This document shows, piece after piece, positions 1 through 64,000 of a stretch of DNA of 64,000 nucleotides (positions within the stretch are counted from its first letter, which is position 1; every line of letters begins with the position of its first letter). The notes beneath the pieces were generated by a model that did no database searches, was not told the origin of the DNA, and worked only from the letters and a program-made list of their open reading frames with translations. A program made the translations under genes and the position numbers. The DNA lies in assembly GCF_988242995.1 (NCBI RefSeq), contig NZ_OZ547043.1; one strand, 5' to 3'.

Positions 1-195
1 ATCCAGTGAAGACACGAGGGGATTTTCTCCGCTTCCTTCTGCCTGGCGGCGGGCGATTTCACCGCGCATGGCGGTTACGATAAATCCGGCATTGCTTTCA
101 CCGTCCAGCTTAACGGATTCCATCCCTTGCATAACATCTAGTGGGACTCTGACAGTTGTCAGTTGTGATTTTGCGTTTTTGTTAGCCGTTGCCAT
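1..195 (-). CDS. Ribbon-helix-helix (Arc/CopG-like) putative repressor, 3'-truncated by window start
   Basis: Reverse-strand ORF starting at ATG 195-193 with AGGAG RBS; translation MATANKNAKSQLTTVRVPLDVMQGMESVKLDGESNAGFIVTAMRGEIARRQ... fits the RHH pattern (N-terminal beta-strand TVRVP then two helices). Not in the ORF track because it runs off the window. Confidence 0.5.
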   Translation of the reverse strand, partial: MATANKNAKSQLTTVRVPLDVMQGMESVKLDGESNAGFIVTAMRGEIARRQAEGSGENPLVSSLD

Positions 196-261
196 TTCTG
201 AAACTCCTAATCATCGGTGTGTTTCAGTATACACAAAAAAAGAAATACAAAAAGCCTTGAC

Positions 262-294
262 GTGTGTTTCATGCGCTCATAACATGAAACACAC
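262..294. promoter_or_regulatory. Perfect inverted repeat (gtgtgtttcatg N9 catgaaacacac) overlapping a TTGACG-N17-TAACAT-like promoter; candidate operator
   Basis: Read directly from sequence; lies between the divergent RHH gene and the rightward small-gene/primase operon. Confidence 0.45.
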
Positions 295-575
295 CGAAAG
301 GATTGTTGAAATACAAAGAGCAACGCCCCGCAGTGCTGGGAACACATACGGGGCGTCTAACCAACAACGTAAACTAGGAGCCGTTATGGTTGCTGTAAAT
401 CATATACCACACCTTGTACACACACAAACGGCCTTTGTGTGGCGTTTTCTGGCACTGAGTGCCGGAGAATCTCAAATCATCCACGTAACCGCCTGGACGG
501 AACGCGAAGCGCGTAGCCGTTGCCCGTCCGGTTGTGTTGCTGTATTCGCTGCAAAAATCCGCCAGGGAGTGAGTC

Positions 576-761
576 ATGCTTAAAACCTTCCGTGTATTTG
601 CCCGAGCTGTTAACCCAATAGGCCACACAATTGGTATCGCTCAGAATGTGAAGGCTGTTAATGTTCAGACGGCTATTGCTGCGGTGAGAAGCGAATCATC
701 AGAATATGGCTTATCACAAGTCATTATTTCAGCAGTGTATGAATTAAAAGAGGTGCATTAA
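576..761 (+). CDS. Hypothetical small protein (61 aa), first gene of primase operon
   Basis: ORF with GGGAG RBS; stop overlaps next start (TAATG). Confidence 0.4.
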   Translation: MLKTFRVFARAVNPIGHTIGIAQNVKAVNVQTAIAAVRSESSEYGLSQVIISAVYELKEVH

Positions 762-952
762 TGCAGGAAATCACATTACACGAAGCCGCTGAACGTGCGC
801 ACCAGACAGAAATTATTTGCCGCCTTCTTGAGGTATATCCGAACAAAATTACAGATGCTGATATATCCGCGCTGGCGAGCCTACTGGCGCGCCTTTCGGG
901 AAGTGTCGCTAGTTTCCTCATTGAGGAAGAAAGTAAGCTGGTGGGGGATTAA
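761..952 (+). CDS. Hypothetical small protein (63 aa)
   Basis: ORF with AAAGAGG RBS, translationally coupled to flanking genes. Confidence 0.45.
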   Translation: MQEITLHEAAERAHQTEIICRLLEVYPNKITDADISALASLLARLSGSVASFLIEEESKLVGD

Positions 953-1174
953 ATGAATACAGAACGGGAAGTCTTTTTTAAATTGTTAGCATGTGCAGAA
1001 AGTTCATTAACTTTAAATAATTCAGCAAAAGCAATATTAAATATGTGGCTTGATTGCATAAATGACAATGAAGATGCAAATATTGCTTATGGCCTGTTGT
1101 CACTTATTGATGAATCAGCAGAAAAACTCAATGACGCAATAAATAGTGCCCTGCTATCAAATAAGTCGAGTTAA
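953..1174 (+). CDS. Hypothetical small protein (73 aa)
   Basis: ORF starts immediately after previous stop; GGGGGA RBS. Confidence 0.45.
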   Translation: MNTEREVFFKLLACAESSLTLNNSAKAILNMWLDCINDNEDANIAYGLLSLIDESAEKLNDAINSALLSNKSS

Positions 1175-1191
1175 GTCGAGGAATAAATAAT

Positions 1192-1491
1192 ATGGAAATG
1201 AAAAATTCTGGCTTTATTGCCAGCGGCCCCGCTCGGCCTGAATTTATGAACGGCGATATTTACCGCGATAAATACGGCGGCACGGTAACGATTAAAGGCG
1301 TGGCAGAACGGCGCATCACTTACCGCCGTGAGGGGTATAGCTATGACTGCGTGATGCCTGTTTATCAGTTCCGGCGTGATTTTTCCCTGGTATATGCCGC
1401 ACCCCGCAGTAAGCCCATCAGCAGGGAAAAAGCGCGGGGAAACATCCAGAAAATGAAAAGCATGATTAACGCATTCAGGGGCAAAAAATGA
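1192..1491 (+). CDS. Hypothetical protein (99 aa)
   Basis: ORF with GAGGAA RBS; stop overlaps primase start (ATGA). Confidence 0.45.
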   Translation: MEMKNSGFIASGPARPEFMNGDIYRDKYGGTVTIKGVAERRITYRREGYSYDCVMPVYQFRRDFSLVYAAPRSKPISREKARGNIQKMKSMINAFRGKK

Positions 1492-3239
1492 AACTGGCAC
1501 CGAACTTAAAAAAACAGCCACGCGACAGACTGACAGAGGTAATCATCTTTGCAGGTAGTGATGCGTGGAGCCATGCGAAAGAGTGGCGGGAATGGGCGGG
1601 TAAACATATTGCCGCCGACGATGTGCCGCCTGTCGTGCTGGCTGATGAGCAACTGAAAAATATCACCGATTACCGGATCATTGATGAAGATCGTCAGTGT
1701 GTGCGTGTTTACCGCGCAGGACATATCACAGAGCACAGCATGACGCAGATTGTTACGTTACTGGCTGTGGCTGGAGTGAAGACCGTACACGAATACGCGG
1801 GGATTACTGACACCAGCCCAGTGGATTTATCCGAGCAGTTGCCGCGACTCAAAGAGGAATGCGAGCGTGGGGAAAGTCTGGTGCTTAATCTTCCGACGAA
1901 GCAAAAGGCGCAACTTTCACAGATGGCAGACAGTGAACGTGCACAACTACTTGCCGATCGCTTTGATGGTGTGTGTGTTCATGCAGAAAGTGAAATCGTC
2001 CACGTATGGCGCGGCGGGGTATGGTGTCCGGTCAGCACAATGGAGCTGAGCCGCGAAATGGTGGCGATCTATTCAGAGCACAGGGCCACGTTCAGCAAAC
2101 GTGTAATCAATAACGCCGTGGAAGCGTTAAAAGTTATTGCCGACCCCATGGGGGAGCCGTCCGGTGATTTGCTACCGTTCACTAATGGTGTGCTTAACCT
2201 GAAAACGGGGGAATTTTCTCCGCACTCGCCGGAGCACTGGAGCACCACGCACAATGGCATTGAGTACACGCCACCAGTAGCAGGGGAAAACATCCGCGAT
2301 AATGCGCCAAATTTCCATAAATGGCTTGAACATGCTGCAAGAAAAGACCCGCGCAAGATGATGCGTATATGTGCCGCGTTATACATGATTATGGCGAACC
2401 GCTACGACTGGCAGATGTTCATTGAGGCCACCGGAGACGGGGGAAGCGGTAAGAGTACATTTACCCATATTGCCACCCTGCTTGCTGGCAAACAGAACAC
2501 CGTAAGCGCGGAGATGACATCACTCGATGATGCAGGAGGGCGCGCGCAGGTTGTCGGGAGTCGTCTTATCGTCCTTGCCGATCAGCCGAAATATACGGGG
2601 GAAGGCACGGGCATCAAGAAAATCACGGGAGGCGATCCCGTTGAAATTAACCCGAAATATGAGAAGCGATTCACGACGATAATAAGGGCGGTGGTACTGG
2701 CAACCAATAACGACCCGATGATCTTTACCGAACGGGCCGGAGGTGTGTCACGCCGTCGGGTGATTTTCCGGTTCGACAACATTGTAAGGGAGGACGAAAA
2801 AGACAAGGAATTACCGGAAAAGATAGCGGCAGAAATCCCCGTAATTATCCGCCGCTTGCTGGCTAATTTTGCTGACCCTGAAAAGGCACGGGCTTTATTA
2901 CTGGAACAGCGTGACGGTGATGAAGCTCTGGCAATAAAGCAGCAAACGGATCCGGTTGTTGAGCTTTGCGCGGCGCTGGAGTTTCTGGAGGAAGCTCGTG
3001 GGCTAATGATGGGCGGTGGTGGTGACACCGTGAAGTACACGACCAGAAACAGCCTTTACCGTGTCTATATGGCCTTCATGGCATACACAGGAAAGGGGAA
3101 ATGTTTGAGCGTGAATGAGTTCGGAAAGGCTATGAGGTCAGCGGCGAAAGTTTACGGATATGAATATATTACGCGAAAAGTTAAGGGAGTCACGCAGACC
3201 AACGCAACGACTACTGATGATTGCGATGCGTTTTTATAA
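1488..3239 (+). CDS. Replication primase-helicase of satellite/PICI type (P4 alpha-like, D5-family P-loop NTPase)
   Basis: 583-aa ORF with Walker A motif GDGGSGKST in the central domain; followed directly by an iteron cluster, as in P4 alpha/crr. Confidence 0.7.
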   Translation: MKLAPNLKKQPRDRLTEVIIFAGSDAWSHAKEWREWAGKHIAADDVPPVVLADEQLKNITDYRIIDEDRQCVRVYRAGHITEHSMTQIVTLLAVAGVKTVHEYAGITDTSPVDLSEQLPRLKEECERGESLVLNLPTKQKAQLSQMADSERAQLLADRFDGVCVHAESEIVHVWRGGVWCPVSTMELSREMVAIYSEHRATFSKRVINNAVEALKVIADPMGEPSGDLLPFTNGVLNLKTGEFSPHSPEHWSTTHNGIEYTPPVAGENIRDNAPNFHKWLEHAARKDPRKMMRICAALYMIMANRYDWQMFIEATGDGGSGKSTFTHIATLLAGKQNTVSAEMTSLDDAGGRAQVVGSRLIVLADQPKYTGEGTGIKKITGGDPVEINPKYEKRFTTIIRAVVLATNNDPMIFTERAGGVSRRRVIFRFDNIVREDEKDKELPEKIAAEIPVIIRRLLANFADPEKARALLLEQRDGDEALAIKQQTDPVVELCAALEFLEEARGLMMGGGGDTVKYTTRNSLYRVYMAFMAYTGKGKCLSVNEFGKAMRSAAKVYGYEYITRKVKGVTQTNATTTDDCDAFL

Positions 3240-3249
3240 AAAATGGCAA

Positions 3250-3485
3250 TGGTTATCTACCTTGTCTACCTGACTGAAAGAAAATACTTTTATTTCAATG
3301 TATTAATGCAGGTAGATAACTATTTTTCACTGTCTACCTGTTATCTACCTTATCTACCCATTTTTGTAGACAGGTAAGGAGACGGGTAGAGATGAGGTAG
3401 ACAGCTATTTGGGGCTGTCTACCTCCCTGAAACCCGCGCCATTACTGGCCTGATAACTAATCAGGTAGACAAGGTAGACAAGGTG
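3250..3485. repeat. Iteron cluster (about 11 copies of 8-bp GGTAGACA / TGTCTACC motif in both orientations); putative replication origin
   Basis: Seen directly: cttgtctacc, caggtagataac, ctgtctacctgttatctaccttatctaccc, gtagacaggt, gaggtagacagc, ggctgtctacctcc, caggtagacaaggtagacaagg. Confidence 0.7.
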
Positions 3486-3528
3486 GTGGTGCACAAAAAA
3501 CTTTTTAAACGAGGGGGTAAAAATAAAA

Positions 3529-3786
3529 ATGCACACATCAGGAAAACTGAACAAACATATAAAGCCACATTACCGCGCCCTTGATATGGCTGAACACTGG
3601 CTAAGGGTGGCGATTAAGGCAATAGACCGCAACGCCGGGGAAGGATACGCGAAAGCACATCCCGAACTGATAAGCGCATTCATGACAACGGCGGCTGCAA
3701 ACTTTGCCACGCTGACCGAACGGGAGATTGCTGAAGCGGAGGAAGTGACAACAATCAATATTAAGTCCGGAGAGCAGGCAGCATGA
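3529..3786 (+). CDS. Hypothetical protein (85 aa)
   Basis: ORF with GGGGGT RBS; stop overlaps next start. Confidence 0.4.
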   Translation: MHTSGKLNKHIKPHYRALDMAEHWLRVAIKAIDRNAGEGYAKAHPELISAFMTTAAANFATLTEREIAEAEEVTTINIKSGEQAA

Positions 3787-4232
3787 CGGCGCAAATATCA
3801 GTTTACGGGCGGTTGGTGGACGACCCGCAGACAAAACAGACCAGCAAGGGCACCCCCATGACGCTGGCGCGTATGGCGGTATCACTGCCCTGCAGTCAGT
3901 CGGATGACGGTCTGGCGACGTTGTGGTTATCTGTCCTGGCGTTTGGCAGACAAGCCGACGCGCTGGCAAAGCATCACAAAGGCGAACTCCTGAGCGTGGC
4001 GGGTAACATGCAGATGAGCCAGTGGACTGGACAGAACGGCGAAACGCGGCAGGGCTGGCAGGTTATCGCAGACAGCGTAATCAGTGCGCGATCGGTGCGA
4101 CCGGGCGGCAAAAAAGGCCAACAGGGGCAGGCTACTGACGCACTGAACAGAGCAAAACAACAGGCAGATCAGCAAGGAAGCCAGCCACCAGAGGGAGATA
4201 ATGAGCAATGGGGAGATGATATCCCGTTTTAA
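3783..4232 (+). CDS. Divergent single-stranded DNA-binding (SSB-like, OB-fold) protein with acidic C-terminal DDIPF tip
   Basis: 149-aa ORF; OB-fold-like core, Gly/Gln-rich linker, and C-terminus ...EGDNEQWGDDIPF matching the canonical SSB partner-binding tail. Confidence 0.6.
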   Translation: MTAQISVYGRLVDDPQTKQTSKGTPMTLARMAVSLPCSQSDDGLATLWLSVLAFGRQADALAKHHKGELLSVAGNMQMSQWTGQNGETRQGWQVIADSVISARSVRPGGKKGQQGQATDALNRAKQQADQQGSQPPEGDNEQWGDDIPF

Positions 4233-4248
4233 ATATTGCCAATAAAAA

Positions 4249-4276
4249 AAGCCGGAAAAAATAAATTTTCCGGCAT
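4249..4276. terminator. Stem-loop gccggaaaa/ttttccggc after SSB-like gene; orientation ambiguous
   Basis: 9-bp inverted repeat with A-run upstream and T-run within/after the stem. Confidence 0.3.
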
Positions 4277-4448
4277 GCTACATAAATCCCGACCAAAGGG
4301 AGTGAAGATATTAACACTAATTGTCCGCACTGAAGTTGTCACCCCAAAACTTTATACAACATTGCACTCGGTTGCATGTGTTCGCATGACAAATATCGGT
4401 GATAGCATATATCCACAATTATTTTTAATGAATGCAAAGAGGATGCGT

Positions 4449-5489
4449 ATGGTTGATTTATATTCGCCTACTCAGCTTGTACAGGTAGTTAATGCTGTAG
4501 ATGTACAAAAACAACTAAATGCGTTATTTACCAGTTTGTTTTTTACTCGCTCGGTAATGTTTGAATCGCGCGATATTATTCTTGATACAATCGACGATCC
4601 AAATATCCCAATTGCAGCGTTTTGTTCTCCTATGGTGGGTAGTAAAGTTTCACGTGACGAAGGGTACGAATCAAAAACAATTCGTCCAGGCTATATGAAG
4701 CCGAAAAGCAGCATTGATCCAAATAAGTTAGCTGTGCGCCCTGCTGGTGTGTCACCTGAGCAATACAATGCTTTTGGGGCGCGTAATATTAAAGTTAAAC
4801 AGGCGATTGTAAATCAGGCTAAAGCTATTCGTGCACGTATTGAATGGCTTGCTGTTCAGGCAATCACAACGGGGAAAAATATCATTGAGGGCGATGGTAT
4901 TGAACGTTATGAGCTGGACTGGAATATAAAACCACAAAATATCATCACTCAGTCTGGCGGTACTGAGTGGTCAGGTAAGGATAAAGAAACTTTTGATCCA
5001 AATGATGATATTGAGAGCTACGCAGAATTTAGTGAGGGCGTCACTAATATCATCATTATGGGTGGTAATGTATGGAAGAAATACCGTTCATTCAGAGCGA
5101 TAAAAGAGGCTTTGGATACCCGTCGTGGTTCTAATTCCGAACTGGAAACGGCCCTTAAAGACCTTGGTGATTCGGTGAGTTTTAAAGGGTATATGGGCGA
5201 TGTTGCGATTGTTGTTTACAGCGGGCGTTATACCGACGAGGACGGAACAGAAAAACATTTCCTTGATCCTGATTTGATGGTGCTTGGCAATACGGCTCTT
5301 CAGGGGATTGTCGCCTATGGCGGTATTCAGGATCCGGAGCTAATCCGAATGGGGCTGACTAAAGCCGAACTTGCACCGAAAAACTATATTGTGCCTGGTG
5401 ATCCGGCTATTGAATATGTGCAGACACATTCAGCACCACAGCCAATACCGGCCCGCATCAATCGTTTTGTTACCGTTCGCATTGGCTAA
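4449..5489 (+). CDS. Major capsid protein, lambda gpE family (divergent paralog, about 50 percent identity to lambda E over the C-terminal half)
   Basis: Start chosen at MVDLYSPTQL with AAGAGGA RBS (the track ORF begins upstream at 4236). Shares blocks ITQSGGTEWS, LDTRRGSNSELETA, GDVAIVVYSG with lambda E. Confidence 0.8.
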   Translation: MVDLYSPTQLVQVVNAVDVQKQLNALFTSLFFTRSVMFESRDIILDTIDDPNIPIAAFCSPMVGSKVSRDEGYESKTIRPGYMKPKSSIDPNKLAVRPAGVSPEQYNAFGARNIKVKQAIVNQAKAIRARIEWLAVQAITTGKNIIEGDGIERYELDWNIKPQNIITQSGGTEWSGKDKETFDPNDDIESYAEFSEGVTNIIIMGGNVWKKYRSFRAIKEALDTRRGSNSELETALKDLGDSVSFKGYMGDVAIVVYSGRYTDEDGTEKHFLDPDLMVLGNTALQGIVAYGGIQDPELIRMGLTKAELAPKNYIVPGDPAIEYVQTHSAPQPIPARINRFVTVRIG

Positions 5490-5498
5490 GGGGGAGCA

Positions 5499-5840
5499 AT
5501 GGCTACTCATTACACTGAACTCATGGCTGGCACTGAAGCACTGGTGACTACGCTGGGGATATTTTCAGCTAATAAAGGGGTAATTCCTGCATTTACGCCA
5601 CTGATGCAGGAAGATGCAACAGGTGCACTGGTGGTATGGGATGGTTCGAGCGTAGGTAAAGCGGTTTATGTTTCCGCTGTACAAATCGACACCGCGAAAA
5701 AAACACAGGCTCAGGTCTATAAGACAGGTGTCTTAAATGTTGATGCTCTGAACTGGCCTGAGTCTGTTAAAGAACTGTCAGTAAAGGTTGCAGCGTTTGT
5801 TGGCTCAGGTATTTCTGTTCAGCCGCTGGCTCGTGTGTAA
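5499..5840 (+). CDS. Head decoration protein, lambda gpD family
   Basis: 113-aa ORF; TPLMQEDATGALVVWDGSS...AAFVGSGISVQ aligns with lambda D TPLMLDTSSRKLVAWDGTT...TAFAGTAISIV. Confidence 0.7.
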   Translation: MATHYTELMAGTEALVTTLGIFSANKGVIPAFTPLMQEDATGALVVWDGSSVGKAVYVSAVQIDTAKKTQAQVYKTGVLNVDALNWPESVKELSVKVAAFVGSGISVQPLARV

Positions 5841-5851
5841 AGGGGGATACA

Positions 5852-6235
5852 ATGCAGAATGATTACAATGACCTTAAGCCAATTGCCGAAATGATGTACC
5901 CGAATCCAGCTGTAGAGGAATTAAAAGCTATCGCTGACAAAATGTGTTTAAGCGAGCGCCTTGTTGATATGAATCAGGTGATGGAAATTACAACCCTGAG
6001 TCGTCGTACACTGCTAAACCTTGAGGCTAGTGGAGAGTTCCCGGAGCGTGTGCAGGTTACGGAAGGGCGTAAGGCCTGGTATTTAAGTGAAGTGATCGAC
6101 TGGATAAATAATATTCCTCGCGCTTCTGAATATTGCCGCGTACCTGTCCCAAAAAAGCCAGATGCGGCGCTATGCCTCAAGATTGAGCGTGTACGCCGCA
6201 ATGCACGGGATGGTCGCTATAAGCTGATTGGTTGA
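5852..6235 (+). CDS. AlpA/excisionase-like HTH regulator
   Basis: 127-aa ORF; central segment MNQVMEITTLSRRTLLNLEASGEFPERVQVTEGRKAWYLSEVIDWINN resembles AlpA-family phage regulators. Confidence 0.55.
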   Translation: MQNDYNDLKPIAEMMYPNPAVEELKAIADKMCLSERLVDMNQVMEITTLSRRTLLNLEASGEFPERVQVTEGRKAWYLSEVIDWINNIPRASEYCRVPVPKKPDAALCLKIERVRRNARDGRYKLIG

Positions 6236-6397
6236 TGAAATTAGGGCCCGCTCTGGCTGGCGGGTCCTTTCCGGTGATCCAGAACGTTACGGGGCGTCAG
6301 GCGCGCAGATTCTTGCTATTTATGACAATTTTCTGCGATTTGCCGTTTCCGTTCTTCTTCCTCGTAACTTAGTGTTTTTACTAGAAATACCCTCTAA

Positions 6398-6448
6398 AAA
6401 GAAAGGAAATGACAGGTGCTGAAAACAGGCTTTTGGGTCTCCGTCATT
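6398..6448. terminator. Stem-loop (aaaggaaatgac ... gtcatttccttt) followed by T-rich tract
   Basis: 12-bp inverted repeat read directly, after the alpA-like gene. Confidence 0.4.
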
Positions 6449-6687
6449 TCCTTTCTCATTTTTATCTAAAAGTAAGCATCGAGGCCACCCCAAATGCTTA
6501 TAGAGGTTATTGTGTCACTATGCGTACTGTTCAGGATTTAAAGTAGCAAGACATCTAGTTGCTTGCAGTTTTGGCGAATGATGTGAGGTTCTCTATAACA
6601 GATAATGTAACAAGTTACTGATATATTCTGTTATGGTTGACTTTAAATTTTGTTGCTCCTTCAATGAATTATTGAGGGGTAAAAATT

Positions 6688-6713
6688 AGGCGTGATAAGA
6701 ATCGATCACGCCT
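6688..6713 (-). terminator. Rho-independent terminator for the 438-aa gene
   Basis: aggcgtgat/atcacgcct 9-bp stem immediately 3' of the minus-strand stop, followed on that strand by AATTTTTA. Confidence 0.45.
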
Positions 6714-6718
6714 ATTGT

Positions 6719-8035
6719 TTATCTTGAAGAAATTTTAGGCAGGCTTTTTAAAAATAAATCTTTATTTCTACTTGCATCAGTTAAAAGTGTTAGGAATATT
6801 TTATCTGTAGGAGTGCATGTGCTCTTGTTTAACAGTAATTCACCAAGTTTCTGTAATCGAGAGAATTGCCCATCCTCTTGGATTCTGTGACGAAGTGTAC
6901 TATCATTTTTAATAACATCAACAAATGCAGAAACCATGTTAATATCAAAGTGTTCAAACATTTCCAATATTAAAGGTGCAGCCCCATTTGAATAAAAATT
7001 CTTCCTTCCATACTGATAGCTGAAACCACGATGGCCAACATAAGTTTTTGTAATGGCTGAAACAAATTCAACAATATTATCTTCAGGGACGAAACTCGAG
7101 AATGGTAATAATTGGGTTACGATTTTTTCCTCTTCTGACCAATTATCTAAAGACTCGGTGAGTTTATTAATGAGAGGCTCAATAATAACTTTTCGGGATG
7201 CAGGGCTAATATACATCAGTCCATCTACCAATAGTATGAATTGTTGTGCCTTCTCTATCTTATTGTTGTTTCCTGAAACTAAATACTTGTCAAATTGTTG
7301 GCCGACTTTACGTCGGTCGTCTTTTGAAAGTAATGTCCATAAAATAGGTGCGCAAAATTCAATGTTGTTTCTGAGTTCACTTGATATATTGGATGAGCAG
7401 TATGTGCCAAAAAAACGAGAGGATAATTCACTGATATAAATTGCAGGTAGATCTGAAAAGGCTTGCTTAACTGCCAGACTATTTTTATTAAATGTTGCCG
7501 AATCCATTTCTGAAAGATATGTAGTTATATCTATGATGGCTGGTGGAAACTCTTTAGAAAGAACGTATTTATTACAATCATTAATCAGGTTCACTACTTT
7601 GATTAAATCAGGGTCGCTACTTTGTGGATGTCCACCAAATAGATTCCTGGTTTCTCTAGCTTGTTGTAATAGTTTCTGACCTTCTCGATCGATAACTCCT
7701 ATTTTAAATGCTCCATCTATTAAATCAAAGTCGCTCACATAATCCTGAAAATCTTCATACGTTTTAATTTCTTTTTTTTGTTTACACTCTTTGTTGAATA
7801 GATCTAGGCTACGATGAATTATCTTTTGACGTAAATCATCAACTACAGCATTCCAGTAAGCAGTGATGGCACTTCTATAACCTTTTACAGGAAGAACTCT
7901 TATTGCTTCTGAAATATATGGGCAGTCAACTACATCATGCCTCACAGTTGAGAGCGCAGTTTGTAACAATGTAACTTCTGTAGAGTCTAGTGGAGTTGGC
8001 TGCACTAAATGAGAACTTATCTCTGTACCCTTCAT
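6719..8035 (-). CDS. 438-aa hypothetical protein with N-terminal HEPN-like Rx5H motif (R130-N-L-F-G-G-H136); candidate abortive-infection/defence protein
   Basis: Long ORF on the opposite strand in a visibly AT-rich 2-kb block with its own upstream region and terminator; no similarity to phage structural or housekeeping proteins that I recognise. Confidence 0.5.
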   Translation of the reverse strand: MKGTEISSHLVQPTPLDSTEVTLLQTALSTVRHDVVDCPYISEAIRVLPVKGYRSAITAYWNAVVDDLRQKIIHRSLDLFNKECKQKKEIKTYEDFQDYVSDFDLIDGAFKIGVIDREGQKLLQQARETRNLFGGHPQSSDPDLIKVVNLINDCNKYVLSKEFPPAIIDITTYLSEMDSATFNKNSLAVKQAFSDLPAIYISELSSRFFGTYCSSNISSELRNNIEFCAPILWTLLSKDDRRKVGQQFDKYLVSGNNNKIEKAQQFILLVDGLMYISPASRKVIIEPLINKLTESLDNWSEEEKIVTQLLPFSSFVPEDNIVEFVSAITKTYVGHRGFSYQYGRKNFYSNGAAPLILEMFEHFDINMVSAFVDVIKNDSTLRHRIQEDGQFSRLQKLGELLLNKSTCTPTDKIFLTLLTDASRNKDLFLKSLPKISSR

Positions 8036-8391
8036 TTCAGGATTTTCCTATTCTTTTCCATTTTTCTACTCTATTGAATTTGAAAAAGATATCAAGTTCG
8101 TTCTTGCCAGTTTTAAGTGGAAAATTTGATGTTACCTTATTGAGATAAGGCAGTTCTCTATAACCTATTGTTATTAATTATTTTTATTTTTTTCCAATTC
8201 AGATGTTTAGGGCTAAGAAGTTAAGTGAGAGTTCACAGCAAAACTGCTTCTAGTTCCTCACCGAGGAGCAAAAGGTTAAGACAGCGTACTTTGTATTGCA
8301 CAATGTATTGCAGAACCTTCTTTCGAAAGCTACAACAATCAATTTTATATTGAAAATTCAATCATATCCTTTCGATATTGACTCATATAAC

Positions 8392-9179
8392 CCAAGCATG
8401 AGGTGAATCCGCAGATGACCCTGCGTCGCCTGCCGGATGAAGATCCGCAGAATCTGGCGGACCCGGCTTACCGCCGCCGTCGCATCATTATGCAGAACAT
8501 GCGTGACGAAGAGCTGGCCATTGCCCAGGTCGAAGAGATGCAGGCAGTTTCTGCCGTGCTTAAGGGCAAATACACCATGACCGGTGAAGCTTTCGATCCG
8601 GTTGAGGTGGATATGGGCCGCAGTGCGGCCAACAACATCACGCAGTCCGGCGGCACGGAGTGGAGCAAGCGTGACAAGTCCACGTATGACCCGACCGACG
8701 ATATCGAAGCCTACGCGCTGAACGCCAGCGGAGTGGTGAATATCATCGTGTTTGATCCGAAAGGCTGGGTGCTGTTCCGTTCCTTCAAAGCCGTCAAGGA
8801 GAAGCTGGATACTCGTCGCGGCTCTCATTCCGAGCTGGAGACAGCGGTGAAAGACCTGGGCAAAGCGGTGTCCTACAAGGGGATGTATGGCGATGTGGCC
8901 ATCGTCGTGTATTCCGGACAGTACGTGGAAAACGGCGTCAAAAAGAACTTCCTGCCGGACAACACGATGGTGCTGGGGAACACTCAGGCACGCGGTCTGC
9001 GCACCTATGGCTGCATTCAGGATGCGGACGCACAGCGCGAAGGCATTAACGCCTCTGCCCGTTACCCGAAAAACTGGGTGACCACCGGCGATCCGGCGCG
9101 TGAGTTCACCATGATTCAGTCAGCACCGCTGATGCTGCTGGCTGATCCTGATGAGTTCGTGTCTGTACAACTGGCGTAA
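8392..9179 (+). pseudogene. E: Major capsid gene E, 5'-truncated (about the first 96 codons missing)
   Basis: Translation from ...PKHEVNPQMTLRRLPDEDPQNLADPAYRRRR... to ...DPDEFVSVQLA is near-identical to lambda gpE residues about 97-341; upstream sequence is unrelated AT-rich DNA. Confidence 0.85.
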
Positions 9180-9181
9180 TC

Positions 9182-9207
9182 ATGGCCCTTCGGGGCCATT
9201 TTCTCTC
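9182..9207 (+). terminator. Stem-loop ggcccttcggggcc + T-run between E and FI
   Basis: Read directly from sequence. Confidence 0.4.
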
Positions 9208-9220
9208 TGTGGAGGAGTTC

Positions 9221-9619
9221 ATGACGAAAGATGAGCTGATTGCCCGTCTTCAGGAGCTGGGTGAGCAACTGAACCGCGATGTCAGTTTGACGGGAACGAA
9301 AGAAGAACTGGCGCTTCGTGTGGCAGAGCTGGAAGAAGAGCTTGATGACACGGATGAAACTGCCGGTCAGGACACCCCTCTCAGCCGGGAAAATGTGCTG
9401 ACCGGGCATGAAAATGAGGTGGTATCAGCGCAGCCGGATACCGTGATTCAGGATACGGCTGAACTGGTCACGGTCGTGGCACTGGTGACGCTGCATACTG
9501 ATGCGCTTCACGCCACGCGGGATAAACCTGTGGCATTTGTGCTGCCGGGAACGGCGTTTCGTGTCTCTGCCGGTGTGGCAGCCGAAATGACAGAACGTGG
9601 CCTGGCCAGAATGCAATAA
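9221..9619 (+). CDS. FI: DNA packaging protein FI
   Basis: MTKDELIARLQELGEQLNRDVSLTGTKEELALRVAELEEELDDTDE... near-identical to lambda gpFI; GGAGGAG RBS. Confidence 0.9.
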   Translation: MTKDELIARLQELGEQLNRDVSLTGTKEELALRVAELEEELDDTDETAGQDTPLSRENVLTGHENEVVSAQPDTVIQDTAELVTVVALVTLHTDALHATRDKPVAFVLPGTAFRVSAGVAAEMTERGLARMQ

Positions 9620-9630
9620 CGGGAGGCGCT

Positions 9631-9984
9631 GTGGCTGATTTCGATAACCTGTTCGATGCTGCCATTGCCCGCGCTGATGAAACGATACGCGGGTACATGG
9701 GAACGTCAGCCACCCTGACATCCGGTGAGCAGTCCGGTGCTGTGATACGTGGTGTTTTTGATGACCCTGAAAATATCAGCTATGCCGGACAGGGCGTGCG
9801 CGTTGAAGGCTCCAGCCCGTCCCTGTTTGTCCGGACTGATGAGGTGCGGCAGCTGCGGCGTGGAGACACGCTGACCATCGGTGAGGAAAACTTCTGGATA
9901 GACCGGGTTTCGCCGGATGATGGCGGAAGCTGTCATCTCTGGCTTGGGCGTGGCGTGCCGCCTGCCGTTAACCGTCGCCGCTGA
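9631..9984 (+). CDS. FII: Head-tail joining protein FII
   Basis: 117-aa ORF matching lambda gpFII (MADFDNLFDAAIARADETIRGYMG...). Confidence 0.9.
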   Translation: MADFDNLFDAAIARADETIRGYMGTSATLTSGEQSGAVIRGVFDDPENISYAGQGVRVEGSSPSLFVRTDEVRQLRRGDTLTIGEENFWIDRVSPDDGGSCHLWLGRGVPPAVNRRR

Positions 9985-9995
9985 AGGGGGGATGT

Positions 9996-10574
9996 ATGGC
10001 CATAAAAGGTCTTGAGCAGGCCATTGAAAACCTCAGCCGTATCAGCAGAACGGCGGTGCCTGGTGCCGCCGCAATGGCCATTAACCGCGTTGCTTCATCC
10101 GCGATATCGCAGTCGGCGTCACAGGTTGCCCGTGAGACAAAGGTACGCCGGAAACTGGTAAAGGAAAGGGCCAGGCTGAAAAGGGCCACGGTCAAAAATC
10201 CGCAGGCCAGAATCAGGGTTAACCGGGGGGATTTGCCCGTAATCAGGCTGGGTAACGCGCGGGTTGTCCTTTCGCGCCGCAGGCGTCGTAAAAAGGGGCA
10301 GCGTTCATCCCTGAAAGGTGGCGGCAGCGTGCTTGTGGTGGGTAACCGTCGTATTCCCGGCGCGTTTATTCAGCAACTGAAAAATGGCCGGTGGCATGTC
10401 ATGCAGCGTGTGGCCGGGAAAAACCGTTACCCCATTGATGTGGTGAAAATCCCGATGGCGGTGCCGCTGACCACGGCGTTTAAACAAAATATTGAGCGGA
10501 TACGGCGTGAACGTCTTCCGAAAGAGCTGGGCTATGCGCTGCAGCATCAACTGAGGATGGTAATAAAGCGATGA
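9996..10574 (+). CDS. Z: Minor tail protein Z
   Basis: 192-aa ORF matching lambda gpZ. Confidence 0.9.
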   Translation: MAIKGLEQAIENLSRISRTAVPGAAAMAINRVASSAISQSASQVARETKVRRKLVKERARLKRATVKNPQARIRVNRGDLPVIRLGNARVVLSRRRRRKKGQRSSLKGGGSVLVVGNRRIPGAFIQQLKNGRWHVMQRVAGKNRYPIDVVKIPMAVPLTTAFKQNIERIRRERLPKELGYALQHQLRMVIKR

Positions 10575-10661
10575 AACATACTGAACTCCGTGCAGCCGTA
10601 CTGGATGCACTGGAGAAGCATGACACCGGGGCGACGTTTTTTGATGGTCGCCCCGCTGTTT

Positions 10662-11372
10662 GTGCACAGAAAACCCCCAGCTAGGCTGGGGGTTCCGGAA
10701 AGCTTTCAGCTTTGAGCCAGTTATTAAAACCCCTTTTGATTTGTTAAAACACCTTGCGGTCTGGCAACTGCAAGTGTCAAACAAGAAATCAAAAGGGGGT
10801 CCCAATGGGGAACGAAAAGAGCTTAGCGCACACCCGATGGAACTGTAAATATCACATAGTTTTTGCGCCAAAATACCGAAGACAGGTGTTCTACAGAGAG
10901 AAGCGTAGAGCAATAGGCAGTATTTTGAGAAAGCTGTGTGAGTGGAAAAGCGTACGGATTCTGGAAGCTGAATGCTGTGCAGATCATATCCATATGCTTG
11001 TGGAGATCCCGCCCAAAATGAGCGTATCCGGGTTTATGGGATATCTGAAAGGGAAAAGCAGTCTGATGCTTTACGAGCAGTTTGGTGATTTGAAATTCAA
11101 ATACAGGAACAGGGAGTTCTGGTGCAGAGGGTACTACGTCGATACAGTGGGTAAGAACACGGCGAAGATACAGGATTACATAAAGCACCAGCTTGAAGAG
11201 GATAAAATGGGAGAGCAGTTATCGATTCCCTATCCGGGCAGCCCGTTTACGGGCCGTAAGTAACGAAGTTGGATGCAAATGTCAGATCGTGTGCGCCTGT
11301 TAGGGCGCGGCTGGTAAGAGAGCCTTATAGGCGCATTTGAAAAACCTCCGGCTATGCCGGAGGATATTTATT
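10662..11372 (+). mobile_element. IS200 (IS200/IS605 family), about 711 bp, with terminal hairpins
   Basis: Contains the Y1 transposase gene; left-end hairpin cccccagctaggctggggg and right-end hairpin ctccggctatgccggag; boundaries inferred from interruption of lambda U. Confidence 0.8.
10805..11263 (+). CDS. tnpA: IS200 transposase TnpA (Y1/HUH)
   Basis: MGNEKSLAHTRWNCKYHIVFAPKYRRQVFY...HIHMLVEIPPK... matches IS200 TnpA (152 aa). Confidence 0.9.
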   Translation: MGNEKSLAHTRWNCKYHIVFAPKYRRQVFYREKRRAIGSILRKLCEWKSVRILEAECCADHIHMLVEIPPKMSVSGFMGYLKGKSSLMLYEQFGDLKFKYRNREFWCRGYYVDTVGKNTAKIQDYIKHQLEEDKMGEQLSIPYPGSPFTGRK

Positions 11373-11684
11373 TTGATGAGGCGGATTTTCCGGCAGTTGC
11401 CGTTTATCTCACCGGCGCTGAATACACGGGCGAAGAGCTGGACAGCGATACCTGGCAGGCGGAGCTGCATATCGAAGTTTTCCTGCCTGCTCAGGTGCCG
11501 GATTCAGAGCTGGATGCGTGGATGGAGTCCCGGATTTATCCGGTGATGAGCGATATCCCGGCACTGTCAGATTTGATCACCAGTATGGTGGCCAGCGGCT
11601 ATGACTACCGGCGCGACGATGATGCGGGCCTGTGGAGTTCAGCCGATCTGACTTATGTCATTACCTATGAAATGTGAGGACGCT

Positions 11685-12425
11685 ATGCCTGTACCAAATC
11701 CTACAATGCCGGTGAAAGGTGCCGGGACCACACTGTGGGTTTATAAGGGGAACGGTGACCCTTATGCGAACCCGCTTTCAGACGTGGACTGGTCGCGTCT
11801 GGCAAAAGTTAAAGACCTGACGCCCGGCGAACTGACCGCTGAGTCCTATGACGACAGCTATCTCGATGATGAAGATGCGGACTGGACTGCGACCGGGCAG
11901 GGGCAGAAATCAGCCGGAGATACCAGCTTCACGCTGGCGTGGATGCCCGGAGAGCAGGGGCAGCAGGCGCTGCTGGCGTGGTTTAATGAAGGTGATACCC
12001 GTGCCTATAAAATCCGCTTCCCGAACGGCACGGTCGATGTGTTCCGTGGCTGGGTCAGCAGTATCGGTAAAGCGGTGACGGCGAAGGAAGTGATCACCCG
12101 CACGGTGAAGGTCACCAATGTGGGACGCCCGTCGATGGCAGAAGATCGCAGCACGGTCACAGCGGCAACCGGCATGACCGTGACGCCTGCCAGCACCTCG
12201 GTGGTGAAAGGGCAGAGCACGACGCTGACCGTGGCATTCCAGCCGGAAGGCGCAACCGACAAGAGCTTCCGTGCGGTGTCTGCGGATAAAACAAAAGCCA
12301 CCGTGTCGGTCAGTGGTATGACCATCACCGTGAAAGGTGTTGCTGCAGGCAAGGTCAACATTCCGGTCGTATCCGGTAATGGTGAACTTGCTGCGGTTGC
12401 AGAAATCAACGTTACCGCCAGTTAA
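11685..12425 (+). CDS. V: Major tail protein V
   Basis: [22 protein letters not shown]... matches lambda gpV; C-terminal Ig-like domain present. Confidence 0.9.
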
Positions 12426-12440
12426 TCCGGAGAGTCAGCG

Positions 12441-12863
12441 ATGTTCCTGAAAACCGAATCATTTGAACATAACGGTGTGACCGTCACGCTTTCTGAACTG
12501 TCAGCCCTGCAGCGTATTGAGCATCTCGCCCTGATGAAACGACAGGCAGAACAGGCGGAGTCAGACAGCAACCGGAAGTTTACTGTGGAAGACGCCATCA
12601 GAACCGGCGCTTTTGTGGTGGCGATGTCCCTGTGGCATAACCATCCGCAGAAGACAAAGCTGCCTTCCATGAATGAAGCCGTTAAACAGATTGAGCAGGA
12701 AGTGCTTACCACCTGGCCCACGGAGGCAATTTCTCATGCTGAAAACGTGGTGTACCGGCTGTCTGGTATGTATGAGTTTGTGGTGAATAATGCCCCTGAA
12801 CAGACAGAGGACGCCGGGCCCGCAGAGCCTGTTTCTGCGGGAAAGTGTTCGACGGTGAGCTGA
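12441..12863 (+). CDS. G: Tail assembly chaperone G
   Basis: 140-aa ORF matching lambda gpG; slippery heptamer GGGAAAG at 12839-12845 near its 3' end. Confidence 0.85.
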   Translation: MFLKTESFEHNGVTVTLSELSALQRIEHLALMKRQAEQAESDSNRKFTVEDAIRTGAFVVAMSLWHNHPQKTKLPSMNEAVKQIEQEVLTTWPTEAISHAENVVYRLSGMYEFVVNNAPEQTEDAGPAEPVSAGKCSTVS

Positions 12864-13279
12864 GTTTTGCCCTGAAACTGGCGCGTGAGATGGGGCGACC
12901 CGACTGGCGTGCCATGCTTGCCGGGATGTCATCCACGGAGTATGCCGACTGGCACCGCTTTTACAGTACCCATTATTTTCATGATGTTCTGCTGGATATG
13001 CACTTTTCCGGGCTGACGTACACCGTGCTCAGCCTGTTTTTCAGCGATCCGGATATGCATCCGCTGGATTTCAGTCTGCTGAACCGGCGCGAGGCTGACG
13101 AAGAGCCTGAAGATGATGTGCTGATGCAGAAAGCGGCAGGGCTTGCCGGAGGTGTCCGCTTTGGCCCGGACGGGAATGAAGTTATCCCCGCTTCCCCGGA
13201 TGTGGCGGACATGACGGAGGATGACGTAATGCTGATGACAGTATCAGAAGGGATCGCAGGAGGAGTCCGGTATGGCTGA
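12845..13279 (+). CDS. T: Tail assembly protein T, expressed as G-T fusion by -1 programmed frameshift
   Basis: T reading frame has no own RBS/ATG and opens at the G slippery site; matches lambda gpT. Confidence 0.8.
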   Translation: MFDGELSFALKLAREMGRPDWRAMLAGMSSTEYADWHRFYSTHYFHDVLLDMHFSGLTYTVLSLFFSDPDMHPLDFSLLNRREADEEPEDDVLMQKAAGLAGGVRFGPDGNEVIPASPDVADMTEDDVMLMTVSEGIAGGVRYG

Positions 13280-15833
13280 ACCGGTAGGCGATCTGGTCGT
13301 TGATTTGAGTCTGGATGCGGCCAGATTTGACGAGCAGATGGCCAGAGTCAGGCGTCATTTTTCCGGTACGGAAAGTGATGCGAAAAAAACAGCGGCAGTC
13401 GTTGAACAGTCGCTGAGCCGACAGGCGCTGGCTGCACAGAAAGCGGGGATTTCCGTCGGGCAGTATAAAGCCGCCATGCGTATGCTGCCTGCACAGTTCA
13501 CCGACGTGGCCACGCAGCTTGCAGGCGGGCAAAGTCCGTGGCTGATCCTGCTGCAACAGGGGGGGCAGGTGAAGGACTCCTTCGGCGGGATGATCCCCAT
13601 GTTCAGGGGGCTTGCCGGTGCGATCACCCTGCCGATGGTGGGGGCCACCTCGCTGGCGGTGGCGACCGGTGCGCTGGCGTATGCCTGGTATCAGGGCAAC
13701 TCAACCCTGTCCGATTTCAACAAAACGCTGGTCCTTTCCGGCAATCAGGCGGGACTGACGGCAGATCGTATGCTGGTCCTGTCCAGAGCCGGGCAGGCGG
13801 CAGGGCTGACGTTTAACCAGACCAGCGAGTCACTCAGCGCACTGGTTAAGGCGGGGGTAAGCGGTGAGGCTCAGATTGCGTCCATCAGCCAGAGTGTGGC
13901 GCGTTTCTCCTCTGCATCCGGCGTGGAGGTGGACAAGGTCGCTGAAGCCTTCGGGAAGCTGACCACAGACCCGACGTCTGGGCTGACGGCGATGGCACGC
14001 CAGTTCCATAACGTGACGGCGGAGCAGATTGCGTATGTTGCTCAGTTGCAGCGTTCCGGCGATGAAGCCGGGGCATTGCAGGCGGCGAACGAGGCCGCAA
14101 CGAAAGGGTTTGATGACCAGACCCGCCGCCTGAAAGAGAACATGGGCACGCTGGAGACCTGGGCAGACAGGACTGCGCGGGCATTCAAATCCATGTGGGA
14201 TGCGGTGCTGGATATTGGTCGTCCTGATACCGCGCAGGAGATGCTGATTAAGGCAGAGGCTGCGTTTAAGAAAGCAGACGACATCTGGAATCTGCGCAAG
14301 GATGATTATTTTGTTAACGATGAAGCGCGGGCGCGTTACTGGGATGATCGTGAAAAGGCCCGTCTTGCGCTTGAAGCCGCCCGAAAGAAGGCTGAGCAGC
14401 AGACTCAACAGGACAAAAATGCGCAGCAGCAGAGCGATACCGAAGCGTCACGGCTGAAATATACCGAAGAGGCGCAGAAGGCTTACGAACGGCTGCAGAC
14501 GCCGCTGGAGAAATATACCGCCCGTCAGGAAGAACTGAACAAGGCACTGAAAGACGGGAAAATCCTGCAGGCGGATTACAACACGCTGATGGCGGCGGCG
14601 AAAAAGGATTATGAAGCGACGCTGAAAAAGCCGAAACAGTCCGGCGTGAAGGTGTCTGCGGGCGATCGTCAGGAAGACAGTGCTCATGCTGCCCTGCTGA
14701 CGCTTCAGGCAGAACTCCGGACGCTGGAGAAGCATGCCGGAGCAAATGAGAAAATCAGCCAGCAGCGCCGGGATTTGTGGAAGGCGGAGAGTCAGTTCGC
14801 GGTACTGGAGGAGGCGGCGCAACGTCGCCAGCTGTCTGCACAGGAGAAATCCCTGCTGGCGCATAAAGATGAGACGCTGGAGTACAAACGCCAGCTGGCT
14901 GCACTTGGCGACAAGGTTACGTATCAGGAGCGCCTGAACGCGCTGGCGCAGCAGGCGGATAAATTCGCACAGCAGCAACGGGCAAAACGGGCCGCCATTG
15001 ATGCGAAAAGCCGGGGGCTGACTGACCGGCAGGCAGAACGGGAAGCCACGGAACAGCGCCTGAAGGAACAGTATGGCGATAATCCGCTGGCGCTGAATAA
15101 CGTCATGTCAGAGCAGAAAAAGACCTGGGCGGCTGAAGACCAGCTTCGCGGGAACTGGATGGCAGGCCTGAAGTCCGGCTGGAGTGAGTGGGAAGAGAGC
15201 GCCACGGACAGTATGTCGCAGGTAAAAAGTGCAGCCACGCAGACCTTTGATGGTATTGCACAGAATATGGCGGCGATGCTGACCGGCAGTGAGCAGAACT
15301 GGCGCAGCTTCACCCGTTCCGTGCTGTCCATGATGACAGAAATTCTGCTTAAGCAGGCAATGGTGGGGATTGTCGGGAGTATCGGCAGCGCCATTGGCGG
15401 GGCTGTTGGTGGCGGCGCATCCGCGTCAGGCGGTACAGCCATTCAGGCCGCTGCGGCGAAATTCCATTTTGCAACCGGAGGATTCACAGGAACCGGCGGC
15501 AAATATGAGCCAGCGGGGATTGTTCACCGTGGTGAATTTGTCTTCACGAAGGAGGCAACCAGCCGGATTGGCGTGGGGAATCTCTACCGGCTGATGCGCG
15601 GCTATGCCACCGGTGGTTATGTCGGTACACCGGGCAGTCTGGCTGACAGCCGGTCGCAGGCGTCCGGGACGTTTGAGCAGAATAACCATGTGGTGATTAA
15701 CAACGACGGCACGAACGGGCAGATAGGTCCGGCTGCTCTGAAGGCGGTGTATGACATGGCCCGCAAGGGTGCCCGTGATGAAATTCAGACACAGATGCGT
15801 GATGGTGGCCTGTTCTCCGGAGGTGGACGATGA
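13272..15833 (+). CDS. H: Tail tape measure protein H
   Basis: 853-aa ORF, same length as lambda gpH; coiled-coil-rich. Confidence 0.9.
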   Translation: MAEPVGDLVVDLSLDAARFDEQMARVRRHFSGTESDAKKTAAVVEQSLSRQALAAQKAGISVGQYKAAMRMLPAQFTDVATQLAGGQSPWLILLQQGGQVKDSFGGMIPMFRGLAGAITLPMVGATSLAVATGALAYAWYQGNSTLSDFNKTLVLSGNQAGLTADRMLVLSRAGQAAGLTFNQTSESLSALVKAGVSGEAQIASISQSVARFSSASGVEVDKVAEAFGKLTTDPTSGLTAMARQFHNVTAEQIAYVAQLQRSGDEAGALQAANEAATKGFDDQTRRLKENMGTLETWADRTARAFKSMWDAVLDIGRPDTAQEMLIKAEAAFKKADDIWNLRKDDYFVNDEARARYWDDREKARLALEAARKKAEQQTQQDKNAQQQSDTEASRLKYTEEAQKAYERLQTPLEKYTARQEELNKALKDGKILQADYNTLMAAAKKDYEATLKKPKQSGVKVSAGDRQEDSAHAALLTLQAELRTLEKHAGANEKISQQRRDLWKAESQFAVLEEAAQRRQLSAQEKSLLAHKDETLEYKRQLAALGDKVTYQERLNALAQQADKFAQQQRAKRAAIDAKSRGLTDRQAEREATEQRLKEQYGDNPLALNNVMSEQKKTWAAEDQLRGNWMAGLKSGWSEWEESATDSMSQVKSAATQTFDGIAQNMAAMLTGSEQNWRSFTRSVLSMMTEILLKQAMVGIVGSIGSAIGGAVGGGASASGGTAIQAAAAKFHFATGGFTGTGGKYEPAGIVHRGEFVFTKEATSRIGVGNLYRLMRGYATGGYVGTPGSLADSRSQASGTFEQNNHVVINNDGTNGQIGPAALKAVYDMARKGARDEIQTQMRDGGLFSGGGR

Positions 15834-16159
15834 AAACCTTCCGCTGGAAAGTGAAACCCGGTATGGATGTGGCTTCGGCCCCTTCTGTAAGAAAGGTGCG
15901 CTTTGGTGATGGCTATTCCCAGCGAGCGCCTGCCGGGCTGAATGCCAACCTGAAAACGTACAGCGTGACGCTTTCTGTCCCCCGTGAGGAGGCCACGGTA
16001 CTGGAGTCGTTTCTGGCTGAGCACGGGGGCTGGAAGGCCTTTCTGTGGACGCCGCCTTATGGCTACCGGCAGATAAAGGTGACCTGCGCAAAATGGTCGT
16101 CGCGGGTCAGTATGTTGCGTGTTGAGTTCAGCGCAGAGTTTGAACAGGTGGTGAACTGA
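15830..16159 (+). CDS. M: Minor tail protein M
   Basis: 109-aa ORF matching lambda gpM; ATGA overlap with H. Confidence 0.9.
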   Translation: MKTFRWKVKPGMDVASAPSVRKVRFGDGYSQRAPAGLNANLKTYSVTLSVPREEATVLESFLAEHGGWKAFLWTPPYGYRQIKVTCAKWSSRVSMLRVEFSAEFEQVVN

Positions 16160-16857
16160 TGCAGGATATCCGACAGGAAACACTGAATGAATGCACCCGT
16201 GCGGAGCAGTCGGCCAGCGTGGTGCTCTGGGAAATCGACCTGACAGAGGTCGGTGGAGAACGTTATTTTTTCTGTAATGAGCAGAACGAAAAAGGTGAGC
16301 CGGTCACCTGGCAGGGGCGACAGTATCAGCCGTATCCCATTCAGGGGAGCGGTTTTGAACTGAATGGCAAAGGCACCAGTACGCGCCCCACGCTGACGGT
16401 TTCTAACCTGTACGGTATGGTCACCGGGATGGCGGAAGATCTGCAGAGTCTGGTCGGCGGAACGGTGGTCAGGCGTAAGGTTTATGCCCGTTTTCTGGAT
16501 GCGGTGAACTTCGTCAACGGAAACAGAGACGCCGATCCGGAGCAGGAGGTGATCAGCCGCTGGCGCATTGAGCAGTGCAGCGAACTGAGCGCGGTGAGTG
16601 CCTCTTTTGTACTGTCCACGCCGACGGAAACGGACGGCGCTGTTTTTCCGGGACGTATCATGCTGGCCAACACCTGCACCTGGACCTATCGCGGCGATGA
16701 GTGCGGTTATCACGGTCCGGCGGTCGCGGATGAATATGACCAGCCAACGTCCGATATCACGAAGGATAAATGCAGCAAATGCCTGAGCGGTTGTAAGTTC
16801 CGCAATAACGTCGGCAACTTTGGCGGCTTCCTTTCCATTAACAAACTTTCGCAGTAA
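16159..16857 (+). CDS. L: Minor tail protein L
   Basis: 232-aa ORF matching lambda gpL. Confidence 0.9.
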   Translation: MQDIRQETLNECTRAEQSASVVLWEIDLTEVGGERYFFCNEQNEKGEPVTWQGRQYQPYPIQGSGFELNGKGTSTRPTLTVSNLYGMVTGMAEDLQSLVGGTVVRRKVYARFLDAVNFVNGNRDADPEQEVISRWRIEQCSELSAVSASFVLSTPTETDGAVFPGRIMLANTCTWTYRGDECGYHGPAVADEYDQPTSDITKDKCSKCLSGCKFRNNVGNFGGFLSINKLSQ

Positions 16858-16861
16858 TCCC

Positions 16862-17605
16862 ATGACAGAGACAGAATCAGCGATTCTGGCGCACGCCCGG
16901 CGATGTGCGCCAGCGGAGTCGTGCGGCTTCGTGGTAAGCACGCCGGAGGGGGAAAGATATTTCCCCTGCGTGAATATCTCCGGTGAGCCGGAGGCGTATT
17001 TCCGTATGTCGCCGGAAGACTGGCTGCAGGCAGAAATGCAGGGTGAGATTGTGGCGCTGGTCCACAGCCACCCCGGTGGTCTGCCCTGGCTGAGTGAGGC
17101 CGACCGGCGGCTGCAGGTGCAGAGTGATTTGCCGTGGTGGCTGGTCTGCCGGGGGGCGATTCATAAGTTCCGCTGTGTGCCGCATCTCACCGGGCGGCGC
17201 TTTGAGCACGGGGTGACGGACTGTTACACGCTGTTCCGGGATGCTTATCATCTGGCGGGGATTGAGATGCCGGATTTTCATCGCGAGGATGACTGGTGGC
17301 GTCACGGTCAGAATCTCTATCTGGATAATCTGGAGGCCACAGGGCTGTATCAGGTGCCGTTGTCATCAGCACAACCGGGCGATGTGCTGCTGTGCTGTTT
17401 TGGTTCATCGGTGCCGAATCATGCCGCCATTTACTGTGGTGATGGCGAGCTGCTGCACCATATTCCTGAACAACTGAGCAAACGAGAGAGGTATACCGAC
17501 AAATGGCAGCGACGCACACACTCCCTCTGGCGTCACCGGGCATGGCGCGCATCTGCCTTTACGGGGATTTACAACGATTTGGTCGCCGCATCGACCTTCG
17601 TGTGA
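16862..17605 (+). CDS. K: Tail tip assembly protein K (alternative in-frame start at 17006 would give the 199-aa form)
   Basis: Matches lambda gpK (NlpC/P60-like); start ambiguity noted from sequence. Confidence 0.8.
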   Translation: MTETESAILAHARRCAPAESCGFVVSTPEGERYFPCVNISGEPEAYFRMSPEDWLQAEMQGEIVALVHSHPGGLPWLSEADRRLQVQSDLPWWLVCRGAIHKFRCVPHLTGRRFEHGVTDCYTLFRDAYHLAGIEMPDFHREDDWWRHGQNLYLDNLEATGLYQVPLSSAQPGDVLLCCFGSSVPNHAAIYCGDGELLHHIPEQLSKRERYTDKWQRRTHSLWRHRAWRASAFTGIYNDLVAASTFV

Positions 17606-18144
17606 AAACGGGGGCTGAAGCCATCCGGGCGCTGGCCACACAGCTCCCGGCGTTTCGTCAGAAACTGAGCGACGGCTGGTATCAGGTACGGATTGCCGGG
17701 CGTGATACAGGTGAAACGGAATTATCAGCCCGTCTTAATGAACCGCTGGCAAATGGTGCTGTGATCCATATCGTGCCGCGTCTGGCAGGAGCCAAAAGTG
17801 GCGGTGTGTTTCAGGCTGTGCTGGGGGCGGCTGTTATGGCGGTTGCTATATGGATGCCGGGGGTAGGAATTATGGCGAGTAATCTGCTGTTTTCTCTCGG
17901 TGCCAGTATGACGCTTGGCGGTGTTGCACAGATGCTGGCCCCTAAACCCAAAACCCCCCGCACACAGACAACGGATAACGGCAAACAGAACACCTATTTT
18001 TCTTCACTGGATAATATGGTTGCCCAGGGCAATGTTCTGCCCGTTCTGTACGGTGAAATGCGCGTGGGATCACGTGTGGTATCTCAGGAGATCAGCACAG
18101 CAGATGAAGGTGATGGTGGTCAGGTTGTGGTGATTGGTCGCTGA
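17503..18144 (+). CDS. I: Tail tip assembly protein I
   Basis: MAATHTLPLASPGMARICLYGDLQRFGRRIDLRVKTGAEAIRALATQLPAF... matches lambda gpI; overlaps K by about 100 nt. Confidence 0.85.
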   Translation: MAATHTLPLASPGMARICLYGDLQRFGRRIDLRVKTGAEAIRALATQLPAFRQKLSDGWYQVRIAGRDTGETELSARLNEPLANGAVIHIVPRLAGAKSGGVFQAVLGAAVMAVAIWMPGVGIMASNLLFSLGASMTLGGVAQMLAPKPKTPRTQTTDNGKQNTYFSSLDNMVAQGNVLPVLYGEMRVGSRVVSQEISTADEGDGGQVVVIGR

Positions 18145-18204
18145 TGAAAAACGTTTTATGTGAAACCGCCTCCGGGCGGTTTTATCGTTTATGGAGCATG
18201 ACGA

Positions 18205-21200
18205 ATGGGTAAAGGCAGCAGTAAGGGGCATACCCCGCGCGAAGCGAAGGACAACCTGAAGTCCACGCAGCTGCTGAGTGTGATCGATGCCATCAGCGAA
18301 GGGCCGGTTGAAGGTCCGGTGGATGGATTAAAAAGCGTGCTGCTGAACAGTACGCCGGTGCTGGACAGTGAGGGGAATACCAATATATCCGGCGTCACGG
18401 TGGTGTTCCGGGCCGGTGAGCAGGAGCAGACTCCGCCGGAGGGATTTGAATCCTCCGGTTCCGAGACGGTGCTGGGTACGGAAGTGAAATATGACACGCC
18501 GATCACCCGCACCATCACGTCGGCAAACATCGACCGTCTGCGCTTTACCTTCGGTGTGCAGGCACTGGTGGAAACCACCTCAAAGGGGGACAGGAATCCA
18601 TCGGAAGTCCGCCTGCTGGTTCAGATACAACGTAACGGTGGCTGGGTGACGGAAAAAGACATCACCATTAAGGGTAAAACCACCTCGCAGTATCTGGCCT
18701 CAGTGGTGGTGGATAACCTGCCGCCGCGCCCGTTTAATATCCGGATGCGCAGGATGACGCCGGACAGCACCACAGACCAGCTGCAGAACAAAACGCTCTG
18801 GTCGTCATACACCGAAATCATCGATGTGAAACAGTGCTACCCGAACACGGCACTGGTCGGCGTGCAGGTGGACTCGGAGCAGTTCGGCAGCCAGCAGGTG
18901 AGCCGTAATTATCATCTGCGCGGGCGTATTCTGCAGGTGCCGTCGAACTATAACCCGCAGACGCGGCAATACAGCGGTATCTGGGACGGGACGTTTAAAC
19001 CGGCATACAGCAACAACATGGCCTGGTGTCTGTGGGATATGCTGACCCATCCGCGCTACGGCATGGGGAAGCGTCTCGGTGCGGCGGATGTGGACAAATG
19101 GGCGCTGTATGTCATCGGCCAGAATTGCGACCAGTCGGTGCCGGATGGCTTTGGTGGCACGGAGCCGCGCATCACCTGTAATGCCTGGCTGACCACGCAG
19201 CGCAAGGCGTGGGATGTGCTCAGTGATTTCTGCTCGGCGATGCGCTGTATGCCGGTATGGAACGGGCAGACGCTGACGTTCGTGCAGGACCGGCCATCGG
19301 ATAAGGTGTGGACCTATAACCGCAGTAATGTGGTGATGCCGGATGATGGCGCGCCGTTCCGCTACAGCTTCAGCGCCCTGAAGGACCGTCATAATGCCGT
19401 TGAGGTGAACTGGATTGACCCGGATAACGGCTGGGAGACGGCGACAGAGCTTGTGGAGGACACGCAGGCCATTGCCCGTTACGGTCGTAACGTCACGAAG
19501 ATGGATGCCTTTGGCTGTACCAGCCGGGGGCAGGCACACCGCGCCGGGCTGTGGCTGATTAAAACAGAACTGCTGGAAACGCAGACCGTGGATTTCAGCG
19601 TCGGCGCAGAAGGGCTTCGCCATGTACCGGGTGATGTTATTGAAATCTGCGATGATGACTATGCGGGGATCAGCATTGGCGGGCGCGTGCTGGCGGTGAA
19701 CAGCCAGACCCGGACGCTGACGCTCGACCGTGAAATCACGCTGCCATCCTCCGGTACCACGCTGATAAGCCTGGTTGACGGGCAGGGGAGTCCGGTCAGC
19801 GTGGAGGTTCAGTCCGTCACCGACGGCGTGAAGGTGAAAGTGAGTCGGGTTCCTGACGGCGTTGCCGAATACAGCGTGTGGGGGCTGAAGCTGCCGACGC
19901 TGCGCCAGCGCCTGTTCCGCTGTGTGAGTATCCGTGAGAACGATGACGGCACGTATGCCATCACCGCCGTGCAGCATGTACCGGAAAAAGAAGCCATCGT
20001 GGATAACGGGGCGCACTTTGACGGCGACCAGAGCGGCACGGTGAATGGTGTCACGCCGCCAGCGGTGCAGCACCTGACCGCCGAAGTCACCGCAGACAGC
20101 GGGGAATATCAGGTGCTGGCGCGATGGGACACGCCGAAGGTGGTGAAGGGCGTGAGCTTCCTGCTTCGCCTTACCGTGGCAGCGGACGACGGCAGTGAGC
20201 GGCTGGTCAGCATGGCCCGGACGACGGAAACCACATACCGCTTCAGGCAACTGGCGCTGGGGAACTACAGGCTGACAGTCCGGGCGGTAAATGCGTGGGG
20301 GCAGCAGGGCGATCCGGCGTCGGTATCGTTCCGGATTGCCGCACCGGCAGCACCGTCGAGGATTGAGCTGACGCCGGGCTATTTTCAGATAACCGCCACG
20401 CCGCATCTTGCCGTTTATGACCCGACGGTACAGTTTGAGTTCTGGTTCTCGGAAAATCGGATTGCGGATATCAGGCAGGTTGAAACCAGCGCGCGTTATC
20501 TTGGCACGGCGCTGTACTGGATAGCCGCCAGTATCAATATCAAACCGGGCCATGATTATTATTTTTACGTTCGCAGTGTGAACACCGTCGGCAAATCGAC
20601 ATTCGTGGAGGCTGTCGGTCGGGTGAGCGATGATGCGGAAGGTTACCTGGATTTTTTCAAAGGCAAGATAACCGAATCCCATCTCGGCAAGGAGCTGCTG
20701 GAAAAAGTCGAGCTGACGGAGGATAACGCCAGCAGACTGGAGGAGTTTTCGAAAGAGTGGAAGGACGCCAACGATAAGTGGAATGCCATGTGGGCTGTCA
20801 AAATTGAGCAGACCAAAGACGGCAAACATTATGTCGCGGGTATTGGCCTCAGCATGGAGGACACGGAGGAAGGCAAACTGAGCCAGTTCCTGGTTGCCGC
20901 TAACCGTATCGCATTTATTGACCCGGCAAACGGGAATGAAACGCCGATGTTTGTGGCGCAGGGCAATCAGATATTCATGAACGAAGTGTTCCTGAAATAT
21001 CTGACGGCTCCCACCATTACCAGCGGCGGTAATCCTCCGGCATTTTCCCTGACACCGGACGGGCGGCTGACGGCGAAAAATGCCGATATCAGCGGTAACG
21101 TGAATGCGAACTCCGGGACGCTCAACAACGTCACGATTAACGAGAACTGCCGGGTTCTGGGAAAACTGTCCGCGAACCAGATTGAAGGCGATCTCGTTAA

Positions 21201-21600
21201 AACAGTGGGCAAAGCTTTCCCCCGTGACTCCCGGGCACCGGAGCGGTGGCCATCAGGGACCATTACCGTCAGGGTTTATGACGATCAGCCGTTTGACCGG
21301 CAAATTGTTATTCCGGCGGTGGCATTCAGTGGCGCTAAGCATGAGAGAGAGCATACTGATATTTACTCCTCATGCCGTCTGATAGTGCGGAAAAACGGTG
21401 CTGAAATTTATAACCGTACCGCGCTGGATAATACGCTGATTTACAGTGGCGTTATTGATATGCCTGCCGGTCACGGTCACATGACACTGGAGTTTTCGGT
21501 GTCAGCATGGCTGGTAAATGGCTGGTATCCCACAGCAAGTATCAGCGATTTGCTGGTTGTTGTGATGAAGAAAGCCACTGCAGGCATCACGATTAGCTGA
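18205..21600 (+). CDS. J: Central tail fibre / host specificity protein J
   Basis: 1131-aa ORF matching lambda gpJ (lambda J is 1132 aa). Confidence 0.9.
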
Positions 21601-21618
21601 ATTTTATAACCCAGATAC

Positions 21619-21644
21619 GGGCACCAGAAATGGTGCCTTTTTTA
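21619..21644 (+). terminator. Rho-independent terminator after J (ggcacc...ggtgcc + TTTTTT)
   Basis: Read directly from sequence. Confidence 0.5.
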
Positions 21645-21667
21645 TTGCAGAAAAGCGAGAGGTAATT

Positions 21668-22267
21668 ATGCGTAAATTATGTGCTGTTATTCTGTCCGCA
21701 GTAGTCTGGCTGGTTGCCGCTGGTACGCCAGCGAGCGCAGCAGAGCATCAGTCCACACTAAGCGCCGGGTATCTTCAGACCCATACTGATATGCCAGGCA
21801 GTGATGACCTGAAGGGCATTAACGTGAAATACCGTTATGAATTTACGGACATGCTGGGGCTGGTGACGTCATTCAGTTATGCCAATGCCAAAGATGAGCA
21901 AAGAACGCATTACAGCGATACCCGCTGGCATGAAGATTCAGTGCGTAACCGCTGGTTCAGCATGATGGCGGGGCCATCTGTACGCGTGAATGAATGGTTC
22001 AGTGCTTATGCGATGGCAGGTGTGGCTTACAGCCGTGTTTCGACGTTCTCCGGGGATTATCTCCGCGTAACTGACAACAAGGGGAAAACGCACGATGTGC
22101 TGACCGGAAGTGATGACGATCGCCACAGCAACACGTCTCTGGCGTGGGGAGCTGGCGTGCAGTTTAACCCGACCGAATCCGTGGCCATTGATATTGCTTA
22201 TGAAGGCTCCGGCAGTGGCGACTGGCGCACTGACGGTTTCATCGTGGGTGTCGGTTATAAGTTCTGA
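21668..22267 (+). CDS. lom: Outer membrane protein Lom (Ail/Lom family)
   Basis: 199-aa ORF with signal peptide; matches lambda Lom. Confidence 0.85.
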   Translation: MRKLCAVILSAVVWLVAAGTPASAAEHQSTLSAGYLQTHTDMPGSDDLKGINVKYRYEFTDMLGLVTSFSYANAKDEQRTHYSDTRWHEDSVRNRWFSMMAGPSVRVNEWFSAYAMAGVAYSRVSTFSGDYLRVTDNKGKTHDVLTGSDDDRHSNTSLAWGAGVQFNPTESVAIDIAYEGSGSGDWRTDGFIVGVGYKF

Positions 22268-22293
22268 TTAGCCAGGTAACACAGTGTTATGAC

Positions 22294-22321
22294 AGCCCGC
22301 CGGTTCAGGCGGGCTTTTTTG
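22294..22321 (+). terminator. Rho-independent terminator after lom (gcccgcc...ggcgggc + TTTTTT)
   Basis: Read directly from sequence. Confidence 0.55.
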
Positions 22322-22325
22322 TGGA

Positions 22326-24722
22326 GTGGATATGGCAGCAGTAAAAATCTCAGGTGTGCTGAAAGATGGTGCGGGAAAACCAATACAGAACTGCACTATT
22401 CAACTGAAGGCAAAGCGTAACAGCACCACGGTACTGGTGAACACGGTGGCTTCTGAAAATCCGGATGAAGCCGGACGTTACAGCATGGATGTTGAGTATG
22501 GCCAGTACAGCGTCACCCTGCTGGTTGAAGGTTTTCCGCCTTCACATGCCGGGACCATTACCGTCTATGAAGGCTCCAGACCAGGTACGCTGAATGATTT
22601 TCTCGGTGCCATGACGGAAGATGATGTCATGCCGGAGGCATTGCGTCGTTTTGAGGCAATGGTGGAAGAAGCGGCACACAACGCTGAAGCCACCTTTCAG
22701 AGCGCAGCGGCGGCAAAGAAATCCGAAGCTGCTGCGGCATCATCGAAGAACGCGGCGAAAAGCTCAGAAACGAATGCAGCTAACAGCGCACAGGCGGCAG
22801 CGGCCTCACAGACTGCATCGGCAAACTCCGCGACAGCAGCCCAAAAATCAGAAGCCAACGCGAAAAATAGCGAAACAGCCGCAAAGACGAGCGAAACCAA
22901 CGCGAAGTCCAGCCAGACGGCAGCGAAAACCAGCGAAACGAATGCCAAAACCAGTGAAACTGCGGCGAAAAGCAGTCAGGCTGCAGCAGCCGAAAGCGAG
23001 AGTGCTGCAGCCGGTTCTGCGACTTCAGCAGCTGGATCAGCAACTGCTGCGGCTAACAGCCAGAAAGCAGCGAAGACGAGCGAAACTAACGCAAAGTCCA
23101 GCCAGACGGCAGCGAAGACCAGCGAAACGAATGCCAAAGCCAGCGAAACTGCGGCGAAAAACAGTCAGGATGCAGCGGCCCAAAGCGAGAGTGCCGCAGC
23201 TGGTTCTGCAAGTGCGGCGGCTTCTTCTGCCACTGCATCAGCCAACAGTCAAAAAGCTGCAAAAACCAGTGAAACCAACGCAAAGGCGAGCGAGACTGCG
23301 GCGGCGAACTCGGCGCAAGCATCGGCAGCAAGCCAGACAGCAGCTAAAGCAAGTGAAGACGCAGCCAGAGAGTATGCAAGCCAGGCAGCGGAGCCGTATA
23401 AACAAGTTTTGCAGCCGTTGCCCGATGTGTGGATACCGTTTAATGATTCACTGGATATGATTACGGGCTTTTCGCCATCATATAAAAAAATTGTTATTGG
23501 TGACGATGAAATAACGATGCCTGGCGACAAGATTGTTAAGTTTAAACGTGCATCAACGGCTACATATGTCAATAAATCCGGGGAACTGAAAATTGTAGCA
23601 ATCGACGAACCACGATTTGAAAAAGATGGTTTACTGATTGAAGGCCAACGAAGCAATTCATTTGCAGATTCTAATAATCCGTCGTTATGGAATAAAGCCG
23701 CACAATTGAATATAACCAATGGCAAAGATGAATTTGGTTTTACCTATGGTCTTATTAATGTTGTAGCCGAAACAAGCACTACCGGACGCGCTACATTTAT
23801 TTCAACTGGATATCCAAGATCAATGCCAGCAAAGGCAGGGGAATCTCTTACAATATCCTTCCGAGTTAAAAAAGTTGCTGGTGATGGGGTTCTGACAGTA
23901 TATCCGAGGATTGCTTATGTAAATGATGATGGCTCTAGTAATACTCTTTCTTCGAATGCCTATATAAATGCGGAAACGGGCGAAGTTTTAGGAACTCCTG
24001 CAGGCGGAAGCTCGACGAAAGTATATACTAAAATTGAATCCAATGGATGGTTGTTTGTATCTTTGACTTATAAAACCGCAGAAGACAAAACATTTTATGG
24101 TCGAATTGAAGTTGGTGCACATAAACGAGATATACAGATTGGTGATCAGTGGATGATAACGACACCGCAATTTGAAGTTGGTAGCAGTGCTTCTTCTTTT
24201 ATTATTTCTGGATCTGCGACAACGACAAGAGCGAGTGATTTAGTTACAATCCCGATCAAAAACAATATCTACAATTTACCGCTTACTGTAATGTGCGAAA
24301 CTAATCTTAATTGGGAATGGGATTCTCCGCCAAATGCCGCACCTAGAATAATGGATTTTACGGGTCAAAAAGCGGGGCAGGCCATAATTTATGGTCTACG
24401 TGGTGGGACTGCGGTTGATACTGGATCGCCCTATGTTGATATGGGTGATGGCGCTACAAGAATTAATAAGTATGTAAAAACAACAAATCGAAAGTTTATC
24501 TCTGGCTTTAGGTGTAAAGAAAATGGAGATACTCAAGCGTTTTGTAATTCTGTTTTTTCATCGTCTGCAAGGACAGATTATATTCATGTAGCACCAACTG
24601 CAACGATAAGATTTGGTGGGCAAACCAGTACGGGTGAGCGTCATATATTCGGACACATCCGAAATTTCAGGATTTGGCATAAAGCGTTAACTGATGCACA
24701 AATGGGGGAGAGTATTAAATGA
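22326..24722 (+). CDS. stf: Side tail fibre protein, mosaic: lambda Stf-like N-terminus, Ala/Ser/Thr-rich tandem-repeat shaft, unrelated AT-rich C-terminal domain
   Basis: N-terminus MDMAAVKISGVLKDGAGKPIQNCTIQLKAKRNSTTVLVNTV... matches lambda Stf; C-terminal about 440 aa (from ...QPLPDVWIPFNDSLD) has no lambda Stf similarity and lower GC. Confidence 0.8.
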   Translation: MDMAAVKISGVLKDGAGKPIQNCTIQLKAKRNSTTVLVNTVASENPDEAGRYSMDVEYGQYSVTLLVEGFPPSHAGTITVYEGSRPGTLNDFLGAMTEDDVMPEALRRFEAMVEEAAHNAEATFQSAAAAKKSEAAAASSKNAAKSSETNAANSAQAAAASQTASANSATAAQKSEANAKNSETAAKTSETNAKSSQTAAKTSETNAKTSETAAKSSQAAAAESESAAAGSATSAAGSATAAANSQKAAKTSETNAKSSQTAAKTSETNAKASETAAKNSQDAAAQSESAAAGSASAAASSATASANSQKAAKTSETNAKASETAAANSAQASAASQTAAKASEDAAREYASQAAEPYKQVLQPLPDVWIPFNDSLDMITGFSPSYKKIVIGDDEITMPGDKIVKFKRASTATYVNKSGELKIVAIDEPRFEKDGLLIEGQRSNSFADSNNPSLWNKAAQLNITNGKDEFGFTYGLINVVAETSTTGRATFISTGYPRSMPAKAGESLTISFRVKKVAGDGVLTVYPRIAYVNDDGSSNTLSSNAYINAETGEVLGTPAGGSSTKVYTKIESNGWLFVSLTYKTAEDKTFYGRIEVGAHKRDIQIGDQWMITTPQFEVGSSASSFIISGSATTTRASDLVTIPIKNNIYNLPLTVMCETNLNWEWDSPPNAAPRIMDFTGQKAGQAIIYGLRGGTAVDTGSPYVDMGDGATRINKYVKTTNRKFISGFRCKENGDTQAFCNSVFSSSARTDYIHVAPTATIRFGGQTSTGERHIFGHIRNFRIWHKALTDAQMGESIK
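22883..23300 (+). repeat. About 189-bp tandem repeat (2 copies plus a partial third) inside stf
   Basis: Near-identical DNA blocks starting aagacgagcgaaac...; protein repeat AAKTSETNAKSSQTAAKTSETNAK... Confidence 0.7.
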
Positions 24723-25000
24723 AAGATTTAACACTAAAATTTTCTGACAGGGCCGACTTTTCGGCCTTTATGGATAGCATTGGCTATTATGATGACGAGT
24801 CGATGCAGGATGATATTCTCATTGACGTGATAGGTAACGTGTACAAAGAAACCGGAGAACTGAATGAAGATGGCGAACCGGTATGTGTTAAGGAAGACGG
24901 ATATTTTGTAAACGTGCGCATCATTAATGATGTGAAAACACCGTCAATATTCGATGAATACGTGGTTGCTGTTGAGCATCAACTTCGTGGCTGGATGTGA
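24719..25000 (+). CDS. Hypothetical acidic protein (93 aa) downstream of stf
   Basis: ATGA overlap with stf stop; no recognisable family. Confidence 0.4.
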   Translation: MKDLTLKFSDRADFSAFMDSIGYYDDESMQDDILIDVIGNVYKETGELNEDGEPVCVKEDGYFVNVRIINDVKTPSIFDEYVVAVEHQLRGWM

Positions 25001-25009
25001 GGAAGAAAA

Positions 25010-25699
25010 ATGGCTACATCGACAGTAATTCCGGGAGACATTACCACGCTAAAGGGAGATGTCAGTAAAGCTAAGGAAGATATTTCCTCAATTAACGGAA
25101 AAGTATCAACGCTTCAGACTGATATGACCAGTGCAAAGCAGGATATCAGCACCAGATACACAAAAACTGAAGTTGATAATAAGCTGAAAAACAAAGTGGA
25201 AGTGAACGATCTGGAAAGTGGTCGTTATGGCGGAGATTTTTACCCGCTGACTGGCCGTGAAGCGTTTTATTTATGGGGATTGGGCACAACTACAGCGGCG
25301 GCAAATCTTTATCTTAATCCTGACCCTGCAATTTCGTCTGTGCTGCGGTCAACATCGTCTATCCGCTATAAACATTCAGTAGAGACGATAGATTCAGAGC
25401 ACGCCGATCTCATTTTCAAGATGCGCCCTGTATGGTACAGGTCGCAATGCGAAAATGACAGGCGCGGTTGGGGATTCTATGGATTGATTGCCGAGGAAGT
25501 AGGAGAAATTGCCCCTCAGTTTGTACACTGGCGACCAGCTAACGAGAATGATGCTCCTGAAGCTATTTCCAGCAATGGCCTTGTTGCCGAAGGTGTAATG
25601 TACGAACGTCTGGTTGTTCCACTGATTCACCATATCCAGAAACTGACTGAAAGAGTTGAAGAACTTGAGTCAGAATTAAAGTTGTTATCAACTTCCTGA
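25010..25699 (+). CDS. Short tail-fibre-like protein: N-terminal coiled coil plus C-terminal intramolecular-chaperone (peptidase S74-like) domain
   Basis: 229-aa ORF; C-terminal segment SSIRYKHSVETIDSEHADLIFKMRPVWYR...GFYGLIAEEVGEIAPQFV...GLVAEGVMYERLVVPLIHHIQKLTERVEELE resembles autoproteolytic chaperone domains of phage fibres and endosialidases. Confidence 0.55.
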   Translation: MATSTVIPGDITTLKGDVSKAKEDISSINGKVSTLQTDMTSAKQDISTRYTKTEVDNKLKNKVEVNDLESGRYGGDFYPLTGREAFYLWGLGTTTAAANLYLNPDPAISSVLRSTSSIRYKHSVETIDSEHADLIFKMRPVWYRSQCENDRRGWGFYGLIAEEVGEIAPQFVHWRPANENDAPEAISSNGLVAEGVMYERLVVPLIHHIQKLTERVEELESELKLLSTS

Positions 25700-25724
25700 A
25701 GCGATATTGGATAAAGGAGGAGTA

Positions 25725-26018
25725 ATGGATATAACACCTTTCCTTCACGCGCTTTGTGCTGTGGCTGCGCAGGTACTGGTTGGTCTTTTTACCGGGAACT
25801 GGGCTTACGGGGCGATAGCCGGTTGTACGTTCTTCATTGCGCGTGAACACACCCAGGCAGAATATCGCTGGATTGAAATGTTCGGGCATGGCAAGCGAAT
25901 GAATATGCCGTGGTGGGGCGGTTTTGATCCGCGAGCGTGGGATGTGGCAAGCCTGATGGATTTTGCTGTGCCGGTGGTGGCGTGTCTGCTGGTCTGGCTG
26001 TTGGTTAATCGTGGGTGA
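25725..26018 (+). CDS. Small predicted membrane protein (97 aa, two hydrophobic segments); possible moron or exclusion protein
   Basis: Strong AAGGAGG RBS before MDITPF...; hydrophobic stretches read from translation. Confidence 0.45.
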   Translation: MDITPFLHALCAVAAQVLVGLFTGNWAYGAIAGCTFFIAREHTQAEYRWIEMFGHGKRMNMPWWGGFDPRAWDVASLMDFAVPVVACLLVWLLVNRG

Positions 26019-26689
26019 AAAAAGGTGAGCTGTATATGCAACGGAGGAAGAAACCCCGTTGCTGGAAGCCTGGAAAAAGTATCGGGTGCTGCTAAACCGT
26101 GTGGACACTTCCGTAGCACCAGATATCGAGTGGCTTATTCAACCATAATAAACAGTATGTATATCATAGGTTATTAATTGTGAGTTTTTTCGGTGTGTTA
26201 TTTGTTTGATGTTATGATTTTGCGCCCCAAAAGGTTGTTTAGATGTATTTTATCAATTGATTTTCAATATCGTTTAATAAAGAAAAATTAAGCAAGTTGG
26301 ATGTTGGTTTTTTGTTAATTGAATGGTTCTAATAATGTTTTTTTACTGTTGTTGAATGTGACTTGATAAGAAATGCAAGTAAAAATGATACTCTTTTTAT
26401 TTTAAATTCAAACGGTTGACATATATATAGCAAGAGGTTTCAGGTGCGTTGTAGTGAGTTTATGTTAATAAAAAGCATAGTAAGCGTTGAAAAATGTAAC
26501 TTTGAAATACGTTAGAATAAAAAACAATATACATATAATAATTTAATCTTAAATGAAATTTATTAAAAATTGCAAACTATAATTTTGTGTATAAAAATAT
26601 AAATGCACATCATCCTGATTATGATTGTGTATTTAATTGGTTGTTATTTGACTACTATCAACTTGTTTTAATTTTATGATAGGTGCAAG

Positions 26690-27439
26690 ATGGATTATGT
26701 TTGCTCCGTAGTTTTCATCTGTCAATCATTTGATTTAATTATAAACAGGAGAGTTATCTCGTTCAAAAAAAATTCATTGTTTATTGTAAGCGACAAAATT
26801 AGAAGAGAGTTACCAGTATGCCCCTCTAAACTAAGAATTGTTGATATAGATAAGAAAACATGTTTATCCTTTTTTATCGACGTGAATAATGAGTTGCCTG
26901 GCAAATTTACTCTTGATAAGAATGGCTATATTGCTGAAGAGGAACCTCCATTATCGCTTGTTTTTTCTCTGTTTGAAGGGATTAAAATAGCAGACTCACA
27001 CTCCCTTTGGTTAAAAGAAAGACTATGTATATCCTTACTTGCCATGTTCAAAAAACGCGAAAGTGTAAATTCATTTATACTAACAAATATAAATACATTT
27101 ACCTGTAAAATTACTGGAATAATCAGTTTTAATATTGAGCGGCAATGGCATTTAAAAGATATTGCGGAATTGATTTATACGAGTGAAAGTTTAATAAAAA
27201 AAAGATTAAGGGATGAAGGAACGTCATTTACTGAAATATTGAGAGATACTAGGATGAGGTATGCAAAAAAACTCATAACTTCAAACTCTTATTCTATCAA
27301 TGTCGTAGCCCAGAAATGTGGCTATAACAGTGCTTCATATTTCATATGTGCATTTAAAGATTATTATGGTGTCACGCCATCTCATTATTTTGAGAAAATA
27401 ATCGGCGTCACAGATGGAATAAACAAAACAATTGACTGA
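26690..27439 (+). CDS. appY: AraC-family transcriptional activator AppY
   Basis: 249-aa ORF matching E. coli AppY; AT-rich upstream region. Confidence 0.85.
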
Positions 27440-27645
27440 TAATGTTTATTACAAGTTGTCTACATGTTAATTATAATATTATACAGCGTGTTTTTTGATG
27501 TGATATTCTGGAACCATTAATTTGTAATTGGGTTGCTGTCGCCTATTTTATACACACTATAATTGATGGTTTTCTATGTGATTTAGTTAATAACCTTCTG
27601 GGTTTATTTTAAGGGGTAATTGTTACATTGAAATGGCTAGTTATT

Positions 27646-27670
27646 CCCCGGGGCGATTTTCACCTCGGGG
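27646..27670. terminator. Bidirectional stem-loop (ccccgggg...cgggg) between convergent appY and ompT
   Basis: Read directly from sequence. Confidence 0.35.
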
Positions 27671-27688
27671 AAATTTTAGTTGGCGTTC

Positions 27689-28642
27689 TTAAAATGTGTA
27701 CTTAAGACCAGCAGTAGTGATGAAGTTATAGTTTTCTATGCCTGCACCATTTTTGCTGTAGTCTGAAGTGTTATCATTGTGATCATAAAGTGAAGTATTA
27801 CCTTTTTTATTCGTAACCCGATTCCATGCGCCTTCAACATAAACTTTTGCGTTAGGTGTTACGTAATAACCTGCATTGACTGCAACAGAATAGTAATTTT
27901 GGTCTTTGACTTTACTGCGATAAGTGATTCTTTTTCCTGGGTCATAGTGCTCATCGTTATCAGATGCTTCCACCCAGCCGCTGTATTTAAATGTGCCACC
28001 TAGCTCAAAATCTTCATAACGATAACTTCCAGTCAAGCCAATGTAGGGCATTTTAAAACGTTGTTTGTAGCCGATTGCTCTTTCTCCATTCGGGAAGGAG
28101 CCGATATCATCTCTGAATCCCTCCTCAGAACTGTAGATATAGGAACCACCTCTGGCTGTAAAGCTATAACGGCTTTCCTGATATCCGGCCATGAGTCCCA
28201 GGCGGTAATTGGGTTCGTTGAGGAGCCAGCCTTTGATATTCAGATCAAATTCGTTGGCATAATTGAGTTGTGTATCAGGGTGCCTACTTTCATCTGTCCA
28301 GGTTCCGGGGTTACTGGAATCCATCCAGTCCTGATCGACCATATTGCCACCTCGGCTGCCGAGAGTAGTCCAGCCCGCAGCCCCAATAGATATCTGGGGC
28401 ATCAAATCCCAATTAATTGCACCTTTAATAATTGCAGCGTTATTGAATTTCCAGTCGAGTTGACTGACTTTTCGGCCTCCTTCTTCAGCTAGATAAACGC
28501 GCTCTTTTGTTTTTCCGCTCAGAGTTCCAAGACTAATGTCCGCATTTATGTTGTCAGGAGTAAACGATATAGTCTCGGTAGAAGCAAAAGAGCTGATCGC
28601 AATAGGGGTTGTCAGGACTATTCCCAGAAGTTTCGCCCGCAT
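27689..28642 (-). CDS. ompT: Outer membrane protease OmpT (omptin)
   Basis: 317-aa ORF matching E. coli OmpT. Confidence 0.9.
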   Translation of the reverse strand: MRAKLLGIVLTTPIAISSFASTETISFTPDNINADISLGTLSGKTKERVYLAEEGGRKVSQLDWKFNNAAIIKGAINWDLMPQISIGAAGWTTLGSRGGNMVDQDWMDSSNPGTWTDESRHPDTQLNYANEFDLNIKGWLLNEPNYRLGLMAGYQESRYSFTARGGSYIYSSEEGFRDDIGSFPNGERAIGYKQRFKMPYIGLTGSYRYEDFELGGTFKYSGWVEASDNDEHYDPGKRITYRSKVKDQNYYSVAVNAGYYVTPNAKVYVEGAWNRVTNKKGNTSLYDHNDNTSDYSKNGAGIENYNFITTAGLKYTF

Positions 28643-29064
28643 AAAAGTTCTCCATTCAATCGTTTTAATGATTGAATATGTATTTTTTATATCTAACTTA
28701 ATGAGTCAATTACATATTGCTCCACTGTTTATATTTTGTTTAGTATTGAATGATTATCACAATGCGCTATCTGTTTTTGGTTTAATTATCTGTTATTGTT
28801 TTATATTGCGGTTTTACTGTGTGGTTTTTTATGCTTTTGTGGTGTTTTTATCTATTTAAGCGCCATGCCTTTAGAGGCATATAAGCGAAAATAGCATGAG
28901 GTTTATCCTCAATTGCTATGTTTTTTAGTACAAAAAAGAGGGACAAAACTGAGACACATAAGGCCTCACAATGGCTTGCAAGGCTTTACATGTTTTGAGG
29001 TAGTGGGACGTGTGAGCGCAGAGATGGCGTGGTAAGTTGTTGACTTAAAATGTCGTTCTAGGAA

Positions 29065-29109
29065 CTTCTAAGTCGTGGGCCGCAGGTTCGAATCCTGCAG
29101 GGCGCGCCA
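29065..29109 (+). other. argU: attR: 3' 45 nt of tRNA-Arg(UCU) argU (anticodon loop to CCA end)
   Basis: cttctaagtcgtgggccgcaggttcgaatcctgcagggcgcgcca matches the 3' portion of argU; the 5' half of the tRNA is absent. Confidence 0.8.
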
Positions 29110-29154
29110 TTTCTTCTTCATTTATCCCCGTCTTATCCGTTTCCGCTTTGCCCT

Positions 29155-29916
29155 TCACCACATCACTTTTTGTCGCTGTTTGGCGAGATAATTCAACGGT
29201 GTCAGGCCGTAAAACGCCTTAAAAACAGAGATAAAGTACGACGTGCTGCTATAGCCACATAATTGCGCTACCTGAGTGATATTTTTGTTATCCATCAATA
29301 ACATCTGTACGGCGTAACGCATACGACACTCTGTGACAATCTGGCTATAGCTGGTATTTTCGTTTTTTAATTTCTTTTTGAGCAGGCTGGGGCTTAAACA
29401 TAGCGAACTGGCGACAATTCGCAGATTCCAGTAATGCTGAATATCGCTTTGAATAATGCGGCAGACGCTGTCGCGGACGCTGCTGCGTAAGATATACATC
29501 AGTAGGGCAATAAACCGCGATTGCTCAAGAAAGTTAGACAATACGGTAAAAAGCAATGCGCGCGTCAACTCCGCTTCGCAGGGTTTGCTGGGTTGCTGCT
29601 TGCTGTGGTTGGCGGCTAGCCGGAACACTTCCGGTGTACGGCTATGACAAGCGATAACCGGGGTAGCCAGCCGCGACCAGGGCTTTACGCAGGTTAAGTT
29701 CTTATTTAAAAACAACAGATAATCGTTGATGATGTTGCGGTTGATGTGGGTGATTAATACGTGATTTAACGTTGAGAGTTCAATGACGTTATTGTTGCAC
29801 GCGAAGGCGGCCAGGTAATTTTTCGGAAGGGTAAACGTGGCATGGTTATTGACGCTTACCTCTACCTCTTTTTCGGTCAGGATCACTACGCAAGGTTCAC
29901 TGCTGCTCAATTGCAT
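29155..29916 (-). CDS. envY: AraC-family regulator EnvY
   Basis: 253-aa ORF matching E. coli EnvY. Confidence 0.85.
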   Translation of the reverse strand: MQLSSSEPCVVILTEKEVEVSVNNHATFTLPKNYLAAFACNNNVIELSTLNHVLITHINRNIINDYLLFLNKNLTCVKPWSRLATPVIACHSRTPEVFRLAANHSKQQPSKPCEAELTRALLFTVLSNFLEQSRFIALLMYILRSSVRDSVCRIIQSDIQHYWNLRIVASSLCLSPSLLKKKLKNENTSYSQIVTECRMRYAVQMLLMDNKNITQVAQLCGYSSTSYFISVFKAFYGLTPLNYLAKQRQKVMW

Positions 29917-30098
29917 TTCGCACTCCTCAGATATCAGAAACTCCGCTCAAAGGATCTATGCTTCCTGCATGAGTGATCGGCCCGTTCGCCGATAACGATC
30001 TTCTTTCTTTAGCACGCTTTTTAGCAATTAATCTTGATGGAATTCTGACGAGAGCGAAAGAGGTAAGCCAGGTCGTACCCGACTTACCTGGAGGGGAT

Positions 30099-30989
30099 TT
30101 AATACTCGAGAATGCCGTGCGCAACGGGCAAATAGCGCAGAGAGAAATAGAGCGTGTCTTTACCGCAAGAGGAACGTTTCGCTAACAGCGAGGCGATCTC
30201 TGCATCCGGTTTCGGTTTCGCTGTAAAGGTTTTACCTTTGCCGGCGACAAACAGTTCATAAACAATGCCGCTGGCAGGGGCGGAACTTTGGCAATCGGCG
30301 CTGGCCTGTAGATAACGTTCACGCTGTTCAACGGTAAGTTTATTCACGCCGCTGCCATCCTGTACCCAGACATTAACGCCGGTTGTTTTAACTTGTTCCA
30401 GCAGTTGGCGATAGCCATCGGGCGACATGTTTCCGGCGAAAAAACTACTGATATAAACCGGTTTTGCTGAAACATCGCTAATCAACCGCTGCGCGTTGTT
30501 TAACCATGTCAGCAACGGTTGACGGGCGGCTTCGCTGCGCCAGTTCAGGTCGTCAATTTCCGCGCTGATGTACCAGCCATCCGGCGTTACGCCAGGCGCG
30601 GCGCTCCATAATCTGGCTTGCTGGAGATCGGCAGCCAGCAGGCGATTAAGATAGCTTTCCAGCGCCGCGGATGACTGTTTCTGGTGCATAAAAAATTCCG
30701 GATCGGCATTCAGCCCGACAATCAGCTTCAGGCCAGCCTGTTGCGCAGCTGCTGCACGCTTAAACAATAACGCGCGCTGTTCTGGCTGGGTGAATGCATC
30801 GCCGTAACGGGTCCATTGCAAAACCAGGGTATCGAAGCCTTGCAAACGTAACTGACTCATCAGCCCCTGCCACTGGGTATCGGTAACCTGACTATCACGG
30901 TTTTGTGGTTGCCAGATAATACCTTTCATCGCAAAGGAAAAAGGGCTGACCAAAAGCAGTGTCAGCAATACGAAAATGAACTTACGCAT
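30099..30989 (-). CDS. ybcH: Uncharacterised protein YbcH
   Basis: 296-aa ORF with signal peptide; synteny upstream of nfrA. Confidence 0.8.
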   Translation of the reverse strand: MRKFIFVLLTLLLVSPFSFAMKGIIWQPQNRDSQVTDTQWQGLMSQLRLQGFDTLVLQWTRYGDAFTQPEQRALLFKRAAAAQQAGLKLIVGLNADPEFFMHQKQSSAALESYLNRLLAADLQQARLWSAAPGVTPDGWYISAEIDDLNWRSEAARQPLLTWLNNAQRLISDVSAKPVYISSFFAGNMSPDGYRQLLEQVKTTGVNVWVQDGSGVNKLTVEQRERYLQASADCQSSAPASGIVYELFVAGKGKTFTAKPKPDAEIASLLAKRSSCGKDTLYFSLRYLPVAHGILEY

Positions 30990-33962
30990 TTACCAGTGCA
31001 CTCCAATGGTGAGAAACGCGTTGTTGCGCTCTCCGTTACGTTGATTAATCGCCTTAAAGGTATGTTGATATTCGATGCCGAGACTGACTTTGTGCGGCCA
31101 GGCGTCGTAGTGCGTCTCGCCGGTCCAGATATTCCAGCGGACCCCGACACCGCCAAGCTGCGCGCCCTGAGTGCCTTTATCACGATAACCGTTGTCCTGA
31201 ACGTGAGCGTAAGGCTCAATAGTCTGTCCGTTCGCCACCTTCTGATGCCAGCTTACGCGATAATCTGCCGTCCACGCCTGAATATCCTGGCGGACATATT
31301 GCGCCGCATCGAGGTACAGGTTTTGGGCAAACCAGCCTGAACCGTTCGGGTGCCATTCGTCGCTGTATTTGCCGCCATTAAAGAATGAGGCGCTGGCGCG
31401 CAGCATGGTATCGGATGCGCCATTTTGCCCGTTCAGCGGCAACTGCTGTTCGACTGCGAGGAAAAAGATCTGATCGCGCAGCGGCTTCCAGCGCAGACCG
31501 GTGCCGGACATCGGATTTTTCACCGGCATCATCACCCCGTTTTCTCCGGTATCGGCAAAGACGCGGCTATAAACTGAGAGCAGGTCGCCTTCCAGCAGCA
31601 TATTGCGTCCGATGCGGTACTCGGCTTCCAGTTGCCCGTAGCTACGATAGCTTTTCCCTGGCGCTGCGCCGCCGACATTATTGTTAGCGGTACTCATTGC
31701 GCCGGAACGCAAGCCGATGGAAGAATCGAAACTGAACGTCCAGCGGCGACCGACCTCCTCATGCAGACGGCGGAAATTGAAGCGTTGCTGATTTTGCTCT
31801 GGGGTCAGTGGGGTTATCAGCGCCTGATTATCAATGTCATCAATCACCAGCCGGGCGTAGTGCTGCGTCGCAGGCATGTCATCCAGACGCTGGTTCACGT
31901 AGGCCAGTTGTCGGATAAGTGCCGGATCGTCCGGTAGCCCTTTATGCGCCTGTTCGAGCATTTCCCGCGACTGTGCGATATCACCGCTATCCCACAAGGC
32001 GTAACCGAGCGCTGCCTGGGTGTTGCTATTATTCGGTTCCAGTTCCAGCGCGGCGCGCAAATCACTCACCGCCGCCGGGACATTATGACGTTGGCGATAA
32101 ATTGTCGCCCGCGCAACGTAAGCGTTGGCAGAAGGCGCAATATTGATTGAGCGCGTGAGATCGTTCAGTGCGAGTTCCGGCTGACCAGGAATGTAACGTT
32201 GCGCATGCAGCCACCAGTAGAGGGCATTGTTTCCCAGCCCACGTTGTTCTGCCTGCTGAAGCCAGCGATCGCGAGCCGCACCATTTCCTGCCGCCTGGGC
32301 GGTATTGGCAGCAGCAAGCAGATCCTCATTGCTCATGTCGTGAAGACTGATTTTCTGCCAGGCCGCCAGTGCGGTGGCGTAATCCTCAACCTGATACGCC
32401 TGATAGGCTACCGCACGATGTTGCCAGGCGTTCGGTTGTCGTTGTTCGGCCTGAAGCCATGCATACAACGCCACACCGGGTAGCGTGTCCCGATAACACT
32501 TTGCCAGACGGTTCCAGGCGGCGGCATCGTAGGAAGGCGACATATCGCCCAGCAAGCGAACTATTGCCGGGCAATTATCTGCAATACCCGGCAACTGACT
32601 TTGCCACTGACGTTGCTCCGCCAGCGGTAAGGGTTTCGATAAAATCGCCACCTTCGCCGGCGTTGCCAGGTAAGGATGACTTTCCAGCAGAGACGCCAGT
32701 CGCGCCATTAAAGTCTGGCTGACACGCGCATCGCCCTGGAAAGGATAGCGTTGCAGCAATAAATCGGCAGCTTCGCGTGACTGCTCGTTCTGCATCAGTT
32801 GCCAGGTCAGTTGATCCAGGCGGGTAAGATTTTCCGGTTCTTGCTGATACAGCAATCGTGCCAGACGCAGAGCTTCAGCCTTGTTATGGGTCGCTACGCT
32901 AACGGTATAACGCTCCTCAAGCATTTCATTGGCGGGGAGGGTGGCGAGCAGTTTTTGCGCTGCGTCGTACTGACCTTCTTTTAACAGCACCGGTAGCGTC
33001 GCGCCAACAACATACTGGCGGTTGTCAGCAAACTGTACCGTATAATTCGCCAACGCCTGAACGGGGTTGCCGCTGTATTTAGATAACAGATAGAGCCAAC
33101 TTTTCTCTTGTGCGTCCGTGGTAAATAGCGGCGTATTTTCAATGAGATAACGCTGGAGGCGTGCTTTTTCGTCACGATAAGCCAGCGCGGTCGCGTAAGT
33201 AATATATGACTGCGGATCGGTGAAGATCCCCTGTGATTGCAGCGCCAGGATCCGATCGTCCAGCTGCCCGGCAAGAAGCACATCAAACCACTGGCGGCGT
33301 TCTGCCGCGCTTAATGTGTTCTGCTGGCGTGCTTCATTGTATAGCGTATCTGCCTGGGACCATTGCTTCAGGTAGATTGCCCGTTGCAGCAGATCGGTTC
33401 GCAGCGTTTTTCCTTCCGGCGATGCAGCAAACGTCGCATCGTTCAGTTGCGCTCTGGCGACAGGTAATTGTGCCAGCCGCAGGGCATTCTGCCCAACTTC
33501 ACTGCGACAACGCAGGGTCGGCGCAGCATCGCACGCTTTTTGCTGGGCAAGCAGTTCTTCAACAGTCGTAACGCTTTTCACTTCAACTGGAATAGCCGCC
33601 AGACTGCGCTCAAGTCGGGCATCTCCTGGGTGACGTTTCAGTTGATCCTCAAGCAACAGCCGCGCCCGGTCATCATGACCAAAATGGCGATAGGCTTCCG
33701 CAAGGTATAAAGTTAGCGGAATATTATCCGGCACCTGCTGGTGTATATATTCAAATTCGCGGATGGCGGTTGCTTCGTCGTTATTTTTCTGTGCCTTCAG
33801 CGCCTTGTCGAGACGGGGATAAATAACAAAATGGCGATAATCGCTCAGCCCCAGCTCTTCTGCGCTGGTGCCGATATTGTCTGCGAGTGCGCTGGTACTC
33901 AATAAAGACGTCAGCAGTAAACCAGACCATCCGATGACGCGATTAAGGTTATTCTCCTTCAT
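30990..33962 (-). CDS. nfrA: Bacteriophage N4 adsorption protein A (outer membrane, TPR-rich)
   Basis: Matches E. coli NfrA from MKENNLNRVIGWSGLLL...; ends ...TIGVHW. Confidence 0.9.
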   Translation of the reverse strand: MKENNLNRVIGWSGLLLTSLLSTSALADNIGTSAEELGLSDYRHFVIYPRLDKALKAQKNNDEATAIREFEYIHQQVPDNIPLTLYLAEAYRHFGHDDRARLLLEDQLKRHPGDARLERSLAAIPVEVKSVTTVEELLAQQKACDAAPTLRCRSEVGQNALRLAQLPVARAQLNDATFAASPEGKTLRTDLLQRAIYLKQWSQADTLYNEARQQNTLSAAERRQWFDVLLAGQLDDRILALQSQGIFTDPQSYITYATALAYRDEKARLQRYLIENTPLFTTDAQEKSWLYLLSKYSGNPVQALANYTVQFADNRQYVVGATLPVLLKEGQYDAAQKLLATLPANEMLEERYTVSVATHNKAEALRLARLLYQQEPENLTRLDQLTWQLMQNEQSREAADLLLQRYPFQGDARVSQTLMARLASLLESHPYLATPAKVAILSKPLPLAEQRQWQSQLPGIADNCPAIVRLLGDMSPSYDAAAWNRLAKCYRDTLPGVALYAWLQAEQRQPNAWQHRAVAYQAYQVEDYATALAAWQKISLHDMSNEDLLAAANTAQAAGNGAARDRWLQQAEQRGLGNNALYWWLHAQRYIPGQPELALNDLTRSINIAPSANAYVARATIYRQRHNVPAAVSDLRAALELEPNNSNTQAALGYALWDSGDIAQSREMLEQAHKGLPDDPALIRQLAYVNQRLDDMPATQHYARLVIDDIDNQALITPLTPEQNQQRFNFRRLHEEVGRRWTFSFDSSIGLRSGAMSTANNNVGGAAPGKSYRSYGQLEAEYRIGRNMLLEGDLLSVYSRVFADTGENGVMMPVKNPMSGTGLRWKPLRDQIFFLAVEQQLPLNGQNGASDTMLRASASFFNGGKYSDEWHPNGSGWFAQNLYLDAAQYVRQDIQAWTADYRVSWHQKVANGQTIEPYAHVQDNGYRDKGTQGAQLGGVGVRWNIWTGETHYDAWPHKVSLGIEYQHTFKAINQRNGERNNAFLTIGVHW

Positions 33963-36186
33963 TTTCGGACTCCAGTTGCGCAACCTGTTCTGTGTTTAAA
34001 CCTGCTTTGAGTAATAGTGATTGCATCGAAACTTGTAATTCGCGTTGAATTGTCAGGACGCGATCCAACGTTTCCTGGCTGATAACGCCTTCGGTGACCA
34101 AAAACTTGCCGAGCGGCAGAGAACTACGTTCATGGCGCAATAACAACACGTTAATTGCTGAACGATTAATATGACCGAGTGTGGTCAGTATTTCGGCGAA
34201 CAGGAACTGATGCGGCACATATTGCCGCCAGATTTCACCGGCCTGCTGTTCCGTGAGCCACTGATGCTGAACCGCATTGTACAACATTGCCCGCGGATCG
34301 TGACCGCGTCGGCGCGCATACCAGTGGCGTAACCCCGTGACAATTTGTCCCCGCAGAACAATGACGTAACGCACTTTGCGTCCGACTTTACGCGTCAGGG
34401 CCGCCAGCGAAACCGGGTCAATACCATCTTCACTGCCGACAATTAACTCATCATTTTCCAGACGCAGCGGCAGTACTGCATAATGCAGCGCCACGGAGGC
34501 CGGCATTTCGGCAATCAGTGATGAAGGGATCTGCCAGGCGTCGATCGACTCCCACGCCACGCCGTTTTGCTCTGCCAGCGCCTGTGCCAGCTGTTCGGCG
34601 CTAATCAGCCCCTGCATCAGCATTGAACCGCCCAGGCGTAGACCTTCGACGCGATTACGCAGTGCTGTATCGAGTTGTTCTTCAGTGATGACCTGATTTT
34701 CCAGCAGGATTTGACCTAACGGACGCAACGAGCGGGTATCGCCAGTCACGCTGGGGAAGTCATGCGTTGTTTTATCCCACGCGACACGACGTGGATCGCC
34801 GTGTTGAAGTACCTGTTTTAACGCGCGCCAGTTGGCCATGAAGTTAATCAGGTTGCCCCAGAAAAGACGCAGGACAGATAGCAGCCCCTGCGTCAGGCCG
34901 TAGTAGCCAGTAACGAAAATCACCCGCTGCACGATGCGGTTAATCATCAAGCCAAAGTTTAGCCACAGCAGAGTCATTAACCATGCGCTGCCGCTGAAAA
35001 TAGAAAGGAAATGCCAGGCATCGGGCCACAAACTTTCATACGCCAGCAACAGCAAAAGCTGGATCATCACCAGCATCGCGAGGAAGCTGACAAAGTTACT
35101 GATTGCCCCTTTGCGGTCGCGCCAGAGAAAGTAGTTCAGCGTCAGGCTGGAGGTCCATTTGTGGGTTTTAAAGCCCTGGAAAACAATGCCGATGATCCAG
35201 CGAGATTTTTGTCGAACCGCAGTCGAAAAGGTATCGGGGAAATATTCGCGCACGCAGATCATGTTTGACGTCCGCGCGTGCTGTAAAAATTTACGCTGCT
35301 CGCGTTCTTTGGCTTCGTCCACCACCGGAAAACGGACAAAAATTTCCGTCATACCTTTTTCTTTCAGGCGGAAACCAATGTCGTAATCTTCAGTAAGACT
35401 CTGCACGTCGAAAGCAATACCGTCACCGTCAGCTAACAGTGCGGTCACGGCGCGGCGGCTGAAACAGGTGCCGACGCCTGCGCTGGGCACTTGTCCGGCG
35501 AGGGCTTCACGCACCGGAACATCTTTGCCATGCAGTTCTGAAAACTCATCAATGTAAGTCATGCTGGTGAAGTGCGTCCATTCGCGTTCGAACGGATACA
35601 CCGGGATCTGAATCAGATCTTTACGCTCGACCAGATAGTTGAACAGACGCAATTCCATCGGTGAAATTACGTCTTCGGCGTCATGCAGAATAAAACCAGC
35701 AAAAGCGAAATTGGCGCTACGCTCAAACTGGGTGATGGCGTCCAGCACGTTGTTCAGGCAGTCGGCTTTGCTGGTGGGGCCAGGACGCGCGCAGACTACC
35801 TTATGCACATTCGGGAAGCGAGCGCACACTTCGTCAACATCACGCTGAGTATCGGGGTCGTTGGGGTAGGTGCCAACAAAGATATGATAGTTTTCATAGT
35901 CGAGCGTGGTCGCCGCCAGCTCGGCCATATTGCCGATGACGCCCGTTTCATTCCACGCCGGAACCATAATCGCTAACGGTTTTTCATCTGGTTTATACAG
36001 TTCGCGGTAACTCATTCGCGGGTAGCGGCGATAAACACTCAACTTGCGTTTAATGCGGCGTACCCAGTAGACGACATCAATAAAAAAATCGTCCAGCCCG
36101 CTGATGAACATGATGACCGCTAACGTTATCGCGATTACTTTTAAGCCGTAGAGCCAGGTAGCAAAAACATCAAGAAGCCAGTCCAC
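33949..36186 (-). CDS. nfrB: Bacteriophage N4 adsorption protein B (family 2 glycosyltransferase, inner membrane)
   Basis: 745-aa ORF matching E. coli NfrB. Confidence 0.9.
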   Translation of the reverse strand: MDWLLDVFATWLYGLKVIAITLAVIMFISGLDDFFIDVVYWVRRIKRKLSVYRRYPRMSYRELYKPDEKPLAIMVPAWNETGVIGNMAELAATTLDYENYHIFVGTYPNDPDTQRDVDEVCARFPNVHKVVCARPGPTSKADCLNNVLDAITQFERSANFAFAGFILHDAEDVISPMELRLFNYLVERKDLIQIPVYPFEREWTHFTSMTYIDEFSELHGKDVPVREALAGQVPSAGVGTCFSRRAVTALLADGDGIAFDVQSLTEDYDIGFRLKEKGMTEIFVRFPVVDEAKEREQRKFLQHARTSNMICVREYFPDTFSTAVRQKSRWIIGIVFQGFKTHKWTSSLTLNYFLWRDRKGAISNFVSFLAMLVMIQLLLLLAYESLWPDAWHFLSIFSGSAWLMTLLWLNFGLMINRIVQRVIFVTGYYGLTQGLLSVLRLFWGNLINFMANWRALKQVLQHGDPRRVAWDKTTHDFPSVTGDTRSLRPLGQILLENQVITEEQLDTALRNRVEGLRLGGSMLMQGLISAEQLAQALAEQNGVAWESIDAWQIPSSLIAEMPASVALHYAVLPLRLENDELIVGSEDGIDPVSLAALTRKVGRKVRYVIVLRGQIVTGLRHWYARRRGHDPRAMLYNAVQHQWLTEQQAGEIWRQYVPHQFLFAEILTTLGHINRSAINVLLLRHERSSLPLGKFLVTEGVISQETLDRVLTIQRELQVSMQSLLLKAGLNTEQVAQLESENEGE

Positions 36187-36383
36187 ACAAAAACCTTACA
36201 TTAACGCTGGTTATGTTTAGGGTGGCGTATATTAAGGTTTTTTATGAATTGTGACAGCTTTTTACCATTAATAGGTATGACTATTGCGGCACGTTATTTT
36301 TACACTGGTTATAAAAGTTGCCGTTTGCGTAGAATGTAGACAAAAGCGTGGTGTCAAGGAGGGGAGGTTAACGCAGGGCAAGA

Positions 36384-37520
36384 TTACGAAAGCCCGCTCC
36401 CCGCAAGGACTGACGCGAGATAGTTTCTGCCCATGGCTGCTTTTCGCATCTTACGTCTTAACCCTGCCTTGAATATCTTATCATTCGTTAAAATATTAAT
36501 AGCGATGTGCCGTATCCCTGAATATAATTCTGCGGCGTTTCCTCTTCTTATTTTGCAGTCGTCTTCATTCATTACCACGTCCAGACGCCAGTGCAGCTTA
36601 TTCTCCACGTGCCAGTGGTTTCGGATTGCTGTGGCGAACTTCTCTGCGGTTAAATCAGCAGAACTGATATAATATCTGACCGTCATTTCTGGCTCTTTCT
36701 TTTGTTCTGCTATTATTGACCGAAAGGAGACTGCCACACATAATTTCTTCAGTCCTTTCCATTCAAACGTGAAATCAATAAGTTCATCAGGGACATCGCA
36801 AACAATATGAAGACGGATTTCTTCTCTGCCGTGACTCTTTTCACTAATGGCGTAACTGTCATGCTCTGGATTATTTAATTCTTTCAGTGGAAATTTTTCC
36901 TCAAAGGCTTTATTAAGCCGCCCCTGGTTTCCTTTTACAGCGAATAAATAATCACCGCCCTGTTTTTGTATCTTCTCTGCAATATCTTTCTGGCAACCCA
37001 TCGCATCAGTTGTGATGATTTTTCCTTTAATATACAGCATGTTAAGAAGTTCTGGGATAGCTGTAATCTCATTAGATTTCTCATCCGTTCTGATCTGTCC
37101 GATGACCAGACTGTGCATTGTTGAGAACGCACTAATGACATGAATCGCTCCCCTGCGGCGACTCTTGTCATAAGAATGCCGGAGTGTTTTTCCATCGATT
37201 GCAATAACGTCTTTATCATCTGAAGTATGGCAATCTCGCATCCAGTTAATAAAGCACTCGTGAAATTTTGAAGGACTGATACAGGATACAACTCTGGCGA
37301 TGGTATCGTGAACAGGAATACCATTTTCAAAATCACCATATTGTTTTAAAAAATCGAGATGTGTTTCCCCAAAATCCTCTATATCTTCCCAACCTTCTGC
37401 ACCAGAAATAACGGCACAAATAGTCAACAGTAGAATATCCGATAATTTATGTTCCACTTTCCAGGCTTGTCTGTAATCGGGGATAATAGAAATATGCTCC
37501 ATCAATTTTTTAAGTTCCAT
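36384..37520 (-). CDS. ISAs1-family transposase (H-repeat-associated protein), apparently full length
   Basis: 378-aa ORF matching E. coli H-rpt proteins (YhhI/YbfD type) associated with Rhs loci. Confidence 0.8.
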
Positions 37521-37786
37521 TTTGTTCTCCTTAATTATGTAAGGAGTATTTGATCATGTATAAGCAATAAAAACAGCTTTAGGTAATGAGGAATATCTCA
37601 ATTTTTAAACATAAAATGCGAATTATTTAGTACAAAAAAGCAGCGTTACGTGATCTTTCCCTGGTGTACTTCTGATGATCTTTCCCTGGGTTAAACAGGT
37701 GGTGAAGGGAATGAAGAATGGGATATCCGGCGTATTACGCGAGGTATAAAAATAAAAGCCGGGAGATTGTCACTCCCGGCAACATA

Positions 37787-38068
37787 TTATTTTTTTATTT
37801 CATTATATCTGATAAAAAAAGTATTTAGTGCATCATGTTCATCTTGTGAGAACAATAAAATAATTTTATCCCATGAATGTCCTGTTACTCCATAATAGTC
37901 TTCAATATAAGATTGAAGCCTTATTAATATCTCAATATTGACGATTTCTTTTGGCTCTCTCATTTGCCATCCATCCAGGAAAGCTTTTAACGCCGATATG
38001 GTATGCCTGCTTAAATATAAAGCTGGTCTTTTTTCTATCATATCAATCAGTTTAACAATATCATTCAT
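37787..38068 (-). CDS. Putative Rhs immunity protein (93 aa)
   Basis: Small AT-rich ORF starting 2 nt after the rhs stop on the same strand; position typical for cognate immunity. Confidence 0.55.
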   Translation of the reverse strand: MNDIVKLIDMIEKRPALYLSRHTISALKAFLDGWQMREPKEIVNIEILIRLQSYIEDYYGVTGHSWDKIILLFSQDEHDALNTFFIRYNEIKK

Positions 38069-38070
38069 AA

Positions 38071-41000
38071 TTAAAACCTTGATGGAGTAATGGTGTATTC
38101 GCCAGGAGAGTATATATCATTCAGCCAATCTTCATACTTTATACCAGAAGGATTCATATTATCAAAAACTGTATCACCTACTTTTATTGCTTCATGATGA
38201 CCATTAGTTGCTATATTTTTACCTATTCTATCACTCCATATATTGCCAAAGGCGCCTTGTTTATTTTTAGTTTCGAGTATGAGATGCTCACCATTTACCC
38301 CAGCTTGTTGCATTTTACTTTTTAACGCTGCGGCAAATTTATCGCATTGAAAAAGCTGTTTAAACTTATCACTTATTGTTGTTGCAAGATCCCTTGTTTT
38401 TGCGATATCGCAAATGGTTAATCCTAATGGATCAATATAACCAAGGGGATTATGAACATATGCATAATTGTTTATCCCGCCTCTCAGCCCTATCGGATCA
38501 CTCACCAGGTACATCCCGGTTTCCGGCTCGTAATACCGGAACCGGTTATAGCACAGCCCGGATTCCGCATCCTGCCACTGTCCTGCATACAGCAGGCCGG
38601 GGTCGGCTTCCGGGTCCAGCTCCCCACGCGGGTCCGGGTAGCCGGTGTCTGCGGGCAGGCTGAGTGCCAGCCCCCACAGGCTGGTCTGTCCCGGTCGCCA
38701 GACGGTTTTACCTTCACTGTTAAAGAGCATCAGCGGCCGGCCCGTCAGGTCGCTCACCGCATGATTCGTCCGCGTCACCCACTGCGGGGCCACGGACGGA
38801 TGCGCCTGCCGTACCCGGCTGCACTGCTGGCTTATCAGCTCAAAGCCGTTAAACACCAGGTGCCGCACACTGTACAGTTTATCATCGCGGTATTCCCGGA
38901 TTTCCGCAATACTGTCGCCATCCCACAGGTACGTAAAACGGATTTTCTTCCGGTCGCAGCGTTTCTCTGTTCGTCTGCCGCTGGCATCGTGGCGGTATTC
39001 CCACTGTTCACCCTGTGCGCTGCAATACCCGGTCAGCTGGTCCCGGCTGTCCCACCGGAACCGCTCTGTTTCCGGGCGGTAACCGTCACGGTGTCTGGTG
39101 CGGCTGACCATCCGGCCTGCGGCGTCATAGTCATACTGCGTGTTTCCGGCCTGTTTCAGCCGGTGGCCTCCGGCATACTGGTCAGTCTCTTCACTTATCC
39201 GGTGCCTGCCCGCAGACTGCGCCTTCAGGTAGCCGCAGCTGTCATAGCCATAAGTCTCATCGCCTTCGCCATAGCCCAGCCCGGTGCCTGAGGCTGTCAC
39301 CGCCGTGACCTGGCCGTTCCGGTCCAGCCGGTACTCCCGCCGTGTTTCCCGTCCGTAGTCTTCCCGGCTGGTGACAGCCGACACATTACCCGCGCTGTCG
39401 TAACGGTACTCCCGCACCAGTGAGGGGAGCAGCCCGCCCCATGTGGCTTCCGCCGGGAAAAATCCGGCGCGCTGGCTGACAGCCTGACCGGCTGCATTCC
39501 AGCCCTGCTCACAGGCAAAACCCCGGTTACTGTGCCGGAGCACTTCACGTCCTGCCTCATCACGGCTGAACGTCAGCGTCTCATCCCCCGGCAGGATAAC
39601 CTCCGTCAGTTCTCCGGCGGCGTTGTAGCGGTAGGTGGTTTTCAGCAGGGATTCACCGGGGTGTCTGTCGCGTTCATCTTCCGGTGGCAGGATACAGCGG
39701 ATGACGGTGTGTTCATCGGGGTGGTGGTATTCAATGGCCCGTCGGCCCTGAGTGGTGACATTCACCCGGCCGCGTTCGTCATAGCCGGTGCGCTGTGATG
39801 TGCCGTCCGGGCTGAAGATACCCGTCAGCCTGCCGGATTTGTCATACGCATACTGCGTTTTGCCTTCCGGCGTGATGACTTCTGCCAGGCGGCCTGCGGC
39901 GTCCCGGCTGTAGAGGATAGTTTCCTCCAGGCCGTTGACCCTGGCGGTACACAGGCCATCGGCGTCATAGCGGTAACGCCAGACCACGCCGCCCCAGTCA
40001 CGCTCTTCCGTCACCCGGCCGCAGTTATCCAGAACATAAAGATATGACTCACCCTGCGGATTGATGACTTCTGTCAGTTGCAGCGTGTCTTTATCGTAGC
40101 GGTACTGCCAGCGGTGGCCTTCACCGTCCGTTCGCGCCACCGGCAAATCAAACGGGCCGTACTCCATTGTCCAGACAACGCCATTGCCGTCCGTCCAGGC
40201 CAGCAGGTTGCCGTGGCGGTCGTTGCGGAATCCTTCCGCGCCGGTTCCAGTGCGCTCAAGGCCGCTCAGTTTATGGTGCTGCTGCCACTGCAACCGCACT
40301 GACTGACCGCCGGGGCCGCGCATCTTCACCGGCAGGTCGTGACCACTGTATTTGGTGTGGTGTTCGCGGCCCATCACGTCGGTGAGTGTTTCCGGCCGGT
40401 TGTGGCGGTCGTACTCTATGCCCAGACGCCGTTCATCCTGGCGGAATATCCCCGACAGCAGCCCCTGAGCGGTGTATGCCAGCCGGGTCTCTTCGCCCTG
40501 TGGCGACACCTGACTTACCGGCAGGCCGCGTTCATCACACTGCTGTGTCCACGTCTGCCCGGCAGGGTCGGTGATGTTGCTGAGCAGGCCGCGCTCATCA
40601 TAGCGGTACAGCCACTCCGCGCCGTCTGCCGCCGTGTAACGGCTTAACTGACCGAGTGCGGCGTTGTCTTCAAATTTCTCCACCCGCCCGGCAGGGGAGT
40701 GGCGGGCCAGCAGGTGATGGAATTCATCCCATTCATACGTGGTGGTACTGCCGTCCGGCGCGTCTTCCCGCAGGATATTGCCGTCAGGATCATAGTAATA
40801 ACGGTGAATGCCCTTGCCGTCCGTCACGGTGGTGCAGCCGTCCCCATAGTCCAGCGTGGCGTTGTAATAGCCCTCCGCCCCGGTGACGGTCACGCACCGG
40901 CCCTGTGTATCGTAGGTGAAACGGCTCCACGTCTGGTCGTTATCGGACCAGCGGATGATCCGGTCCGCATCGTCGTACTCATAAAACAGGTGGTAGTCCA

Positions 41001-42735
41001 GCCGCGCATCCGCTTCTGTCAGCCGCCCCCGCGCATCCTGTTCGTAGGTCGCCAGCGTCTGTATGCCGTTATCCGTGCGGTGAATGGCTTTCAGGTAGCC
41101 GCTGGCGTGGTACGTCAGTTTAAGCCGGATCCCGTCAGTGTGACTGACACCTGTGATCCGGTACTGGCTGTCGCGCTCAAACGTGATGCGGTTGCTGGCG
41201 GTGTCGCTCATCCCGCCCAGCATGTACATCCGGTCTGCGGGGCTGTGTGCCAGACGGTCATCGCTGGTATCGTCAGTCACCGGGTGGCGCAGACGCATTC
41301 CCGGAAAGGCGTCATAAAAGAAGCGGCTGCTCAGTGCATCCCTGTCGAACAGCTCCAGGTAATCATCGCGGCGGCGCAGAATGTACTGGGCGTGATACGG
41401 GTTAACCGCCGTATCACTGTCACCGTCGAAGGCAAATCTCAGCGTGGTTCCCTGGCTGATGATATCCACCCGGTTTCCCTGTTCACGCACCCAGGCGTAT
41501 TCGCTCCAGGAGTCGCTCCAGCCCACGCCCGTCAGGCCATGCAGTGGCAGTACAGAACTGTGGAAACGGGTGAAGGAGAGGGGGAGTGTCTGGCCCAGCG
41601 TAAAGTCGGTACGTTCGTCGCAGTATGCGCCGGTTACCGGATCGACAGGATCTGTTACCCATCTGATGACTTTATTGGCAATACTTTTTAACGACTTACC
41701 TGTTTTCCCCAGCAACGCGCCGAGCTTTGCCCCCAGCAGCTTCCCGCTTTTCCCCAGCAGGTTTCCCAGTTTGCCGAGTCTCGCCAGATTCTTCAGTTTT
41801 CCCAGCAGTCCCGCTGGCGGCAGAAGATAGCTGGCTATCGTTATTCCCCCCAGGATCATTCTCTGCCACGGCGGGAACTCCGGCTGGATATCCAGATAGG
41901 TGACCTGCTCACCCCCAATAAAGACGTCCGGCGAACCTTCCACGATTGCCGCACTGCACTCCAGTTTGTCCCCCTTGCGTGCAGCAGGCTGATTGTTGAT
42001 AAAGACGTTGCTGCTGCCCTGGGCTATCCTCGGCGGTTTGTTCTCCTTGTCGCAGAGCGCCGTGTCCTCACCGGCTTCCGGGAAATCCACGTCTTTTTTG
42101 ATTTCGCCACGCCCGCCCACCATGGTGGCAAACTCCATTAATACCGGACCGGCGGGAAACAGAAGCGATGCGCCGGCGCTGACGCGATCCATAATACCGG
42201 CATTGCTGTCCGTCAGGGTGATAACAGCGTTCCCCCAGGCCTTCGCCAGTGGTACTGCTTTTTCCGCTGCCGATTCAAGCAGGTCAGTGGCAATATCCCC
42301 CCATGAAGGTTCCCCCTGTGGTAGAGAGGGTATTGCTTCAGTCAGGGGAGGAGGGGGAAGGGTGACGGCGGCCCTGGCAGCGGGCTTTCCGTTAATTTTT
42401 ACATTTTTAGAACCAGTATTGATGGCCCCGTCCTTGTCACAAAAGCTGTTTATCCATGACTCAAGCTGGTTCTGTTTCTCCTCCACATAATCACTCGCCT
42501 TATAGCTGGCATACATCAGCGCAGGCACCAGAACCAGCGCATAAGGGCCGGTGGCGCAGGCGGCCATAATCAGGCAACCTTCTGCGATAGTTACTATCGC
42601 CCCCAGCACGGCCCCTGCCAGTGCCCCCAGAAAACTTTTATGCTGAATTTCATCGTCCAGTCTGGCGGCAGGTGGGCCGGACTTCTTTGCTGCCAGCATC
42701 TCTGCAATGGCTTTGTCGTTGGCTGCCCGTTTCAT
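38071..42735 (-). CDS. rhs: prePAAR/PAAR-Rhs type VI secretion effector with unassigned C-terminal toxin domain
   Basis: 1554-aa ORF; N-terminal prePAAR motif AARLDDEIQH, hydrophobic TM region, YD/Rhs repeats, terminal DPIGL...PLGYIDPLGL motif, then an AT-rich 116-aa C-terminal extension. Confidence 0.85.
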   Translation of the reverse strand: MKRAANDKAIAEMLAAKKSGPPAARLDDEIQHKSFLGALAGAVLGAIVTIAEGCLIMAACATGPYALVLVPALMYASYKASDYVEEKQNQLESWINSFCDKDGAINTGSKNVKINGKPAARAAVTLPPPPLTEAIPSLPQGEPSWGDIATDLLESAAEKAVPLAKAWGNAVITLTDSNAGIMDRVSAGASLLFPAGPVLMEFATMVGGRGEIKKDVDFPEAGEDTALCDKENKPPRIAQGSSNVFINNQPAARKGDKLECSAAIVEGSPDVFIGGEQVTYLDIQPEFPPWQRMILGGITIASYLLPPAGLLGKLKNLARLGKLGNLLGKSGKLLGAKLGALLGKTGKSLKSIANKVIRWVTDPVDPVTGAYCDERTDFTLGQTLPLSFTRFHSSVLPLHGLTGVGWSDSWSEYAWVREQGNRVDIISQGTTLRFAFDGDSDTAVNPYHAQYILRRRDDYLELFDRDALSSRFFYDAFPGMRLRHPVTDDTSDDRLAHSPADRMYMLGGMSDTASNRITFERDSQYRITGVSHTDGIRLKLTYHASGYLKAIHRTDNGIQTLATYEQDARGRLTEADARLDYHLFYEYDDADRIIRWSDNDQTWSRFTYDTQGRCVTVTGAEGYYNATLDYGDGCTTVTDGKGIHRYYYDPDGNILREDAPDGSTTTYEWDEFHHLLARHSPAGRVEKFEDNAALGQLSRYTAADGAEWLYRYDERGLLSNITDPAGQTWTQQCDERGLPVSQVSPQGEETRLAYTAQGLLSGIFRQDERRLGIEYDRHNRPETLTDVMGREHHTKYSGHDLPVKMRGPGGQSVRLQWQQHHKLSGLERTGTGAEGFRNDRHGNLLAWTDGNGVVWTMEYGPFDLPVARTDGEGHRWQYRYDKDTLQLTEVINPQGESYLYVLDNCGRVTEERDWGGVVWRYRYDADGLCTARVNGLEETILYSRDAAGRLAEVITPEGKTQYAYDKSGRLTGIFSPDGTSQRTGYDERGRVNVTTQGRRAIEYHHPDEHTVIRCILPPEDERDRHPGESLLKTTYRYNAAGELTEVILPGDETLTFSRDEAGREVLRHSNRGFACEQGWNAAGQAVSQRAGFFPAEATWGGLLPSLVREYRYDSAGNVSAVTSREDYGRETRREYRLDRNGQVTAVTASGTGLGYGEGDETYGYDSCGYLKAQSAGRHRISEETDQYAGGHRLKQAGNTQYDYDAAGRMVSRTRHRDGYRPETERFRWDSRDQLTGYCSAQGEQWEYRHDASGRRTEKRCDRKKIRFTYLWDGDSIAEIREYRDDKLYSVRHLVFNGFELISQQCSRVRQAHPSVAPQWVTRTNHAVSDLTGRPLMLFNSEGKTVWRPGQTSLWGLALSLPADTGYPDPRGELDPEADPGLLYAGQWQDAESGLCYNRFRYYEPETGMYLVSDPIGLRGGINNYAYVHNPLGYIDPLGLTICDIAKTRDLATTISDKFKQLFQCDKFAAALKSKMQQAGVNGEHLILETKNKQGAFGNIWSDRIGKNIATNGHHEAIKVGDTVFDNMNPSGIKYEDWLNDIYSPGEYTITPSRF

Positions 42736-42802
42736 CTAGCTGGCGACCATCGCCCGCTGCGACTGCATTCGCATTGCCAGCGTACCGCCTGCGGTCGCTC
42801 CC

Positions 42803-42878
42803 TGTGGCCCGCTCTGTCCTTCGCTCATTGGTTTTATCCCTGTGGCCCGCTCTGTCCTTCGCTCATTGGTTTTATCCC
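42803..42878. repeat. Perfect 38-bp tandem duplication in the eagR-rhs intergenic leader
   Basis: tgtggcccgctctgtccttcgctcattggttttatccc occurs twice back to back. Confidence 0.85.
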
Positions 42879-42886
42879 TGTGTCTG

Positions 42887-43348
42887 TCAGCGCGGCTGGT
42901 CCTGTTTGATATTCTTCTCCGGCGGTAATGGTGTGAAGCTCTTTATCACATCGAGCAGCATCGTCTTTTGACTGTTCTTAAGGGGTAAAGACGTACTGAA
43001 CGTGAAGGTCAGCAGCGTATCACCACGCCGCTGAAATACGGCTATCTGGCTAATCCGCCCCTGATTCCCTTCATCTTCCGGACCGTTCCAGGAATAATCC
43101 AGCAGCCAGGCCGGGGCCTCTGCCAGAGTGATTTCCCGGCAGGCATGTTCGGTGTAACCGTCCAGCTTGCCCTGGTACAGCGCCAGCGTTTCCTTGTACA
43201 GTTCTGGTGTCAGGGTTCCCTGTGGAACGGGTTCGCGGGTAATGACCAGGTTGATGCCACTGTTATCTGTGGACACCAGGACCTGCATTGACTGATCCTG
43301 CCATTGCGATGGCAGCTGAATATGACCTTCATTAAAAGTGAACTGCAT
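42887..43348 (-). CDS. DUF1795-family (Eag-type) effector chaperone
   Basis: 153-aa ORF between vgrG and the prePAAR-Rhs; size and position typical of Eag chaperones. Confidence 0.6.
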   Translation of the reverse strand: MQFTFNEGHIQLPSQWQDQSMQVLVSTDNSGINLVITREPVPQGTLTPELYKETLALYQGKLDGYTEHACREITLAEAPAWLLDYSWNGPEDEGNQGRISQIAVFQRRGDTLLTFTFSTSLPLKNSQKTMLLDVIKSFTPLPPEKNIKQDQPR

Positions 43349-43375
43349 AAAATACTCCCTGATAATTTGAATGAA

Positions 43376-45277
43376 TCAGTTAATGAAAACAGAACCGCCC
43401 ACGATGGTGATGCCATCCTTCGACAGCCTGATTACCGTCGATTCCCCGACCTGTAGCTGAATGCCATCCGGCGTCAGCGCAATTTTGCTTTCCTCCACGG
43501 CCAGCATAATTTGCTTAATTGCCGTATAAGCCTGTATACCGTCGCCTTCGCCACCATTGTTTACAGCGTCAACATGCACTGAACCGGCAATCGTGCCTCT
43601 GTCCTGAAAAACATCCTCAGATAAAGACCCTTTTAGTACGCCTGTGATTTTGTGGCCTTTTTCCACCGTAAGAAGGCGGTTACCTTCCTGGATCGTGACC
43701 GTCTGGTCATTTTTTACGGTTTCGCGGTGATCGTGTTTTACGGTGGTGGTACGGTCGTTGAGTACCTCGGTATCCATGTTCTTCTGGGCGTGGATGTAGA
43801 CCTGTTCTTTCCCTGTCGCATCGTCAAACTTCAGCTCGTTAAACCCGCTGCCCATATATGTTTTGGAGCGGATGGTCATCTGCGTCTTCGTTCCCGGCAG
43901 GCTGCCCGGCGAGCGGTTATCTTCGTGGTAGGTGCGCCCCATAATGATCGGCTGGTCCGGATCGCCGTTGAGGAAGTCCACAATGACCTCCTGACCCACA
44001 CGCGGTATCGCCAGATTGCCGAACCCGGCTCCTGCCCACGCCTGTGCCACACGGATCCAGCACGAACTGTCCTGGTCTGCCGGGTTATAGCGGTCCCAGT
44101 TGAATTTCACCCGCACCCGGCCATGCTCGTCGCAGAAGATTTCCTCTCCCGCAGGCCCCGTCACGACGGCGCTCTGTGGACCGTCCACTGACGGCTTTGG
44201 CTTCGGCTGTGGCCGCCACGTCCGGTCTGCCGGGATTACCACAAACTGGTTCTCCAGCGCCGTCCCCGCGCCCCGCCGTCCCGGCACCGCCTGCGGCTGT
44301 TCGCCGTGCAGTTCGCTCGCCACCACCTGCCATTCCCGGTTCAGGTTCGCCTGCGGATGCTCCGTCAGCACAATTCGCCGTCCCGGCCATATCTCCGGCG
44401 AGCGGCTCATTCCCCGCGCGGTTTCTGCGTTGTTTCGCCAGCCGTCCATCTGCCAGCGGGCAAAGTTCTGCCCGTGGGCGCTCTTGAAACGCCCGGGGTA
44501 GTCATACACTTCATACTGCGTGCGCTGGTAGTCCTGGTGCTGGCCTTCCTGTTCAAAACGTCCGGCCCAGCCGGGGCGTTTAAAGGTGTAGTCTTTGGTC
44601 ACCACGGAAGAAGGGCGGATTTGTGCGCTGTAGCGGAACTGGCTGATGCAGAGGGTGCTCACCTCGGTACGGGTGTTCGGGTTCCATGGGATTTCAAAAG
44701 ATTCGGGCAGATGGCGGACTGTGTCGCACAGCACCAGGCTCTGGTCGGTACTTTTGTAAGCATGCTCCTCATAAAAGAAGATGCCTTCCTCCGCCGCCAT
44801 CCGGCACAGGAAATCGTAATCAGTCTCACCGTACTGGACACAAAACTCACGGGAAGGATGCGGCTCGCTGAACAGCGGACTCCATTCGGTCACCCCGTTT
44901 TCCTGCAACATCGTGCCGAGGATGCTTCTGATGTCCTCGTTCTGGAAGATACGGAAGTTCTGACGCAGTCCTGCCCGCCACAGCGGCGGGCGCACCTTCA
45001 TGCTGTACAGCATCTGGTTTTTGTCGTTCTCCCCGAGTTCAAACCAGGTCACCACGCCTTTCACCCGGCGCTGTACGTCATCGCCCTGCCATACCGTCAG
45101 GTAGGCCATTTTGTCCAGCACCTGCGCAAATTCAAGGTAGAGAAACTGCTGACTGACCAGAGAAAGGTCAAGGGAAAAAAGTGAAGAGAGTGACTGGGTG
45201 AGATGAAAGGAGACCACCGCAAAAGCGTCCGGTGGCAGGCCGTCCACTTCCAGTGTGAAACGTAATCCGGTTGACAT
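43376..45277 (-). CDS. vgrG: Type VI secretion spike protein VgrG
   Basis: MSTGLRFTLEVDGLPPDAFAVVSFHLTQSLSSLFSLDLSLVS... gp27/gp5-like; the ORF could start 12 codons upstream at 45313. Confidence 0.85.
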   Translation of the reverse strand: MSTGLRFTLEVDGLPPDAFAVVSFHLTQSLSSLFSLDLSLVSQQFLYLEFAQVLDKMAYLTVWQGDDVQRRVKGVVTWFELGENDKNQMLYSMKVRPPLWRAGLRQNFRIFQNEDIRSILGTMLQENGVTEWSPLFSEPHPSREFCVQYGETDYDFLCRMAAEEGIFFYEEHAYKSTDQSLVLCDTVRHLPESFEIPWNPNTRTEVSTLCISQFRYSAQIRPSSVVTKDYTFKRPGWAGRFEQEGQHQDYQRTQYEVYDYPGRFKSAHGQNFARWQMDGWRNNAETARGMSRSPEIWPGRRIVLTEHPQANLNREWQVVASELHGEQPQAVPGRRGAGTALENQFVVIPADRTWRPQPKPKPSVDGPQSAVVTGPAGEEIFCDEHGRVRVKFNWDRYNPADQDSSCWIRVAQAWAGAGFGNLAIPRVGQEVIVDFLNGDPDQPIIMGRTYHEDNRSPGSLPGTKTQMTIRSKTYMGSGFNELKFDDATGKEQVYIHAQKNMDTEVLNDRTTTVKHDHRETVKNDQTVTIQEGNRLLTVEKGHKITGVLKGSLSEDVFQDRGTIAGSVHVDAVNNGGEGDGIQAYTAIKQIMLAVEESKIALTPDGIQLQVGESTVIRLSKDGITIVGGSVFIN

Positions 45278-46020
45278 AGCAACCTCCGTGAAAATGAATA
45301 ATAATCCGCACATATTGCATGTACAACATGTCGGGTAATGAGATAAGCGGGCCGGCTTCAGGTGTTACCGGGGAATATCAGAAAAGTGTCATGGTTATGT
45401 GAGAATTTTGTCCGGGATTTTACTTCAGAGAAACGGGGGTCTGTTGAGTCAACAAAATAATCACAAACTCAACTGACGGGTTCACGATGTTATTAAGGAC
45501 AGGCTCGTATATTACATCGAGTAACAAAAAAACACCTGATATGCAAAGTTAAACCAATATTCATAATGTCTTTTTATTCACAGTAATAAATAATTCAATA
45601 AACATCATTGAAATGAATGATGGTTTGTATAAGGAATATACGCTACCGCCCCACCCTGATAACATGATCTGCACATTGCCATCTTAACGTCGTTAGACGC
45701 TGGCTTAATAGTGAATATTTTAAATTAGGAATTTATCAAATCCACTTGATAAATAGATTGTGTGAATAATATAGAGATTAATGATGCCTGACTGCGCTTT
45801 ATATTATAGCCGATTCTTTTATAGTGATGAAAATTTAGTAATAGCATTGTGCTCTACAATTGGTAGAAACACGAATTTGATTAAATTGCATATCTAAATA
45901 TCTCGTAAATATCCGAAAATGAATAACCTTCGATTTCAGACGACCAATAAGGTCTTCCCTGTTTTATTGATAAATAATAACAGAAGGCGATACATCACTC
46001 TTTGAGTTTGAACTAACTAA

Positions 46021-47469
46021 TTAACCTTTCTCCGGTAGTTTGATCATAAACCTTGTTCCCCGCGCATCTGACGTTACCGCAACCGTGCCTTTATGCGCGA
46101 CAACAATTGATTTCACTATCGCCAGGCCAATGCCGCTACCTTCGCCTTTTCGCTGGCGGGAAGGATCAACGCGGTAGAAACGGTCAAACAATCGCGGTAA
46201 GTGTTCGGGCGCAATGGGCGTACCGGGGTTTTCGACGGAAACTTGCACCTGGTGATCGACCGTCTGGCAGCGCACAACAATTGCCTCTCCGGGTGGCGTA
46301 TAACGCAGGGCGTTCGAAAGCAGGTTGCTTAACGCCCGACGCAGCATCAGCGGATCGCCCGCAACCTGACACTCGTCACCAACAAACCGCAACTCCACGC
46401 CGCGATCTTCCGCTAACGCCTCGAAAAAATCGAACACTTTGCCGACTTCATCCGCCAGGTTGAGCATTTTCTTTTCGGGGATTAACTGGTTGTTATCGGC
46501 CTGGGCGAGAAACAACATATCGCTGACCATTTTCGCCATTCGCGTCAGCTCTTCGAGATTAGAGTAGAGCACATCTTCCAGCTCCTTCTGGCTGCGTGAC
46601 TGGCTGAGGGCGATTTCGGTTTGCGTTATGAGATTCGTAATTGGTGTACGAATTTCGTGAGCGATATCCGCTGAGAAATTGGACTGGCGAGTAAAGACAT
46701 CCTCAATACGCTCGATCATATGGTTGAACGACAGTACCAGCTGTTCCAGCTCAATCGGCACGGTCTGCGGGTCAAGGCGAACGTCGAGATCTTTCGAGGT
46801 GATATTCTGGATTTGACGGCTGACGCTGCGGATCGGCGCGTGACCTTTATGTACCGCCAATAGCACGATAAAGACGATCAGGATGCTGATGATCGATGCG
46901 GTCATAATAAGTTTATTCATCAAATCATTTATGTAATGAAGATGAAAATCGATCGAAAGCGCGATGTAGAGCGTATAAATCGGTTTGCCGTCCACCAACG
47001 GGCCAACCGGCAAGTTAATCATCCGCCAGTTGCTGTGTTCCATATGCCCGTGACCGTGGCCCGGCATCATCATTGTCGGGCCGGAAAGGAGATACACCTC
47101 GCCGCCCCGCGCGTCTTTATCGGGTATGGCATCACGTGCAAACTCGCGGATATCGGGCGCACCGGGGGAGTGATATACCGTTTTACCGTGGCTATCTGCC
47201 AGGGAGATCAACACATTGGAATAACCACTGACAATATCTTCCAGCGTCATTAAGCGTCGGGCTTGCGTTTCGTCAGGGTGATTAAGTACCCGTTCAAGTG
47301 TGGCGCTAATTTCTTTTAAATCATTAATATCCTGCTCGGCAAAATGCACTTTTACCGAGTGGATCATTATCCATGCAAAGGCGAAAAACGCCGCGATGGT
47401 GGCGAGGCTGATAAAAAAGGTCAGGCGGGTTGCCAGCGAAAACGGGCGCTGAAATGGCTTACTGACCAT
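46021..47469 (-). CDS. cusS: Copper/silver sensor histidine kinase CusS
   Basis: Matches E. coli CusS from [16 protein letters not shown]... Confidence 0.9.
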
Positions 47470-48142
47470 CCGGCACCTCAAGCATGTAACCCACGCCGCG
47501 CACGGTTTGAATCAGCTTCGGCTCAAAGTCGTTGTCGATTTTGCCACGCAGCCGCTTCACCGCCACATCAATGGCGTTAGTGTCGCTGTCGAAATTCATG
47601 TCCCACACCTGCGAGGCGATAAGCGAGCGGGGCAGCACTTCGCCCTGATGGCGAAGGAAAAACTCCAGCAGAGTAAACTCTTTACTGGTCAGAGTGATGC
47701 GCGTACCGCTGCGGGTGACTTTGCGGCTGACGAGATCGACCATCAAATCGGCAACCTGAAACTGACTTTCGATAATCACCGCCGCCCCGCGCCGCAGTAA
47801 TGTGCGCACCCGCGCCAGCAGTTCAGCAAAAGCGAATGGCTTCACCAGGTAGTCATCTGCCCCCAACTCCAGCCCCTTGACGCGATGTTCAATGGTGCCA
47901 AGCGCGGTAAGCAACAGAATCGGCATCCCTTTATTGGCGGAACGCAACATACGCACGATATCCCAGCCGTTCACGTCTGGCAGCATAATATCGAGGATTA
48001 TCAGGTCATAATCACCGGTCATCGCCAGATGGTAGCCATTCAGCCCGTTGTCGGCCAAATCGACCACAAAACCGGCTTCGGTTAACCCTTTGGTCAAGTA
48101 TTCTCCGGTTTTCTTTTCATCTTCGACAATCAACAGTTTCAT
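47459..48142 (-). CDS. cusR: Response regulator CusR
   Basis: 227-aa ORF matching CusR (OmpR family). Confidence 0.9.
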
Positions 48143-48207
48143 ATTTCCTCCGCATGTTGCCCGGGCAATTCTAGAGTAGCGGGATCAGATGGCAATCGCT
48201 TATTGGC

Positions 48208-48229
48208 AAAATGACAATTTTGTCATTTT
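48208..48229. promoter_or_regulatory. CusR box palindrome AAAATGACAATTTTGTCATTTT in cusR-cusC divergent promoter region
   Basis: Perfect palindrome read directly; matches the known CusR binding site. Confidence 0.75.
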
Positions 48230-48298
48230 CCTGTCACCGGAAAATCAGAGCCTGGCGGGTAAAGTTGGCGACATAAAATCACCAGAAATTATGTGCCT

Positions 48299-49681
48299 AT
48301 GTCTCCTTGTAAACTTCTGCCATTTTGTGTGGCCCTTGCGCTAACCGGTTGTTCACTGGCACCGGATTATCAGCGCCCGGCAATGCCCGTGCCGCAGCAG
48401 TTCTCACTCAACCAGAACGGCCTGGTTAACGCAGCAGATAACTACCAGAACGCGGGCTGGCGCACCTTTTTTGTTGATAATCAGGTGAAGACGCTGATTA
48501 GCGAGGCGCTGGTGAATAACCGGGATTTGCGCATGGCGACGCTGAAAGTGCAGGAAGCGCGGGCGCAATATCGTCTGACCGATGCCGACCGCTACCCACA
48601 GCTCAATGGCGAGGGCAGCGGCAGCTGGAGCGGCAATCTTAAAGGCGATTCAGCCACGACGCGGGAGTTCTCGACTGGCCTTAACGCCAGCTTTGATCTC
48701 GATTTTTTCGGTCGCTTAAAGAACATGAGCGAAGCCGAGCGACAAAATTATTTAGCCACTGAGGAAGCCCAGCGCGCGGTGCATATTCTGCTGGTTTCTA
48801 ATGTCGCGCAAAGCTATTTCAATCAGCAGCTGGCGTATGCGCAATTGCAAATCGCCGAAGAAACGCTGCGTAATTATCAGCAGTCATATGCGTTTGTCGA
48901 AAAACAACTGTTGACCGGTAGCAGCAATGTTCTGGCGCTGGAACAGGCTCGCGGGGTGATTGAAAGTACCCGCAGCGACATCGCTAAACGTCAGGGGGAA
49001 CTGGCGCAGGCGAATAATGCATTGCAACTGTTATTGGGAAGCTACGGCAAGCTGCCGCAAGCGCAGACAGTAAACAGCCACAGCCTGCAAAGCGTTAAAT
49101 TACCGGCGGGCTTGTCGTCGCAAATTTTATTGCAGCGCCCGGATATTATGGAAGCTGAACACGCGTTAATGGCGGCTAATGCCAATATTGGTGCTGCACG
49201 TGCAGCATTTTTCCCGTCTATCAGCCTGACCAGCGGAATATCGACCACCAGCAGCGATCTGTCGTCATTATTTAACGCCAGCAGCGGGATGTGGAATTTT
49301 ATTCCCAAAATTGAGATCCCCATTTTTAATGCCGGACGCAACCAGGCCAATCTGGATATCGCCGAAATTCGCCAGCAGCAGTCGGTGGTGAATTATGAAC
49401 AGAAAATCCAGAACGCCTTTAAAGAAGTGGCAGATGCGCTGGCATTACGTCAAAGCCTGAACGATCAAATTAGCGCCCAGCAGCGTTATCTGGTGTCGCT
49501 GCAAATTACTTTGCAACGGGCGCGGGCATTATATCAGCACGGCGCAGTAAGCTATCTGGAAGTGCTGGATGCTGAGCGTTCTTTATTTGCAACCCGACAA
49601 ACTTTACTTGACCTGAATTATGCCCGTCAGGTTAGCGAAATTTCTTTATATGCCGCCTTAGGCGGCGGTTGGCAGCAATAA
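48299..49681 (+). CDS. cusC: Outer membrane efflux channel CusC
   Basis: Matches CusC (MSPCKLLPFCVALALTGCSLAPDYQRP...), lipoprotein signal. Confidence 0.9.
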   Translation: MSPCKLLPFCVALALTGCSLAPDYQRPAMPVPQQFSLNQNGLVNAADNYQNAGWRTFFVDNQVKTLISEALVNNRDLRMATLKVQEARAQYRLTDADRYPQLNGEGSGSWSGNLKGDSATTREFSTGLNASFDLDFFGRLKNMSEAERQNYLATEEAQRAVHILLVSNVAQSYFNQQLAYAQLQIAEETLRNYQQSYAFVEKQLLTGSSNVLALEQARGVIESTRSDIAKRQGELAQANNALQLLLGSYGKLPQAQTVNSHSLQSVKLPAGLSSQILLQRPDIMEAEHALMAANANIGAARAAFFPSISLTSGISTTSSDLSSLFNASSGMWNFIPKIEIPIFNAGRNQANLDIAEIRQQQSVVNYEQKIQNAFKEVADALALRQSLNDQISAQQRYLVSLQITLQRARALYQHGAVSYLEVLDAERSLFATRQTLLDLNYARQVSEISLYAALGGGWQQ

Positions 49682-49704
49682 TTTTTAACTCCAGGAGAGA
49701 ATAA

Positions 49705-50037
49705 ATGAAAAAAGCACTGCAAGTCGCAATGTTCAGTCTGTTTACCGTTATTGGCTTTAATGCCCAGGCTAACGAACATCATCATGAAACCATGAGCGAA
49801 GCAAAACCACAGGTTATTAGCGCCACTGGCGTGGTAAAAGGTATTGATCTGGAAAGCAAAAAAATCACCATCCATCACGATCCGATTGCTGCCGTGAAAT
49901 GGCCGGAGATGACCATGCGCTTTACTATAACCCCGCAGACGAAAATGAGTGAAATTAAAACCGGCGACAAAGTGGCGTTTAATTTTGTCCAGCAGGGCAA
50001 CCTTTCTTTATTACAGGATATTAAAGTCAGCCAGTAA
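49705..50037 (+). CDS. cusF: Periplasmic copper chaperone CusF
   Basis: 110-aa ORF matching CusF. Confidence 0.9.
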   Translation: MKKALQVAMFSLFTVIGFNAQANEHHHETMSEAKPQVISATGVVKGIDLESKKITIHHDPIAAVKWPEMTMRFTITPQTKMSEIKTGDKVAFNFVQQGNLSLLQDIKVSQ

Positions 50038-50052
50038 CCCAGGTTTAATGAG

Positions 50053-51276
50053 ATGAAAAAAATCGCGCTTATTATCGGCAGCATGATCGCGGGCGGTATT
50101 ATTTCTGCGGCAGGTTTTACCTGGTTTGCAAAGGCGGAACCGCCCGCAGAAAAAACGTCGACCGCAGAACGTAAAATCTTATTCTGGTACGACCCGATGT
50201 ATCCCAATACGCGGTTCGATAAACCAGGTAAATCGCCGTTTATGGATATGGATCTGGTGCCGAAATATGCCGATGAAGAGAGTTCTGCGTCTGGTGTGCG
50301 CATTGACCCGACTCAGACGCAGAATCTGGGGGTGAAAACGGCTACCGTCACGCGCGGGCCGCTGACTTTTTCCCAGAGTTTCCCGGCGAATGTCAGTTAC
50401 AACGAGTATCAGTATGCCATTGTGCAGGCTCGCGCTGCCGGGTTTATCGACAAGGTGTATCCGCTTACCGTGGGCGATAAAGTGCAAAAGGGCACACCGC
50501 TTCTCGACCTGACCATTCCCGACTGGGTGGAAGCGCAGAGTGAGTATTTACTGCTGCGCGAAACCGGCGGTACGGCGACCCAGACTGAAGGCATTCTTGA
50601 GCGGCTGCGACTGGCGGGAATGCCGGAGGCGGATATTCGCCGCCTGATCGCTACGCAAAAAATCCAGACTCGCTTTACGCTCAAAGCGCCCATTGATGGC
50701 GTGATCACCGCGTTTGATCTGCGCGCGGGAATGAATATCGCCAAAGATAATGTGGTAGCGAAAATTCAGGGTATGGACCCGGTGTGGATCACTGCCGCGA
50801 TCCCGGAGTCCATCGCCTGGCTGGTGAAAGATGCCTCGCAGTTTACGCTCACCGTTCCGGCGCGACCTGATAAAACACTCACCATTCGCAAATGGACCCT
50901 GCTACCCGGCGTGGATGCCGCGACCCGCACGCTGCAGCTGCGTCTGGAAGTCGACAACGCCGACGAGTCGCTAAAACCGGGCATGAACGCCTGGTTGCAA
51001 CTCAATACCGCCAGCGAACCGATGCTGCTCATTCCGTCACAAGCGCTGATTGATACCGGCAGCGAACAGCGGGTGATTACCGTTGATGCCGACGGGCGCT
51101 TTGTACCGAAACGCGTTGCCGTTTTCCAGGCATCGCAAGGCGTCACCGCGTTACGCTCTGGTCTGGCGGAAGGTGAAAAGGTGGTTTCCAGCGGCCTGTT
51201 CCTGATTGATTCCGAAGCCAATATTTCTGGCGCACTGGAGCGGATTCGCTCTGAAAGTGCTACCCATGCGCATTGA
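50053..51276 (+). CDS. cusB: Membrane fusion protein CusB
   Basis: 407-aa ORF matching CusB. Confidence 0.9.
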   Translation: MKKIALIIGSMIAGGIISAAGFTWFAKAEPPAEKTSTAERKILFWYDPMYPNTRFDKPGKSPFMDMDLVPKYADEESSASGVRIDPTQTQNLGVKTATVTRGPLTFSQSFPANVSYNEYQYAIVQARAAGFIDKVYPLTVGDKVQKGTPLLDLTIPDWVEAQSEYLLLRETGGTATQTEGILERLRLAGMPEADIRRLIATQKIQTRFTLKAPIDGVITAFDLRAGMNIAKDNVVAKIQGMDPVWITAAIPESIAWLVKDASQFTLTVPARPDKTLTIRKWTLLPGVDAATRTLQLRLEVDNADESLKPGMNAWLQLNTASEPMLLIPSQALIDTGSEQRVITVDADGRFVPKRVAVFQASQGVTALRSGLAEGEKVVSSGLFLIDSEANISGALERIRSESATHAH

Positions 51277-51287
51277 GGGAATAACCA

Positions 51288-54200
51288 ATGATTGAATGGA
51301 TTATTCGTCGCTCGGTGGCGAACCGTTTTCTGGTACTGATGGGCGCGTTGTTTCTGAGTATCTGGGGCACCTGGACCATCATTAACACGCCAGTGGATGC
51401 GCTGCCGGATCTCTCCGATGTGCAGGTGATTATTAAAACCAGCTATCCCGGTCAGGCACCGCAAATCGTTGAAAATCAGGTGACTTATCCGCTAACCACC
51501 ACCATGTTGTCGGTGCCTGGCGCGAAGACTGTGCGCGGTTTCTCGCAGTTTGGCGACTCTTATGTGTATGTCATTTTCGAAGATGGCACTGATCCGTACT
51601 GGGCGCGTTCGCGGGTGCTGGAGTACCTCAACCAGGTACAGGGTAAGCTCCCTGCGGGAGTCAGCGCCGAGCTGGGGCCAGATGCCACGGGTGTTGGCTG
51701 GATCTATGAATATGCACTGGTGGATCGCAGCGGTAAGCACGATCTTGCCGATTTACGCTCATTGCAGGACTGGTTTCTCAAATATGAGCTGAAAACCATT
51801 CCTGACGTTGCGGAAGTGGCGTCGGTAGGCGGTGTGGTGAAAGAGTATCAGGTGGTTATCGATCCTCAGCGTCTGGCGCAATATGGCATCAGTCTCGCCG
51901 AAGTAAAAAGCGCGCTGGATGCTTCAAACCAGGAAGCGGGCGGTTCGTCGATCGAATTGGCGGAAGCGGAATATATGGTGCGCGCCAGCGGCTATCTGCA
52001 AACGCTCGACGACTTTAATCACATCGTTTTAAAAGCCAGTGAAAATGGCGTGCCCGTTTATCTGCGCGATGTTGCGAAGGTCCAGATTGGCCCGGAGATG
52101 CGCCGGGGCATTGCCGAACTAAACGGCGAAGGCGAAGTGGCGGGCGGGGTGGTGATCCTGCGCTCCGGCAAAAACGCCCGAGAAGTAATCGCCGCCGTGA
52201 AGGACAAACTGGAAACGCTGAAAAGCAGTCTGCCGGAAGGCGTGGAGATAGTTACAACATACGATCGCAGCCAGCTCATTGACCGCGCCATCGACAACCT
52301 CAGCGGCAAGTTGCTGGAAGAGTTTATTGTGGTGGCGGTAGTCTGTGCGCTGTTTCTCTGGCATGTGCGCTCGGCGCTGGTGGCGATTATTTCGTTGCCG
52401 CTGGGGTTGTGTATTGCTTTTATTGTCATGCACTTTCAGGGACTGAACGCCAATATTATGTCGCTGGGCGGTATTGCTATTGCCGTCGGGGCGATGGTCG
52501 ATGCCGCTATCGTCATGATCGAGAATGCGCATAAACGGCTGGAAGAGTGGCAGCACCAGCATCCTGACGCCACGCTGGATAATAAAACGCGCTGGCAGGT
52601 GATCACCGATGCATCTGTTGAAGTGGGGCCGGCGCTGTTTATCAGTCTGCTGATTATCACGTTGTCGTTTATCCCGATCTTCACCCTGGAAGGGCAGGAA
52701 GGGCGTCTGTTTGGCCCGCTGGCGTTCACCAAAACGTATGCGATGGCGGGTGCGGCGCTGCTGGCGATCGTAGTGATCCCTATCCTGATGGGCTACTGGA
52801 TCCGTGGCAAAATTCCGCCGGAAAGCAGTAACCCGCTCAATCGCTTTTTGATTCGTGTTTATCATCCGCTGTTGCTGAAAGTACTGCACTGGCCGAAAAC
52901 CACGCTGCTGGTGGCGGCGCTTTCGGTGCTGACGGTTCTCTGGCCGCTCAATAAAGTTGGCGGGGAATTTTTACCGCAGATCAATGAAGGCGACTTGTTG
53001 TATATGCCATCGACGCTGCCGGGGATTTCCGCAGCAGAGGCGGCGAGTATGCTGCAAAAAACCGACAAGCTGATTATGAGCGTACCTGAAGTGGCGCGGG
53101 TATTTGGCAAAACCGGGAAAGCGGAAACCGCCACCGATTCTGCTCCGCTGGAGATGGTAGAAACGACCATCCAGCTTAAGCCGCAGGATCAGTGGCGGCC
53201 AGGCATGACGATGGACAAAATCATTGAGGAACTGGATAACACCGTGCGTCTGCCGGGGCTGGCGAATCTGTGGGTGCCGCCAATTCGTAACCGTATCGAT
53301 ATGCTCTCAACCGGCATTAAAAGCCCCATCGGCATTAAAGTTTCCGGCACTGTGCTGGCGGATATCGACGCGATGGCGGAGCAAATTGAAGAAGTGGCGC
53401 GAACGGTGCCAGGCGTAGCTTCTGCGCTTGCCGAGCGTCTGGAAGGTGGGCGCTATATCAACGTTGAGATTAACCGTGAAAAAGCCGCGCGTTACGGTAT
53501 GACGGTGGCGGATGTGCAATTGTTTGTGACATCTGCGGTGGGCGGGGCGATGGTTGGCGAAACGGTGGAAGGGATTGCCCGTTATCCAATTAATCTGCGT
53601 TATCCGCAAAGCTGGCGCGATAGTCCGCAGGCGCTGCGCCAGTTGCCGATTCTGACGCCGATGAAGCAGCAAATCACCCTGGCAGACGTGGCTGACGTTA
53701 AAGTCTCTACCGGACCGTCGATGCTGAAAACCGAGAATGCGCGCCCGACGAGCTGGATTTATATCGATGCCCGCGATCGTGACATGGTGTCGGTGGTTCA
53801 CGATTTGCAAAAAGCGATAGCTGAAAAAGTGCAGTTAAAACCGGGCACCAGCGTGACATTCTCCGGGCAGTTCGAGCTACTGGAGCGCGCCAACCATAAG
53901 CTGAAACTCATGGTGCCGATGACGCTGATGATCATCTTCGTGCTGTTGTATCTGGCGTTCCGTCGGGTGGGCGAAGCGTTGCTGATTATCAGCAGCGTAC
54001 CGTTTGCGCTGGTGGGCGGCATCTGGTTGCTGTGGTGGATGGGCTTTCATCTTTCCGTGGCGACGGGCACCGGTTTTATTGCCCTTGCCGGGGTCGCCGC
54101 CGAATTTGGCGTGGTGATGCTGATGTATTTACGTCACGCCATAGAGGCCGAGCCGTCGTTGAATAATCCGCAAACATTCAGCGAGCAGAAGCTGGATGAG

Positions 54201-54431
54201 GCGTTATATCACGGCGCGGTCCTGCGCGTGCGCCCGAAAGCGATGACGGTGGCAGTGATTATCGCCGGTCTGCTGCCGATTCTGTGGGGAACGGGGGCTG
54301 GTTCAGAGGTGATGAGCCGGATTGCCGCACCGATGATTGGCGGCATGATCACCGCACCTTTGCTGTCGCTGTTTATTATCCCGGCGGCGTATAAGCTGAT
54401 GTGGCTGCACCGACATCGGGTACGGAAATAA
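51288..54431 (+). CDS. cusA: RND copper/silver efflux pump CusA
   Basis: 1047-aa ORF matching CusA. Confidence 0.9.
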
Positions 54432-54532
54432 AAGCAGGATACCCGGTTTAACCGTGTGGATTGTGTCTTGCGACGATGGGCACTAAATGTTAAAAGGTGC
54501 CCCTCAACAAAAAAGACACACAGGGGAAAGGC

Positions 54533-55909
54533 GTGAAAAACGCGTCAACCGTATCGGAAGATACTGCGTCGAATCAAGAGCCGACGCTTCATCGCGGATT
54601 ACATAACCGTCATATTCAACTGATTGCGCTGGGTGGCGCAATTGGTACTGGTCTGTTTCTTGGCATTGGCCCGGCGATTCAGATGGCGGGTCCGGCTGTA
54701 TTGCTGGGCTACGGCGTCGCCGGGATCATCGCTTTCCTGATTATGCGCCAGCTCGGCGAGATGGTGGTCGAAGAGCCGGTATCTGGTTCATTTGCCCACT
54801 TTGCCTATAAATACTGGGGACCGTTTGCGGGCTTCCTCTCTGGCTGGAACTACTGGGTGATGTTCGTGCTGGTGGGAATGGCAGAGCTGACCGCTGCGGG
54901 CATCTATATGCAGTACTGGTTCCCGGATGTTCCAACGTGGATTTGGGCTGCCGCCTTCTTTATTATCATCAACGCCGTTAACCTGGTGAACGTGCGCTTA
55001 TATGGCGAAACCGAGTTCTGGTTTGCGCTGATAAAAGTGCTGGCAATCATCGGTATGATCGGCTTTGGCCTGTGGCTGCTGTTTTCTGGTCACGGTGGCG
55101 AGAAAGCCAGTATCGACAACCTCTGGCGCTATGGCGGTTTCTTTGCCACCGGCTGGAATGGACTGATTTTGTCGCTGGCGGTAATTATGTTCTCTTTCGG
55201 CGGTCTGGAGTTGATTGGGATTACTGCCGCTGAAGCGCGCGATCCGGAAAAAAGCATCCCTAAAGCAGTGAATCAGGTGGTGTATCGCATCCTGCTGTTT
55301 TATATCGGTTCACTGGTGGTTTTACTGGCACTCTATCCGTGGGTGGAAGTGAAATCCAACAGTAGCCCGTTTGTGATGATTTTCCATAATCTCGACAGCA
55401 ACGTGGTAGCTTCTGCGCTGAACTTCGTCATTCTGGTGGCATCGTTATCGGTGTATAACAGCGGGGTTTATTCTAACAGTCGGATGCTGTTTGGCCTTTC
55501 TGTGCAGGGTAATGCGCCAAAGTTTTTGACTCGCGTCAGCCGTCGCGGTGTGCCGATTAACTCGCTGATGCTTTCCGGAGCGATCACTTCGCTGGTGGTG
55601 TTAATCAACTATCTGCTGCCGCAAAAAGCGTTTGGTCTGCTGATGGCGCTGGTGGTAGCAACGCTGCTGTTGAACTGGATTATGATCTGCCTGGCGCATC
55701 TGCGTTTTCGCGCGGCGATGCGACGTCAGGGACGTGAAACACAGTTTAAGGCGCTGCTCTATCCGTTCGGCAACTATCTCTGCATCGCCTTCCTCGGCAT
55801 GATTTTGCTGCTGATGTGCACGATGGATGATATGCGCTTGTCAGCGATTCTGCTGCCAGTGTGGATTGTATTCCTGTTTGTAGCGTTTAAAACGCTGCGT
55901 CGGAAATAA
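54533..55909 (+). CDS. pheP: Phenylalanine-specific permease PheP (GTG start)
   Basis: Matches PheP from (V)KNASTVSEDTASNQEPTLHRGL...; 458 aa. Confidence 0.85.
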   Translation: MKNASTVSEDTASNQEPTLHRGLHNRHIQLIALGGAIGTGLFLGIGPAIQMAGPAVLLGYGVAGIIAFLIMRQLGEMVVEEPVSGSFAHFAYKYWGPFAGFLSGWNYWVMFVLVGMAELTAAGIYMQYWFPDVPTWIWAAAFFIIINAVNLVNVRLYGETEFWFALIKVLAIIGMIGFGLWLLFSGHGGEKASIDNLWRYGGFFATGWNGLILSLAVIMFSFGGLELIGITAAEARDPEKSIPKAVNQVVYRILLFYIGSLVVLLALYPWVEVKSNSSPFVMIFHNLDSNVVASALNFVILVASLSVYNSGVYSNSRMLFGLSVQGNAPKFLTRVSRRGVPINSLMLSGAITSLVVLINYLLPQKAFGLLMALVVATLLLNWIMICLAHLRFRAAMRRQGRETQFKALLYPFGNYLCIAFLGMILLLMCTMDDMRLSAILLPVWIVFLFVAFKTLRRK

Positions 55910-55950
55910 GGCATTCACGCCGTATCCGACAAAATGATGTCAACCATCCG

Positions 55951-55988
55951 AAACCGCTCTCATCCATTCGATAAGAGCGGTTTTTTTA
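55951..55988. terminator. Bidirectional rho-independent terminator between convergent pheP and ybdG
   Basis: aaaccgctct...agagcggttt stem followed by TTTTTTT. Confidence 0.6.
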
Positions 55989-55989
55989 A

Positions 55990-57285
<1,296 letters not shown>

Positions 57286-57344
57286 TTATGCAAATCAGGA
57301 GAATCTGAGGGGAAATAGCCGGGCAGATGCCCGGCAAGAGAGAA

Positions 57345-57998
57345 TTACACTTCGGTTAAGGTGATGTTTTGCGGCAGACGAGATTTCGGCAGCGTAGCGT
57401 TAAAATCTTCAACGCTGTGATGACCCACCGGAACAACTACCAGACTGGTGTAGCCTTTCTCTTTCAGACCAAATTCTCCATCGAGGATTGCGGCGTCAAA
57501 ACCTTCGATGGGTACCGCGTCCAGACCCAGCGCCGCCACGCCGAGCAGGAAGTTGCCGACGTTGAGATAAACCTGTTTTGCCATCCACTCTGCATCATCA
57601 TGCAGATCTTTACGGTGCATATCGGCGAAGAACTTGCGACCTTTATCGTTCGCGGCTTTCGCTTCCGGCGTGGCAAAGCGGCCATCGGCATCTTCCTGGT
57701 CAACAACCAGCTTCAGCCAGGCATCGTCCATCGCGGTTTTTGCACAGAACACCACAACGTGCGAGGCATCAAGCATTTTACGCTCGTTGAACACGTAATT
57801 ACCGGCAGCGGATTTGGCAACACGCGCTTTACCTTCTTCCGTGCTGGCAACAATAAAATGCCACGGCTGGGAGTTGGTGCTGGATGGGCTGTATTGCAGG
57901 AGAGTTTTGATCTGCTCGGCCTGTTCCGGGGTTAGTTTTTTGCTGGCATCAAATGCCTTAGTGGAATGACGCTTTAAGGCGACAGAAATGATATCCAT
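57345..57998 (-). CDS. nfsB: Oxygen-insensitive NAD(P)H nitroreductase NfsB
   Basis: 217-aa ORF matching NfsB. Confidence 0.9.
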
Positions 57999-58076
57999 AA
58001 AGACTCCATGTGAAAGTAATTTTGCGTGCCAGCAGATTACAAGGATCGAGATGAAATGGTAAGCGAGAAAAATGCG

Positions 58077-58460
58077 CTATTGATTTACGGTTGAGTAAGG
58101 ACGCAGTCGTTTTTGATCGCGTTTAGCCAGACCATCAACCACCAGATTCCACGAATCGTTGATCAGATCGCGAAGTAACGCTTCGGAGATTTCCTCGCCG
58201 GGATACACCGAAATCCAGTGCTTTTTATTCATGTGATACCCTGGCTTGATGCTTGGGTATATTTGCTGATTTAGCAGGGATTTTTGTGGATCGGACTTCA
58301 GATTGATAAAGGGGACGCCGCGCAGCTCCGACGACAGCATAAAAATCTTGCCGCCAATTTTAAAAACATCGAACTCCGGGCCAAAAGGCCAGCAAAGCTC
58401 GACAAAGGGTAACTCAAGGGCCAGGCGTTTCGCCGTTTCGTGCAGTGATTGCTTATCCAT
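58077..58460 (-). CDS. ybdF: Uncharacterised protein YbdF
   Basis: Start chosen at [19 protein letters not shown]...; synteny. Confidence 0.75.
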
Positions 58461-58524
58461 AAACGTTCCTTTAGGCGAAGGAGAATAAGCAAAGTATGCC
58501 GCGAAGTTCGGCGATAATCGACGT

Positions 58525-58773
58525 TTAATCCGCCAGCGAGAACCAGCGTCGCCAGATAAAGCGCAGAACAAAATACTCAATAGCGCCCAGCACTAAAAAC
58601 CACAGACAAAACAATAAAGTGTAAAGCTGGCTAAGATCCATCAGATGGAACGTGGTCACCAGTTTTTGTGCCAGCGTCAGCCCCAATGCGGGGGCGGGAA
58701 GCAGCAGGCAAGAGAGGAAAGCCATCAGCAAAATGCCTGCTGCGGTGGTCAAGGTTTCTAAAGGGTGTTTCAT
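58525..58773 (-). CDS. ybdJ: Small membrane protein YbdJ
   Basis: 82-aa ORF, two hydrophobic segments; synteny. Confidence 0.7.
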
Positions 58774-58838
58774 AACATTGTTAAATGTAAGTTAAAACAC
58801 CATTGTCAGGGATATTCTTCTGTAAGGCAATTCCCGAC

Positions 58839-59966
<1,128 letters not shown>

Positions 59967-60409
59967 TTATGTTGGCGTTTTCTATTCAGTATAGAAGTGG
60001 GAGCGACTGGGCGAGATGCGGAAGTTCTGGAATGTTTCTTTTTTTTGGTGATGGTGAACTGATTGTGACTGAAGAAGTTTGGCTACTTCTGCAATGTGAC
60101 AAGTTATGGCAGAGCTGGCTGGTGGCGAAGAATTTTGACGATTGAGGCATGCAGAAAAAAACGGGTTCAGCTTCAGTTGATCAAATGAGGAGTGAGAAGT
60201 CCGAAACAGGACTCGCTGTATAAATAAACAGCTATTTTGCTGAGGAAGGGTAAGATAACGGCGGGTGCCTGAAGCTTTCCGGTTTCAGGTTTACTCTGAG
60301 GTCTGGAAAGATGAAGCCCCAGGAGATATTTCTATCAACCCTGGGGCTGCCACTCCAAACCCAAACAATTTGGATGGTAGTCCCTTCTTCGCATGGAGGC
60401 AATATAAAC

Positions 60410-60562
60410 ATGCTGACGAAATATGCCCTTGCGGCAGTCATAGTGCTGTGTTTGACGGTGCTGGGATTTACGCTTCTGGTCGGAGACTCGCTGTGTGAGT
60501 TTACGGTGAAGGAACGTAATATTGAGTTTAAGGCTGTTCTCGCTTACGAACCGAAGAAGTAG
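60410..60562 (+). CDS. hokE: Hok-family toxin (50 aa), copy 1
   Basis: [50 protein letters not shown]; upstream in-frame mok-like extension from 60311. Confidence 0.8.
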
Positions 60563-60912
60563 CCGTTGTGCGGGGAGTAATCCCCGCATATCCGGTTGTC
60601 AGGTCAGGGTGGTAAGGCACCTGTTTTACACTTTCGCCCGCGGTCAGCAATGGCTGCGGGCGATTTCGTTTTACGAGCAATAACGAGTGTTGCCAACAGA
60701 AGTCCGAAACAGGATTTACTGTATAAATAAACAGTTATTTTGCTAAGGAAGGGTAAGATAACAGCGGGTGCCTGAAGCTTTCCGGTTTCAGGTTAACTCT
60801 GAGGTCTGGAAAGATGAAGCCCCAGGAGATATTTCTATCAATCCTGGGGCTGCCACTCCGAACCTCAACAACTCGGATGGTAGTCCCTTCTTCGCATGGA
60901 GGCAATATAAAC

Positions 60913-61065
60913 ATGCTGACGAAATATGCCCTTGTGGCAGTCATAGTGCTGTGTTTAACGGTGCTGGGATTTACGCTTCTGGTCCGCGACTCGCTGTGTG
61001 AGTTTACGGTAAAGGAACGTAATATTGAGTTTAAGGCTGTTCTCGCTTACGAACCGAAGAAGTAG
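60913..61065 (+). CDS. hokE: Hok-family toxin (50 aa), copy 2
   Basis: [50 protein letters not shown]; upstream mok-like extension from 60814. Confidence 0.8.
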
Positions 61066-61186
61066 CCGTTGTGCGGGGAGTAATCCCCGCATATCCGGTT
61101 GTCAGGTCAGGATGGTAAGGCACCTGCTTTACACTTTCGCCCGCGGTCAGCATTGGCTGCGGGCGAATCGCTCCGGGTATTGTCAA

Positions 61187-61807
61187 TTAATCGTGTTGGT
61201 ACAGCGTTATGACTATCTTTTCTTTTATCTGCCAGTGCACAGCAAACTGCTCATCCTCTAGTCGAATGATGATCTGCTGTTTATTCCAGCTAATTATCTG
61301 ATAATCCAGAAAACCTTGAGCGGCCTGTATCTTGCTTGCCTTAAATGCGCTCTCTTTGGCGGAAAATGCCAGTGTCAGCGCCAGAGAAAAGGTTAAACCG
61401 CATTCTGCGAGTCGCTCGTGTTCTGCTAGTGTAATAATGTTGTCTGTCAATTCTCTTGCGGTTTGTACAGAGAAAATCTCTTCGATATCAATGCCAATCG
61501 GTTGACGAGATACCACGGCTAATGCCGTAGTCCCACAGTGACTAATGCTGCCGTATACCCCCGCAGGCCACACAGGTTGGCGTAGCTCGCCGATTGCGGG
61601 CACACATTTATAGCCATATTCCCGCAGCGCATAAACTGCAGCGATCCGTCCGGCTAAATGCTCTGTTTTACGTTTACGTCCAGCGTGTTGCAGTTGCGCG
61701 TAGTGTGGCAGCCAGAGTAAATCCTGCTCACAAAAACTCGCCGGATCAAACTCAACAAAATGCAGCGTATGTCCTGCAAAGGGGAGGGAGGTATGCGTAG
61801 TTTTCAT
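61187..61807 (-). CDS. entD: Enterobactin synthase phosphopantetheinyl transferase EntD
   Basis: Matches EntD from MKTTHTSLPFAGHTLHFVEFDP... Confidence 0.85.
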   Translation of the reverse strand: MKTTHTSLPFAGHTLHFVEFDPASFCEQDLLWLPHYAQLQHAGRKRKTEHLAGRIAAVYALREYGYKCVPAIGELRQPVWPAGVYGSISHCGTTALAVVSRQPIGIDIEEIFSVQTARELTDNIITLAEHERLAECGLTFSLALTLAFSAKESAFKASKIQAAQGFLDYQIISWNKQQIIIRLEDEQFAVHWQIKEKIVITLYQHD

Positions 61808-61981
61808 GTCGACCATATTAGAGAATGATGACAAACGCAAAACTGCCTGATGCGCTACGCTTATCAGGCCTACGTGGTCCTGCAATGTATTGAATTGGCA
61901 AGATTTTTGTAGGCCGGATAAGGCATTCACGCCACATCCGGCATGAATTACGCGCACTTTGTCAACAATCTGACGTTAGCA

Positions 61982-64000
61982 TCAGAAGTGAGTATTAATG
62001 CTCATATACCACGTACGTCCCGGCTCGTTATAGGTATACGCCCCGGCACCGGCGATATAGTTGGCTCCTGCCAGATCGCCCGTGGTCTGGGCATTACCCG
62101 CACGCCACAAACGTTTGTCGAACAGGTTGTCCACGCCGCCGGTCAGACTGACATTCTTCGTCACATCCCACGTCGCGCTCAGGCCTACAATGCTGTACGG
62201 GCTGATTTCTTTGGTTTCCGGTCCAACCGCTGGCTGACCTTTATAGTTGTACTTCTTCGGCTGCTGCTTGCCGTACCAGGTGAAGGTTGTTTGCATCGAC
62301 AAATCTTCCCGTGCCTGCCAGCTCAGCGTTGAGTTCAACGTATACTCCGGGATGATCGACAAACGGTCGCCCGTGGTTTTGTTTTCACTCTTCAGCATAT
62401 AAGTGATGTTATTGGTCCACATCACCGTTTCGCTAACCGGTACGTTTAACGATCCTTCCAGACCTTCAACCACCGCTTTCGGTACGTTATCCCACTGATA
62501 GAGATCGGTGCCGACTGCGTTTTGCCCTACAGCCACATAGCCCGCTTCAATCTTATTGCGATAATCGTTGCGGAACCAGGTGACGCCCGCCAGCCAGCCG
62601 TCGCGTTTGAACTCCAGGCCAATCTCCTTGTTGATACTGGTTTCCGCTTTCAGGTCATCATTACCTTGCAGATAGCAGCCGCCCGCGCTGGCATAGCAGC
62701 CCTGACCTTTACTGTAGAGAATGTAGTTTGGGTTAGTCTGGTACAGACTCGGCGCTTTATAAGCACGGGCAATGCCCATTTTCAGCGTGAAGTCATCGCC
62801 TAAACCTTGCGATATGTTTAGAGCCGGACTCCAGTTATTGCCAACAATGCTGTGATGATCGAAACGCAGCCCCGGCGTTACGATGGTGCTGTCAGTCAGC
62901 TCCATATTGTTTTCGGCAAACAGCGAGAAAATTTCTGCTTTTGAATACGGGCTACGGTCTGTCGCACTCACGCCATCAATAGCACCGCCGGTATTCGTCC
63001 CGGTGAGCGCCTGGGTGTTGGAACTTAAATCCTTCATCCGCTGCTGATTCCACTCCGTACCCAGCGTCAGCGTCTGGTTAACGAGGAAATCAATCGGCAG
63101 GTTAACTTCGCTGTGCAGCATCACGTCATCGAGATCGATATCGACGAAATCCTGTGTCGCTTTTTCGTTAAATTTCCCTTCGGTACCGCCCGCCAGACCT
63201 TCCGGAATACGCGAGTTACGGGTGTGTTCGTACTGCACCCAGTTGCTGGTGGTCACGCCGTTATCCCAGCCGCCGTTCCATGTCAGCGAGTAGTTCTGGC
63301 GATACAGACGGTTGGTTTCATCGCCATATTTCGAGCGGGTATAGGAGTCAGAGTTGGTGTTCTGGGTGTCGCCCGCATACAGGTTACCCTGGCGGCTGTA
63401 GCCCGCTTCCAGTTCGAGTGATTGCAGAGGCGCGAAGTCCCAGCGCACCACGCCATTAATATCTTTGTTAATTACCCCTTCGCGCCCGGCTGGTAACGTC
63501 GTGGCATACGTTCCGGCACGCGCGGACTGATGGCCCTGGTTGATATCCCACGCGTCAGCCTGGGTTTTGTCGAGGTTGCCATACAAGCGGAAGCTGAATT
63601 CGTCGCCCAGCGGACCGGTCAGGCTGAAGTTGGTGCGTTTAGTGGCACCTTCCTCTTTATGTTCTGGCGCATTGAAATAAGCGTCCCAGGAGCCGTGCCA
63701 CTCACCACTGCCTTTTTTGGTAATGATGTTAACCACGCCGCCCGCCGCGCCGTTGCCATAACGCGCAGCTGCCGGACCACGCAGAACTTCAATACGTTCA
63801 ATCATTTCAGGTGGCACCCAGGAAGTATCACCACGGGTATCGCGCTCGCCACGCCAGCCCTGACGCACCGAGTTACGGCTGCTTACCGGTTTGCCGTCAA
63901 TCAAAATCAGCGTGTTTTCCGGACCCATGCCGCGAATATCAATCTGGCGGTTATTACCACGCTGACCACTGGTGGAGTTGCCGGTCAGGTTAACGCCTGG
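61982..64000 (-). CDS. fepA: Ferric enterobactin outer membrane receptor FepA, N-terminal part beyond window end
   Basis: TonB-dependent receptor beta-barrel ending ...YMSINTHF; reading frame stays open to the window edge. Confidence 0.85.
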   Translation of the reverse strand, partial: PGVNLTGNSTSGQRGNNRQIDIRGMGPENTLILIDGKPVSSRNSVRQGWRGERDTRGDTSWVPPEMIERIEVLRGPAAARYGNGAAGGVVNIITKKGSGEWHGSWDAYFNAPEHKEEGATKRTNFSLTGPLGDEFSFRLYGNLDKTQADAWDINQGHQSARAGTYATTLPAGREGVINKDINGVVRWDFAPLQSLELEAGYSRQGNLYAGDTQNTNSDSYTRSKYGDETNRLYRQNYSLTWNGGWDNGVTTSNWVQYEHTRNSRIPEGLAGGTEGKFNEKATQDFVDIDLDDVMLHSEVNLPIDFLVNQTLTLGTEWNQQRMKDLSSNTQALTGTNTGGAIDGVSATDRSPYSKAEIFSLFAENNMELTDSTIVTPGLRFDHHSIVGNNWSPALNISQGLGDDFTLKMGIARAYKAPSLYQTNPNYILYSKGQGCYASAGGCYLQGNDDLKAETSINKEIGLEFKRDGWLAGVTWFRNDYRNKIEAGYVAVGQNAVGTDLYQWDNVPKAVVEGLEGSLNVPVSETVMWTNNITYMLKSENKTTGDRLSIIPEYTLNSTLSWQAREDLSMQTTFTWYGKQQPKKYNYKGQPAVGPETKEISPYSIVGLSATWDVTKNVSLTGGVDNLFDKRLWRAGNAQTTGDLAGANYIAGAGAYTYNEPGRTWYMSINTHF

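Follow-up and report, generated by a model that had tools for sequence, protein, structure and literature searches.

The attR junction of a probable helper-embedded PICI within the capsid gene E of a lambdoid prophage

Helper-embedded PICIs (HE-PICIs) were founded as a group on Eco567.11capE (11capE) of Escherichia coli NRG857c (Tommasini, Mageeney & Williams 2023, NAR Genom Bioinform, PMC10111431). This 11-kb satellite interrupts a lambdoid prophage's capsid gene, the insertion site being designated E:Phage_cap_E:80, and possesses a 10-bp identity block shared by attL and attR as well as a capsid gene of its own (PMC10111431). The same study counted 201 instances at E:Phage_cap_E:80 and 491 HE-PICIs over 14 late-gene sites, and it described a doubled motif, tgTGTATTGCantgTGTATTGCa, that is unique to the HE-PICI attP, where one copy precedes the att centre by 81 ± 2 bp and another follows it by 132 ± 2 bp (PMC10111431). 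When NRG857c was treated with mitomycin C, the composite of prophage and satellite excised and replicated, and a later, precise excision of 11capE produced the predicted attP and attB, while no plaque-forming particles or virions were recovered for 11capE or for its helper (PMC10111431). The rebuilding of a split gene by such timed excision was termed 'regulated gene integrity' (PMC10111431). The layout of the GN-PICIs comprises four zones, namely the integration, Bro/dynamic, replication, and late zones.

Here, we analysed a stretch of 64,000 nucleotides (the window) in which the E gene of a lambdoid prophage is cut. We consider it very likely that window positions 8389-8398 are the attR of an HE-PICI of the group E:Phage_cap_E:80, with Eco567.11capE as type element, the left half of the element being read from satellites that are 99.5-99.9% identical to it. 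Like 11capE, the window element is placed at E codon 80, with the block AACCCAAGCA and the doubled arm motif at the same spacing, and both share the order SSB, capsid, decoration, AlpA-like gene, and cos-like site, where the DNA identity reaches 97% (window 3576-6463, the late zone, against 11capE of NRG857c). The encoded proteins are close to invariant, with 127 of 127 residues shared for the AlpA-like protein, 345 of 346 for the capsid, 112 of 113 for the decoration protein, and 142 of 149 for the SSB; the integrases of four relatives match the 11capE Int at 408-410 of 411 positions, while the window's own int is off-window. The two elements differ in the location of their helpers (at icd for 11capE, at a DLP12/argU-type locus with an appY-ompT flank for the window), in their cargo (HEPN + DUF262 in 11capE, a 438-aa unknown protein in the window), and in their primase alleles (74-78%), and the U gene of the window helper carries IS200C. 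The kind of element, its site, its att structure, its arm motif, and its cos-like segment were all already published in 2023 (PMC10111431).

The window element also shares with EcCICFT073 and the Gram-negative PICIs (Fillol-Salom et al. 2018, 2019) a size class of about 10-20 kb, a backbone of int, alpA, and primase, the frequent presence of a capsid homologue, and cos-type packaging by a lambdoid helper in the absence of its own terS. However, classical PICIs occupy chromosomal sites and contact their helper in trans only, whereas the window element sits inside its helper. Moreover, EcCICFT073 has a divergent cosB and its Rpp retargets the helper TerS, whereas the cosB-like region in the window aligns with the cosB of both the helper and lambda. 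The cf-PICIs (Alqurainy et al. 2023) likewise encode capsid-family proteins of their own, but their genes cover the whole head and packaging apparatus (capsid, portal, protease, terminase subunit, and connectors). The window element possesses E-like and D-like genes only, no portal, protease, or terminase gene being found in the element, either in the window or in its complete relatives, and it was thus not assigned to the cf-PICIs.

Comparison of the window with a phage collection placed the onset of lambda E homology at position 8391, which corresponds to nt 6372 of J02459; lambda E occupies nt 6135-7160 of that sequence, and nt 6372 is the first base of codon 80. In a direct comparison with lambda, 771 of the 789 nt at 8391-9179 were identical, and the 60 nt to the left of 8391 matched at 17 positions, which is chance level. 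The abrupt start that a sequence-only reading of this DNA had placed at about 8392 was thus confirmed to within a nucleotide, and the recombination junction that it had proposed is real, but the cut lies at codon 80 and not at about codon 97, a difference of 17 codons. The 3' part of the helper capsid gene E (8391-9179, plus strand) comprises codons 80-341 and the stop, with its frame intact by comparison with lambda; it encodes residues 80-341, of which 258 of 262 are shared with lambda E and 261 of 262 with the E protein of phage PhiR49_1.

Just upstream, an in-frame TAA at 8388-8390 closes the reading frame of the E fragment. The ORF from the GTG at 8403, which is codon V84, to 9179 does exist and spans 258 aa, as the sequence-only reading had noted, but its idea that an N-truncated capsid fragment may be expressed from there found no support. 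A promoter scan around the junction returned six promoter-like matches with 6.8 expected in shuffles; as the matches do not exceed the shuffles, the scan speaks neither for nor against expression from this GTG. The published model has no need of an N-truncated capsid product because excision rebuilds the whole E gene.

The junction displays the architecture of an attachment site. The attR identity block AACCCAAGCA (8389-8398, plus strand) recurs as the same 10 bp at the attL of GF131, APEC E14033, and NRG857c, while the attL of EC931 and EC-10 and the attB of PhiR49_1 carry AGCCGAAGCA in its place. Alignment of the ends gave an attR, in the window and its relatives, of the form ...GACTCATAT AACCCAAGCA TGA(G/A)GTGAAT..., and an attL, in the relatives, of the form ...GGATATGTCA A(A/G)CC(C/G)AAGCA CTTAGCATGG..., and the uninterrupted E of PhiR49_1 reads ...GGATATGTCA AGCCGAAGCA TGAGGTGAAT... 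Since EC931 and EC-10 retain the phage allele AGCCGAAGCA at attL, the obligatory crossover would be placed within the terminal AAGCA. At the other end of the element, which is off-window here, the relatives and NRG857c carry the attL block together with E codons 1-81. In silico joining of attL and attR restored an E gene of 341 codons in each of the four relatives so treated, and while the satellite is inserted, the predicted product of the 5' fragment consists of E residues 1-81 followed by ten foreign residues.

In support of this assignment, the doubled arm motif ctTTGTATTGCacaaTGTATTGCa, which is diagnostic of the HE-PICI attP, was identified at 8290-8312 on the plus strand. Its core (TGTATTGC, doubled) occurs once in the 64 kb, at 8292-8311, with zero occurrences expected in shuffles, and the centre of the identity block follows 81 nt after the end of the motif, which is the published spacing. 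It is found at an equal offset in EC931, EC-10, GF131, APEC E14033, and NRG857c, and in the relatives a second copy follows the centre of the attL block at a distance of 132 nt, for instance at locus positions 10195-10214 of EC931.

The left half of the element was read from other genomes. The whole stretch at 7000-10000 is contained in 11 complete E. coli genomes, the closest full-length matches having 98.2-98.3% identity, and in complete relatives the insertion in E measures 10.4-11.3 kb. The satellite portion within the window (1-8398, plus strand) is 99.5-99.9% identical to the complete elements of APEC E14033 and EC931, which span 11,276-11,333 bp. Window position 1 corresponds to position 16001 of the APEC E14033 locus, where the attL core is found at about 13306, and is thus about 2.7 kb inside the element, which leaves attL, int, and the first alpA-like gene outside the window. 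The complete relatives possess, in order, a tyrosine integrase, a small HTH/AlpA-like gene, variable genes, an Icd-like gene, DUF4222, primase, SSB, capsid, decoration, an AlpA-like HTH gene, and cargo. Of the four zones, the window includes the replication and late ones, and the integration zone is seen in the relatives.

The annotated head-gene context to the left of the element was read in five loci (EC931, EC-10, GF131, APEC E14033, and NRG857c), each of which displays Nu1-A-W-B-C-D followed by the 5' part of E, then the element from int to capsid, decoration, alpA, cos, and cargo, and then the 3' part of E with FI-FII-Z-U and onward. Read leftward from the element, the first 81 codons of E are followed by D, C/Nu3, B, W, A, and Nu1. 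In the relatives, the 5' part of E is annotated as a 246-bp 'major capsid protein, missing C-terminus' adjoining the tyrosine integrase, and the 3' part as 'major capsid protein, missing N-terminus', after which come FI, FII, Z, U, and V. We further screened 5,426 complete E. coli genomes with an attL probe of 401 nt (the E 5' end and the integrase-proximal arm), counted as present when at least 80% was covered. The attL junction, with the E 5' part directly left of the integrase, was found in 172 of them; in lower-ranked genomes, taken as an evenly spaced sample and with the weakest match excepted, the probe match ended at position 126, exactly the core.

These findings bear on whether E was cut by a deletion. 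According to this explanation, a deletion or illegitimate recombination removed Nu1-D and the first third of E, and fused the tail remnant to an unrelated AT-rich island. Within the window, the E fragment is indeed preceded by no head genes, and the GC content falls to 0.36-0.41 just upstream of it. DLP12, which occupies the same locus in K-12, is a well-known cryptic prophage deleted for head and tail genes. The composite and DLP12 share the neighbourhood essD-rrrD-rzpD-nohD ... appY-ompT-envY-nfrA and belong to the lambdoid family, but in the composite the morphogenesis genes are present, the head genes being read in the relatives, and E is interrupted by an insertion. The nucleotide-precise junction recurs with at least four different cargo sets, 172 genomes have the E 5' fragment joined to the integrase arm, with head genes preceding it in the five inspected loci, the att identity block and arm motifs keep a fixed spacing, and the DNA from window position 1 up to the junction matches a known satellite without a break, all of which argues against a deletion and leaves it, in our judgement, very improbable. 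The sequence-only reading, which had regarded the tail module as an amputated remnant fused to accessory DNA, was right that the upstream head genes are absent from the window, but it could see neither them nor the integrase because the window starts inside the satellite. In the five related genomes inspected, E is split, but the head genes are displaced about 11 kb leftward and not lost. The class of amputated cryptic prophages was thus set aside in view of the att structure at the junction and of the Nu1-D genes and E 5' part kept in the five relatives, the window's own left side being off-window.

The preferred reading, an HE-PICI integrated at E codon 80, is also consistent with the genes that precede the junction. 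The plus strand carries the primase, SSB, capsid, decoration, and AlpA-like genes, co-oriented with E-FI-...-J, and the cargo ORF alone is on the minus strand. An ORF in the dynamic zone (68-583, plus strand) has an Icd-like (host cell division inhibitor) domain at residues 123-166 (NCBIfam NF033153, E=7e-17), and a DUF4222 ORF (1192-1491, plus strand), identified from the annotation of the relatives, is located 5' of the primase. In the relatives some of the satellite ORFs are pseudogenised, DUF4222 being frameshifted and the Icd-like gene partial in EC931 and GF131. The satellite DNA primase of the replication zone (1488-3239, plus strand) matches phrog_864 (E=3e-161) and is annotated in the DNA primase family in the relatives. 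Its nucleotide identity to the 11capE primase (NRG857c locus 13229-15049) is 74-78% over the aligning segments, against 97% for the neighbouring SSB-capsid-AlpA-cos block, which indicates that the replication zone may be exchanged as a module among the capE HE-PICIs. In the satellite DNA covered by an Rfam scan of window 1-12000, no P4 CI/isrK-type immunity RNA scored at or above the gathering threshold.

The late zone begins with a single-stranded DNA-binding protein (3783-4232, plus strand; phrog_44, E=2e-37). It is followed by the satellite major capsid protein (4449-5489, plus strand; 346 aa, phrog_29), a paralogue of E with 42% aa identity to the phage protein over 338 aa (E=1e-85), which bears out the full-length, divergent E paralogue that had been noted about 3 kb upstream of the junction. 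The satellite head decoration protein (5499-5840, plus strand; 113 aa, phrog_49) is a paralogue of D with 38% aa identity to the phage protein (E=6e-18), and an AlpA-like HTH regulator/excisionase family protein (5852-6235, plus strand) matches phrog_2790, 'excisionase and transcriptional regulator' (E=1e-49). The capsid genes of other PICIs are dispensable for transfer, according to evidence cited in PMC10111431.

The proximity of two E-family genes, 3 kb apart, could in principle mislead an assembler or permit homologous recombination, so that the junction would be an assembly artefact or a chimeric join of the satellite capsid gene and the prophage E. We give this explanation practically no credence. 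The junction is located 2.9 kb downstream of the satellite capsid gene, past the cos-like site and the cargo, and in the blastn comparison with NRG857c the sole match between a satellite capsid gene and a helper E fragment is 136 bp at 73%. Furthermore, the arrangement is identical in 11 independent complete genomes with the same cargo, and the attL junction is found in 172. At the codons equivalent to the att site, the satellite capsid gene reads AAGCCGAAAAGCAGC as compared with AAGCCGAAGCATGAA in lambda E, and it thus differs from the att site. Homologous recombination between the capsid paralogues was rejected because the junction is outside the paralogue and the DNA similarity is negligible.

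Downstream of the AlpA-like gene, the HE-PICI of the window carries a cos-like packaging site (6262-6470, plus strand) comprising a cosN variant, GGGCGTCAGGCG, and cosB-like repeats. By blastn, it has 83% identity over 206 bp to the helper cos region, taken from the APEC E14033 helper, where it immediately precedes nohD/Nu1, and lambda cosN and cosB can be aligned with it along their full extent; for 11capE, an equivalent cos-like match of 258 bp was described (PMC10111431). A direct search with lambda cosN, GGGCGGCGACCT, allowing up to two mismatches, gave no match inside the satellite, so that blastn against the nohD-upstream region was needed, the satellite cosN being a variant. The satellite cosN GGGCGTCAGGCG is unlike the lambda GGGCGGCGACCT and nearer to the APEC E14033 helper variant GGGCGGAAGGCG.

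Between the cos-like site and the junction, the AT-rich DNA that had been regarded as an accessory island turned out to be the variable cargo slot of the satellite (6467-8348), with a GC content of 0.36-0.41; similarity to other capE elements breaks off at about 6457-6466 and returns at 8349-8372. The slot holds a cargo ORF of 438 aa (6719-8035, minus strand), predicted to be all-helical, with a bidirectional terminator-like hairpin (6687-6714) downstream of it. The protein matches phrog_27609 (function unknown), and searches against Pfam, NCBIfam, and PDB sequences returned no match; PADLOC gave a single marginal signal, PD-T7-3 (E=0.023), and a single-sequence AlphaFold prediction, with a pLDDT of 44, yielded an unusable model. 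Elsewhere, the slot contains a 311-aa hypothetical protein (EC-10), three small ORFs and DUF3892 (GF131), or HEPN and DUF262 (NRG857c). It is conceivable, albeit rather unlikely in our estimation, that the capE HE-PICIs use the slot as an exchange hotspot for genes of phage defence or competition and that the 438-aa protein could be an undescribed defence protein. If so, a defence protein would be carried by a satellite living inside its own helper.

To the right of the junction, the helper genes FI (9221-9619), FII (9631-9984), and Z (9996-10574) follow on the plus strand, as judged from the ORFs and the annotation of the relatives, and the rest of the tail module, consisting of V, G, T, H, M, L, K, I, J, lom, and the side tail fibre, occupies 11685-24722 on the same strand and by the same evidence. 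The ORFs and the annotation of relatives with 97-99% identity also uphold the lambda gene order that had been described downstream through J. Between Z and V, the tail terminator gene U is split into a 5' part (10571-10661) and a 3' part (11371-11677), both on the plus strand and collinear with the intact U of APEC E14033. The intervening 709 bp (10662-11370, plus strand, ± 2 owing to a T run) are an IS200C, annotated as such in strain MEW, with a tnpA ORF at about 10806-11263, and U is interrupted after nt 91. The Rfam family STnc490 (IS200 5'UTR RNA) was detected at 10672-10795 with 146 bits, as the sole Rfam match in window 1-12000. Only two complete genomes, MEW and BEC1-S17-ESBL-09 (the latter with 91% identity), have the IS-in-U junction in common with the window, and in strain MEW it is found in a Qin-locus prophage with an intact E, pointing either to a favoured IS200 target within U or to the spread of this U allele by recombination between prophages.

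U is essential for lambda tail assembly. Owing to the IS200C in U, the helper in the window's genome is probably tail-defective unless U is given in trans, for a reason other than that of the sequence-only reading, and the composite would probably not be self-sufficient for particles. The interruption of this essential gene after nt 91 raises the possibility that the HE-PICI, together with its helper, is decaying and no longer mobilisable, the split E being by now effectively a permanent pseudogene. This notion would also agree with the pseudogenised satellite ORFs in EC931 and GF131 and with the failure to recover particles even from 11capE, the type element. However, all visible satellite ORFs and the E 3' frame are intact, the att block is conserved, as are the arm motif and the cos-like site, and U could come in trans from another lambdoid prophage. 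A query segment from E to Z occurs in up to five copies per complete E. coli genome, with a median of one. Taken together, we regard decay as a serious possibility, though one with clearly less than an even chance; as it concerns the present state of the element and not its identity, it is compatible with the HE-PICI explanation.

The chromosomal position of the helper was approached from its flanks. The right flank, appY-ompT-envY-ybcH-nfrA, fits the DLP12/argU locus, and the left flank in the relatives, quuD-essD-rrrD-rzpD-nohD, is the DLP12 neighbourhood. A tRNA scan of the 64-kb window revealed no tRNA gene, and argU was not seen; nevertheless, judged from these flanks, argU appears a reasonable position for the helper. 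In EC931, the right flank (locus 38521-43001) displays a P-loop NTPase and then thrS-infC, and not appY-ompT, which implies a rearrangement or another chromosomal position for an otherwise near-identical composite. Farther to the right, an island is located between nfrB and cusS (window 36384-45313, minus strand), with a GC content of up to 0.63. It encodes an ISAs1-family transposase (36384-37520), a PAAR/YD-repeat Rhs protein of 1554 aa (38071-42735), and VgrG (43376-45313); in K-12, nfrB directly adjoins cusS.

From these comparisons, a course of events can be proposed for the HE-PICI in the window. The satellite tyrosine integrase would have inserted the element of about 11 kb, in the orientation of the late operon, at codon 80 of E in a prophage of the DLP12 family. 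E is thereby split, its first 81 codons and the head genes most likely lying to the left of the satellite, off-window, and its codons 80-341 at 8391-9179. Upon induction, the composite is expected to excise and replicate, as described for 11capE (PMC10111431), and late transcription and helper replication would pass passively through the satellite. Later, a precise excision of the satellite would rebuild E, gpE being impossible for the helper before that point, with the expected products attP ...CATATAACCCAAGCACTTAGCATGG... and attB ...GTCAA(A/G)CC(C/G)AAGCATGA(A/G)GTGAAT... The excised satellite may then be packaged by the terminase, heads, and tails of the helper via its own cos-like site.

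A gene that is split by an element and rebuilt by its timed excision is also found with skin in sigK of Bacillus subtilis and phi10403S in comK of Listeria, although the likeness is one of functional analogy only. In the HE-PICI, the split gene belongs to the helper phage, and the timing is proposed to serve the satellite and not the cell. The boundary of the element lies within a late gene of the prophage, at codon 80 of the cognate of lambda E, and the locus is a nested pair of mobile elements. RefSeq labels both halves of E as 'incomplete' pseudogenes, and a naive reading would be that of a defective prophage. The window adds no new mechanism, but it is a good example of a recently described arrangement, in which the satellite sits in a late gene of its own helper, so that the capsid protein of the helper would be blocked until the satellite leaves.

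Follow-up and report, generated by a model that had tools for sequence, protein, structure and literature searches.

The closest described relatives of the element studied here are IS200 and IS200C of Salmonella and Escherichia coli, which are the same element and share with it the left-end terminator hairpin, the STnc490 structure, a TnpA of 152 amino acids and the right-end hairpin. Salmonella IS200 measures 707 bp (PMC4513863), compared to 711 bp here with the boundaries that we used, and otherwise only the location differs. Nucleotides 12-34 of the Salmonella element form a bidirectional terminator hairpin, a stem-loop in the 5'UTR hides the Shine-Dalgarno sequence, and in laboratory work IS200 is notorious for its inactivity (PMC4513863). 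IS1541 of Yersinia pestis has a left-end hairpin identical to that of IS200C in all 23 nt, and in Y. pestis NCTC5923 dozens of its sites show the target pattern of IS200C, with a hairpin and then a T-run that ends in TT. In a comparison of ends and flanks, IS1541 was distinguished by its first bases (GTGCCCAG, compared to GTGCACAG in IS200C) and by its high copy number in Yersinia. One Yersinia IS1541, between pheL and pheA, lies in the region that carries the attenuator (PMC3082878).

IS608 of Helicobacter pylori and ISDra2 of Deinococcus radiodurans have a homologous TnpA and subterminal hairpins, and likewise lack inverted repeats and target duplications. Unlike IS200C, which is without tnpB and appears to have as its target a hairpin and a degenerate T-run ending in TT, both elements carry tnpB and use a fixed target, which for ISDra2 is TTGAT. 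The target of IS608 is TTAC (PMC5027513). In both systems, TnpA binds the subterminal hairpins of one strand, excises a circle and reseals the donor precisely; the circle then enters single-stranded DNA 3' of the short target, preferentially on the lagging-strand template, and the target is read by a guide tetranucleotide located 5' of the left-end hairpin (PMC6006769, PMC5027513).

Two further systems recognise hairpins. Group IIC introns land at sites of this type, inserting immediately 3' of a Rho-independent terminator stem-loop or that of attC, at a TTGT/T-like motif (PMC7923331), but they are retroelements that recognise their target as RNA/RNP, by a mechanism unrelated to that of IS200C. 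The TnpA-REP (RAYT) proteins are Y1 HUH relatives of IS200 TnpA that recognise extragenic hairpins. In contrast to IS200-group elements, they are domesticated single-copy genes and require a GTAG foot on REP hairpins (PMC6006769), whereas the target hairpins collected here have no sequence in common.

Here we analysed a stretch of 64,000 nt, referred to as the window, which from position 9996 onwards contains a lambda-type tail module. We are confident that IS200C has inserted into gene U of a lambda-like prophage at a non-random site consisting of a hairpin and a T-run, thereby splitting gpU, and that precise excision would restore the gene. IS200C itself is already known, two RefSeq genomes have the same arrangement in U, annotated there as a split pseudogene, and as a gene knockout the event is ordinary. 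What our analysis adds is a terminator mimic within U, recurrent hits at this site and a general hairpin and T-run rule, all of which have good statistical support. The gene and its neighbours are arranged as follows.

9996..10574, plus strand: Z, an intact tail gene (lambda Z residues 1-192 by tblastn, 97.9%; ORF list)
10571..10661, plus strand: 5' part of U, codons 1-30 and the first base of codon 31
11373..11677, plus strand: 3' part of U, from the rest of codon 31 to the stop
11685..12425, plus strand: V, the tail tube gene, intact (lambda V residues 1-246 by tblastn, 98%)

The 3' end of Z overlaps the U start codon at 10571, as in lambda. Alignment to lambda U showed no mismatches over nt 1-91 of the gene (window 10571-10661) and a single synonymous difference, T>C at nt 349, over nt 92-396 (window 11373-11677). 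This agrees with a preliminary description of the locus, in which U was said to read normally for 30 codons and to resume exactly at the next codon after an insert of about 711 bp. At the protein level, the break separates V30, the last residue of ...GRPAV, from F31, the first of FDEADFPAV.... The left and right matches to lambda U are 91 nt and 307 nt long, giving 398 nt for a gene of 396 nt, and this 2-nt overlap (TT) sets the insert at 711 bp and shows that there is no target duplication, as the preliminary description had also stated. Since TT is found on both sides, the insert can be placed at 10662-11372 or at 10660-11370, and the cleaved bond may accordingly lie at either of two positions that are 2 nt apart.

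When we deleted 10662-11372 in silico, the result was a 396-nt ORF with a product identical to lambda gpU in 131 of 131 residues, and the reconstituted site was identical to the empty site both in lambda and in the E. coli genome XSLGL-2. The earlier remark that the tail module depends on precise excision is therefore apt, given that excision in this family is precise. The reconstituted protein matches PDB entries 1z1z and 3fz2 ('minor tail protein U', E ~1e-85), and its gene is placed between intact Z and V, as expected for the tail terminator gene. In the window as it stands, the 131-codon frame is broken after codon 30.

The insert is a member of the IS200 group of the IS200/IS605 family in all of the sequence features that were tested, and consists of the following parts.

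10662..11372, plus strand: IS200C, 711 bp, GTGCACAG...TATTTATT, with 0/711 differences from annotated copies and boundaries that can be shifted 2 nt to the left
10672..10694, plus strand: left-end subterminal hairpin AACCCCCAGC-TAG-GCTGGGGGTT (by folding), preceded on its 5' side by AAAA as a candidate guide sequence
10672..10795, plus strand: STnc490, the IS200 5'UTR structure (Rfam RF01405, full length, 146.4 bits, E=2.2e-31, gathering score 56)
10805..11263, plus strand: tnpA, intact, encoding a Y1 HUH transposase of 152 amino acids (NF033573, motifs and PDB homologues)
11345..11363, plus strand: right-end subterminal hairpin CCTCCGGC-TAT-GCCGGAGG (by folding), with AAAAA on its 5' side and ATATTTATT on its 3' side, which ends the element

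Both junctions were clean when aligned to lambda U and to IS200, and over all 711 positions the insert was identical to copies on the chromosomes of E. coli ETEC4067 and BEC1-S17-ESBL-09, the tnpA of which is labelled by NCBI as 'IS200/IS605-like element IS200C family transposase'. We set the boundaries of the element from eight copies with different flanks together with tandem IS1541 copies, in which ...TATTTATT directly abuts GTGCCCAG. TnpA matched the NCBIfam equivalog model transpos_IS200 (NF033573) over its whole length (147.7 bits, cutoff 55, E=1.9e-43), and carries the HUH motif as H61-I-H63 and the catalytic tyrosine in Y125-IKH-Q129 (Y-x3-Q). Its PDB homologues are 2a6m and 2vhg (ISHp608) and 2xm3 (ISDra2), with E values of ~1e-19 to 1e-16, while its match to the REP_Tyr_transpos model was weak (32 bits, below the cutoff of 80). 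In the ORF list, tnpA is the only long sense ORF of the 711 bp, and there is no tnpB.

The termini, GTGCACAG... and ...TATTTATT, are not inverted repeats. The two end hairpins are alike and follow the pattern AAAA-CC(C/T)CC(A/G)GC-TA(G/T)-GC(T/C)GG(G/A)GG, with the right-end hairpin lying 9 nt from the right end of the element. The intact tnpA and the terminal hairpins reported in the preliminary description are thus both present. The STnc490 region takes in the left-end hairpin and a stem-loop that sequesters the tnpA Shine-Dalgarno sequence, with the art200 antisense RNA encoded opposite, a layout of the left-end regulatory RNA that, judged from its sequence, would be that of Salmonella IS200. 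A terminator scan flagged the right-end hairpin on both strands and left the left-end hairpin, which has no T tail, unflagged. We found no second copy of IS200 in the 64,000-nt window, where the 23-nt left-end hairpin gave a single exact match. A hit to Rfam Ysr202 (28 bits, gathering score 315) was dismissed as a partial resemblance to the right end of the IS.

We examined the position at which IS200C entered the gene and found that the element lies directly downstream of a structure encoded within U itself.

10627..10661, plus strand: target structure in U, codons 19-31, with a 9-bp GC-rich stem and an 11-nt loop, followed by CTGTTT up to the insertion point

The stem is formed by CGGGGCGAC (10627-10635) pairing with GTCGCCCCG (10647-10655), and in intact U it is followed by CTGTTTTT. 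Hairpin and tail together resemble an intrinsic terminator, and may be regarded as a mimic of one. Folded as DNA, the lambda U segment gave -12.5 kcal/mol (z -3.1), and the opposite strand gave a z of -5.0. With a loop of 11 nt, above the limit of 8 nt in the simple terminator scan, the U hairpin went unflagged there. A loop of this length exceeds that of a typical terminator. On both strands of the lambda genome there are only 7 strict hairpin and T-run sites, six of which are intergenic (I/J, the 35.8-kb and 40.6-kb hairpins on both strands each, and 45.0 kb), leaving the U site as the only one within structural-gene coding sequence. When we checked 80 IMG/VR U loci for covariation, the loci were at least 95% alike in amino acid sequence and the stem hardly varied.

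In support of a broader pattern, the left flanks of other IS200C copies also consist of a GC-rich inverted repeat and then T's directly before the element. In a first set, comprising E. coli and IMG/VR loci with the U alleles counted separately, a hairpin and T-run was present in 20 of 22 flanks, and inspection by eye of the two misses revealed imperfect stems or loops above the limit of the scan. We then collected sites from 27 IMG/VR contigs carrying the IS200C left end and from 120 loci with the exact 23-nt left-end hairpin in species-representative genomes, which included Y. pestis IS1541, Vibrio, Brenneria, Dickeya and Edwardsiella as well as MAGs of Bacillota, Desulfovibrionaceae, Peptococcaceae and others. 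A perfect stem of at least 5 bp with at least 3 T in the last 6 nt was present at 134 of 140 distinct sites, compared to 4.8% of 5000 random positions drawn from the same loci. With a perfect stem of at least 7 bp and at least 4 T in the last 6 nt, the figures were 106 of 140 and 0.3%, and stricter criteria in general were satisfied by 0.3-2% of random positions. The flank directly 5' of the left end finished in TT at 138 of the 140 distinct sites, usually inside the T-run, and the distance from stem to element was mostly 3-7 nt, with a mode of 6 nt, which is the value in U. The hairpin and T-run rule is thus well supported statistically. Real terminators between genes account for most of the 140 sites, where the pattern could be reinforced by the survival of insertions that do no harm.

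This last consideration can be taken further, to the position that IS200 uses any T-rich sequence, that its link to hairpins reflects only survival downstream of terminators, and that the hairpin in U is a coincidence. [quoted passage not shown] We nevertheless consider it unlikely. The U insertion lies in coding sequence, yet matches the intergenic sites in its hairpin, its 6-nt spacing and its TT end. A run of six T's in the loop of the U hairpin, about 20 nt upstream of the insertion point, was left unused in all three insertion events analysed in U (see below). Moreover, the spacing is tight, selection by itself would not pin insertions to a single nucleotide, and even the loosest criterion is rarely satisfied at random. 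Part of the intergenic bias must come from harmless insertions having survived, but neither the precision to the nucleotide nor the site within U can be accounted for in this way. The U locus serves as a natural test case, being a coding-sequence insertion at a terminator look-alike in three alleles of the gene, and it argues that the link between IS200 and terminators arises from target choice, beyond the survival of harmless insertions.

To place the window among other genomes, we searched 5426 complete E. coli genomes and found lambda-type U at 5177 places in 3538 of them, with up to 7 per genome. IS200C interrupts U in two, MEW and BEC1-S17-ESBL-09, in both cases after nt 91 of the gene and in the same orientation as in the window. 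The gpU allele of MEW is identical to lambda gpU at 127 of 131 residues and that of BEC1-S17-ESBL-09 at 105 of 131. In the latter genome, the flanks are only ~77% identical to those of the window, with differences starting at -6 and +5 nt from the IS, whereas the IS itself shows 0/711 differences. All three reconstituted U frames, those of the window, MEW and BEC1-S17-ESBL-09, are intact. The 200 nt that flank the IS on either side in the window are 0-1 nt different from the empty sites of lambda and XSLGL-2, but 10 nt different from the filled site of MEW. The closest relatives of the prophage region, XSLGL-2 and at least 9 other genomes, are 99.2% identical to it and share its satellite-like lesion in gene E, and in these U is intact. 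The simplest reading is that of three separate insertions at one position of U, the one in the window being recent.

The alternative is that a single insertion gave rise to all three loci, by descent or by recombination between prophages, which would make its position a historical accident. In favour of such a history are the near identity of the IS copies (0-2 differences in 711) and the free recombination among lambdoid prophages. It is quite improbable all the same, because the flanks of the BEC1-S17-ESBL-09 copy diverge right up to both junctions, the flanks in the window are nearer to empty sites (0-1 per 400 nt) than to the filled one (10 mismatches), and the closest relatives, with the satellite in E already in place, have an empty site. 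In addition, the target rule, derived independently, predicts exactly the site in U. Under our reading of three separate insertions, and since nearly all lambda-type U genes carry the site, U would be a recurrent though rarely used hotspot. With two of the 5426 genomes and none of the 80 IMG/VR U loci occupied by IS200, it is a hotspot only in a relative sense; none of the 27 IMG/VR contigs carrying IS200C contained a U::IS200 junction either. A search of the IS200/IS1541 literature returned neither a nucleotide-precise target rule nor a hotspot in U, and ISfinder, TnPedia or older papers may record either.

These observations led us to a tentative proposal, to which we give somewhat less than even credence, that IS200-group transposases pick their targets by structure, recognising the shape of an intrinsic terminator, in which the TT of a T-run lies about 6 nt beyond a hairpin. 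Transposition would follow the peel-and-paste pathway of the IS200/IS605 family on single-stranded DNA. The four bases 5' of both end hairpins of IS200C are AAAA, and the element itself ends in TATT; by analogy with IS608, it is plausible that, at the TnpA-bound circle junction, the AAAA guide would pair with the target's T-run. The target hairpin may mimic the right end of IS200C, which is itself a hairpin followed by ATATTTATT, 9 nt ending in TT, and so aid binding. This mimicry gains support from the tandem IS1541 copies, which sit directly after the right end of another copy. Alternatively, the hairpin may keep the adjacent T-run accessible in SSB-coated DNA. For IS608, duplex DNA 5' of the target is tolerated in vitro (PMC5027513), which is compatible with either role. 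The window is oriented like MG1655 at cus-fepA and its GC skew is weakly positive in the host part; if the chromosome is collinear with K-12, the top strand of the IS would perhaps lie on the lagging-strand template. Across chromosomal copies, any strand bias relative to replication would be confounded with gene orientation, which terminators themselves follow. Structural targeting, if true, would explain why the long-studied, 'dormant' IS200 is nearly harmless, why tandem copies arise, given that the right end of the IS has the shape of a terminator, and why the terminator mimic in lambda U has been hit repeatedly at the same base.

With respect to the tail, gpU assembles into the hexameric ring that terminates the tail and lies between the tube of gpV and gpFII, and its O-loop (residues 25-37) contacts gpFII (PMC10721106). 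The break caused by IS200C falls inside this loop. The 5' fragment of U reads into the IS as a 37-aa ORF (10571-10684) with its stop at 10684. On the 3' side, the right-end hairpin contains an in-frame ATG (11354), which opens a 107-aa ORF that comprises gpU residues 31-131 and 6 extra residues. Because the 5' fragment stops after 37 codons and the 3' ORF has no ribosome-binding site, loss of gpU function is very likely, leaving the prophage without a tail terminator of its own unless IS200C excises precisely.

One could argue that U function survives, through the 107-aa ORF or the gpU of another prophage, and that the insertion is silent for tails. PGAP calls a similar ORF, starting within the IS, as 'minor tail U family protein' in BEC1-S17-ESBL-09, and with as many as seven lambda-type U genes in one E. 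coli genome, a co-resident lambdoid prophage could supply gpU in trans. We regard such survival as very unlikely, since the ATG at 11354 is preceded by CCTCCGGCT, with no Shine-Dalgarno sequence before it, and is buried in a stable hairpin, the 107-aa fragment lacks beta-1 and half of the gpFII-binding O-loop, and tblastn revealed no second U in the 64,000-nt window. That the whole arrangement is an assembly artefact, with a repeated IS misplaced into U, is scarcely credible: IS copies often cause misassembly, but here neither junction is off by a single base and U is restored exactly, the same structure is present in two complete genomes that were assembled independently, and the site obeys the target rule of the element. 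U in the window is therefore best annotated as a pseudogene split by IS200C, and its 3' fragment should not be called a gene, as it is in one RefSeq record.

Finally, we assessed the prophage as a whole, which had been described as carrying several inactivating lesions. Besides the one in U, we found one further lesion in the window, in the capsid gene E, which is present only from residue 80 (8391-9176) and is occupied by an integrative satellite-like element of ~11 kb. In the rest of the module, tblastn with the lambda proteins showed FI, FII, Z, V, G, T, H, M, L, K, I and J to be full length, at 81-100% identity, with U as the exception. For this genome, the insertion is thus another lesion in an already defective lambda-like prophage and, given the prior defect in E, probably cost the host nothing. 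IS200C also adds two more strong hairpins between Z and V, which under lambda Q antitermination should matter little.

Besides the IS200C copy in its tail-terminator gene U, the defective prophage carries a second insertion that may be of greater interest. Its major capsid gene E is interrupted by an integrative element of approximately 11 kb, located as follows:

Window 1-8390: the integrative element in E; the window begins within it, and the right junction lies at approximately 8380-8392.
Locus L037, 490-11812: the same element in a comparison locus.

In XSLGL-2, an E. coli genome among the closest relatives of this prophage, the element is bordered on both sides by the 10-bp direct repeat AGCCGAAGCA, which corresponds to lambda E nt 236-245. 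The element's genes specify an integrase, HTH/excisionase-like regulators, an Icd-like protein, a DUF5906 primase and an SSB, together with two head proteins of its own: a major head protein (42% amino acid identity versus gpE) and a head decoration protein (38% versus gpD). Ten or more complete E. coli genomes show this arrangement of E and the element, and the insertion looks like a phage satellite that sits, by site-specific integration, in the capsid gene of a helper-type prophage. In addition, window 6304-6463, within the satellite-like element, matches lambda nt 13-173 at 83% identity; we take this lambda segment to be the cosB region, and the likeness suggests that a lambda-type terminase could package the element.

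The prophage also departs from lambda downstream of J (window 21600-26200), where rearrangement or truncation may have affected the side-tail-fibre region:

Within 21600-26200: lom-like sequence, 45% amino acid identity to lambda.
Within 21600-26200: N-terminal part of stf, 60% identity to lambda.
26038-26145: tfa-like sequence, with only 36 residues present.

The host genes at window 40000-64000 comprise rhs/vgrG, cusSRCFBA, pheP, ybdG, nfsB, entD and fepA. Since this segment shares only 97.0% identity with its best match among 5426 complete E. coli genomes, a figure that the variable rhs region may depress, the strain may represent a divergent Escherichia lineage missing from that collection.

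For IS200C, a further lambdoid landing site was found in L008 (E. coli 2022N21-074) and L034 (an IMG/VR contig), where the hairpin TCAGGCCACCATGGTGGCCTGA followed by CTGATT lies between the genes for the head decoration protein and the major capsid protein. In Y. pestis NCTC5923 (L184, L185, L187 and L231), copies of the IS200-group element IS1541 occur in tandem, approximately 710 bp apart, with copy 2 beginning immediately after ...CCGGAGGATATTTATT of copy 1, indicating that the right end of the element itself acts as a target or target mimic. In E. coli BEC1-S17-ESBL-09 (NZ_AP022298.1), where IS200C also interrupts U, RefSeq treats H7R48_RS13635 (L003 3878-4228) as intact and names its 116-aa product a 'phage minor tail U family protein'; the entry is the 3' fragment of split U, lengthened to a start codon within the IS, and its status as an intact U-family gene probably reflects an annotation artefact.

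The exact 23-nt IS200 left-end hairpin AACCCCCAGCTAGGCTGGGGGTT was also found in very distant taxa (L119-L182), in elements whose first 10 bases differ:

Carriers of AACCCCCAGCTAGGCTGGGGGTT: Oxalobacter; Vibrio; MAGs of Bacillota, Mailhella/Desulfovibrio, Peptococcaceae, Saccharibacteria and Elusimicrobiaceae.

The spread of this hairpin reflects either extreme conservation or wide transfer, and the MAG occurrences may include contamination. Finally, the Rfam STnc490 model matches the tnpA-sense strand at window 10672-10795. The published art200/STnc490 RNA is described as antisense to the tnpA 5'UTR (PMC4513863), and the model seems to cover the palindromic 5'UTR region, rather than the strand of the antisense transcript.

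Follow-up and report, generated by a model that had tools for sequence, protein, structure and literature searches.

The G/GT frameshift site of phage lambda in the tail module of an interrupted lambda-type prophage

We analyzed a 64,000-nucleotide stretch of contig NZ_OZ547043.1 (NCBI RefSeq assembly GCF_988242995.1), referred to below as the window, which carries a lambda-type E. coli prophage with its tail genes in the order Z-U-V-G-T-H-M-L-K-I-J. Genes G and T overlap and are placed between V and H, as they are in lambda (Table 1). All of the tail genes but U are full length by comparison with lambda, and in an alignment to lambda each of Z, V, G, T, H, M, L, K, I, and J was free of inactivating changes. 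The G product matched the equivalog model TIGR01674 (E = 7e-64, 213.8 bits against a cutoff of 74.45) and Pfam PF06894 (E = 1e-59), and the T product matched the equivalog model TIGR01715 (E = 2e-56, 189.1 bits against a cutoff of 77.35) and Pfam PF06223. A search with 1.1 kb around the site matched 121 phage records, with lambda and its close relatives at the top (98.5%). HK630 and DE3 are among these records, the HK630 product being labeled "tail assembly protein GT".

Table 1. Coordinates of the features discussed in the text, in window positions
Feature	Position	Strand	Evidence or remarks
Satellite Icd-like gene	68–583		
Satellite P4-type primase gene	1488–3239		
Satellite SSB gene	3783–4232		
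Satellite E-family capsid gene	4452–5489		42% aa identity to lambda E
Satellite D-family decoration gene	5499–5840		
Satellite AlpA-like regulator gene	5852–6235		
Satellite cos-like site	6304–6463		83% identical to lambda 13–173
Satellite 438-aa gene	6719–8035	−	cargo position after cos-like site; phrog_27609 (unknown function)
attR of satellite	~8385–8395		
E, major capsid, 3' fragment	8391–9179		residues 80–341 only
U, tail terminator, 5' fragment	10571–10661	+	codons 1–30; 100% identity to lambda U residues 1–30
IS200C	10662–11370	+	709 bp (±2 nt, T-run); NF033573, PF01797, STnc490
STnc490 match in IS200C	10672–10795		Rfam
IS200C tnpA	10754–11263		
U' ORF	11354–11677		107 aa
U, 3' fragment	11371–11677	+	lambda residues ~31–131; PF06141 profile positions 31–130; lambda alignment
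V, major tail tube protein, upstream neighbor	11685–12425	+	PF16461 and Big_2; 98% aa identity to lambda V
G, tail assembly chaperone gpG, zero-frame product	12441–12863	+	140 aa; ORF, translation, TIGR01674, PF06894
Slippery heptamer G GGA AAG, −1 shift site	12839–12845	+	Gly-Lys in both frames; identical to lambda 10109–10115
T segment, −1 frame after slip	12845–13279	+	144 codons and stop; open frame, lambda identity, TIGR01715, PF06223
Dual-coding overlap, slip site to G stop	12846–12863	+	G: CSTVS-stop; T: VFDGEL; near-invariant in relatives
H, tape measure protein, downstream neighbor	13272–15833	+	853 aa; PF06791, PF09718; 99.5% aa identity to lambda H
nfrB-cusS insert	36384–45313	−	~9.7 kb
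DDE_Tnp_1-family transposase gene in insert	36384–37520	−	
prePAAR-Rhs protein gene in insert	38071–42735	−	1554 aa; Tox-PL-2 papain-fold toxin tip
DcrB/DUF1795-type adaptor gene in insert	42887–43348	−	
vgrG in insert	43376–45313	−	
sok antisense RNA match, first copy	60263–60418	+	
sok antisense RNA match, second copy	60766–60921	+	
ES036 sRNA match	61866–61907	−	

The products of Z, V, G, T, H, M, L, and K have 95–100% amino acid identity to those of lambda. The distal tail region (17503–21600 and 22326–24722) is more diverged, with I and J at 81% and 89.6% identity, respectively, and the side tail fibre gene is long and open (798 aa). This divergence and the long side tail fibre suggest that a mosaic joint is present and that receptor specificity differs.

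An earlier note on this DNA had placed the heptamer GGGAAAG near the 3' end of G, at 12835–12850, with T open in the −1 frame. A direct read of these positions gave ...CCTGTTTCTGCGGGAAAGTGTTCGACGGTGAGCTGA..., and the heptamer was found inside that interval. Because its first base, 12839, falls at the third position of a codon in G, the heptamer has the X XXY YYZ phasing, as G GGA AAG, and both tRNAs can re-pair one base back. It lies 7 codons ahead of the G stop and is the only slippery motif in the G-T overlap. The −1 frame is indeed open across the slip site, from about 12803 to 13279. Its nearest upstream stop is 13 codons before the Lys codon, and it ends 144 codons past the slip, at a TGA (13277–13279). 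The predicted G-T fusion, gpGT, would have 279 residues, with PVSAGK joined to VFDGELSF at the junction (predicted junction peptide ...PVSAGKVFDGELSF...).

The same note had described the site "as in lambda", and alignment to the lambda G-T region (NC_001416) shows this to be literally so, the heptamer and all of T being base-identical. Nucleotide identity is 100% across 12666–13279, which takes in the heptamer, the overlap, and all of T. This identical stretch begins 173 nt 5' of the heptamer and runs to the end of T, which also has 100% amino acid identity to lambda T. Across all 839 nt of the G-T block the two sequences differ at 8 positions, all at 12515–12665 within G. Five are synonymous, and the other three are the substitutions L59V, Q73K, and M74L; gpG thus differs from that of lambda at 3 of 140 residues (97.9% amino acid identity), each lying over 170 nt 5' of the slip site. 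The window contains no sequence evidence against lambda G-T identity. We hold with high confidence that this is the programmed −1 ribosomal frameshift site of phage lambda G/GT, which a lambda-type prophage carries without change in its tail module. The feature is already known, being the prototype tail-chaperone frameshift, first described in 1993.

The earlier note had further held that U is disrupted and that the tail chaperone pair is nonetheless intact, and both statements stood up, the second at the level of the G and T sequences. The junctions and the lambda alignment show a 709-bp IS200C inserted into U after codon 30, so that codons 1–30 (10571–10660) are followed by IS sequence and a stop. 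GC-rich hairpins are present at both ends of IS200C, the right one terminator-like on the plus strand, and these could lower V-G-T transcription unless it is Q-antiterminated. The right end of the IS also provides an in-frame ATG for a U' ORF, which encodes MPEDIY followed by U residues 31–131; a similar ORF in E. coli BEC1-S17-ESBL-09 is called an intact "minor tail U family protein" by PGAP. Expression of U' seems unlikely, since its ATG is inside an 8-bp terminator-like hairpin (11345–11363). A functional lambda-type tail pathway requires an intact tail terminator U, which this prophage lacks. Given that all of the tail genes except U are intact, the block to tail production is a single IS200C insertion.

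Our comparison of IS200C junctions took in loci L004, L086, and L087–L090. IS200C abuts the same U base in three prophages, namely that of the window and those of E. coli MEW and E. coli BEC1-S17-ESBL-09, and the tail module of the last is only 81.5% identical. The target in U, at 10628–10661, is a GC-rich hairpin with a T-run (GGGGCGAC...GTCGCCCC GCTGTTT). Four unrelated copies of IS200C, which follow pflA, ybiR, gadC, and a prophage decoration gene, are directly 3' of a terminator-like hairpin and T-run. With repeated insertion at the same base and such targets elsewhere, U seems to hold an IS200C hot spot.

The prophage is also interrupted in its major capsid gene E. An 11-kb satellite has inserted at codon 80 of E, and its right part occupies window positions 1 to about 8390. 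This satellite is a published helper-embedded PICI of the 11capE type (site E:Phage_cap_E:80), a class described by Mageeney et al. 2023 (PMC10111431). E. coli EC931 holds the complete arrangement (L085 16244–28602), in the order 5' E fragment, integrase, Icd-like gene, P4-type primase, SSB, E-family capsid, D-family decoration, AlpA-like gene, cos-like site, 438-aa gene, and 3' E fragment. The 438-aa gene had no match in Pfam, NCBIfam, or PADLOC, and phrog_27609 was its only assignment. In FDAARGOS_1268, the region matching window 1–9000 contains DUF262 and HEPN genes; the cargo slot of the satellite may be variable and possibly defence-related. A paper on "tail assembly interference" (PMC11364771) gave no link to G/GT or to the 438-aa gene. 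The combination of the satellite in E with IS200C in U was found in none of the complete E. coli genomes searched. At its right end the prophage adjoins appY-ompT-envY, which is the DLP12 locus of E. coli.

Beyond the prophage, the window contains an insert between nfrB and cusS that we take to be absent from the K-12 gene order. It carries vgrG, an adaptor gene, a prePAAR-Rhs gene, and a transposase gene (Table 1) and looks like a type VI secretion effector islet; PADLOC gave no matches to its genes. Upstream of a gene for a TonB-dependent receptor, in chromosomal DNA of the window, are two tandem sok antisense RNA matches, which indicate a duplicated hok/sok-type toxin-antitoxin locus, and an ES036 sRNA match.

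The two interruptions give rise to an alternative, which is that the site is intact in sequence and yet a silent relic, the prophage being defective, G and T no longer expressed or selected, and too little time having passed for decay. U is split by IS200C and E by the satellite, the terminator-like hairpins at the IS ends are upstream of V-G-T, and the late promoter, like Q, is outside the window. Since normal tails cannot be finished without U, the G-T site may currently be unused. Against a relic, the ten other tail genes listed above are free of inactivating changes, T has remained identical to that of lambda, and the interruption of E by satellites of this kind is reported to be undone when the satellite excises after induction (PMC10111431). 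We regard a silent relic as possible, if rather doubtful. It concerns the current use of the site and not its identity, and can therefore coexist with the assignment of the site to lambda G/GT.

In itself the site matters little, being a copy of the prototype that is base-identical to lambda. Its state helps in judging the prophage, a doubly interrupted helper (in U and E) with its other tail genes intact. The embedded satellite reportedly relies on the helper phage for the structure of the virion and the functions of assembly, and a block of tail production by IS200C in U would also strand it. One could speculate that the intact tail module, with a working G-T frameshift, has been kept for the satellite's need of helper tails and that recurrent IS200C insertion at a single terminator-like hairpin in U is a targeted brake, at the level of the host or the IS, on the mobility of prophage and satellite. 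If this were true, recurrent insertion would repeatedly disable lambdoid tails and satellite spread and would not be random decay; we think it very unlikely.

A different reading of the locus is suggested by its annotation. Both NC_001416 and E. coli genomes annotate T as a separate CDS, and an ORF finder reports 12845–13279 with a GTG start, so that T might be a stand-alone gene initiated at its own GTG, with the heptamer incidental. In the T frame, lambda and the window have GTG directly after the slip, one relative (L069) has GCG, and others (L070–L084 and E. coli BEC1-S17-ESBL-09, L086) have GTC. These relatives keep the heptamer, and the GTG at 12845 is not a conserved T start. The only Shine-Dalgarno-like match before it is a GGGA (−4.3 kcal/mol) that ends 1–2 nt from the GTG, which is too near to serve; the GGAG of G, by comparison, is properly spaced, about 7 nt 5' of the ATG. 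Independent initiation of T was rejected on these two grounds, the unconserved start codon and the badly spaced match, and the literature describes T as having no start and as made by frameshift only. That T is a stand-alone gene is extremely unlikely.

Separate T CDSs are annotated at lambda 10115–10549 (L001/L003), L004 14546–14980, L085 31557–31991, and L086 2779–3192. RefSeq lambda and PGAP start T at the GTG that overlaps the heptamer, and in the BEC1 annotation T begins 51 nt downstream, at an internal Met. No public annotation at these loci joins T to G by ribosomal slippage, while nearby IS1/IS3 frameshifts are joined by PGAP. The correct annotation here would be G together with a G-T fusion that arises through ribosomal slippage.

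The heptamer might also be a chance occurrence with no recoding role. By itself GGGAAAG is present at chance frequency, with 9 copies in the window versus 8.35 ± 2.75 in shuffles. Because this count alone is not significant, we tested the whole configuration instead, defined as an open stretch of 100 codons or more, with a slippery heptamer in phase among its last 40 codons, from which the −1 frame extends for 100 codons or more. The real window has 3 such cases, compared with 0.22 expected per window in random sequence of the same composition, and the other two cases are shadow frames antisense to long minus-strand genes. A scan of the G protein against IMG/VR viral contigs yielded 80 loci with 67–98% protein identity, 77 of them with a complete G. 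When the last 30 codons of G were searched without bias for X XXY YYZ motifs of any kind in phase, GGGAAAG was found, in phase and 7 codons ahead of the G stop, in 76 of these 77 homologues (67–98% amino acid identity). In the 76, the −1 frame is 103–152 codons long in all cases where the T stop falls within the stored sequence. The sole exception, L066, has G shortened to 124 aa and no heptamer.

In an alignment of these relatives, the 3' end of G just 5' of the heptamer is variable at almost every column and CTGCGGGAAAG is invariant; ten of these invariant columns are fixed by the anchor of the alignment, and the independent test is the unbiased motif search. The dual-coding overlap is near-invariant. 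With the heptamer and the stop distance kept and the sequence upstream hypervariable, the shift site is conserved beyond coding need. The phase, the 7-codon stop distance, the 144-codon −1 extension homologous to lambda T, and the unchanged heptamer of 76 of 77 homologues whose flanks vary leave next to no probability that the heptamer is fortuitous. As to T in individual relatives, L007 has an early stop (T frame of 103 codons), and L017 has an internal 45-nt in-frame deletion at alignment columns 71–85 (T frame of 129 codons). L066, L007, and L017 may be decaying prophage copies.

We also looked for RNA structure near the site. A single-sequence fold of the 100 nt downstream had an MFE z score of −1.55, and a stimulatory structure was dropped as unsupported. 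In a consensus fold of 19 distinct relatives, 0 of 39 predicted pairs were compensatory (covariation term −0.08), with too little variation to exclude a structure. A scan of the whole window with Rfam found no family at the G-T site, its matches being STnc490 in IS200, the two sok copies, and ES036. A strong stimulator is not called for, since the rate reported for lambda is a modest one of about 4%. The lambda site is not known to need a downstream structure.

Slippage of RNA polymerase on the A-run, and not of the ribosome, would also change the frame, and the motif does have short homopolymer runs; nothing site-specific points to such slippage, the runs are just 3 G and 3 A, and programmed transcriptional slippage needs runs of about twice that length. 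Reviews class lambda G-T as ribosomal, as contrasted with transcriptional slippage systems (PMC5009743), and tRNA-Lys thiolation alters the gpG:gpGT ratio (PMC3296357); we give polymerase slippage almost no weight.

For the mechanism of the lambda G/GT shift we have drawn on reviews and on Maynard et al. 2012. In lambda, about 96% of ribosomes keep to the zero frame and yield gpG, and the rest slip −1 on G GGA AAG and make gpGT (Levin et al. 1993, via PMC3296357). G GGA AAG is named as the lambda shift site in Table 1 of PMC3296357, in PMC5009743, and in PMC7618472. E. coli has a single tRNA-Lys (mnm5s2UUU) for both AAG and AAA, and the rate, and with it the gpG:gpGT ratio, is tuned by the thiolation state of this tRNA (PMC3296357). 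Tail assembly requires a ratio of about 30:1, with gpG and the G part of gpGT binding the tape measure protein, the T part binding gpV, and neither protein remaining in the completed tail (PMC5009743).

Applied to the prophage, this would mean that a ribosome translating G reaches G GGA AAG with tRNA-Gly on GGA and tRNA-Lys (mnm5s2UUU) on AAG. Both tRNAs would re-pair one base back, on GGG AAA, in about 4% of passes, and the ribosome would then read on in the T frame, bypassing the G stop six codons downstream. The outcome would be about 30 gpG (140 aa) per gpGT (279 aa). The gpG and the G part of gpGT would coat the tape-measure protein H, the T part would recruit the tube protein V, and neither gpG nor gpGT would be present in the finished tail. 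Since no base differs from lambda between a point 173 nt 5' of the heptamer and the T stop, we infer that the site would still shift at the lambda rate. Production of gpG and gpGT at about 30:1 in the prophage would be expected from the identity over 12666–13279 taken together with published lambda data.

Among known frameshift systems, E. coli dnaX (A AAA AAG) has a shift rate of about 50%, for which both an upstream SD-like element and a downstream stem-loop are needed. It resembles the G-T site in its tandem −1 slip with the single tRNA-Lys on an A-site AAG (PMC5009743). The G-T site is unlike dnaX in having no detectable conserved stimulatory structure and in the rate reported for lambda, about 4%. 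In the IS1/IS3-family transposases a −1 slip likewise fuses two overlapping ORFs, and PGAP applies the tag "programmed frameshift" in a related E. coli locus. These differ from G-T in that they are transposase genes with different motifs, and it is the transposase ORFs, not G and T, that PGAP joins.

In other long-tailed phages the tail-chaperone shift is said, from the work of Xu et al. in 2004, to be −1 in most, −2 in Mu, and +1 in some. These phages have, like the prophage, two overlapping ORFs between the major tail and tape-measure genes, from which a low-frequency shift produces a short and a long chaperone (PMC5009743). They share position and logic with the prophage site, usually not its sequence or slippery motif, and the prophage site is the lambda prototype itself. 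The lambda G/GT frameshift has reportedly been characterized by Levin, Hendrix and Casjens in 1993 and by Xu, Hendrix and Duda in 2004, 2013, and 2014. The prophage copy is unlike that of lambda in its 3 conservative gpG substitutions and 5 synonymous changes and in the interruption of U and E; the heptamer, its phase, the distance to the G stop, the T frame, the 173 nt upstream, the flanking V and H genes, and the protein families are alike in the two.

Follow-up and report, generated by a model that had tools for sequence, protein, structure and literature searches.

Stf of a lambda-like Escherichia coli prophage is a mosaic side tail fibre with a rare variant of a known, often exchanged tip module

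Our analysis revealed that stf, in the stretch of 64,000 nucleotides examined here (contig NZ_OZ547043.1 of RefSeq assembly GCF_988242995.1; hereafter the window), is the mosaic side (lateral) tail fibre gene of a lambda-like E. coli prophage. As a version of a host-recognition module that is known and often exchanged, the gene is ordinary, albeit rare. The unit that has replaced the 3′ end of a lambda-type stf together with tfa is about 2.6 kb long (23391–26037) and encodes the tip of the fibre, orf93, a second fibre protein (fibre2) and orf97; the conservation of the accessory genes and the tfa remnant identify it as a four-gene cassette. We consider it probable that the product is a three-layer fibre, in which an N-terminal anchor and a coiled-coil shaft carry an exchanged, glycan-binding jelly-roll tip with a junction for fibre2. 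The coordinates of all features are collected in Table 1.

Table 1. Features of stf and its neighbourhood (positions in the window)
Feature	Position	Strand	Remarks
Terminator-like hairpin, 3′ of J	21619–21638		
Terminator-like hairpin with a T-run 3′ of it, in the lom–stf interval	22294–22315	+	
stf coding sequence	22332–24722	+	ATG start at 22332, 796 codons
Lambda-type N-terminal tail-attachment domain	22338–22727	+	PF08400; residues 5–134, Pfam E 7e-65
Ala/Ser-rich shaft	22698–23390	+	Residues 125–355; 33 heptads in a single unbroken register
Higher-order tandem repeat	22869–23303	+	TRF; 189 bp (63 aa, nine heptads), two complete copies plus 57 bp of a third
Conserved neck, onset of the low-GC tip module	23391–23651	+	Residues 356–442
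Tip domain D1, predicted variable jelly-roll	23652–24245	+	Residues ~443–640; NF048003 "GTA head spike fiber" match at residues 437–636
Rare allele-specific core between two recent breakpoints	23653–24630	+	
Tip domain D2, predicted LamG-like jelly-roll	24246–24719	+	Residues ~641–798; variable centre (660–759), conserved last 40 residues
orf93	24719–25000	+	PHROG 1361; start overlaps the stf stop (ATGA)
fibre2	25010–25699	+	229 aa; N-terminal peptide, short coiled coil, C-terminal S74 domain
fibre2 conserved N-terminal peptide	25010–25054	+	MATSTVIPGDITTLK; 15 residues, MATxTVIP type
fibre2 S74 intramolecular-chaperone domain	25355–25525	+	Residues 116–172; PF13884, E 3e-5
orf97	25725–26018	+	PHROG 1443; small hydrophobic protein, 55% GC
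tfa 3′ remnant, right edge of the replaced block	26038–26148	+	111 bp; RefSeq pseudogene, 86% identity with the end of tfa in lambda

The longest plus-strand ORF at the locus spans 22326–24722 (798 codons) with GTG as its first codon; the ATG at 22332 is the likely start, as it is preceded by GGAG, agrees with lambda MAVKISG and is also the RefSeq start. The gene order in the window is J, lom and stf, and lom is bracketed by the two terminator-like hairpins. A preceding sequence-only reading had matched the first ~130 residues to lambda Stf. This match was confirmed, since 98 of the 117 residues at positions 5–121 (84%) are identical to lambda Stf within the PF08400 domain; the DNA is 83% identical to lambda across 22140–22684. 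Thus, both the domain and the position 3′ of J and lom are those of a lambda-type Stf. A Pfam search with the whole protein gave no match past residue 134.

The shaft is most likely an alpha-helical coiled coil, presumably trimeric: Ser occupies position 2 in 32 of its 33 heptads and Ala position 6 in 30, and it has low-complexity similarity to the coiled coil of DT57C LtfA (PMC10713586). The 189-bp tandem repeat reported earlier at 22883–23300 was recovered by TRF with a slightly different extent (period 189, 2.3 copies, score 590). Copy 1 (22869–23057) and copy 2 (23058–23246) agree at 159 of 189 nucleotides (84%), and the self-identity is 0.62 at a lag of 189, compared with an average of 0.35 for all lags. 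The same length recurs in independent complete genomes and in phage genomes, which excludes an assembly artefact. The repeat goes back to an old duplication of a nine-heptad segment. The suggestion that it is recombinogenic and length-variable was weakly borne out: phage IdasGreatGrand has exactly one 189-bp unit fewer and lambda-type shafts are 315 bp shorter, but the copies have diverged by 16% and the close relatives sampled are all of the same length. A 279-codon ORF in another frame (22621–23460) and antisense ORFs are also present within the shaft; these look like by-products of stop-poor repetitive sequence.

The GC content falls from 0.574 in the shaft to 0.402 in the neck and 0.393 in the core, with the switch at ~23400, which corresponds to residue ~360. 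This drop from 57% to 40% confirms the switch to lower-GC DNA that the sequence-only reading had placed there, and its description of the C-terminal part as unrelated to lambda Stf was likewise upheld: we found no similarity to the C-terminus of lambda orf-401 or to orf-314. The C-terminal part is therefore not the canonical type, homologous to orf-314 or T4 gp37 and accompanied by an intact Tfa gene. Instead, profile matches place the C-terminal 440 residues in a large lateral-tail-fibre tip family (PHROG 1419/5939, NF048003), so that they are not an orphan. The NCBIfam model NF048003 matched with 57.7 bits against a cut-off of 36 (E 2e-15), PHROG 1419 matched over the full length (E = 0 over residues 4–797) and PHROG 5939 at E 4e-76, while the PDB sequence search returned the head-spike fibre of the Rhodobacter capsulatus gene transfer agent (RcGTA; 6TB9 chain, E 4e-4). 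PF13385 (LamG) is on record in homologues of the tip. The tip of Stf itself was recognised solely via NCBIfam, PHROGs, the PDB sequence search and structure prediction.

The family spans lambda-like, T1-like, T5-like and Seuratvirus phages, with homologues of the tip 48–60% identical in 218 phage records and 1,136 matching clusters at 50% identity. Among the listed proteins that align over the whole tip, the tip always forms the C-terminal end. It does so in Stf as well, and is followed there by a ~92-aa-type ORF (PHROG 1361) and an S74-domain protein. In a search over 5.8 billion protein sequences, the best match to Stf was 59–60% identical, and no identical protein was found among the matches listed. 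The neck is the conserved part, with 65–92% protein identity across the lambda-like, T1-like, T5-like and Seuratvirus relatives and ~78–80% DNA identity to virulent phages. The tip was modelled with high confidence, as a monomer, and is predicted to comprise this neck and two concanavalin-A-like jelly-roll domains, D1 and D2; structure comparison of the predicted model gave the jelly-roll beta-sandwich of the concanavalin-A-like/LamG fold.

Genomes with this tip allele are few, and at least five prophage locations have been involved in its recent movement. Its core was present in nine of 5,426 genomes and was 100% identical in all of them; seven of the nine were examined and carried it at five prophage sites (appY-ompT, prfC, potAB, ydfJ and sitD). 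Identity in nine genomes at several sites indicates recent transfer. Strain GF131 has a 100% identical stf; its upstream sequence differs, and the window contains an extra 9.7 kb. Among sequenced phages, no DNA match covered the core and the best protein match was 60%, and IMG/VR contained one 10-kb prophage-like contig with the core.

In contrast to this recent movement, the module boundary at residue ~360 is old. It is common to ~958 E. coli genomes and to viable lambda-like phages, and T1-like and T5-like phages show ~80% DNA identity from 23370–23410 onward. The recent exchange points are located at 23652 (residue 443) and 24610–24631 (residues 762–769). Comparison with 2G7b, IdasGreatGrand, PhiR49_1, AMSCJX02 and EcPF15 placed breakpoints at 23650–23652, 24610–24631, 25053 and 25705. 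A second independent cassette is located at 25054–25704. P0002 shares D1 (78%) but not D2 (20%), whereas P0003 shares D2 (77%) but not D1 (26%). These results show that D1, D2 and fibre2 have been swapped independently by homologous recombination at conserved linker segments. Recombination of lambda with prophage stf-tfa regions has been observed experimentally (PMC3945230).

An orf93-type ORF is conserved 3′ of every fibre of this type examined, and the order of fibre, ~92-aa ORF and S74 protein is kept in 2G7b, PeterMerian, MatMar and SIA3lw. The N-terminal peptide of fibre2 is invariant across these families. At its C-terminus, fibre2 has the Peptidase_S74 domain with the Ser…Lys cleavage motif, in which neither S116 nor K121 varies among the aligned sequences, and self-cleavage is predicted. 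Pfam and PDB sequence searches with orf93 and orf97 gave nothing usable; orf97 occurs in lambdoid versions of the module and is missing from all three virulent-phage loci examined. The absence of the usual tfa partner, noted earlier, holds for an intact gene 3′ of stf, but the 111-bp remnant of its 3′ end is still there. Fibres of this type normally have no tfa; every family examined has the same small ORF and an S74 protein in its place. Likewise, the proposed horizontal swap of a receptor-binding domain stands insofar as the fibre is mosaic and its distal part is of horizontal origin and likely receptor-binding; the replaced unit, however, is the whole four-gene block, and the residue-360 junction is old.

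In the three-layer fibre that we favor, the lambda-type domain would anchor the fibre to the tail tip, and the jelly-roll domains would bind surface polysaccharide, either O-antigen or capsule, reversibly. This contact would be the first, host-range-defining step, ahead of the binding of a porin by J, and the variable parts of D1 and D2 would set the glycan specificity. Each RcGTA head spike has one fibre subunit, and this fibre binds capsular polysaccharide (PMC7296036, PMC10218006); for the lateral fibres of these siphoviruses, O-antigen is the presumed ligand (PMC8594841, PMC11990801). By this analogy and from the model, the tip family may well use a surface glycan as primary receptor. We found no receptor for any member of the tip family in the literature. 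JakobBernoulli, the one T1-like phage of the BASEL collection with a proven O16-binding lateral fibre, was also considered; its tip is T5-like with its own chaperone domain, and it therefore gives no direct functional evidence for the tip family.

The tip would fold as compact single-chain domains rather than as an interwoven trimer, and would thus need neither Tfa nor a C-terminal chaperone of its own. We propose that the neck, orf93 and the N-terminal peptide of fibre2 form a junction to which a second, short fibre is attached; the co-conservation of the three suggests that fibre2 may physically attach to Stf. After S74 self-cleavage, fibre2 would be only ~115 residues long, so that its role may be that of a helper and not of a receptor-binding branch. 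More tentatively, and with less than even confidence, we raise a general scheme: a chaperone-independent, single-chain head of two lectin-like domains would be displayed three times at the end of a coiled coil, the neck, orf93 and the MATxTVIP peptide would serve as a universal docking junction, and D1, D2 and fibre2 would reassort independently of one another among temperate lambda-like and virulent T1-, T5- and Seurat-like phages, which would amount to a plug-and-play platform for branched fibres.

Other readings of the receptor-binding part were weighed against a glycan-binding tip. The tip might bind an outer-membrane protein, since lambda side fibres are reported, in work cited in PMC11990801, to use OmpC, and jelly-rolls of clostridial toxins bind proteins too (SV2-bound entries were among the matches). 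This is improbable, given that the sole homologue with a tested function binds polysaccharide (PMC10218006), that the extreme allelic diversity of 1,136 clusters at 50% identity fits the diversity of glycans better, and that the fibres of Ur-lambda now appear to recognise the O16 O-antigen (PMC11990801). A tip that cuts O-antigen or capsule as a hydrolase or lyase, like a tailspike, instead of binding it as a passive lectin, seems slightly less probable still: the best fold matches of the model are non-catalytic binding modules, no glycosidase family emerged from the Pfam or NCBIfam searches, and the invariant residues are conserved also in the RcGTA head fibre, which is described as a binding protein only (PMC7296036, PMC10218006). 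We attach just as little credence to a single swap at residue ~360 that put an unrelated orphan domain on lambda Stf and cost it its chaperone partner. The GC drop, the lack of similarity to the lambda C-terminus and the lack of an intact tfa would agree with such an event, but its supposed junction is shared by many genomes and viable phages, the region falls into an already catalogued family whose PHROG profile matches over the full length, conservation of the accessory genes together with the tfa remnant points to a four-gene replacement, and the allele-specific breakpoints at residues 443 and ~765 contradict it.

A further question is the state of the prophage, which has a satellite-like element next to it. 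The major capsid gene is 5′-truncated, no terminase or portal gene was found within the window, and pseudogenes account for two of the nine allele copies, one of them in a prophage with an IS element in its tail genes. From this, stf could be regarded as a decaying, inactive relic of a defective prophage that serves at most as a recombination reservoir. We consider this unlikely, though less so than the readings above, since the frame is intact over 2.4 kb of repeat-rich sequence, the tail genes FI to J are all intact in the closest annotated genome, and the identical cores at several sites speak for recent transfer. Moreover, it bears on expression in this strain and leaves the identity of the protein unchanged.

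The range of O-antigen or capsule types open to a siphovirus is determined by its side fibres, so that the cassettes offer a practical way to predict and re-engineer host range. The points of breakage and rejoining of such cassettes can be read from the locus, namely the neck, the conserved last 40 residues, the 15-residue adaptor peptide and the tfa remnant, and the separate exchange of the two tip domains is useful for the design of chimeric fibres. The tip family, the layout of the locus and its mobility are already known from phage databases and the lateral-tail-fibre literature, so this is no new kind of system, and the tip allele is a rare member of that family.

The branched L-shaped fibres LtfA/LtfB of the T5-like phage DT57C are likewise encoded by tandem genes, the second of which ends in an S74 chaperone domain; their branching, with LtfB as the second branch, has been demonstrated genetically (PMC4728585). 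In SIA3lw, a MATxTVIP-type peptide is fused to a body 44% identical to DT57C LtfB. However, LtfA has a terminal S74 domain of its own and no jelly-roll tip, and no small ORF separates ltfA from ltfB; Stf has no S74 domain by Pfam and no similarity to LtfA outside the low-complexity shaft. The DT57C arrangement, in which the first fibre combines its S74 end with an LtfB docking region and LtfB is related at its N-terminus to phiEco32 gp15, is not found here. The N-terminal peptide of fibre2 was considered as the LtfB docking sequence and rejected, the LtfB N-terminus being unrelated.

RcGTA Rcc01080 (GhsB) is homologous to the end of the neck and to D1 by the NF048003 and 6TB9 matches, and is a binder of capsular polysaccharide (PMC10218006). 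In contrast to Stf, it is borne on the capsid, where a Leu-Gly repeat peptide anchors it as a single chain (PMC7296036), without a coiled-coil shaft or a known LamG-type second domain. Drexlerviridae such as PeterMerian (Bas05 gp31) and MatMar, and T5-like phages such as SIA3lw, share the C-terminal ~440-residue tip at 48–60% identity, followed by the ~92-aa ORF and the S74 protein; these phages are virulent, and their fibres have other N-terminal anchors without PF08400, no orf97 and no tfa remnant. Stf/Tfa of lambda (Ur-lambda) shares the position after J and lom, the PF08400 domain (84% identity over residues 5–121) and the Ala/Ser heptad shaft, whereas here the shaft is 315 bp longer and the distal half and tfa have been replaced, with 111 bp of tfa left. 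The lambda-like phages 2G7b (Nesevirus), Tritos, HannyBb, PhiR49_1 and IdasGreatGrand have the identical four-gene layout followed by tfa fragments, with 91–96% identity up to residue 442 and 90–94% in the linkers. The fibre2 of our locus has the same body as that of PhiR49_1 and IdasGreatGrand, unlike that of 2G7b, and the difference from this group lies in the D1–D2 core, where DNA identity is below 70%.

Our analysis revealed that stf, the side tail fibre gene, is a rare allele combination in a known, widely distributed lateral-tail-fibre tip family; the main value of the locus is a clean map of the recombination points in such fibres. An ORF scan of the window placed the reading frame at 22326-24722 (+). 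The closest annotated genome, E. coli GF131 (RefSeq), is 100% identical across stf and starts at the ATG matching 22332, which is preceded by GGAG and encodes a lambda-like N-terminus, MAAVKISG. The locus occupies the appY-ompT-envY-nfrA position. The window differs from GF131 upstream and holds an extra 9.7 kb further on. Two strong terminator-like hairpins (21619-21638 and 22294-22315) flank lom. This puts stf downstream of a terminator; as in lambda, late-operon antitermination is presumably required for its expression.

The Pfam, repeat, GC and lambda comparisons located every element of the sequence-only reading essentially where it had been placed. The roughly 130 lambda Stf-like N-terminal residues correspond to PF08400 (residues 5-134, E 7e-65), besides which a Pfam search of the whole protein returned only one overlapping weak match. 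Identity to lambda Stf is 98/117 across residues 5-121, then fades to low-complexity similarity, and 22140-22684 is 83% identical to lambda DNA. The proposed switch to lower GC near residue 360 is a drop at about 23400: the shaft has a GC fraction of 0.574, the neck 0.402 and the core (23653-24630) 0.393. The distal half, described as unrelated to lambda Stf, showed no similarity to the C-terminus of lambda orf-401 or to orf-314.

Fibre tip segments and surrounding genes. Identities are to the window protein, among 23 representatives with mutual identity <88%.
Feature	Nucleotides	Stf residues	Remarks
Neck		360-442	65-92% identity
D1 (jelly-roll)		443-619	25-78% identity
Linker		620-659	42-75% identity
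D2 (jelly-roll)		660-759	19-77% identity
C-terminal end		760-798	59-82% identity
J	18205-21600		upstream of stf
lom homologue	21668-22267		between J and stf
orf93	24719-25000		~92 codons; start overlaps stf stop; PHROG 1361
orf97	25725-26018		small hydrophobic protein; 55% GC in ~40-45% GC cassette; PHROG 1443
Icd-like ORF	68-583		P4-like/satellite-like block
P4-family primase	1488-3239		same block
SSB	3783-4232		same block
Lambda-E-like major capsid protein	4236-5489		the block's own
Head decoration protein	5499-5840		same block
AlpA	5852-6235		same block
437-aa unknown protein	6719-8035		same block; minus strand
ISAs1-family transposase	36384-37520		9.7-kb segment
PAAR-Rhs core protein	38071-42735		9.7-kb segment; 1,553 aa
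VgrG	43376-45313		9.7-kb segment

The earlier idea of a horizontal swap of the receptor-binding region was right in spirit, but too simple on four points: which unit was exchanged, how old the residue-360 junction is, whether the tip is an orphan and what the missing tfa means. D1 and D2 are inherited independently of each other: one homologue (P0002) shares 78% identity with the window in D1 but only 20% in D2, while a T1-like phage protein (P0003) shares 77% in D2 but only 26% in D1. Breakpoints against phage 2G7b are sharp, with DNA identity of 96% up to 23652, absent or <71% up to 24630 and 90% over 24631-25053; further on, the alignment is absent over 25054-25704 and 94% identical over 25705-26137. 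Phages IdasGreatGrand and PhiR49_1 have a different core but match the window throughout from 24610, also in the second fibre encoded downstream; strains AMSCJX02 and EcPF15 share the core and have a different second fibre. Furthermore, T1-like and T5-like phages show 78-80% DNA identity to the neck, beginning at 23370-23410, exactly at the GC drop. The breakpoint maps and this common neck DNA show that the residue-360 junction is the old edge of a tip module that several phage families employ; the allele-specific exchanges took place at residue 443 and residues 762-769. Homologous exchange at the conserved linkers is the natural mechanism, since recombination between lambda and prophage stf-tfa was demonstrated experimentally (PMC3945230).

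Of 5,426 complete E. coli genomes, only 9 contain the core, 100% identical each time, and the seven examined have it next to appY-ompT, prfC, potAB, ydfJ and sitD; the same module occurs on one IMG/VR contig. Two of the nine copies are annotated as pseudogenes. In strains AMSCJX02 (L007 4498-5623) and EcPF15 (L008 4507-6348), the annotation splits this allele into several pseudogene fragments, beginning in the repetitive shaft; the frameshifts may be real or may come from sequencing errors in the repeat. In EcPF15, ISEc31 has also inserted into the tail tip genes.

The tip is not an orphan. NCBIfam NF048003 ("phage head spike fiber domain") matched residues 437-636 (57.7 bits, cut-off 36), PHROG 1419 (a 793-position "tail protein" profile) spans the whole protein (E = 0), and PHROG 5939 matched the distal half. 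In tblastn, residues 360-798 matched 218 phage records, 197 with at least 80% query coverage, at 48-60% identity, including T1-like Drexlerviridae, Dhillonvirus, T5-like phages, Seuratvirus JenP1 and the lambda-like 2G7b, Tritos, HannyBb and PhiR63_1. The alignment spans the whole tip, with which the protein ends, in 116 of the 120 homologues listed from the protein database; their N-terminal anchors vary (PF08400, PF03406/PF12571 or none). An exhaustive search matched 1,136 clusters at 50% identity. In a search of 5.8 billion proteins with 23403-24719 the best hit reached 59-60% identity and nothing identical or nearly so appeared, although nine RefSeq genomes encode the same core; the gap may come from a limit in how the word index selects candidates and not from real absence.

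The AlphaFold2 model of residues 360-798 (71 sequences) was all-beta, with a pLDDT of 93.6 and a pTM of 0.90, and the LamG-like jelly-roll PF13385 is recorded in tip homologues. A PDB sequence search matched Rcc01080, the head-spike fibre of the Rhodobacter capsulatus gene transfer agent (E 4e-4); this relative has one chain per spike, is flexible and mediates capsular polysaccharide binding (PMC7296036, PMC10218006). Because GH16-type enzymes have the same fold, the tip could itself be an enzyme, which we consider improbable. We found no member of the Stf tip family whose receptor has been determined by experiment; a T1-like BASEL phage with known O16 use was set aside as functional evidence because its tip differs.

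The shaft contains the reported 189-bp tandem repeat, which Tandem Repeats Finder placed at 22869-23303 (2.3 copies, score 590). Residues 125-355 form 33 heptads in one unbroken register, with Ser at position 2 in 32, Ala at position 6 in 30 and Ala at position 5 in 24, and DNA self-identity, on average 0.35, has peaks of 0.62 at a 189-bp lag and 0.51 at a 21-bp lag. The repeat is thus a nine-heptad duplication inside a longer heptad array. It is old, as the full copies are 16% diverged (159/189 nt and 53/63 aa identical; 15 synonymous and 10 non-synonymous codon differences). The periodicity suggests a trimeric alpha-helical coiled coil, as does the comparison with DT57C LtfA, whose N-terminal coiled coil was visualised by cryo-EM (PMC10713586) and has low-complexity similarity to the shaft. 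In 958 E. coli genomes, 80% or more of the first 1331 nt is present; those aligning over the repeat, taken from the top of the ranking and by even sampling, were colinear in length. The repeat is therefore no assembly artefact and shows no visible instability among close relatives. Between lineages, length does vary, IdasGreatGrand having exactly one 189-bp unit fewer and lambda-type shafts being 315 bp shorter. Long ORFs of up to 279 codons lie within the shaft in another frame (22621-23460, +) and antisense (22697-23725, -), placed similarly to the annotated orf206b of lambda; repetitive sequence with few stops seems to have produced them.

The FI-to-J tail cluster is intact; the lambda-type major capsid gene (8403-9179) is 5'-truncated, so the prophage cannot make its own heads. 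Directly upstream of this gene, within 1-9180, lies a P4-like or satellite-like block, and a capsid-encoding satellite may have recombined with the prophage capsid gene or may use prophage tails. Between nfrB and cusS, the 9.7-kb segment absent from GF131 (36328-46034) resembles an effector island of type VI secretion. Downstream of its copy of the fibre module, phage 2G7b (L003 11041-11299), lambda-like and viable, carries an omptin (ompT) gene, a ybcY-like methyltransferase and tfa fragments. This points to phage cargo as the origin of the appY-ompT end of the DLP12-type locus; in the window the region concerned is 26149-28642, and the 540 bp upstream of appY are only 25% GC.

The sequence-only reading had noted the lack of tfa. 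No intact gene is present; a 111-bp 3' end survives at 26038-26148, 86% identical to lambda and annotated as a pseudogene. This absence is the normal state for fibres with this tip, since in lambda-like, T1-like and T5-like genomes alike two conserved genes follow the fibre instead and lambdoid versions hold only tfa fragments. Single-chain jelly-roll heads, unlike interwoven fibre tips, would not need trimerisation chaperones. Lambdoid modules additionally carry, ahead of the tfa fragments, orf97, which is absent from the three virulent-phage loci examined and could be a lysogen-expressed membrane protein.

The first of the two genes, orf93, is 41-95% identical across the three families, and its model (pLDDT 81.7) had no informative structural neighbour. 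The protein encoded by the second starts with the invariant peptide M(A/V)TxTVIPxDIxxLK, continues with a body whose length varies greatly (229-580 aa) and ends in an S74 intramolecular-chaperone domain. The window has the minimal version, 229 aa, common also in Drexlerviridae, where it is annotated "putative lateral tail fiber chaperone"; it is either a putative branch or a putative helper. The neck, orf93 and the peptide would together form the junction attaching the second fibre. The second protein of SIA3lw shares 44% identity with DT57C LtfB in its body but has a different N-terminus, and LtfB was demonstrated genetically to be the second branch of a branched fibre (PMC4728585). By this analogy, we read the peptide as a probable partner-specific adaptor and the S74 protein as a putative second fibre.

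Follow-up and report, generated by a model that had tools for sequence, protein, structure and literature searches.

A three-gene side tail fibre cassette on a lambdoid backbone and its candidate minimal distal fibre protein

The closest described counterpart of the locus reported here is the lateral tail fibre of phage IrisVonRoten (Bas32, Tequintavirus), which consists of the proximal Gp22 with a galectin-like domain, Gp23, and a T-shaped Gp24 with an intramolecular chaperone, or IMC (Humolli et al. 2025, PMC11990801). In the published AlphaFold-Multimer model, which is a prediction and not a solved structure, the IMC-bearing Gp24 is attached to the proximal fibre, from which the galectin-like domain protrudes (PMC11990801). 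Other IMCs, such as those of the T5/DT57C L-shaped fibre and the K1F endosialidase, end fibres or tailspikes of ~1,000 aa. We analysed a 64,000-nucleotide stretch of contig NZ_OZ547043.1 (assembly GCF_988242995.1), here called the window, in which stf, orf93 and orf229 have the gene order and translational coupling of the genes for Gp22, Gp23 and Gp24. The window differs in that the cassette sits on a temperate lambdoid backbone, where it is grafted to the N-terminal part of a Stf of lambda type and has orf97 behind it. Its features are as follows.

22332..24722, + strand: stf, side tail fibre gene (796-798 aa), with a lambdoid N-terminal anchor, Ala/Ser/Thr-rich repeats and a distal LamG/galectin-like part
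23400..25700, + strand: mobile fibre cassette (stf distal half, orf93 and orf229), also found in lytic phages, recognised by G+C shift and homology
24719..25000, + strand: orf93, acidic 93-aa accessory protein of LamG-type fibres (phrog_1361 match)
25010..25699, + strand: orf229, candidate distal or branch fibre of minimal size that ends in an intramolecular chaperone (profile, homology, dN/dS, prevalence)
25010..25084, + strand: conserved N-terminal motif of orf229, MATSTVIPGDITTLKGDVS..., common to other alleles and phages; proposed docking peptide
25037..25162, + strand: coiled-coil stalk of orf229, six heptads, aa 10-51 (heptad layout, helical model)
25217..25354, + strand: short tip of orf229, aa 70-115, directly before the predicted cleavage site (homologue conservation)
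25355..25696, + strand: IMC / Peptidase_S74 domain of orf229, aa 116-229 (PF13884, 8hqz_d, invariant SxxxxK pair)
25355-25357 and 25370-25372, + strand: codons of Ser116 and Lys121
25725..26018, + strand: orf97, small protein predicted to lie in the inner membrane; its family is large and unnamed (Ybl63 in UniRef; phrog_1443)
26038..26148, + strand: C-terminal remnant of tfa, tail fibre assembly (translation; PGAP partial pseudogene)

Layout of the locus and its cassette

Three small ORFs reported in the earlier note, orf93, orf229 and orf97, lie in intact reading frames at the coordinates above, and they are conserved as intact genes in relatives: orf229 at all eight loci examined, orf93 and orf97 each at 12 of 12. 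Against the window, dN/dS of the three was 0.09-0.38 for those pairs that allowed its calculation; they are real genes under purifying selection.

The locus resembles lambda Stf-Tfa in its position after J and lom, in the N-terminal anchor of Stf and in the surviving C-terminal end of tfa, which marks the right edge of a replaced stf-tfa region and which PGAP annotates as a partial tail fibre assembly pseudogene in strain GF131 and in E. coli B. It departs from lambda Stf-Tfa and from fibre and Tfa pairs of the Mu/P2 type in that the distal half of stf and tfa have been replaced; searches of Pfam and NCBIfam matched neither orf93 nor orf229 to Tfa. In the composition profile, G+C is 53-57% in the 5′ half of stf, ~37-44% in the cassette up to ~25400 and ~46-48% in the 3′ part of orf229. 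The T1-like phage KarlJaspers carries a homologous cassette (44% identity in the fibre distal part, 50% in orf93 and ~62% in orf229).

For the start of stf, PGAP gives 22332 in the 99.9% identical strain GF131 and the ORF listing gives a GTG at 22326. Stf matches phrog_1419 over its full length, NF048003 (head spike fibre domain) with E 2.1e-15, and IrisVonRoten Gp22 at 42% identity over 755 aa (E 1e-149). Its LamG/galectin-like part begins at about residue 366 (PDVWIPF, ~23421). Stf would be the proximal fibre, anchored to the tail by its lambdoid N-terminus, and its hypervariable C-terminal domain is the probable main sugar-binding receptor domain.

The ATG of orf93 overlaps the stf stop codon (ATGA), and the gene is translationally coupled to stf. 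Its product is acidic (pI 4.09, with 21 acidic and eight basic residues), as had been noted earlier for this flank of orf229. It matched phrog_1361 (E 2e-45) and no Pfam family, and is 39% identical to IrisVonRoten Gp23. The family spans 181 phage records, stands directly 3′ of a fibre gene in three distant metagenomic loci (Laminin_G_3 is on record for two), and is always found behind LamG-type fibres, whether the third gene is present or absent. Its AF2 model reached pLDDT 88.5, and fold comparison with it gave no informative match. We take orf93 to be a small accessory protein specific to the LamG-type fibre, most likely one that assists assembly or serves as a small structural subunit.

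Domains of orf229 and its proposed place in the fibre

Preceded by the ribosome-binding site GAGGAAG, orf229 is the standalone short protein after stf that the earlier note described; it has a coiled coil at its N-terminus and a chaperone domain of Peptidase_S74 type at its C-terminus. The HMM search matched Pfam PF13884 to aa 116-172 (model positions 1-57 of 58, i-E 3.3e-5). The closest relative of solved structure is the C-terminal end of the 1,076-residue chain 8hqz_d, deposited as 'L-shaped tail fiber assembly' (E 1.4e-6), which aligns to aa 109-221 with STSSIRYK against GTSGIEYK. Residues S116, R119, Y120 and K121 are invariant across nine homologues of 60-96% identity. With the T5/DT57C and K1F chaperones, orf229 has in common the full PF13884 domain, the Ser...Lys spacing and the C-terminal helical segment; it differs in that its IMC makes up half of a 229-aa protein, with cleavage predicted.

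The stalk has six clean heptads (residues 10-51), in which position 2 is I/V/M and position 5 is mostly L/A/I, and is weakly matched by the P22 gp26 needle coiled coil; the number of heptad repeats differs among homologues. In a linked-trimer AF2 model (mean pLDDT 52, below 50 in the tip), residues 10-47 form a helix, with pLDDT 82-89 at residues 21-50. In the tip, conservation between lambdoid and T1-like copies is high. Longer tail fibres reuse the tip and IMC as a unit at their C-terminal ends, where identity to residues 85-115 plus the IMC is 57-63%. No sizeable receptor-binding domain was found in the mature part. Among the lambdoid loci compared orf229 is 95-97% conserved, while the Stf distal domain is only 42-77% identical. 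The window's copy is five codons shorter than the common 234-aa form, through a change of CGA/CAA to TGA at 25697, an early stop that the earlier note had missed.

With moderate confidence we read 22332-25699 as three co-transcribed genes that together build a composite side tail fibre, with orf229 as its minimal distal or branch fibre. It would be an ordinary, though uncharacterised, fibre part, on which the papers searched contained neither experiments nor virion proteomics. Most likely it forms the short outer section of a side tail fibre encoded by three genes, which lambda-like prophages have in common with several families of lytic coliphages. The chain would trimerise through its six-heptad coiled coil and the ~45-residue tip, its folding nucleated by its own C-terminal IMC, which would then cleave itself off at Ser116 using Lys121 and leave a mature trimer of ~115 residues per chain. 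The 15-25 conserved N-terminal residues may dock this trimer onto the Stf/orf93 assembly. Attachment to Stf is suggested by the published prediction for IrisVonRoten Gp24, a homologue that shares with orf229 only the N-terminal ~15 residues (MxTxTVIPxDITxLK) and the C-terminal IMC; Gp24 has 574 aa and two predicted receptor-binding domains, whereas orf229 has 229 aa, with no more than a coiled coil and the ~45-aa tip.

Distribution of the third gene and alternative roles

The order of a fibre with a LamG/galectin-like end, a ~92-aa protein and a motif/IMC protein recurs in T1-like, Seuratvirus and T5-like (Tequintavirus) lytic phages, whose third-gene products start with M-x-T-x-T-x-I-P-x-D-I-T-x-L-K, vary in the middle and end in an IMC. 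This recurrence bears on whether orf229 could be a functional mini-fibre that is not carried by Stf, whether attached at another site on the tail or acting as a short fibre in its own right. Contact with Stf is a prediction from homology, and some other conserved component of the tail might be what the conserved N-terminus binds. Nevertheless we consider such a placement improbable: orf229 moves together with orf93 and the distal half of Stf across lambdoid, T1-like, Seuratvirus and T5-like backbones, which differ in their tail tips and fibre anchors, and therefore the only partners common to all of them lie inside the cassette.

Among 5,426 complete E. coli genomes, the 229/234-aa allele was found at a coverage of at least 80% in 739 (14%), and in 429 the same slot was occupied by a 346-aa allele, whose middle domain is large. 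The commonest state, in 1,128 genomes, was an empty slot (Stf and the ~92-aa gene without an S74 gene), which is also found in free phages, e.g. phage 21. DNA of the AF34 locus is 97-100% identical to the window in orf93 and orf97 and of low identity between them, except over the N-terminal codons (73-80%); this pattern points to an allele swap between conserved flanks. The N-terminal motif of orf229 and that of the otherwise unrelated 346-aa allele share 20 of 27 residues. The slot holds a swappable module and is filled by orf229, by the 346-aa allele, by nothing, or by the longer versions of lytic phages, which reach 576 aa.

The empty slots tell against a suggestion of the earlier note, that orf229 is a fibre chaperone acting in trans. 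In this reading it would template trimerisation of the LamG-type Stf and then be discarded, and would be no virion component. The protein is indeed short, with no obvious receptor-binding domain; the BASEL authors labelled T1-like and Seuratvirus homologues 'putative lateral tail fiber chaperone' in GenBank; and the locus has no Tfa-type chaperone, only the 39-aa tfa remnant. However, Stf distal domains of loci that lack the gene are 69-73% identical to those of S74-carrying loci, other alleles of the slot carry middle domains of 190-450 aa typical of receptor-binding proteins, and the IrisVonRoten homologue is modelled as a distal fibre. To our knowledge, every characterised IMC acts in cis on its own polypeptide, which also counts against this role, and we disfavour it as quite improbable.

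The earlier note also raised a remnant of a second fibre. Decay from the C-terminus of a longer fibre would fit the match of the whole of orf229 to the last ~240 of the 1,385 positions in a PHROG profile and the loss of the last five codons in the window, but is effectively refuted by the conservation of the gene: dN/dS of 0.11-0.22 against the window, intact copies at all comparison loci, its own ribosome-binding site, its prevalence in E. coli with annotation as a normal CDS in the sampled rows of the survey, and full-length standalone orthologues in lytic phages with the same start (221-269 aa; 55-63% identity in T1-like phages).

The membrane protein gene orf97

On the other flank of orf229, the earlier note's small membrane protein with a strong ribosome-binding site is borne out by AAGGAGG 5 nt upstream of the ATG and by hydropathy (a hydrophobic N-terminus of ~35 residues, and residues 74-95 as a transmembrane segment at the C-terminal end). 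The homologue in the phage 21 record is annotated with two TMDs; orf97 may have three helices instead of two. It matches phrog_1443 (E 3.5e-59), and searches of Pfam and the PDB returned no relative. A family search returned 583 clusters, with a nearly invariant central loop. The family adjoins receptor-binding genes of many phages, lytic ones included. We suggest that orf97 is a conserved inner-membrane protein outside the fibre, co-transcribed at the end of the fibre genes, which may act on some conserved host or envelope function.

The earlier note had proposed a moron or exclusion candidate, taken here as a superinfection-exclusion or lysogenic-conversion protein expressed from the prophage. 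A membrane protein with a strong ribosome-binding site suits such a role, as does a position directly after receptor-binding genes, where other phages have Cor, Llp, Lom and gtr-type genes. The homologue in Gally, a P22-like phage, lies between the tailspike gene and int, the gene is absent from both homologous T1-like cassettes examined, and its G+C of 54% is unlike that of the cassette. Against this, no promoter-like or terminator-like site flanks orf97, and where the preceding gene has its common form, its stop codon lies right against the Shine-Dalgarno sequence of orf97. P2/HP1-like prophages and phiHAP-1 carry homologues with late fibre genes on both sides, and a lytic-type 160-kb myovirus has them between tailspike genes. 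The gene also does not co-vary with the fibre allele: its identity is 97% even where the fibre genes of two loci agree at only ~42-51%, and it has neither a lipobox nor a PADLOC match. We regard a moron as possible, though less likely than not. Like Cor (T1/phi80-type), Llp (T5) and Lom (lambda), orf97 is small and envelope-associated and directly follows receptor-binding genes; it differs from these outer-membrane proteins or lipoproteins in having no sequence similarity to them, in being a predicted helical protein of the inner membrane, in keeping its sequence across receptor-binding alleles and in occurring in lytic phages as well.

Fibre genes at the end of a lambdoid prophage

The window includes the tail end of a lambdoid prophage that occupies the DLP12 site. 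Three ORFs follow its side tail fibre gene, stf: orf93, orf229 (a protein with an intramolecular chaperone, or IMC, domain of the Peptidase_S74 type) and orf97, all present where the earlier note had placed them. The gene order is as follows.

18205-21600, J
21668-22267, lom
22326/22332-24722, stf, side tail fibre (Stf)
24719-25000, + strand, orf93, 93-aa acidic protein
25010-25699, + strand, orf229, 229-aa S74/IMC protein
25725-26018, + strand, orf97, 97-aa membrane protein
3′ of orf97, a tfa remnant, then appY, ompT and envY

E. coli GF131 is 99.9% identical over this region, and E. coli B ATCC 11303 about 96%. The start of orf93 overlaps the stf stop codon (ATGA), and good Shine-Dalgarno (SD) sequences lie upstream of both orf229 and orf97. 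Inside stf, at about position 23400, G+C content drops from 53-57% to about 37-44%, with a partial rise in the 3′ half of orf229. Just 3′ of orf97 is a 39-aa C-terminal remnant of tfa (26038-26148), labelled a partial pseudogene by PGAP in both GF131 and E. coli B. We therefore take a LamG-type cassette, formed by the distal half of stf, orf93 and orf229 (about 23400-25700), to have overwritten an ancestral stf-tfa pair.

Several smaller features accompany these genes. The sole terminator-like hairpin within 22000-26800 is at 22294-22315, between lom and stf; stf and the genes 3′ of it are presumed to belong to the late genes. Tandem DNA repeats with periods of 21, 42 and 189 nt in 2-3.5 copies, with a very strong skew of A over T, encode the Ala/Ser/Thr/Lys-rich Stf stalk (22869-23303). 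Repeat number varies by locus, so that Stf ranges from 731 to 812 aa among lambdoid loci that carry a gene in the orf229 position. The segment between the prophage end and appY (26150-26700) is very AT-rich (G+C 23-27%). An antisense ORF at 25563-26108 was taken as spurious because conservation is on the + strand genes.

The chaperone domain of orf229

The earlier note had suspected a chaperone domain in orf229, and HMM search bore this out: Pfam PF13884 matches residues 116-172 (i-E 3.3e-5; model positions 1-57 of 58), and the same domain is precomputed for close homologues. The closest solved structure is the C-terminal end of 8hqz_d ('L-shaped tail fiber assembly'; E 1.4e-6), whose GTSGIEYK aligns to SSIRYK of orf229. 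This motif, S116-S-I-R-Y-K121, is invariant among nine homologues of 60-96% identity, and its catalytic-type Ser/Lys pair (Ser116 and Lys121, five residues apart) opens the IMC. The domain is C-terminal (residues 116-229), after a fibre-type segment with six regular heptads at residues 10-51. In sequence, dyad and placement, orf229 has the marks expected of an IMC protein. Its mature part is predicted to comprise the coiled coil and a tip of ~45 aa before Ser116, about 115 residues together; the last 30 tip residues and the IMC are reused as the ends of longer fibres. AF2 modelling of a linked trimer (three orf229 copies, Gly-Ser linkers, matched 9-row alignment) was unreliable overall, with mean pLDDT 52 and a tip below 50, and was used for helix positions only; it predicts a C-terminal helix at 198-222 (block-mean pLDDT about 60-78).

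All three ORFs are intact in every comparison locus, with dN/dS of 0.09-0.38 for the pairs where it was computable, which argues against the suggestion that orf229 is the remnant of a second fibre. Among the lambdoid loci compared, orf229 is 95-97% identical. The usual form has 234 aa; in the window a change of CGA/CAA to TGA at 25697-25699 ends the gene five codons early, so that 25 nt instead of about 10 separate it from orf97. A programmed fusion of orf93 with orf229 was rejected, since a separate RBS precedes orf229 and its Met-Ala-Thr start is conserved across all the phage families compared.

S74 mini-fibres are already catalogued (PGAP 'tail fiber domain-containing protein'; PHROG 3299/37852), and the literature searched contained no functional or proteomic data on the standalone S74 protein. 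Pfam and NCBIfam searches gave no match to the Tfa family for orf93 or orf229, so that, judged by similarity to lambda Tfa and Mu gpU, neither appears to be a tail fibre assembly chaperone of that type.

A probable composite fibre with an exchangeable third gene

Lytic T1-like phages, KarlJaspers and XY3 among them, carry homologues of Stf (from about residue 366, PDVWIPF, onward), orf93 and orf229 with gene order unchanged; identity to KarlJaspers is 44% for the Stf part, 50% for orf93 and about 62% for orf229. The orf93 protein is acidic, as had been claimed (pI 4.09). A collection of 1.8 billion proteins contains just 50 representatives of its family; among phages, the family occurs in 181 records, which cover lambdoid, T1-like, Dhillonvirus, Seuratvirus/Nonagvirus, T5-like and rV5-like phages. 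At three metagenomic loci, all distant, the family member again lies directly 3′ of a fibre gene with overlapping stop and start, and two of these three fibres have Laminin_G_3 on record. The orf93 model is a confident small alpha/beta fold (pLDDT 88.5); a fold search gave no informative structural relative, and alignment profile searches found no match in PDB or Pfam.

The gene 3′ of the orf93 family member encodes 225-576 aa across phages. All seven third-gene products compared start with M-(A/V)-T-x-T-x-I-P-x-D-I-T-x-L-K and end in an IMC. In the third-gene product of the T5-like Escherichia phage EC100 (L029:3789-5519), the catalytic Ser of the IMC is replaced by Cys (CDERLK versus SDxRxK), which from sequence may be a cysteine-nucleophile variant or an inactive domain.

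The closest parallel to the cassette is Gp22-Gp23-Gp24 of the Tequintavirus IrisVonRoten. Gp22 (796 aa) and the window Stf share 42% identity over 755 aa (E 1e-149), and Gp23 (92 aa) is 39% identical to orf93 (E 4e-26); the window Stf also matches NF048003 (E 2.1e-15), and by these matches it has the LamG/galectin-like C-terminal domain of this fibre type. In both systems a gene of about 92 aa follows the fibre gene immediately with overlapping stop and start, as it does in T1-like phages and Seuratvirus. The N-terminal motif and the IMC of orf229 recur in Gp24 (574 aa), but BLASTP aligned only these parts, leaving the middle region of Gp24 unaligned. Gp24 is a T-shaped fibre with an IMC, attached to the proximal fibre by AlphaFold-Multimer prediction, and a galectin-like domain is predicted to protrude at the C-terminus of the proximal fibre (Humolli et al. 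2025, PMC11990801). With only about 115 predicted mature residues and no alignment to the Gp24 middle region, orf229 is therefore a minimal variant rather than a T-shaped fibre; it lacks the large receptor-binding domain of T-shaped fibres with dual receptor-binding domains.

We surveyed 5426 complete E. coli genomes for the slot between orf93 and orf97, which has three common states.

States of the orf93-orf97 slot among 5426 complete E. coli genomes
229/234-aa allele: 739 genomes
346-aa allele: 429 genomes
Empty: 1128 genomes (phage 21 is also empty)

Between the 346-aa allele and orf229, similarity is confined to the first 27 residues, of which 20 are identical, and to a distant IMC, whose equivalent motif in the 346-aa allele is SDRDLK. 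A locus with this allele matches the window at 97-100% DNA identity across orf93 and orf97; in between, identity is low, except for 73-80% over the N-terminal codons. Since this value is intermediate, the N-terminal peptide is conserved as protein and not as a mere recombination scar. The distal domain of Stf is hypervariable (42-77% identity) and reassorts regardless of whether a third gene is present; for instance, Stf of Lambda_2E9, with an empty slot, shares 69% identity with Stf of KarlJaspers, a phage that does carry a third gene.

A trans-acting fibre chaperone was the other role put forward for orf229; an obligatory one for Stf is argued against because Stf and an orf93-type gene (orf92) very commonly persist without a third gene. 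A composite side fibre fits the facts best: Stf would serve as proximal fibre and, being lectin-like, as the main determinant of specificity, with orf93 as its obligate small partner and orf229 as a minimal self-chaperoned distal or branch fibre docking via its N-terminal peptide.

The fibre architecture itself is already described, by prediction, for lytic phages, and the finding for orf229 is mechanistically unsurprising. New are the three-state census and the recognition that the third gene of lambdoid Stf cassettes occupies an exchangeable slot, of which orf229 is the minimal allele. A prophage region very common in E. coli, found also in laboratory strains of E. coli B, would read not as 'Stf plus three hypothetical proteins' but as a modular, multi-part side tail fibre, in which a lectin-like domain of hypervariable sequence is combined with a slot where a second, self-chaperoned fibre can be plugged in, a design common to lytic T1-like, Seuratvirus and T5-like phages. 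This is relevant to predicting and engineering host range for lambda-based delivery particles: a chimeric Stf of the LamG type would probably require orf93, and the third-gene slot could hold a second specificity. The analysis also flags orf93 and especially orf97 as small, very common protein families.

The orf97 membrane protein family

Search with orf97 returned 583 clusters at 90% identity (95-102 aa), from genera including Escherichia, Salmonella, Leclercia, Citrobacter, Aeromonas and Comamonas. The family is named Ybl63 in UniRef and corresponds to phrog_1443; a literature search on 'Ybl63' had no match. No relative of orf97 was found in Pfam, PDB, NCBIfam or PADLOC, alignment profile searches of PDB and Pfam included, and NCBIfam and PADLOC gave nothing for any of the three ORFs but a noise-level CorA match. 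While its transmembrane segments vary, the family has an almost invariant central loop of about 40 residues, F-I-A-R-E-H-T-Q-A-E-Y-R-W-I...N-M-P-W-W-G-G-F-D-x-R-x-W.

Homologues lie directly 3′ of S74-bearing tail fibres in P2/HP1-like prophages of Leclercia and Aeromonas; S74 fibres and orf97 family members are therefore paired repeatedly, in unrelated phages. At two such loci (L011:3181-6297 and L024:2107-5309) the fibres are 939-964 aa, end in Peptidase_S74, and have the homologue starting at or just after their stop. Others are found 3′ of the tailspike in the P22-like phage Gally, 3′ of tfa in phiHAP-1, two genes 3′ of a J-like gene in Comamonas, and, in a 160-kb myovirus with 95% identity to Salmonella phage pSal-SNUABM-02, between tailspike genes. 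Both T1-like cassettes examined are missing orf97. In the single non-phage context seen, on an Aeromonas rivipollensis chromosome (L009:6001-6309), the homologue lies among genes for pirin, RIO1 kinase and two lipid A acyltransferases, with no phage genes within 6 kb.

Features of orf97 bear both ways on its earlier description as a moron or exclusion candidate. Its G+C (54%) is deviant, against 37-48% in the upstream cassette and 23-37% downstream. Crude consensus scans found no promoter-like site on the + strand in 24584-26363 and no terminator-like site near orf97, so that a promoter and terminator of its own, as in a moron, were not seen; in the common form the stop codon of the preceding gene directly adjoins its SD. 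Nor does it co-vary with the receptor-binding allele, as a Cor/Llp-type protein would: it keeps 97% identity between loci that share only about 42-51% in their Stf distal parts and orf93. It is therefore probably neither a classical moron nor a receptor-specific exclusion protein of the Cor/Llp kind; it also has no lipobox or outer-membrane signal, and Cys11 is not conserved.

It is possible that orf97 has a general membrane-level function, putatively exclusion. We give a low probability to a fuller proposal: that orf97 represents an undescribed, widespread phage inner-membrane family of about 97 residues, encoded at the end of receptor-binding protein clusters in temperate and lytic siphoviruses, myoviruses and podoviruses, whose loop would target a conserved host envelope function (e.g. 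surface-polysaccharide export or assembly, or DNA entry) and so protect the phage progeny or the cell, whether infected or lysogenic, whatever receptor the fibre recognises.

E. coli genomes with any part of 24719-26018 have a median of two matching places and up to seven, mostly via orf97; a single cell can therefore contain several lambdoid prophages with a copy apiece.
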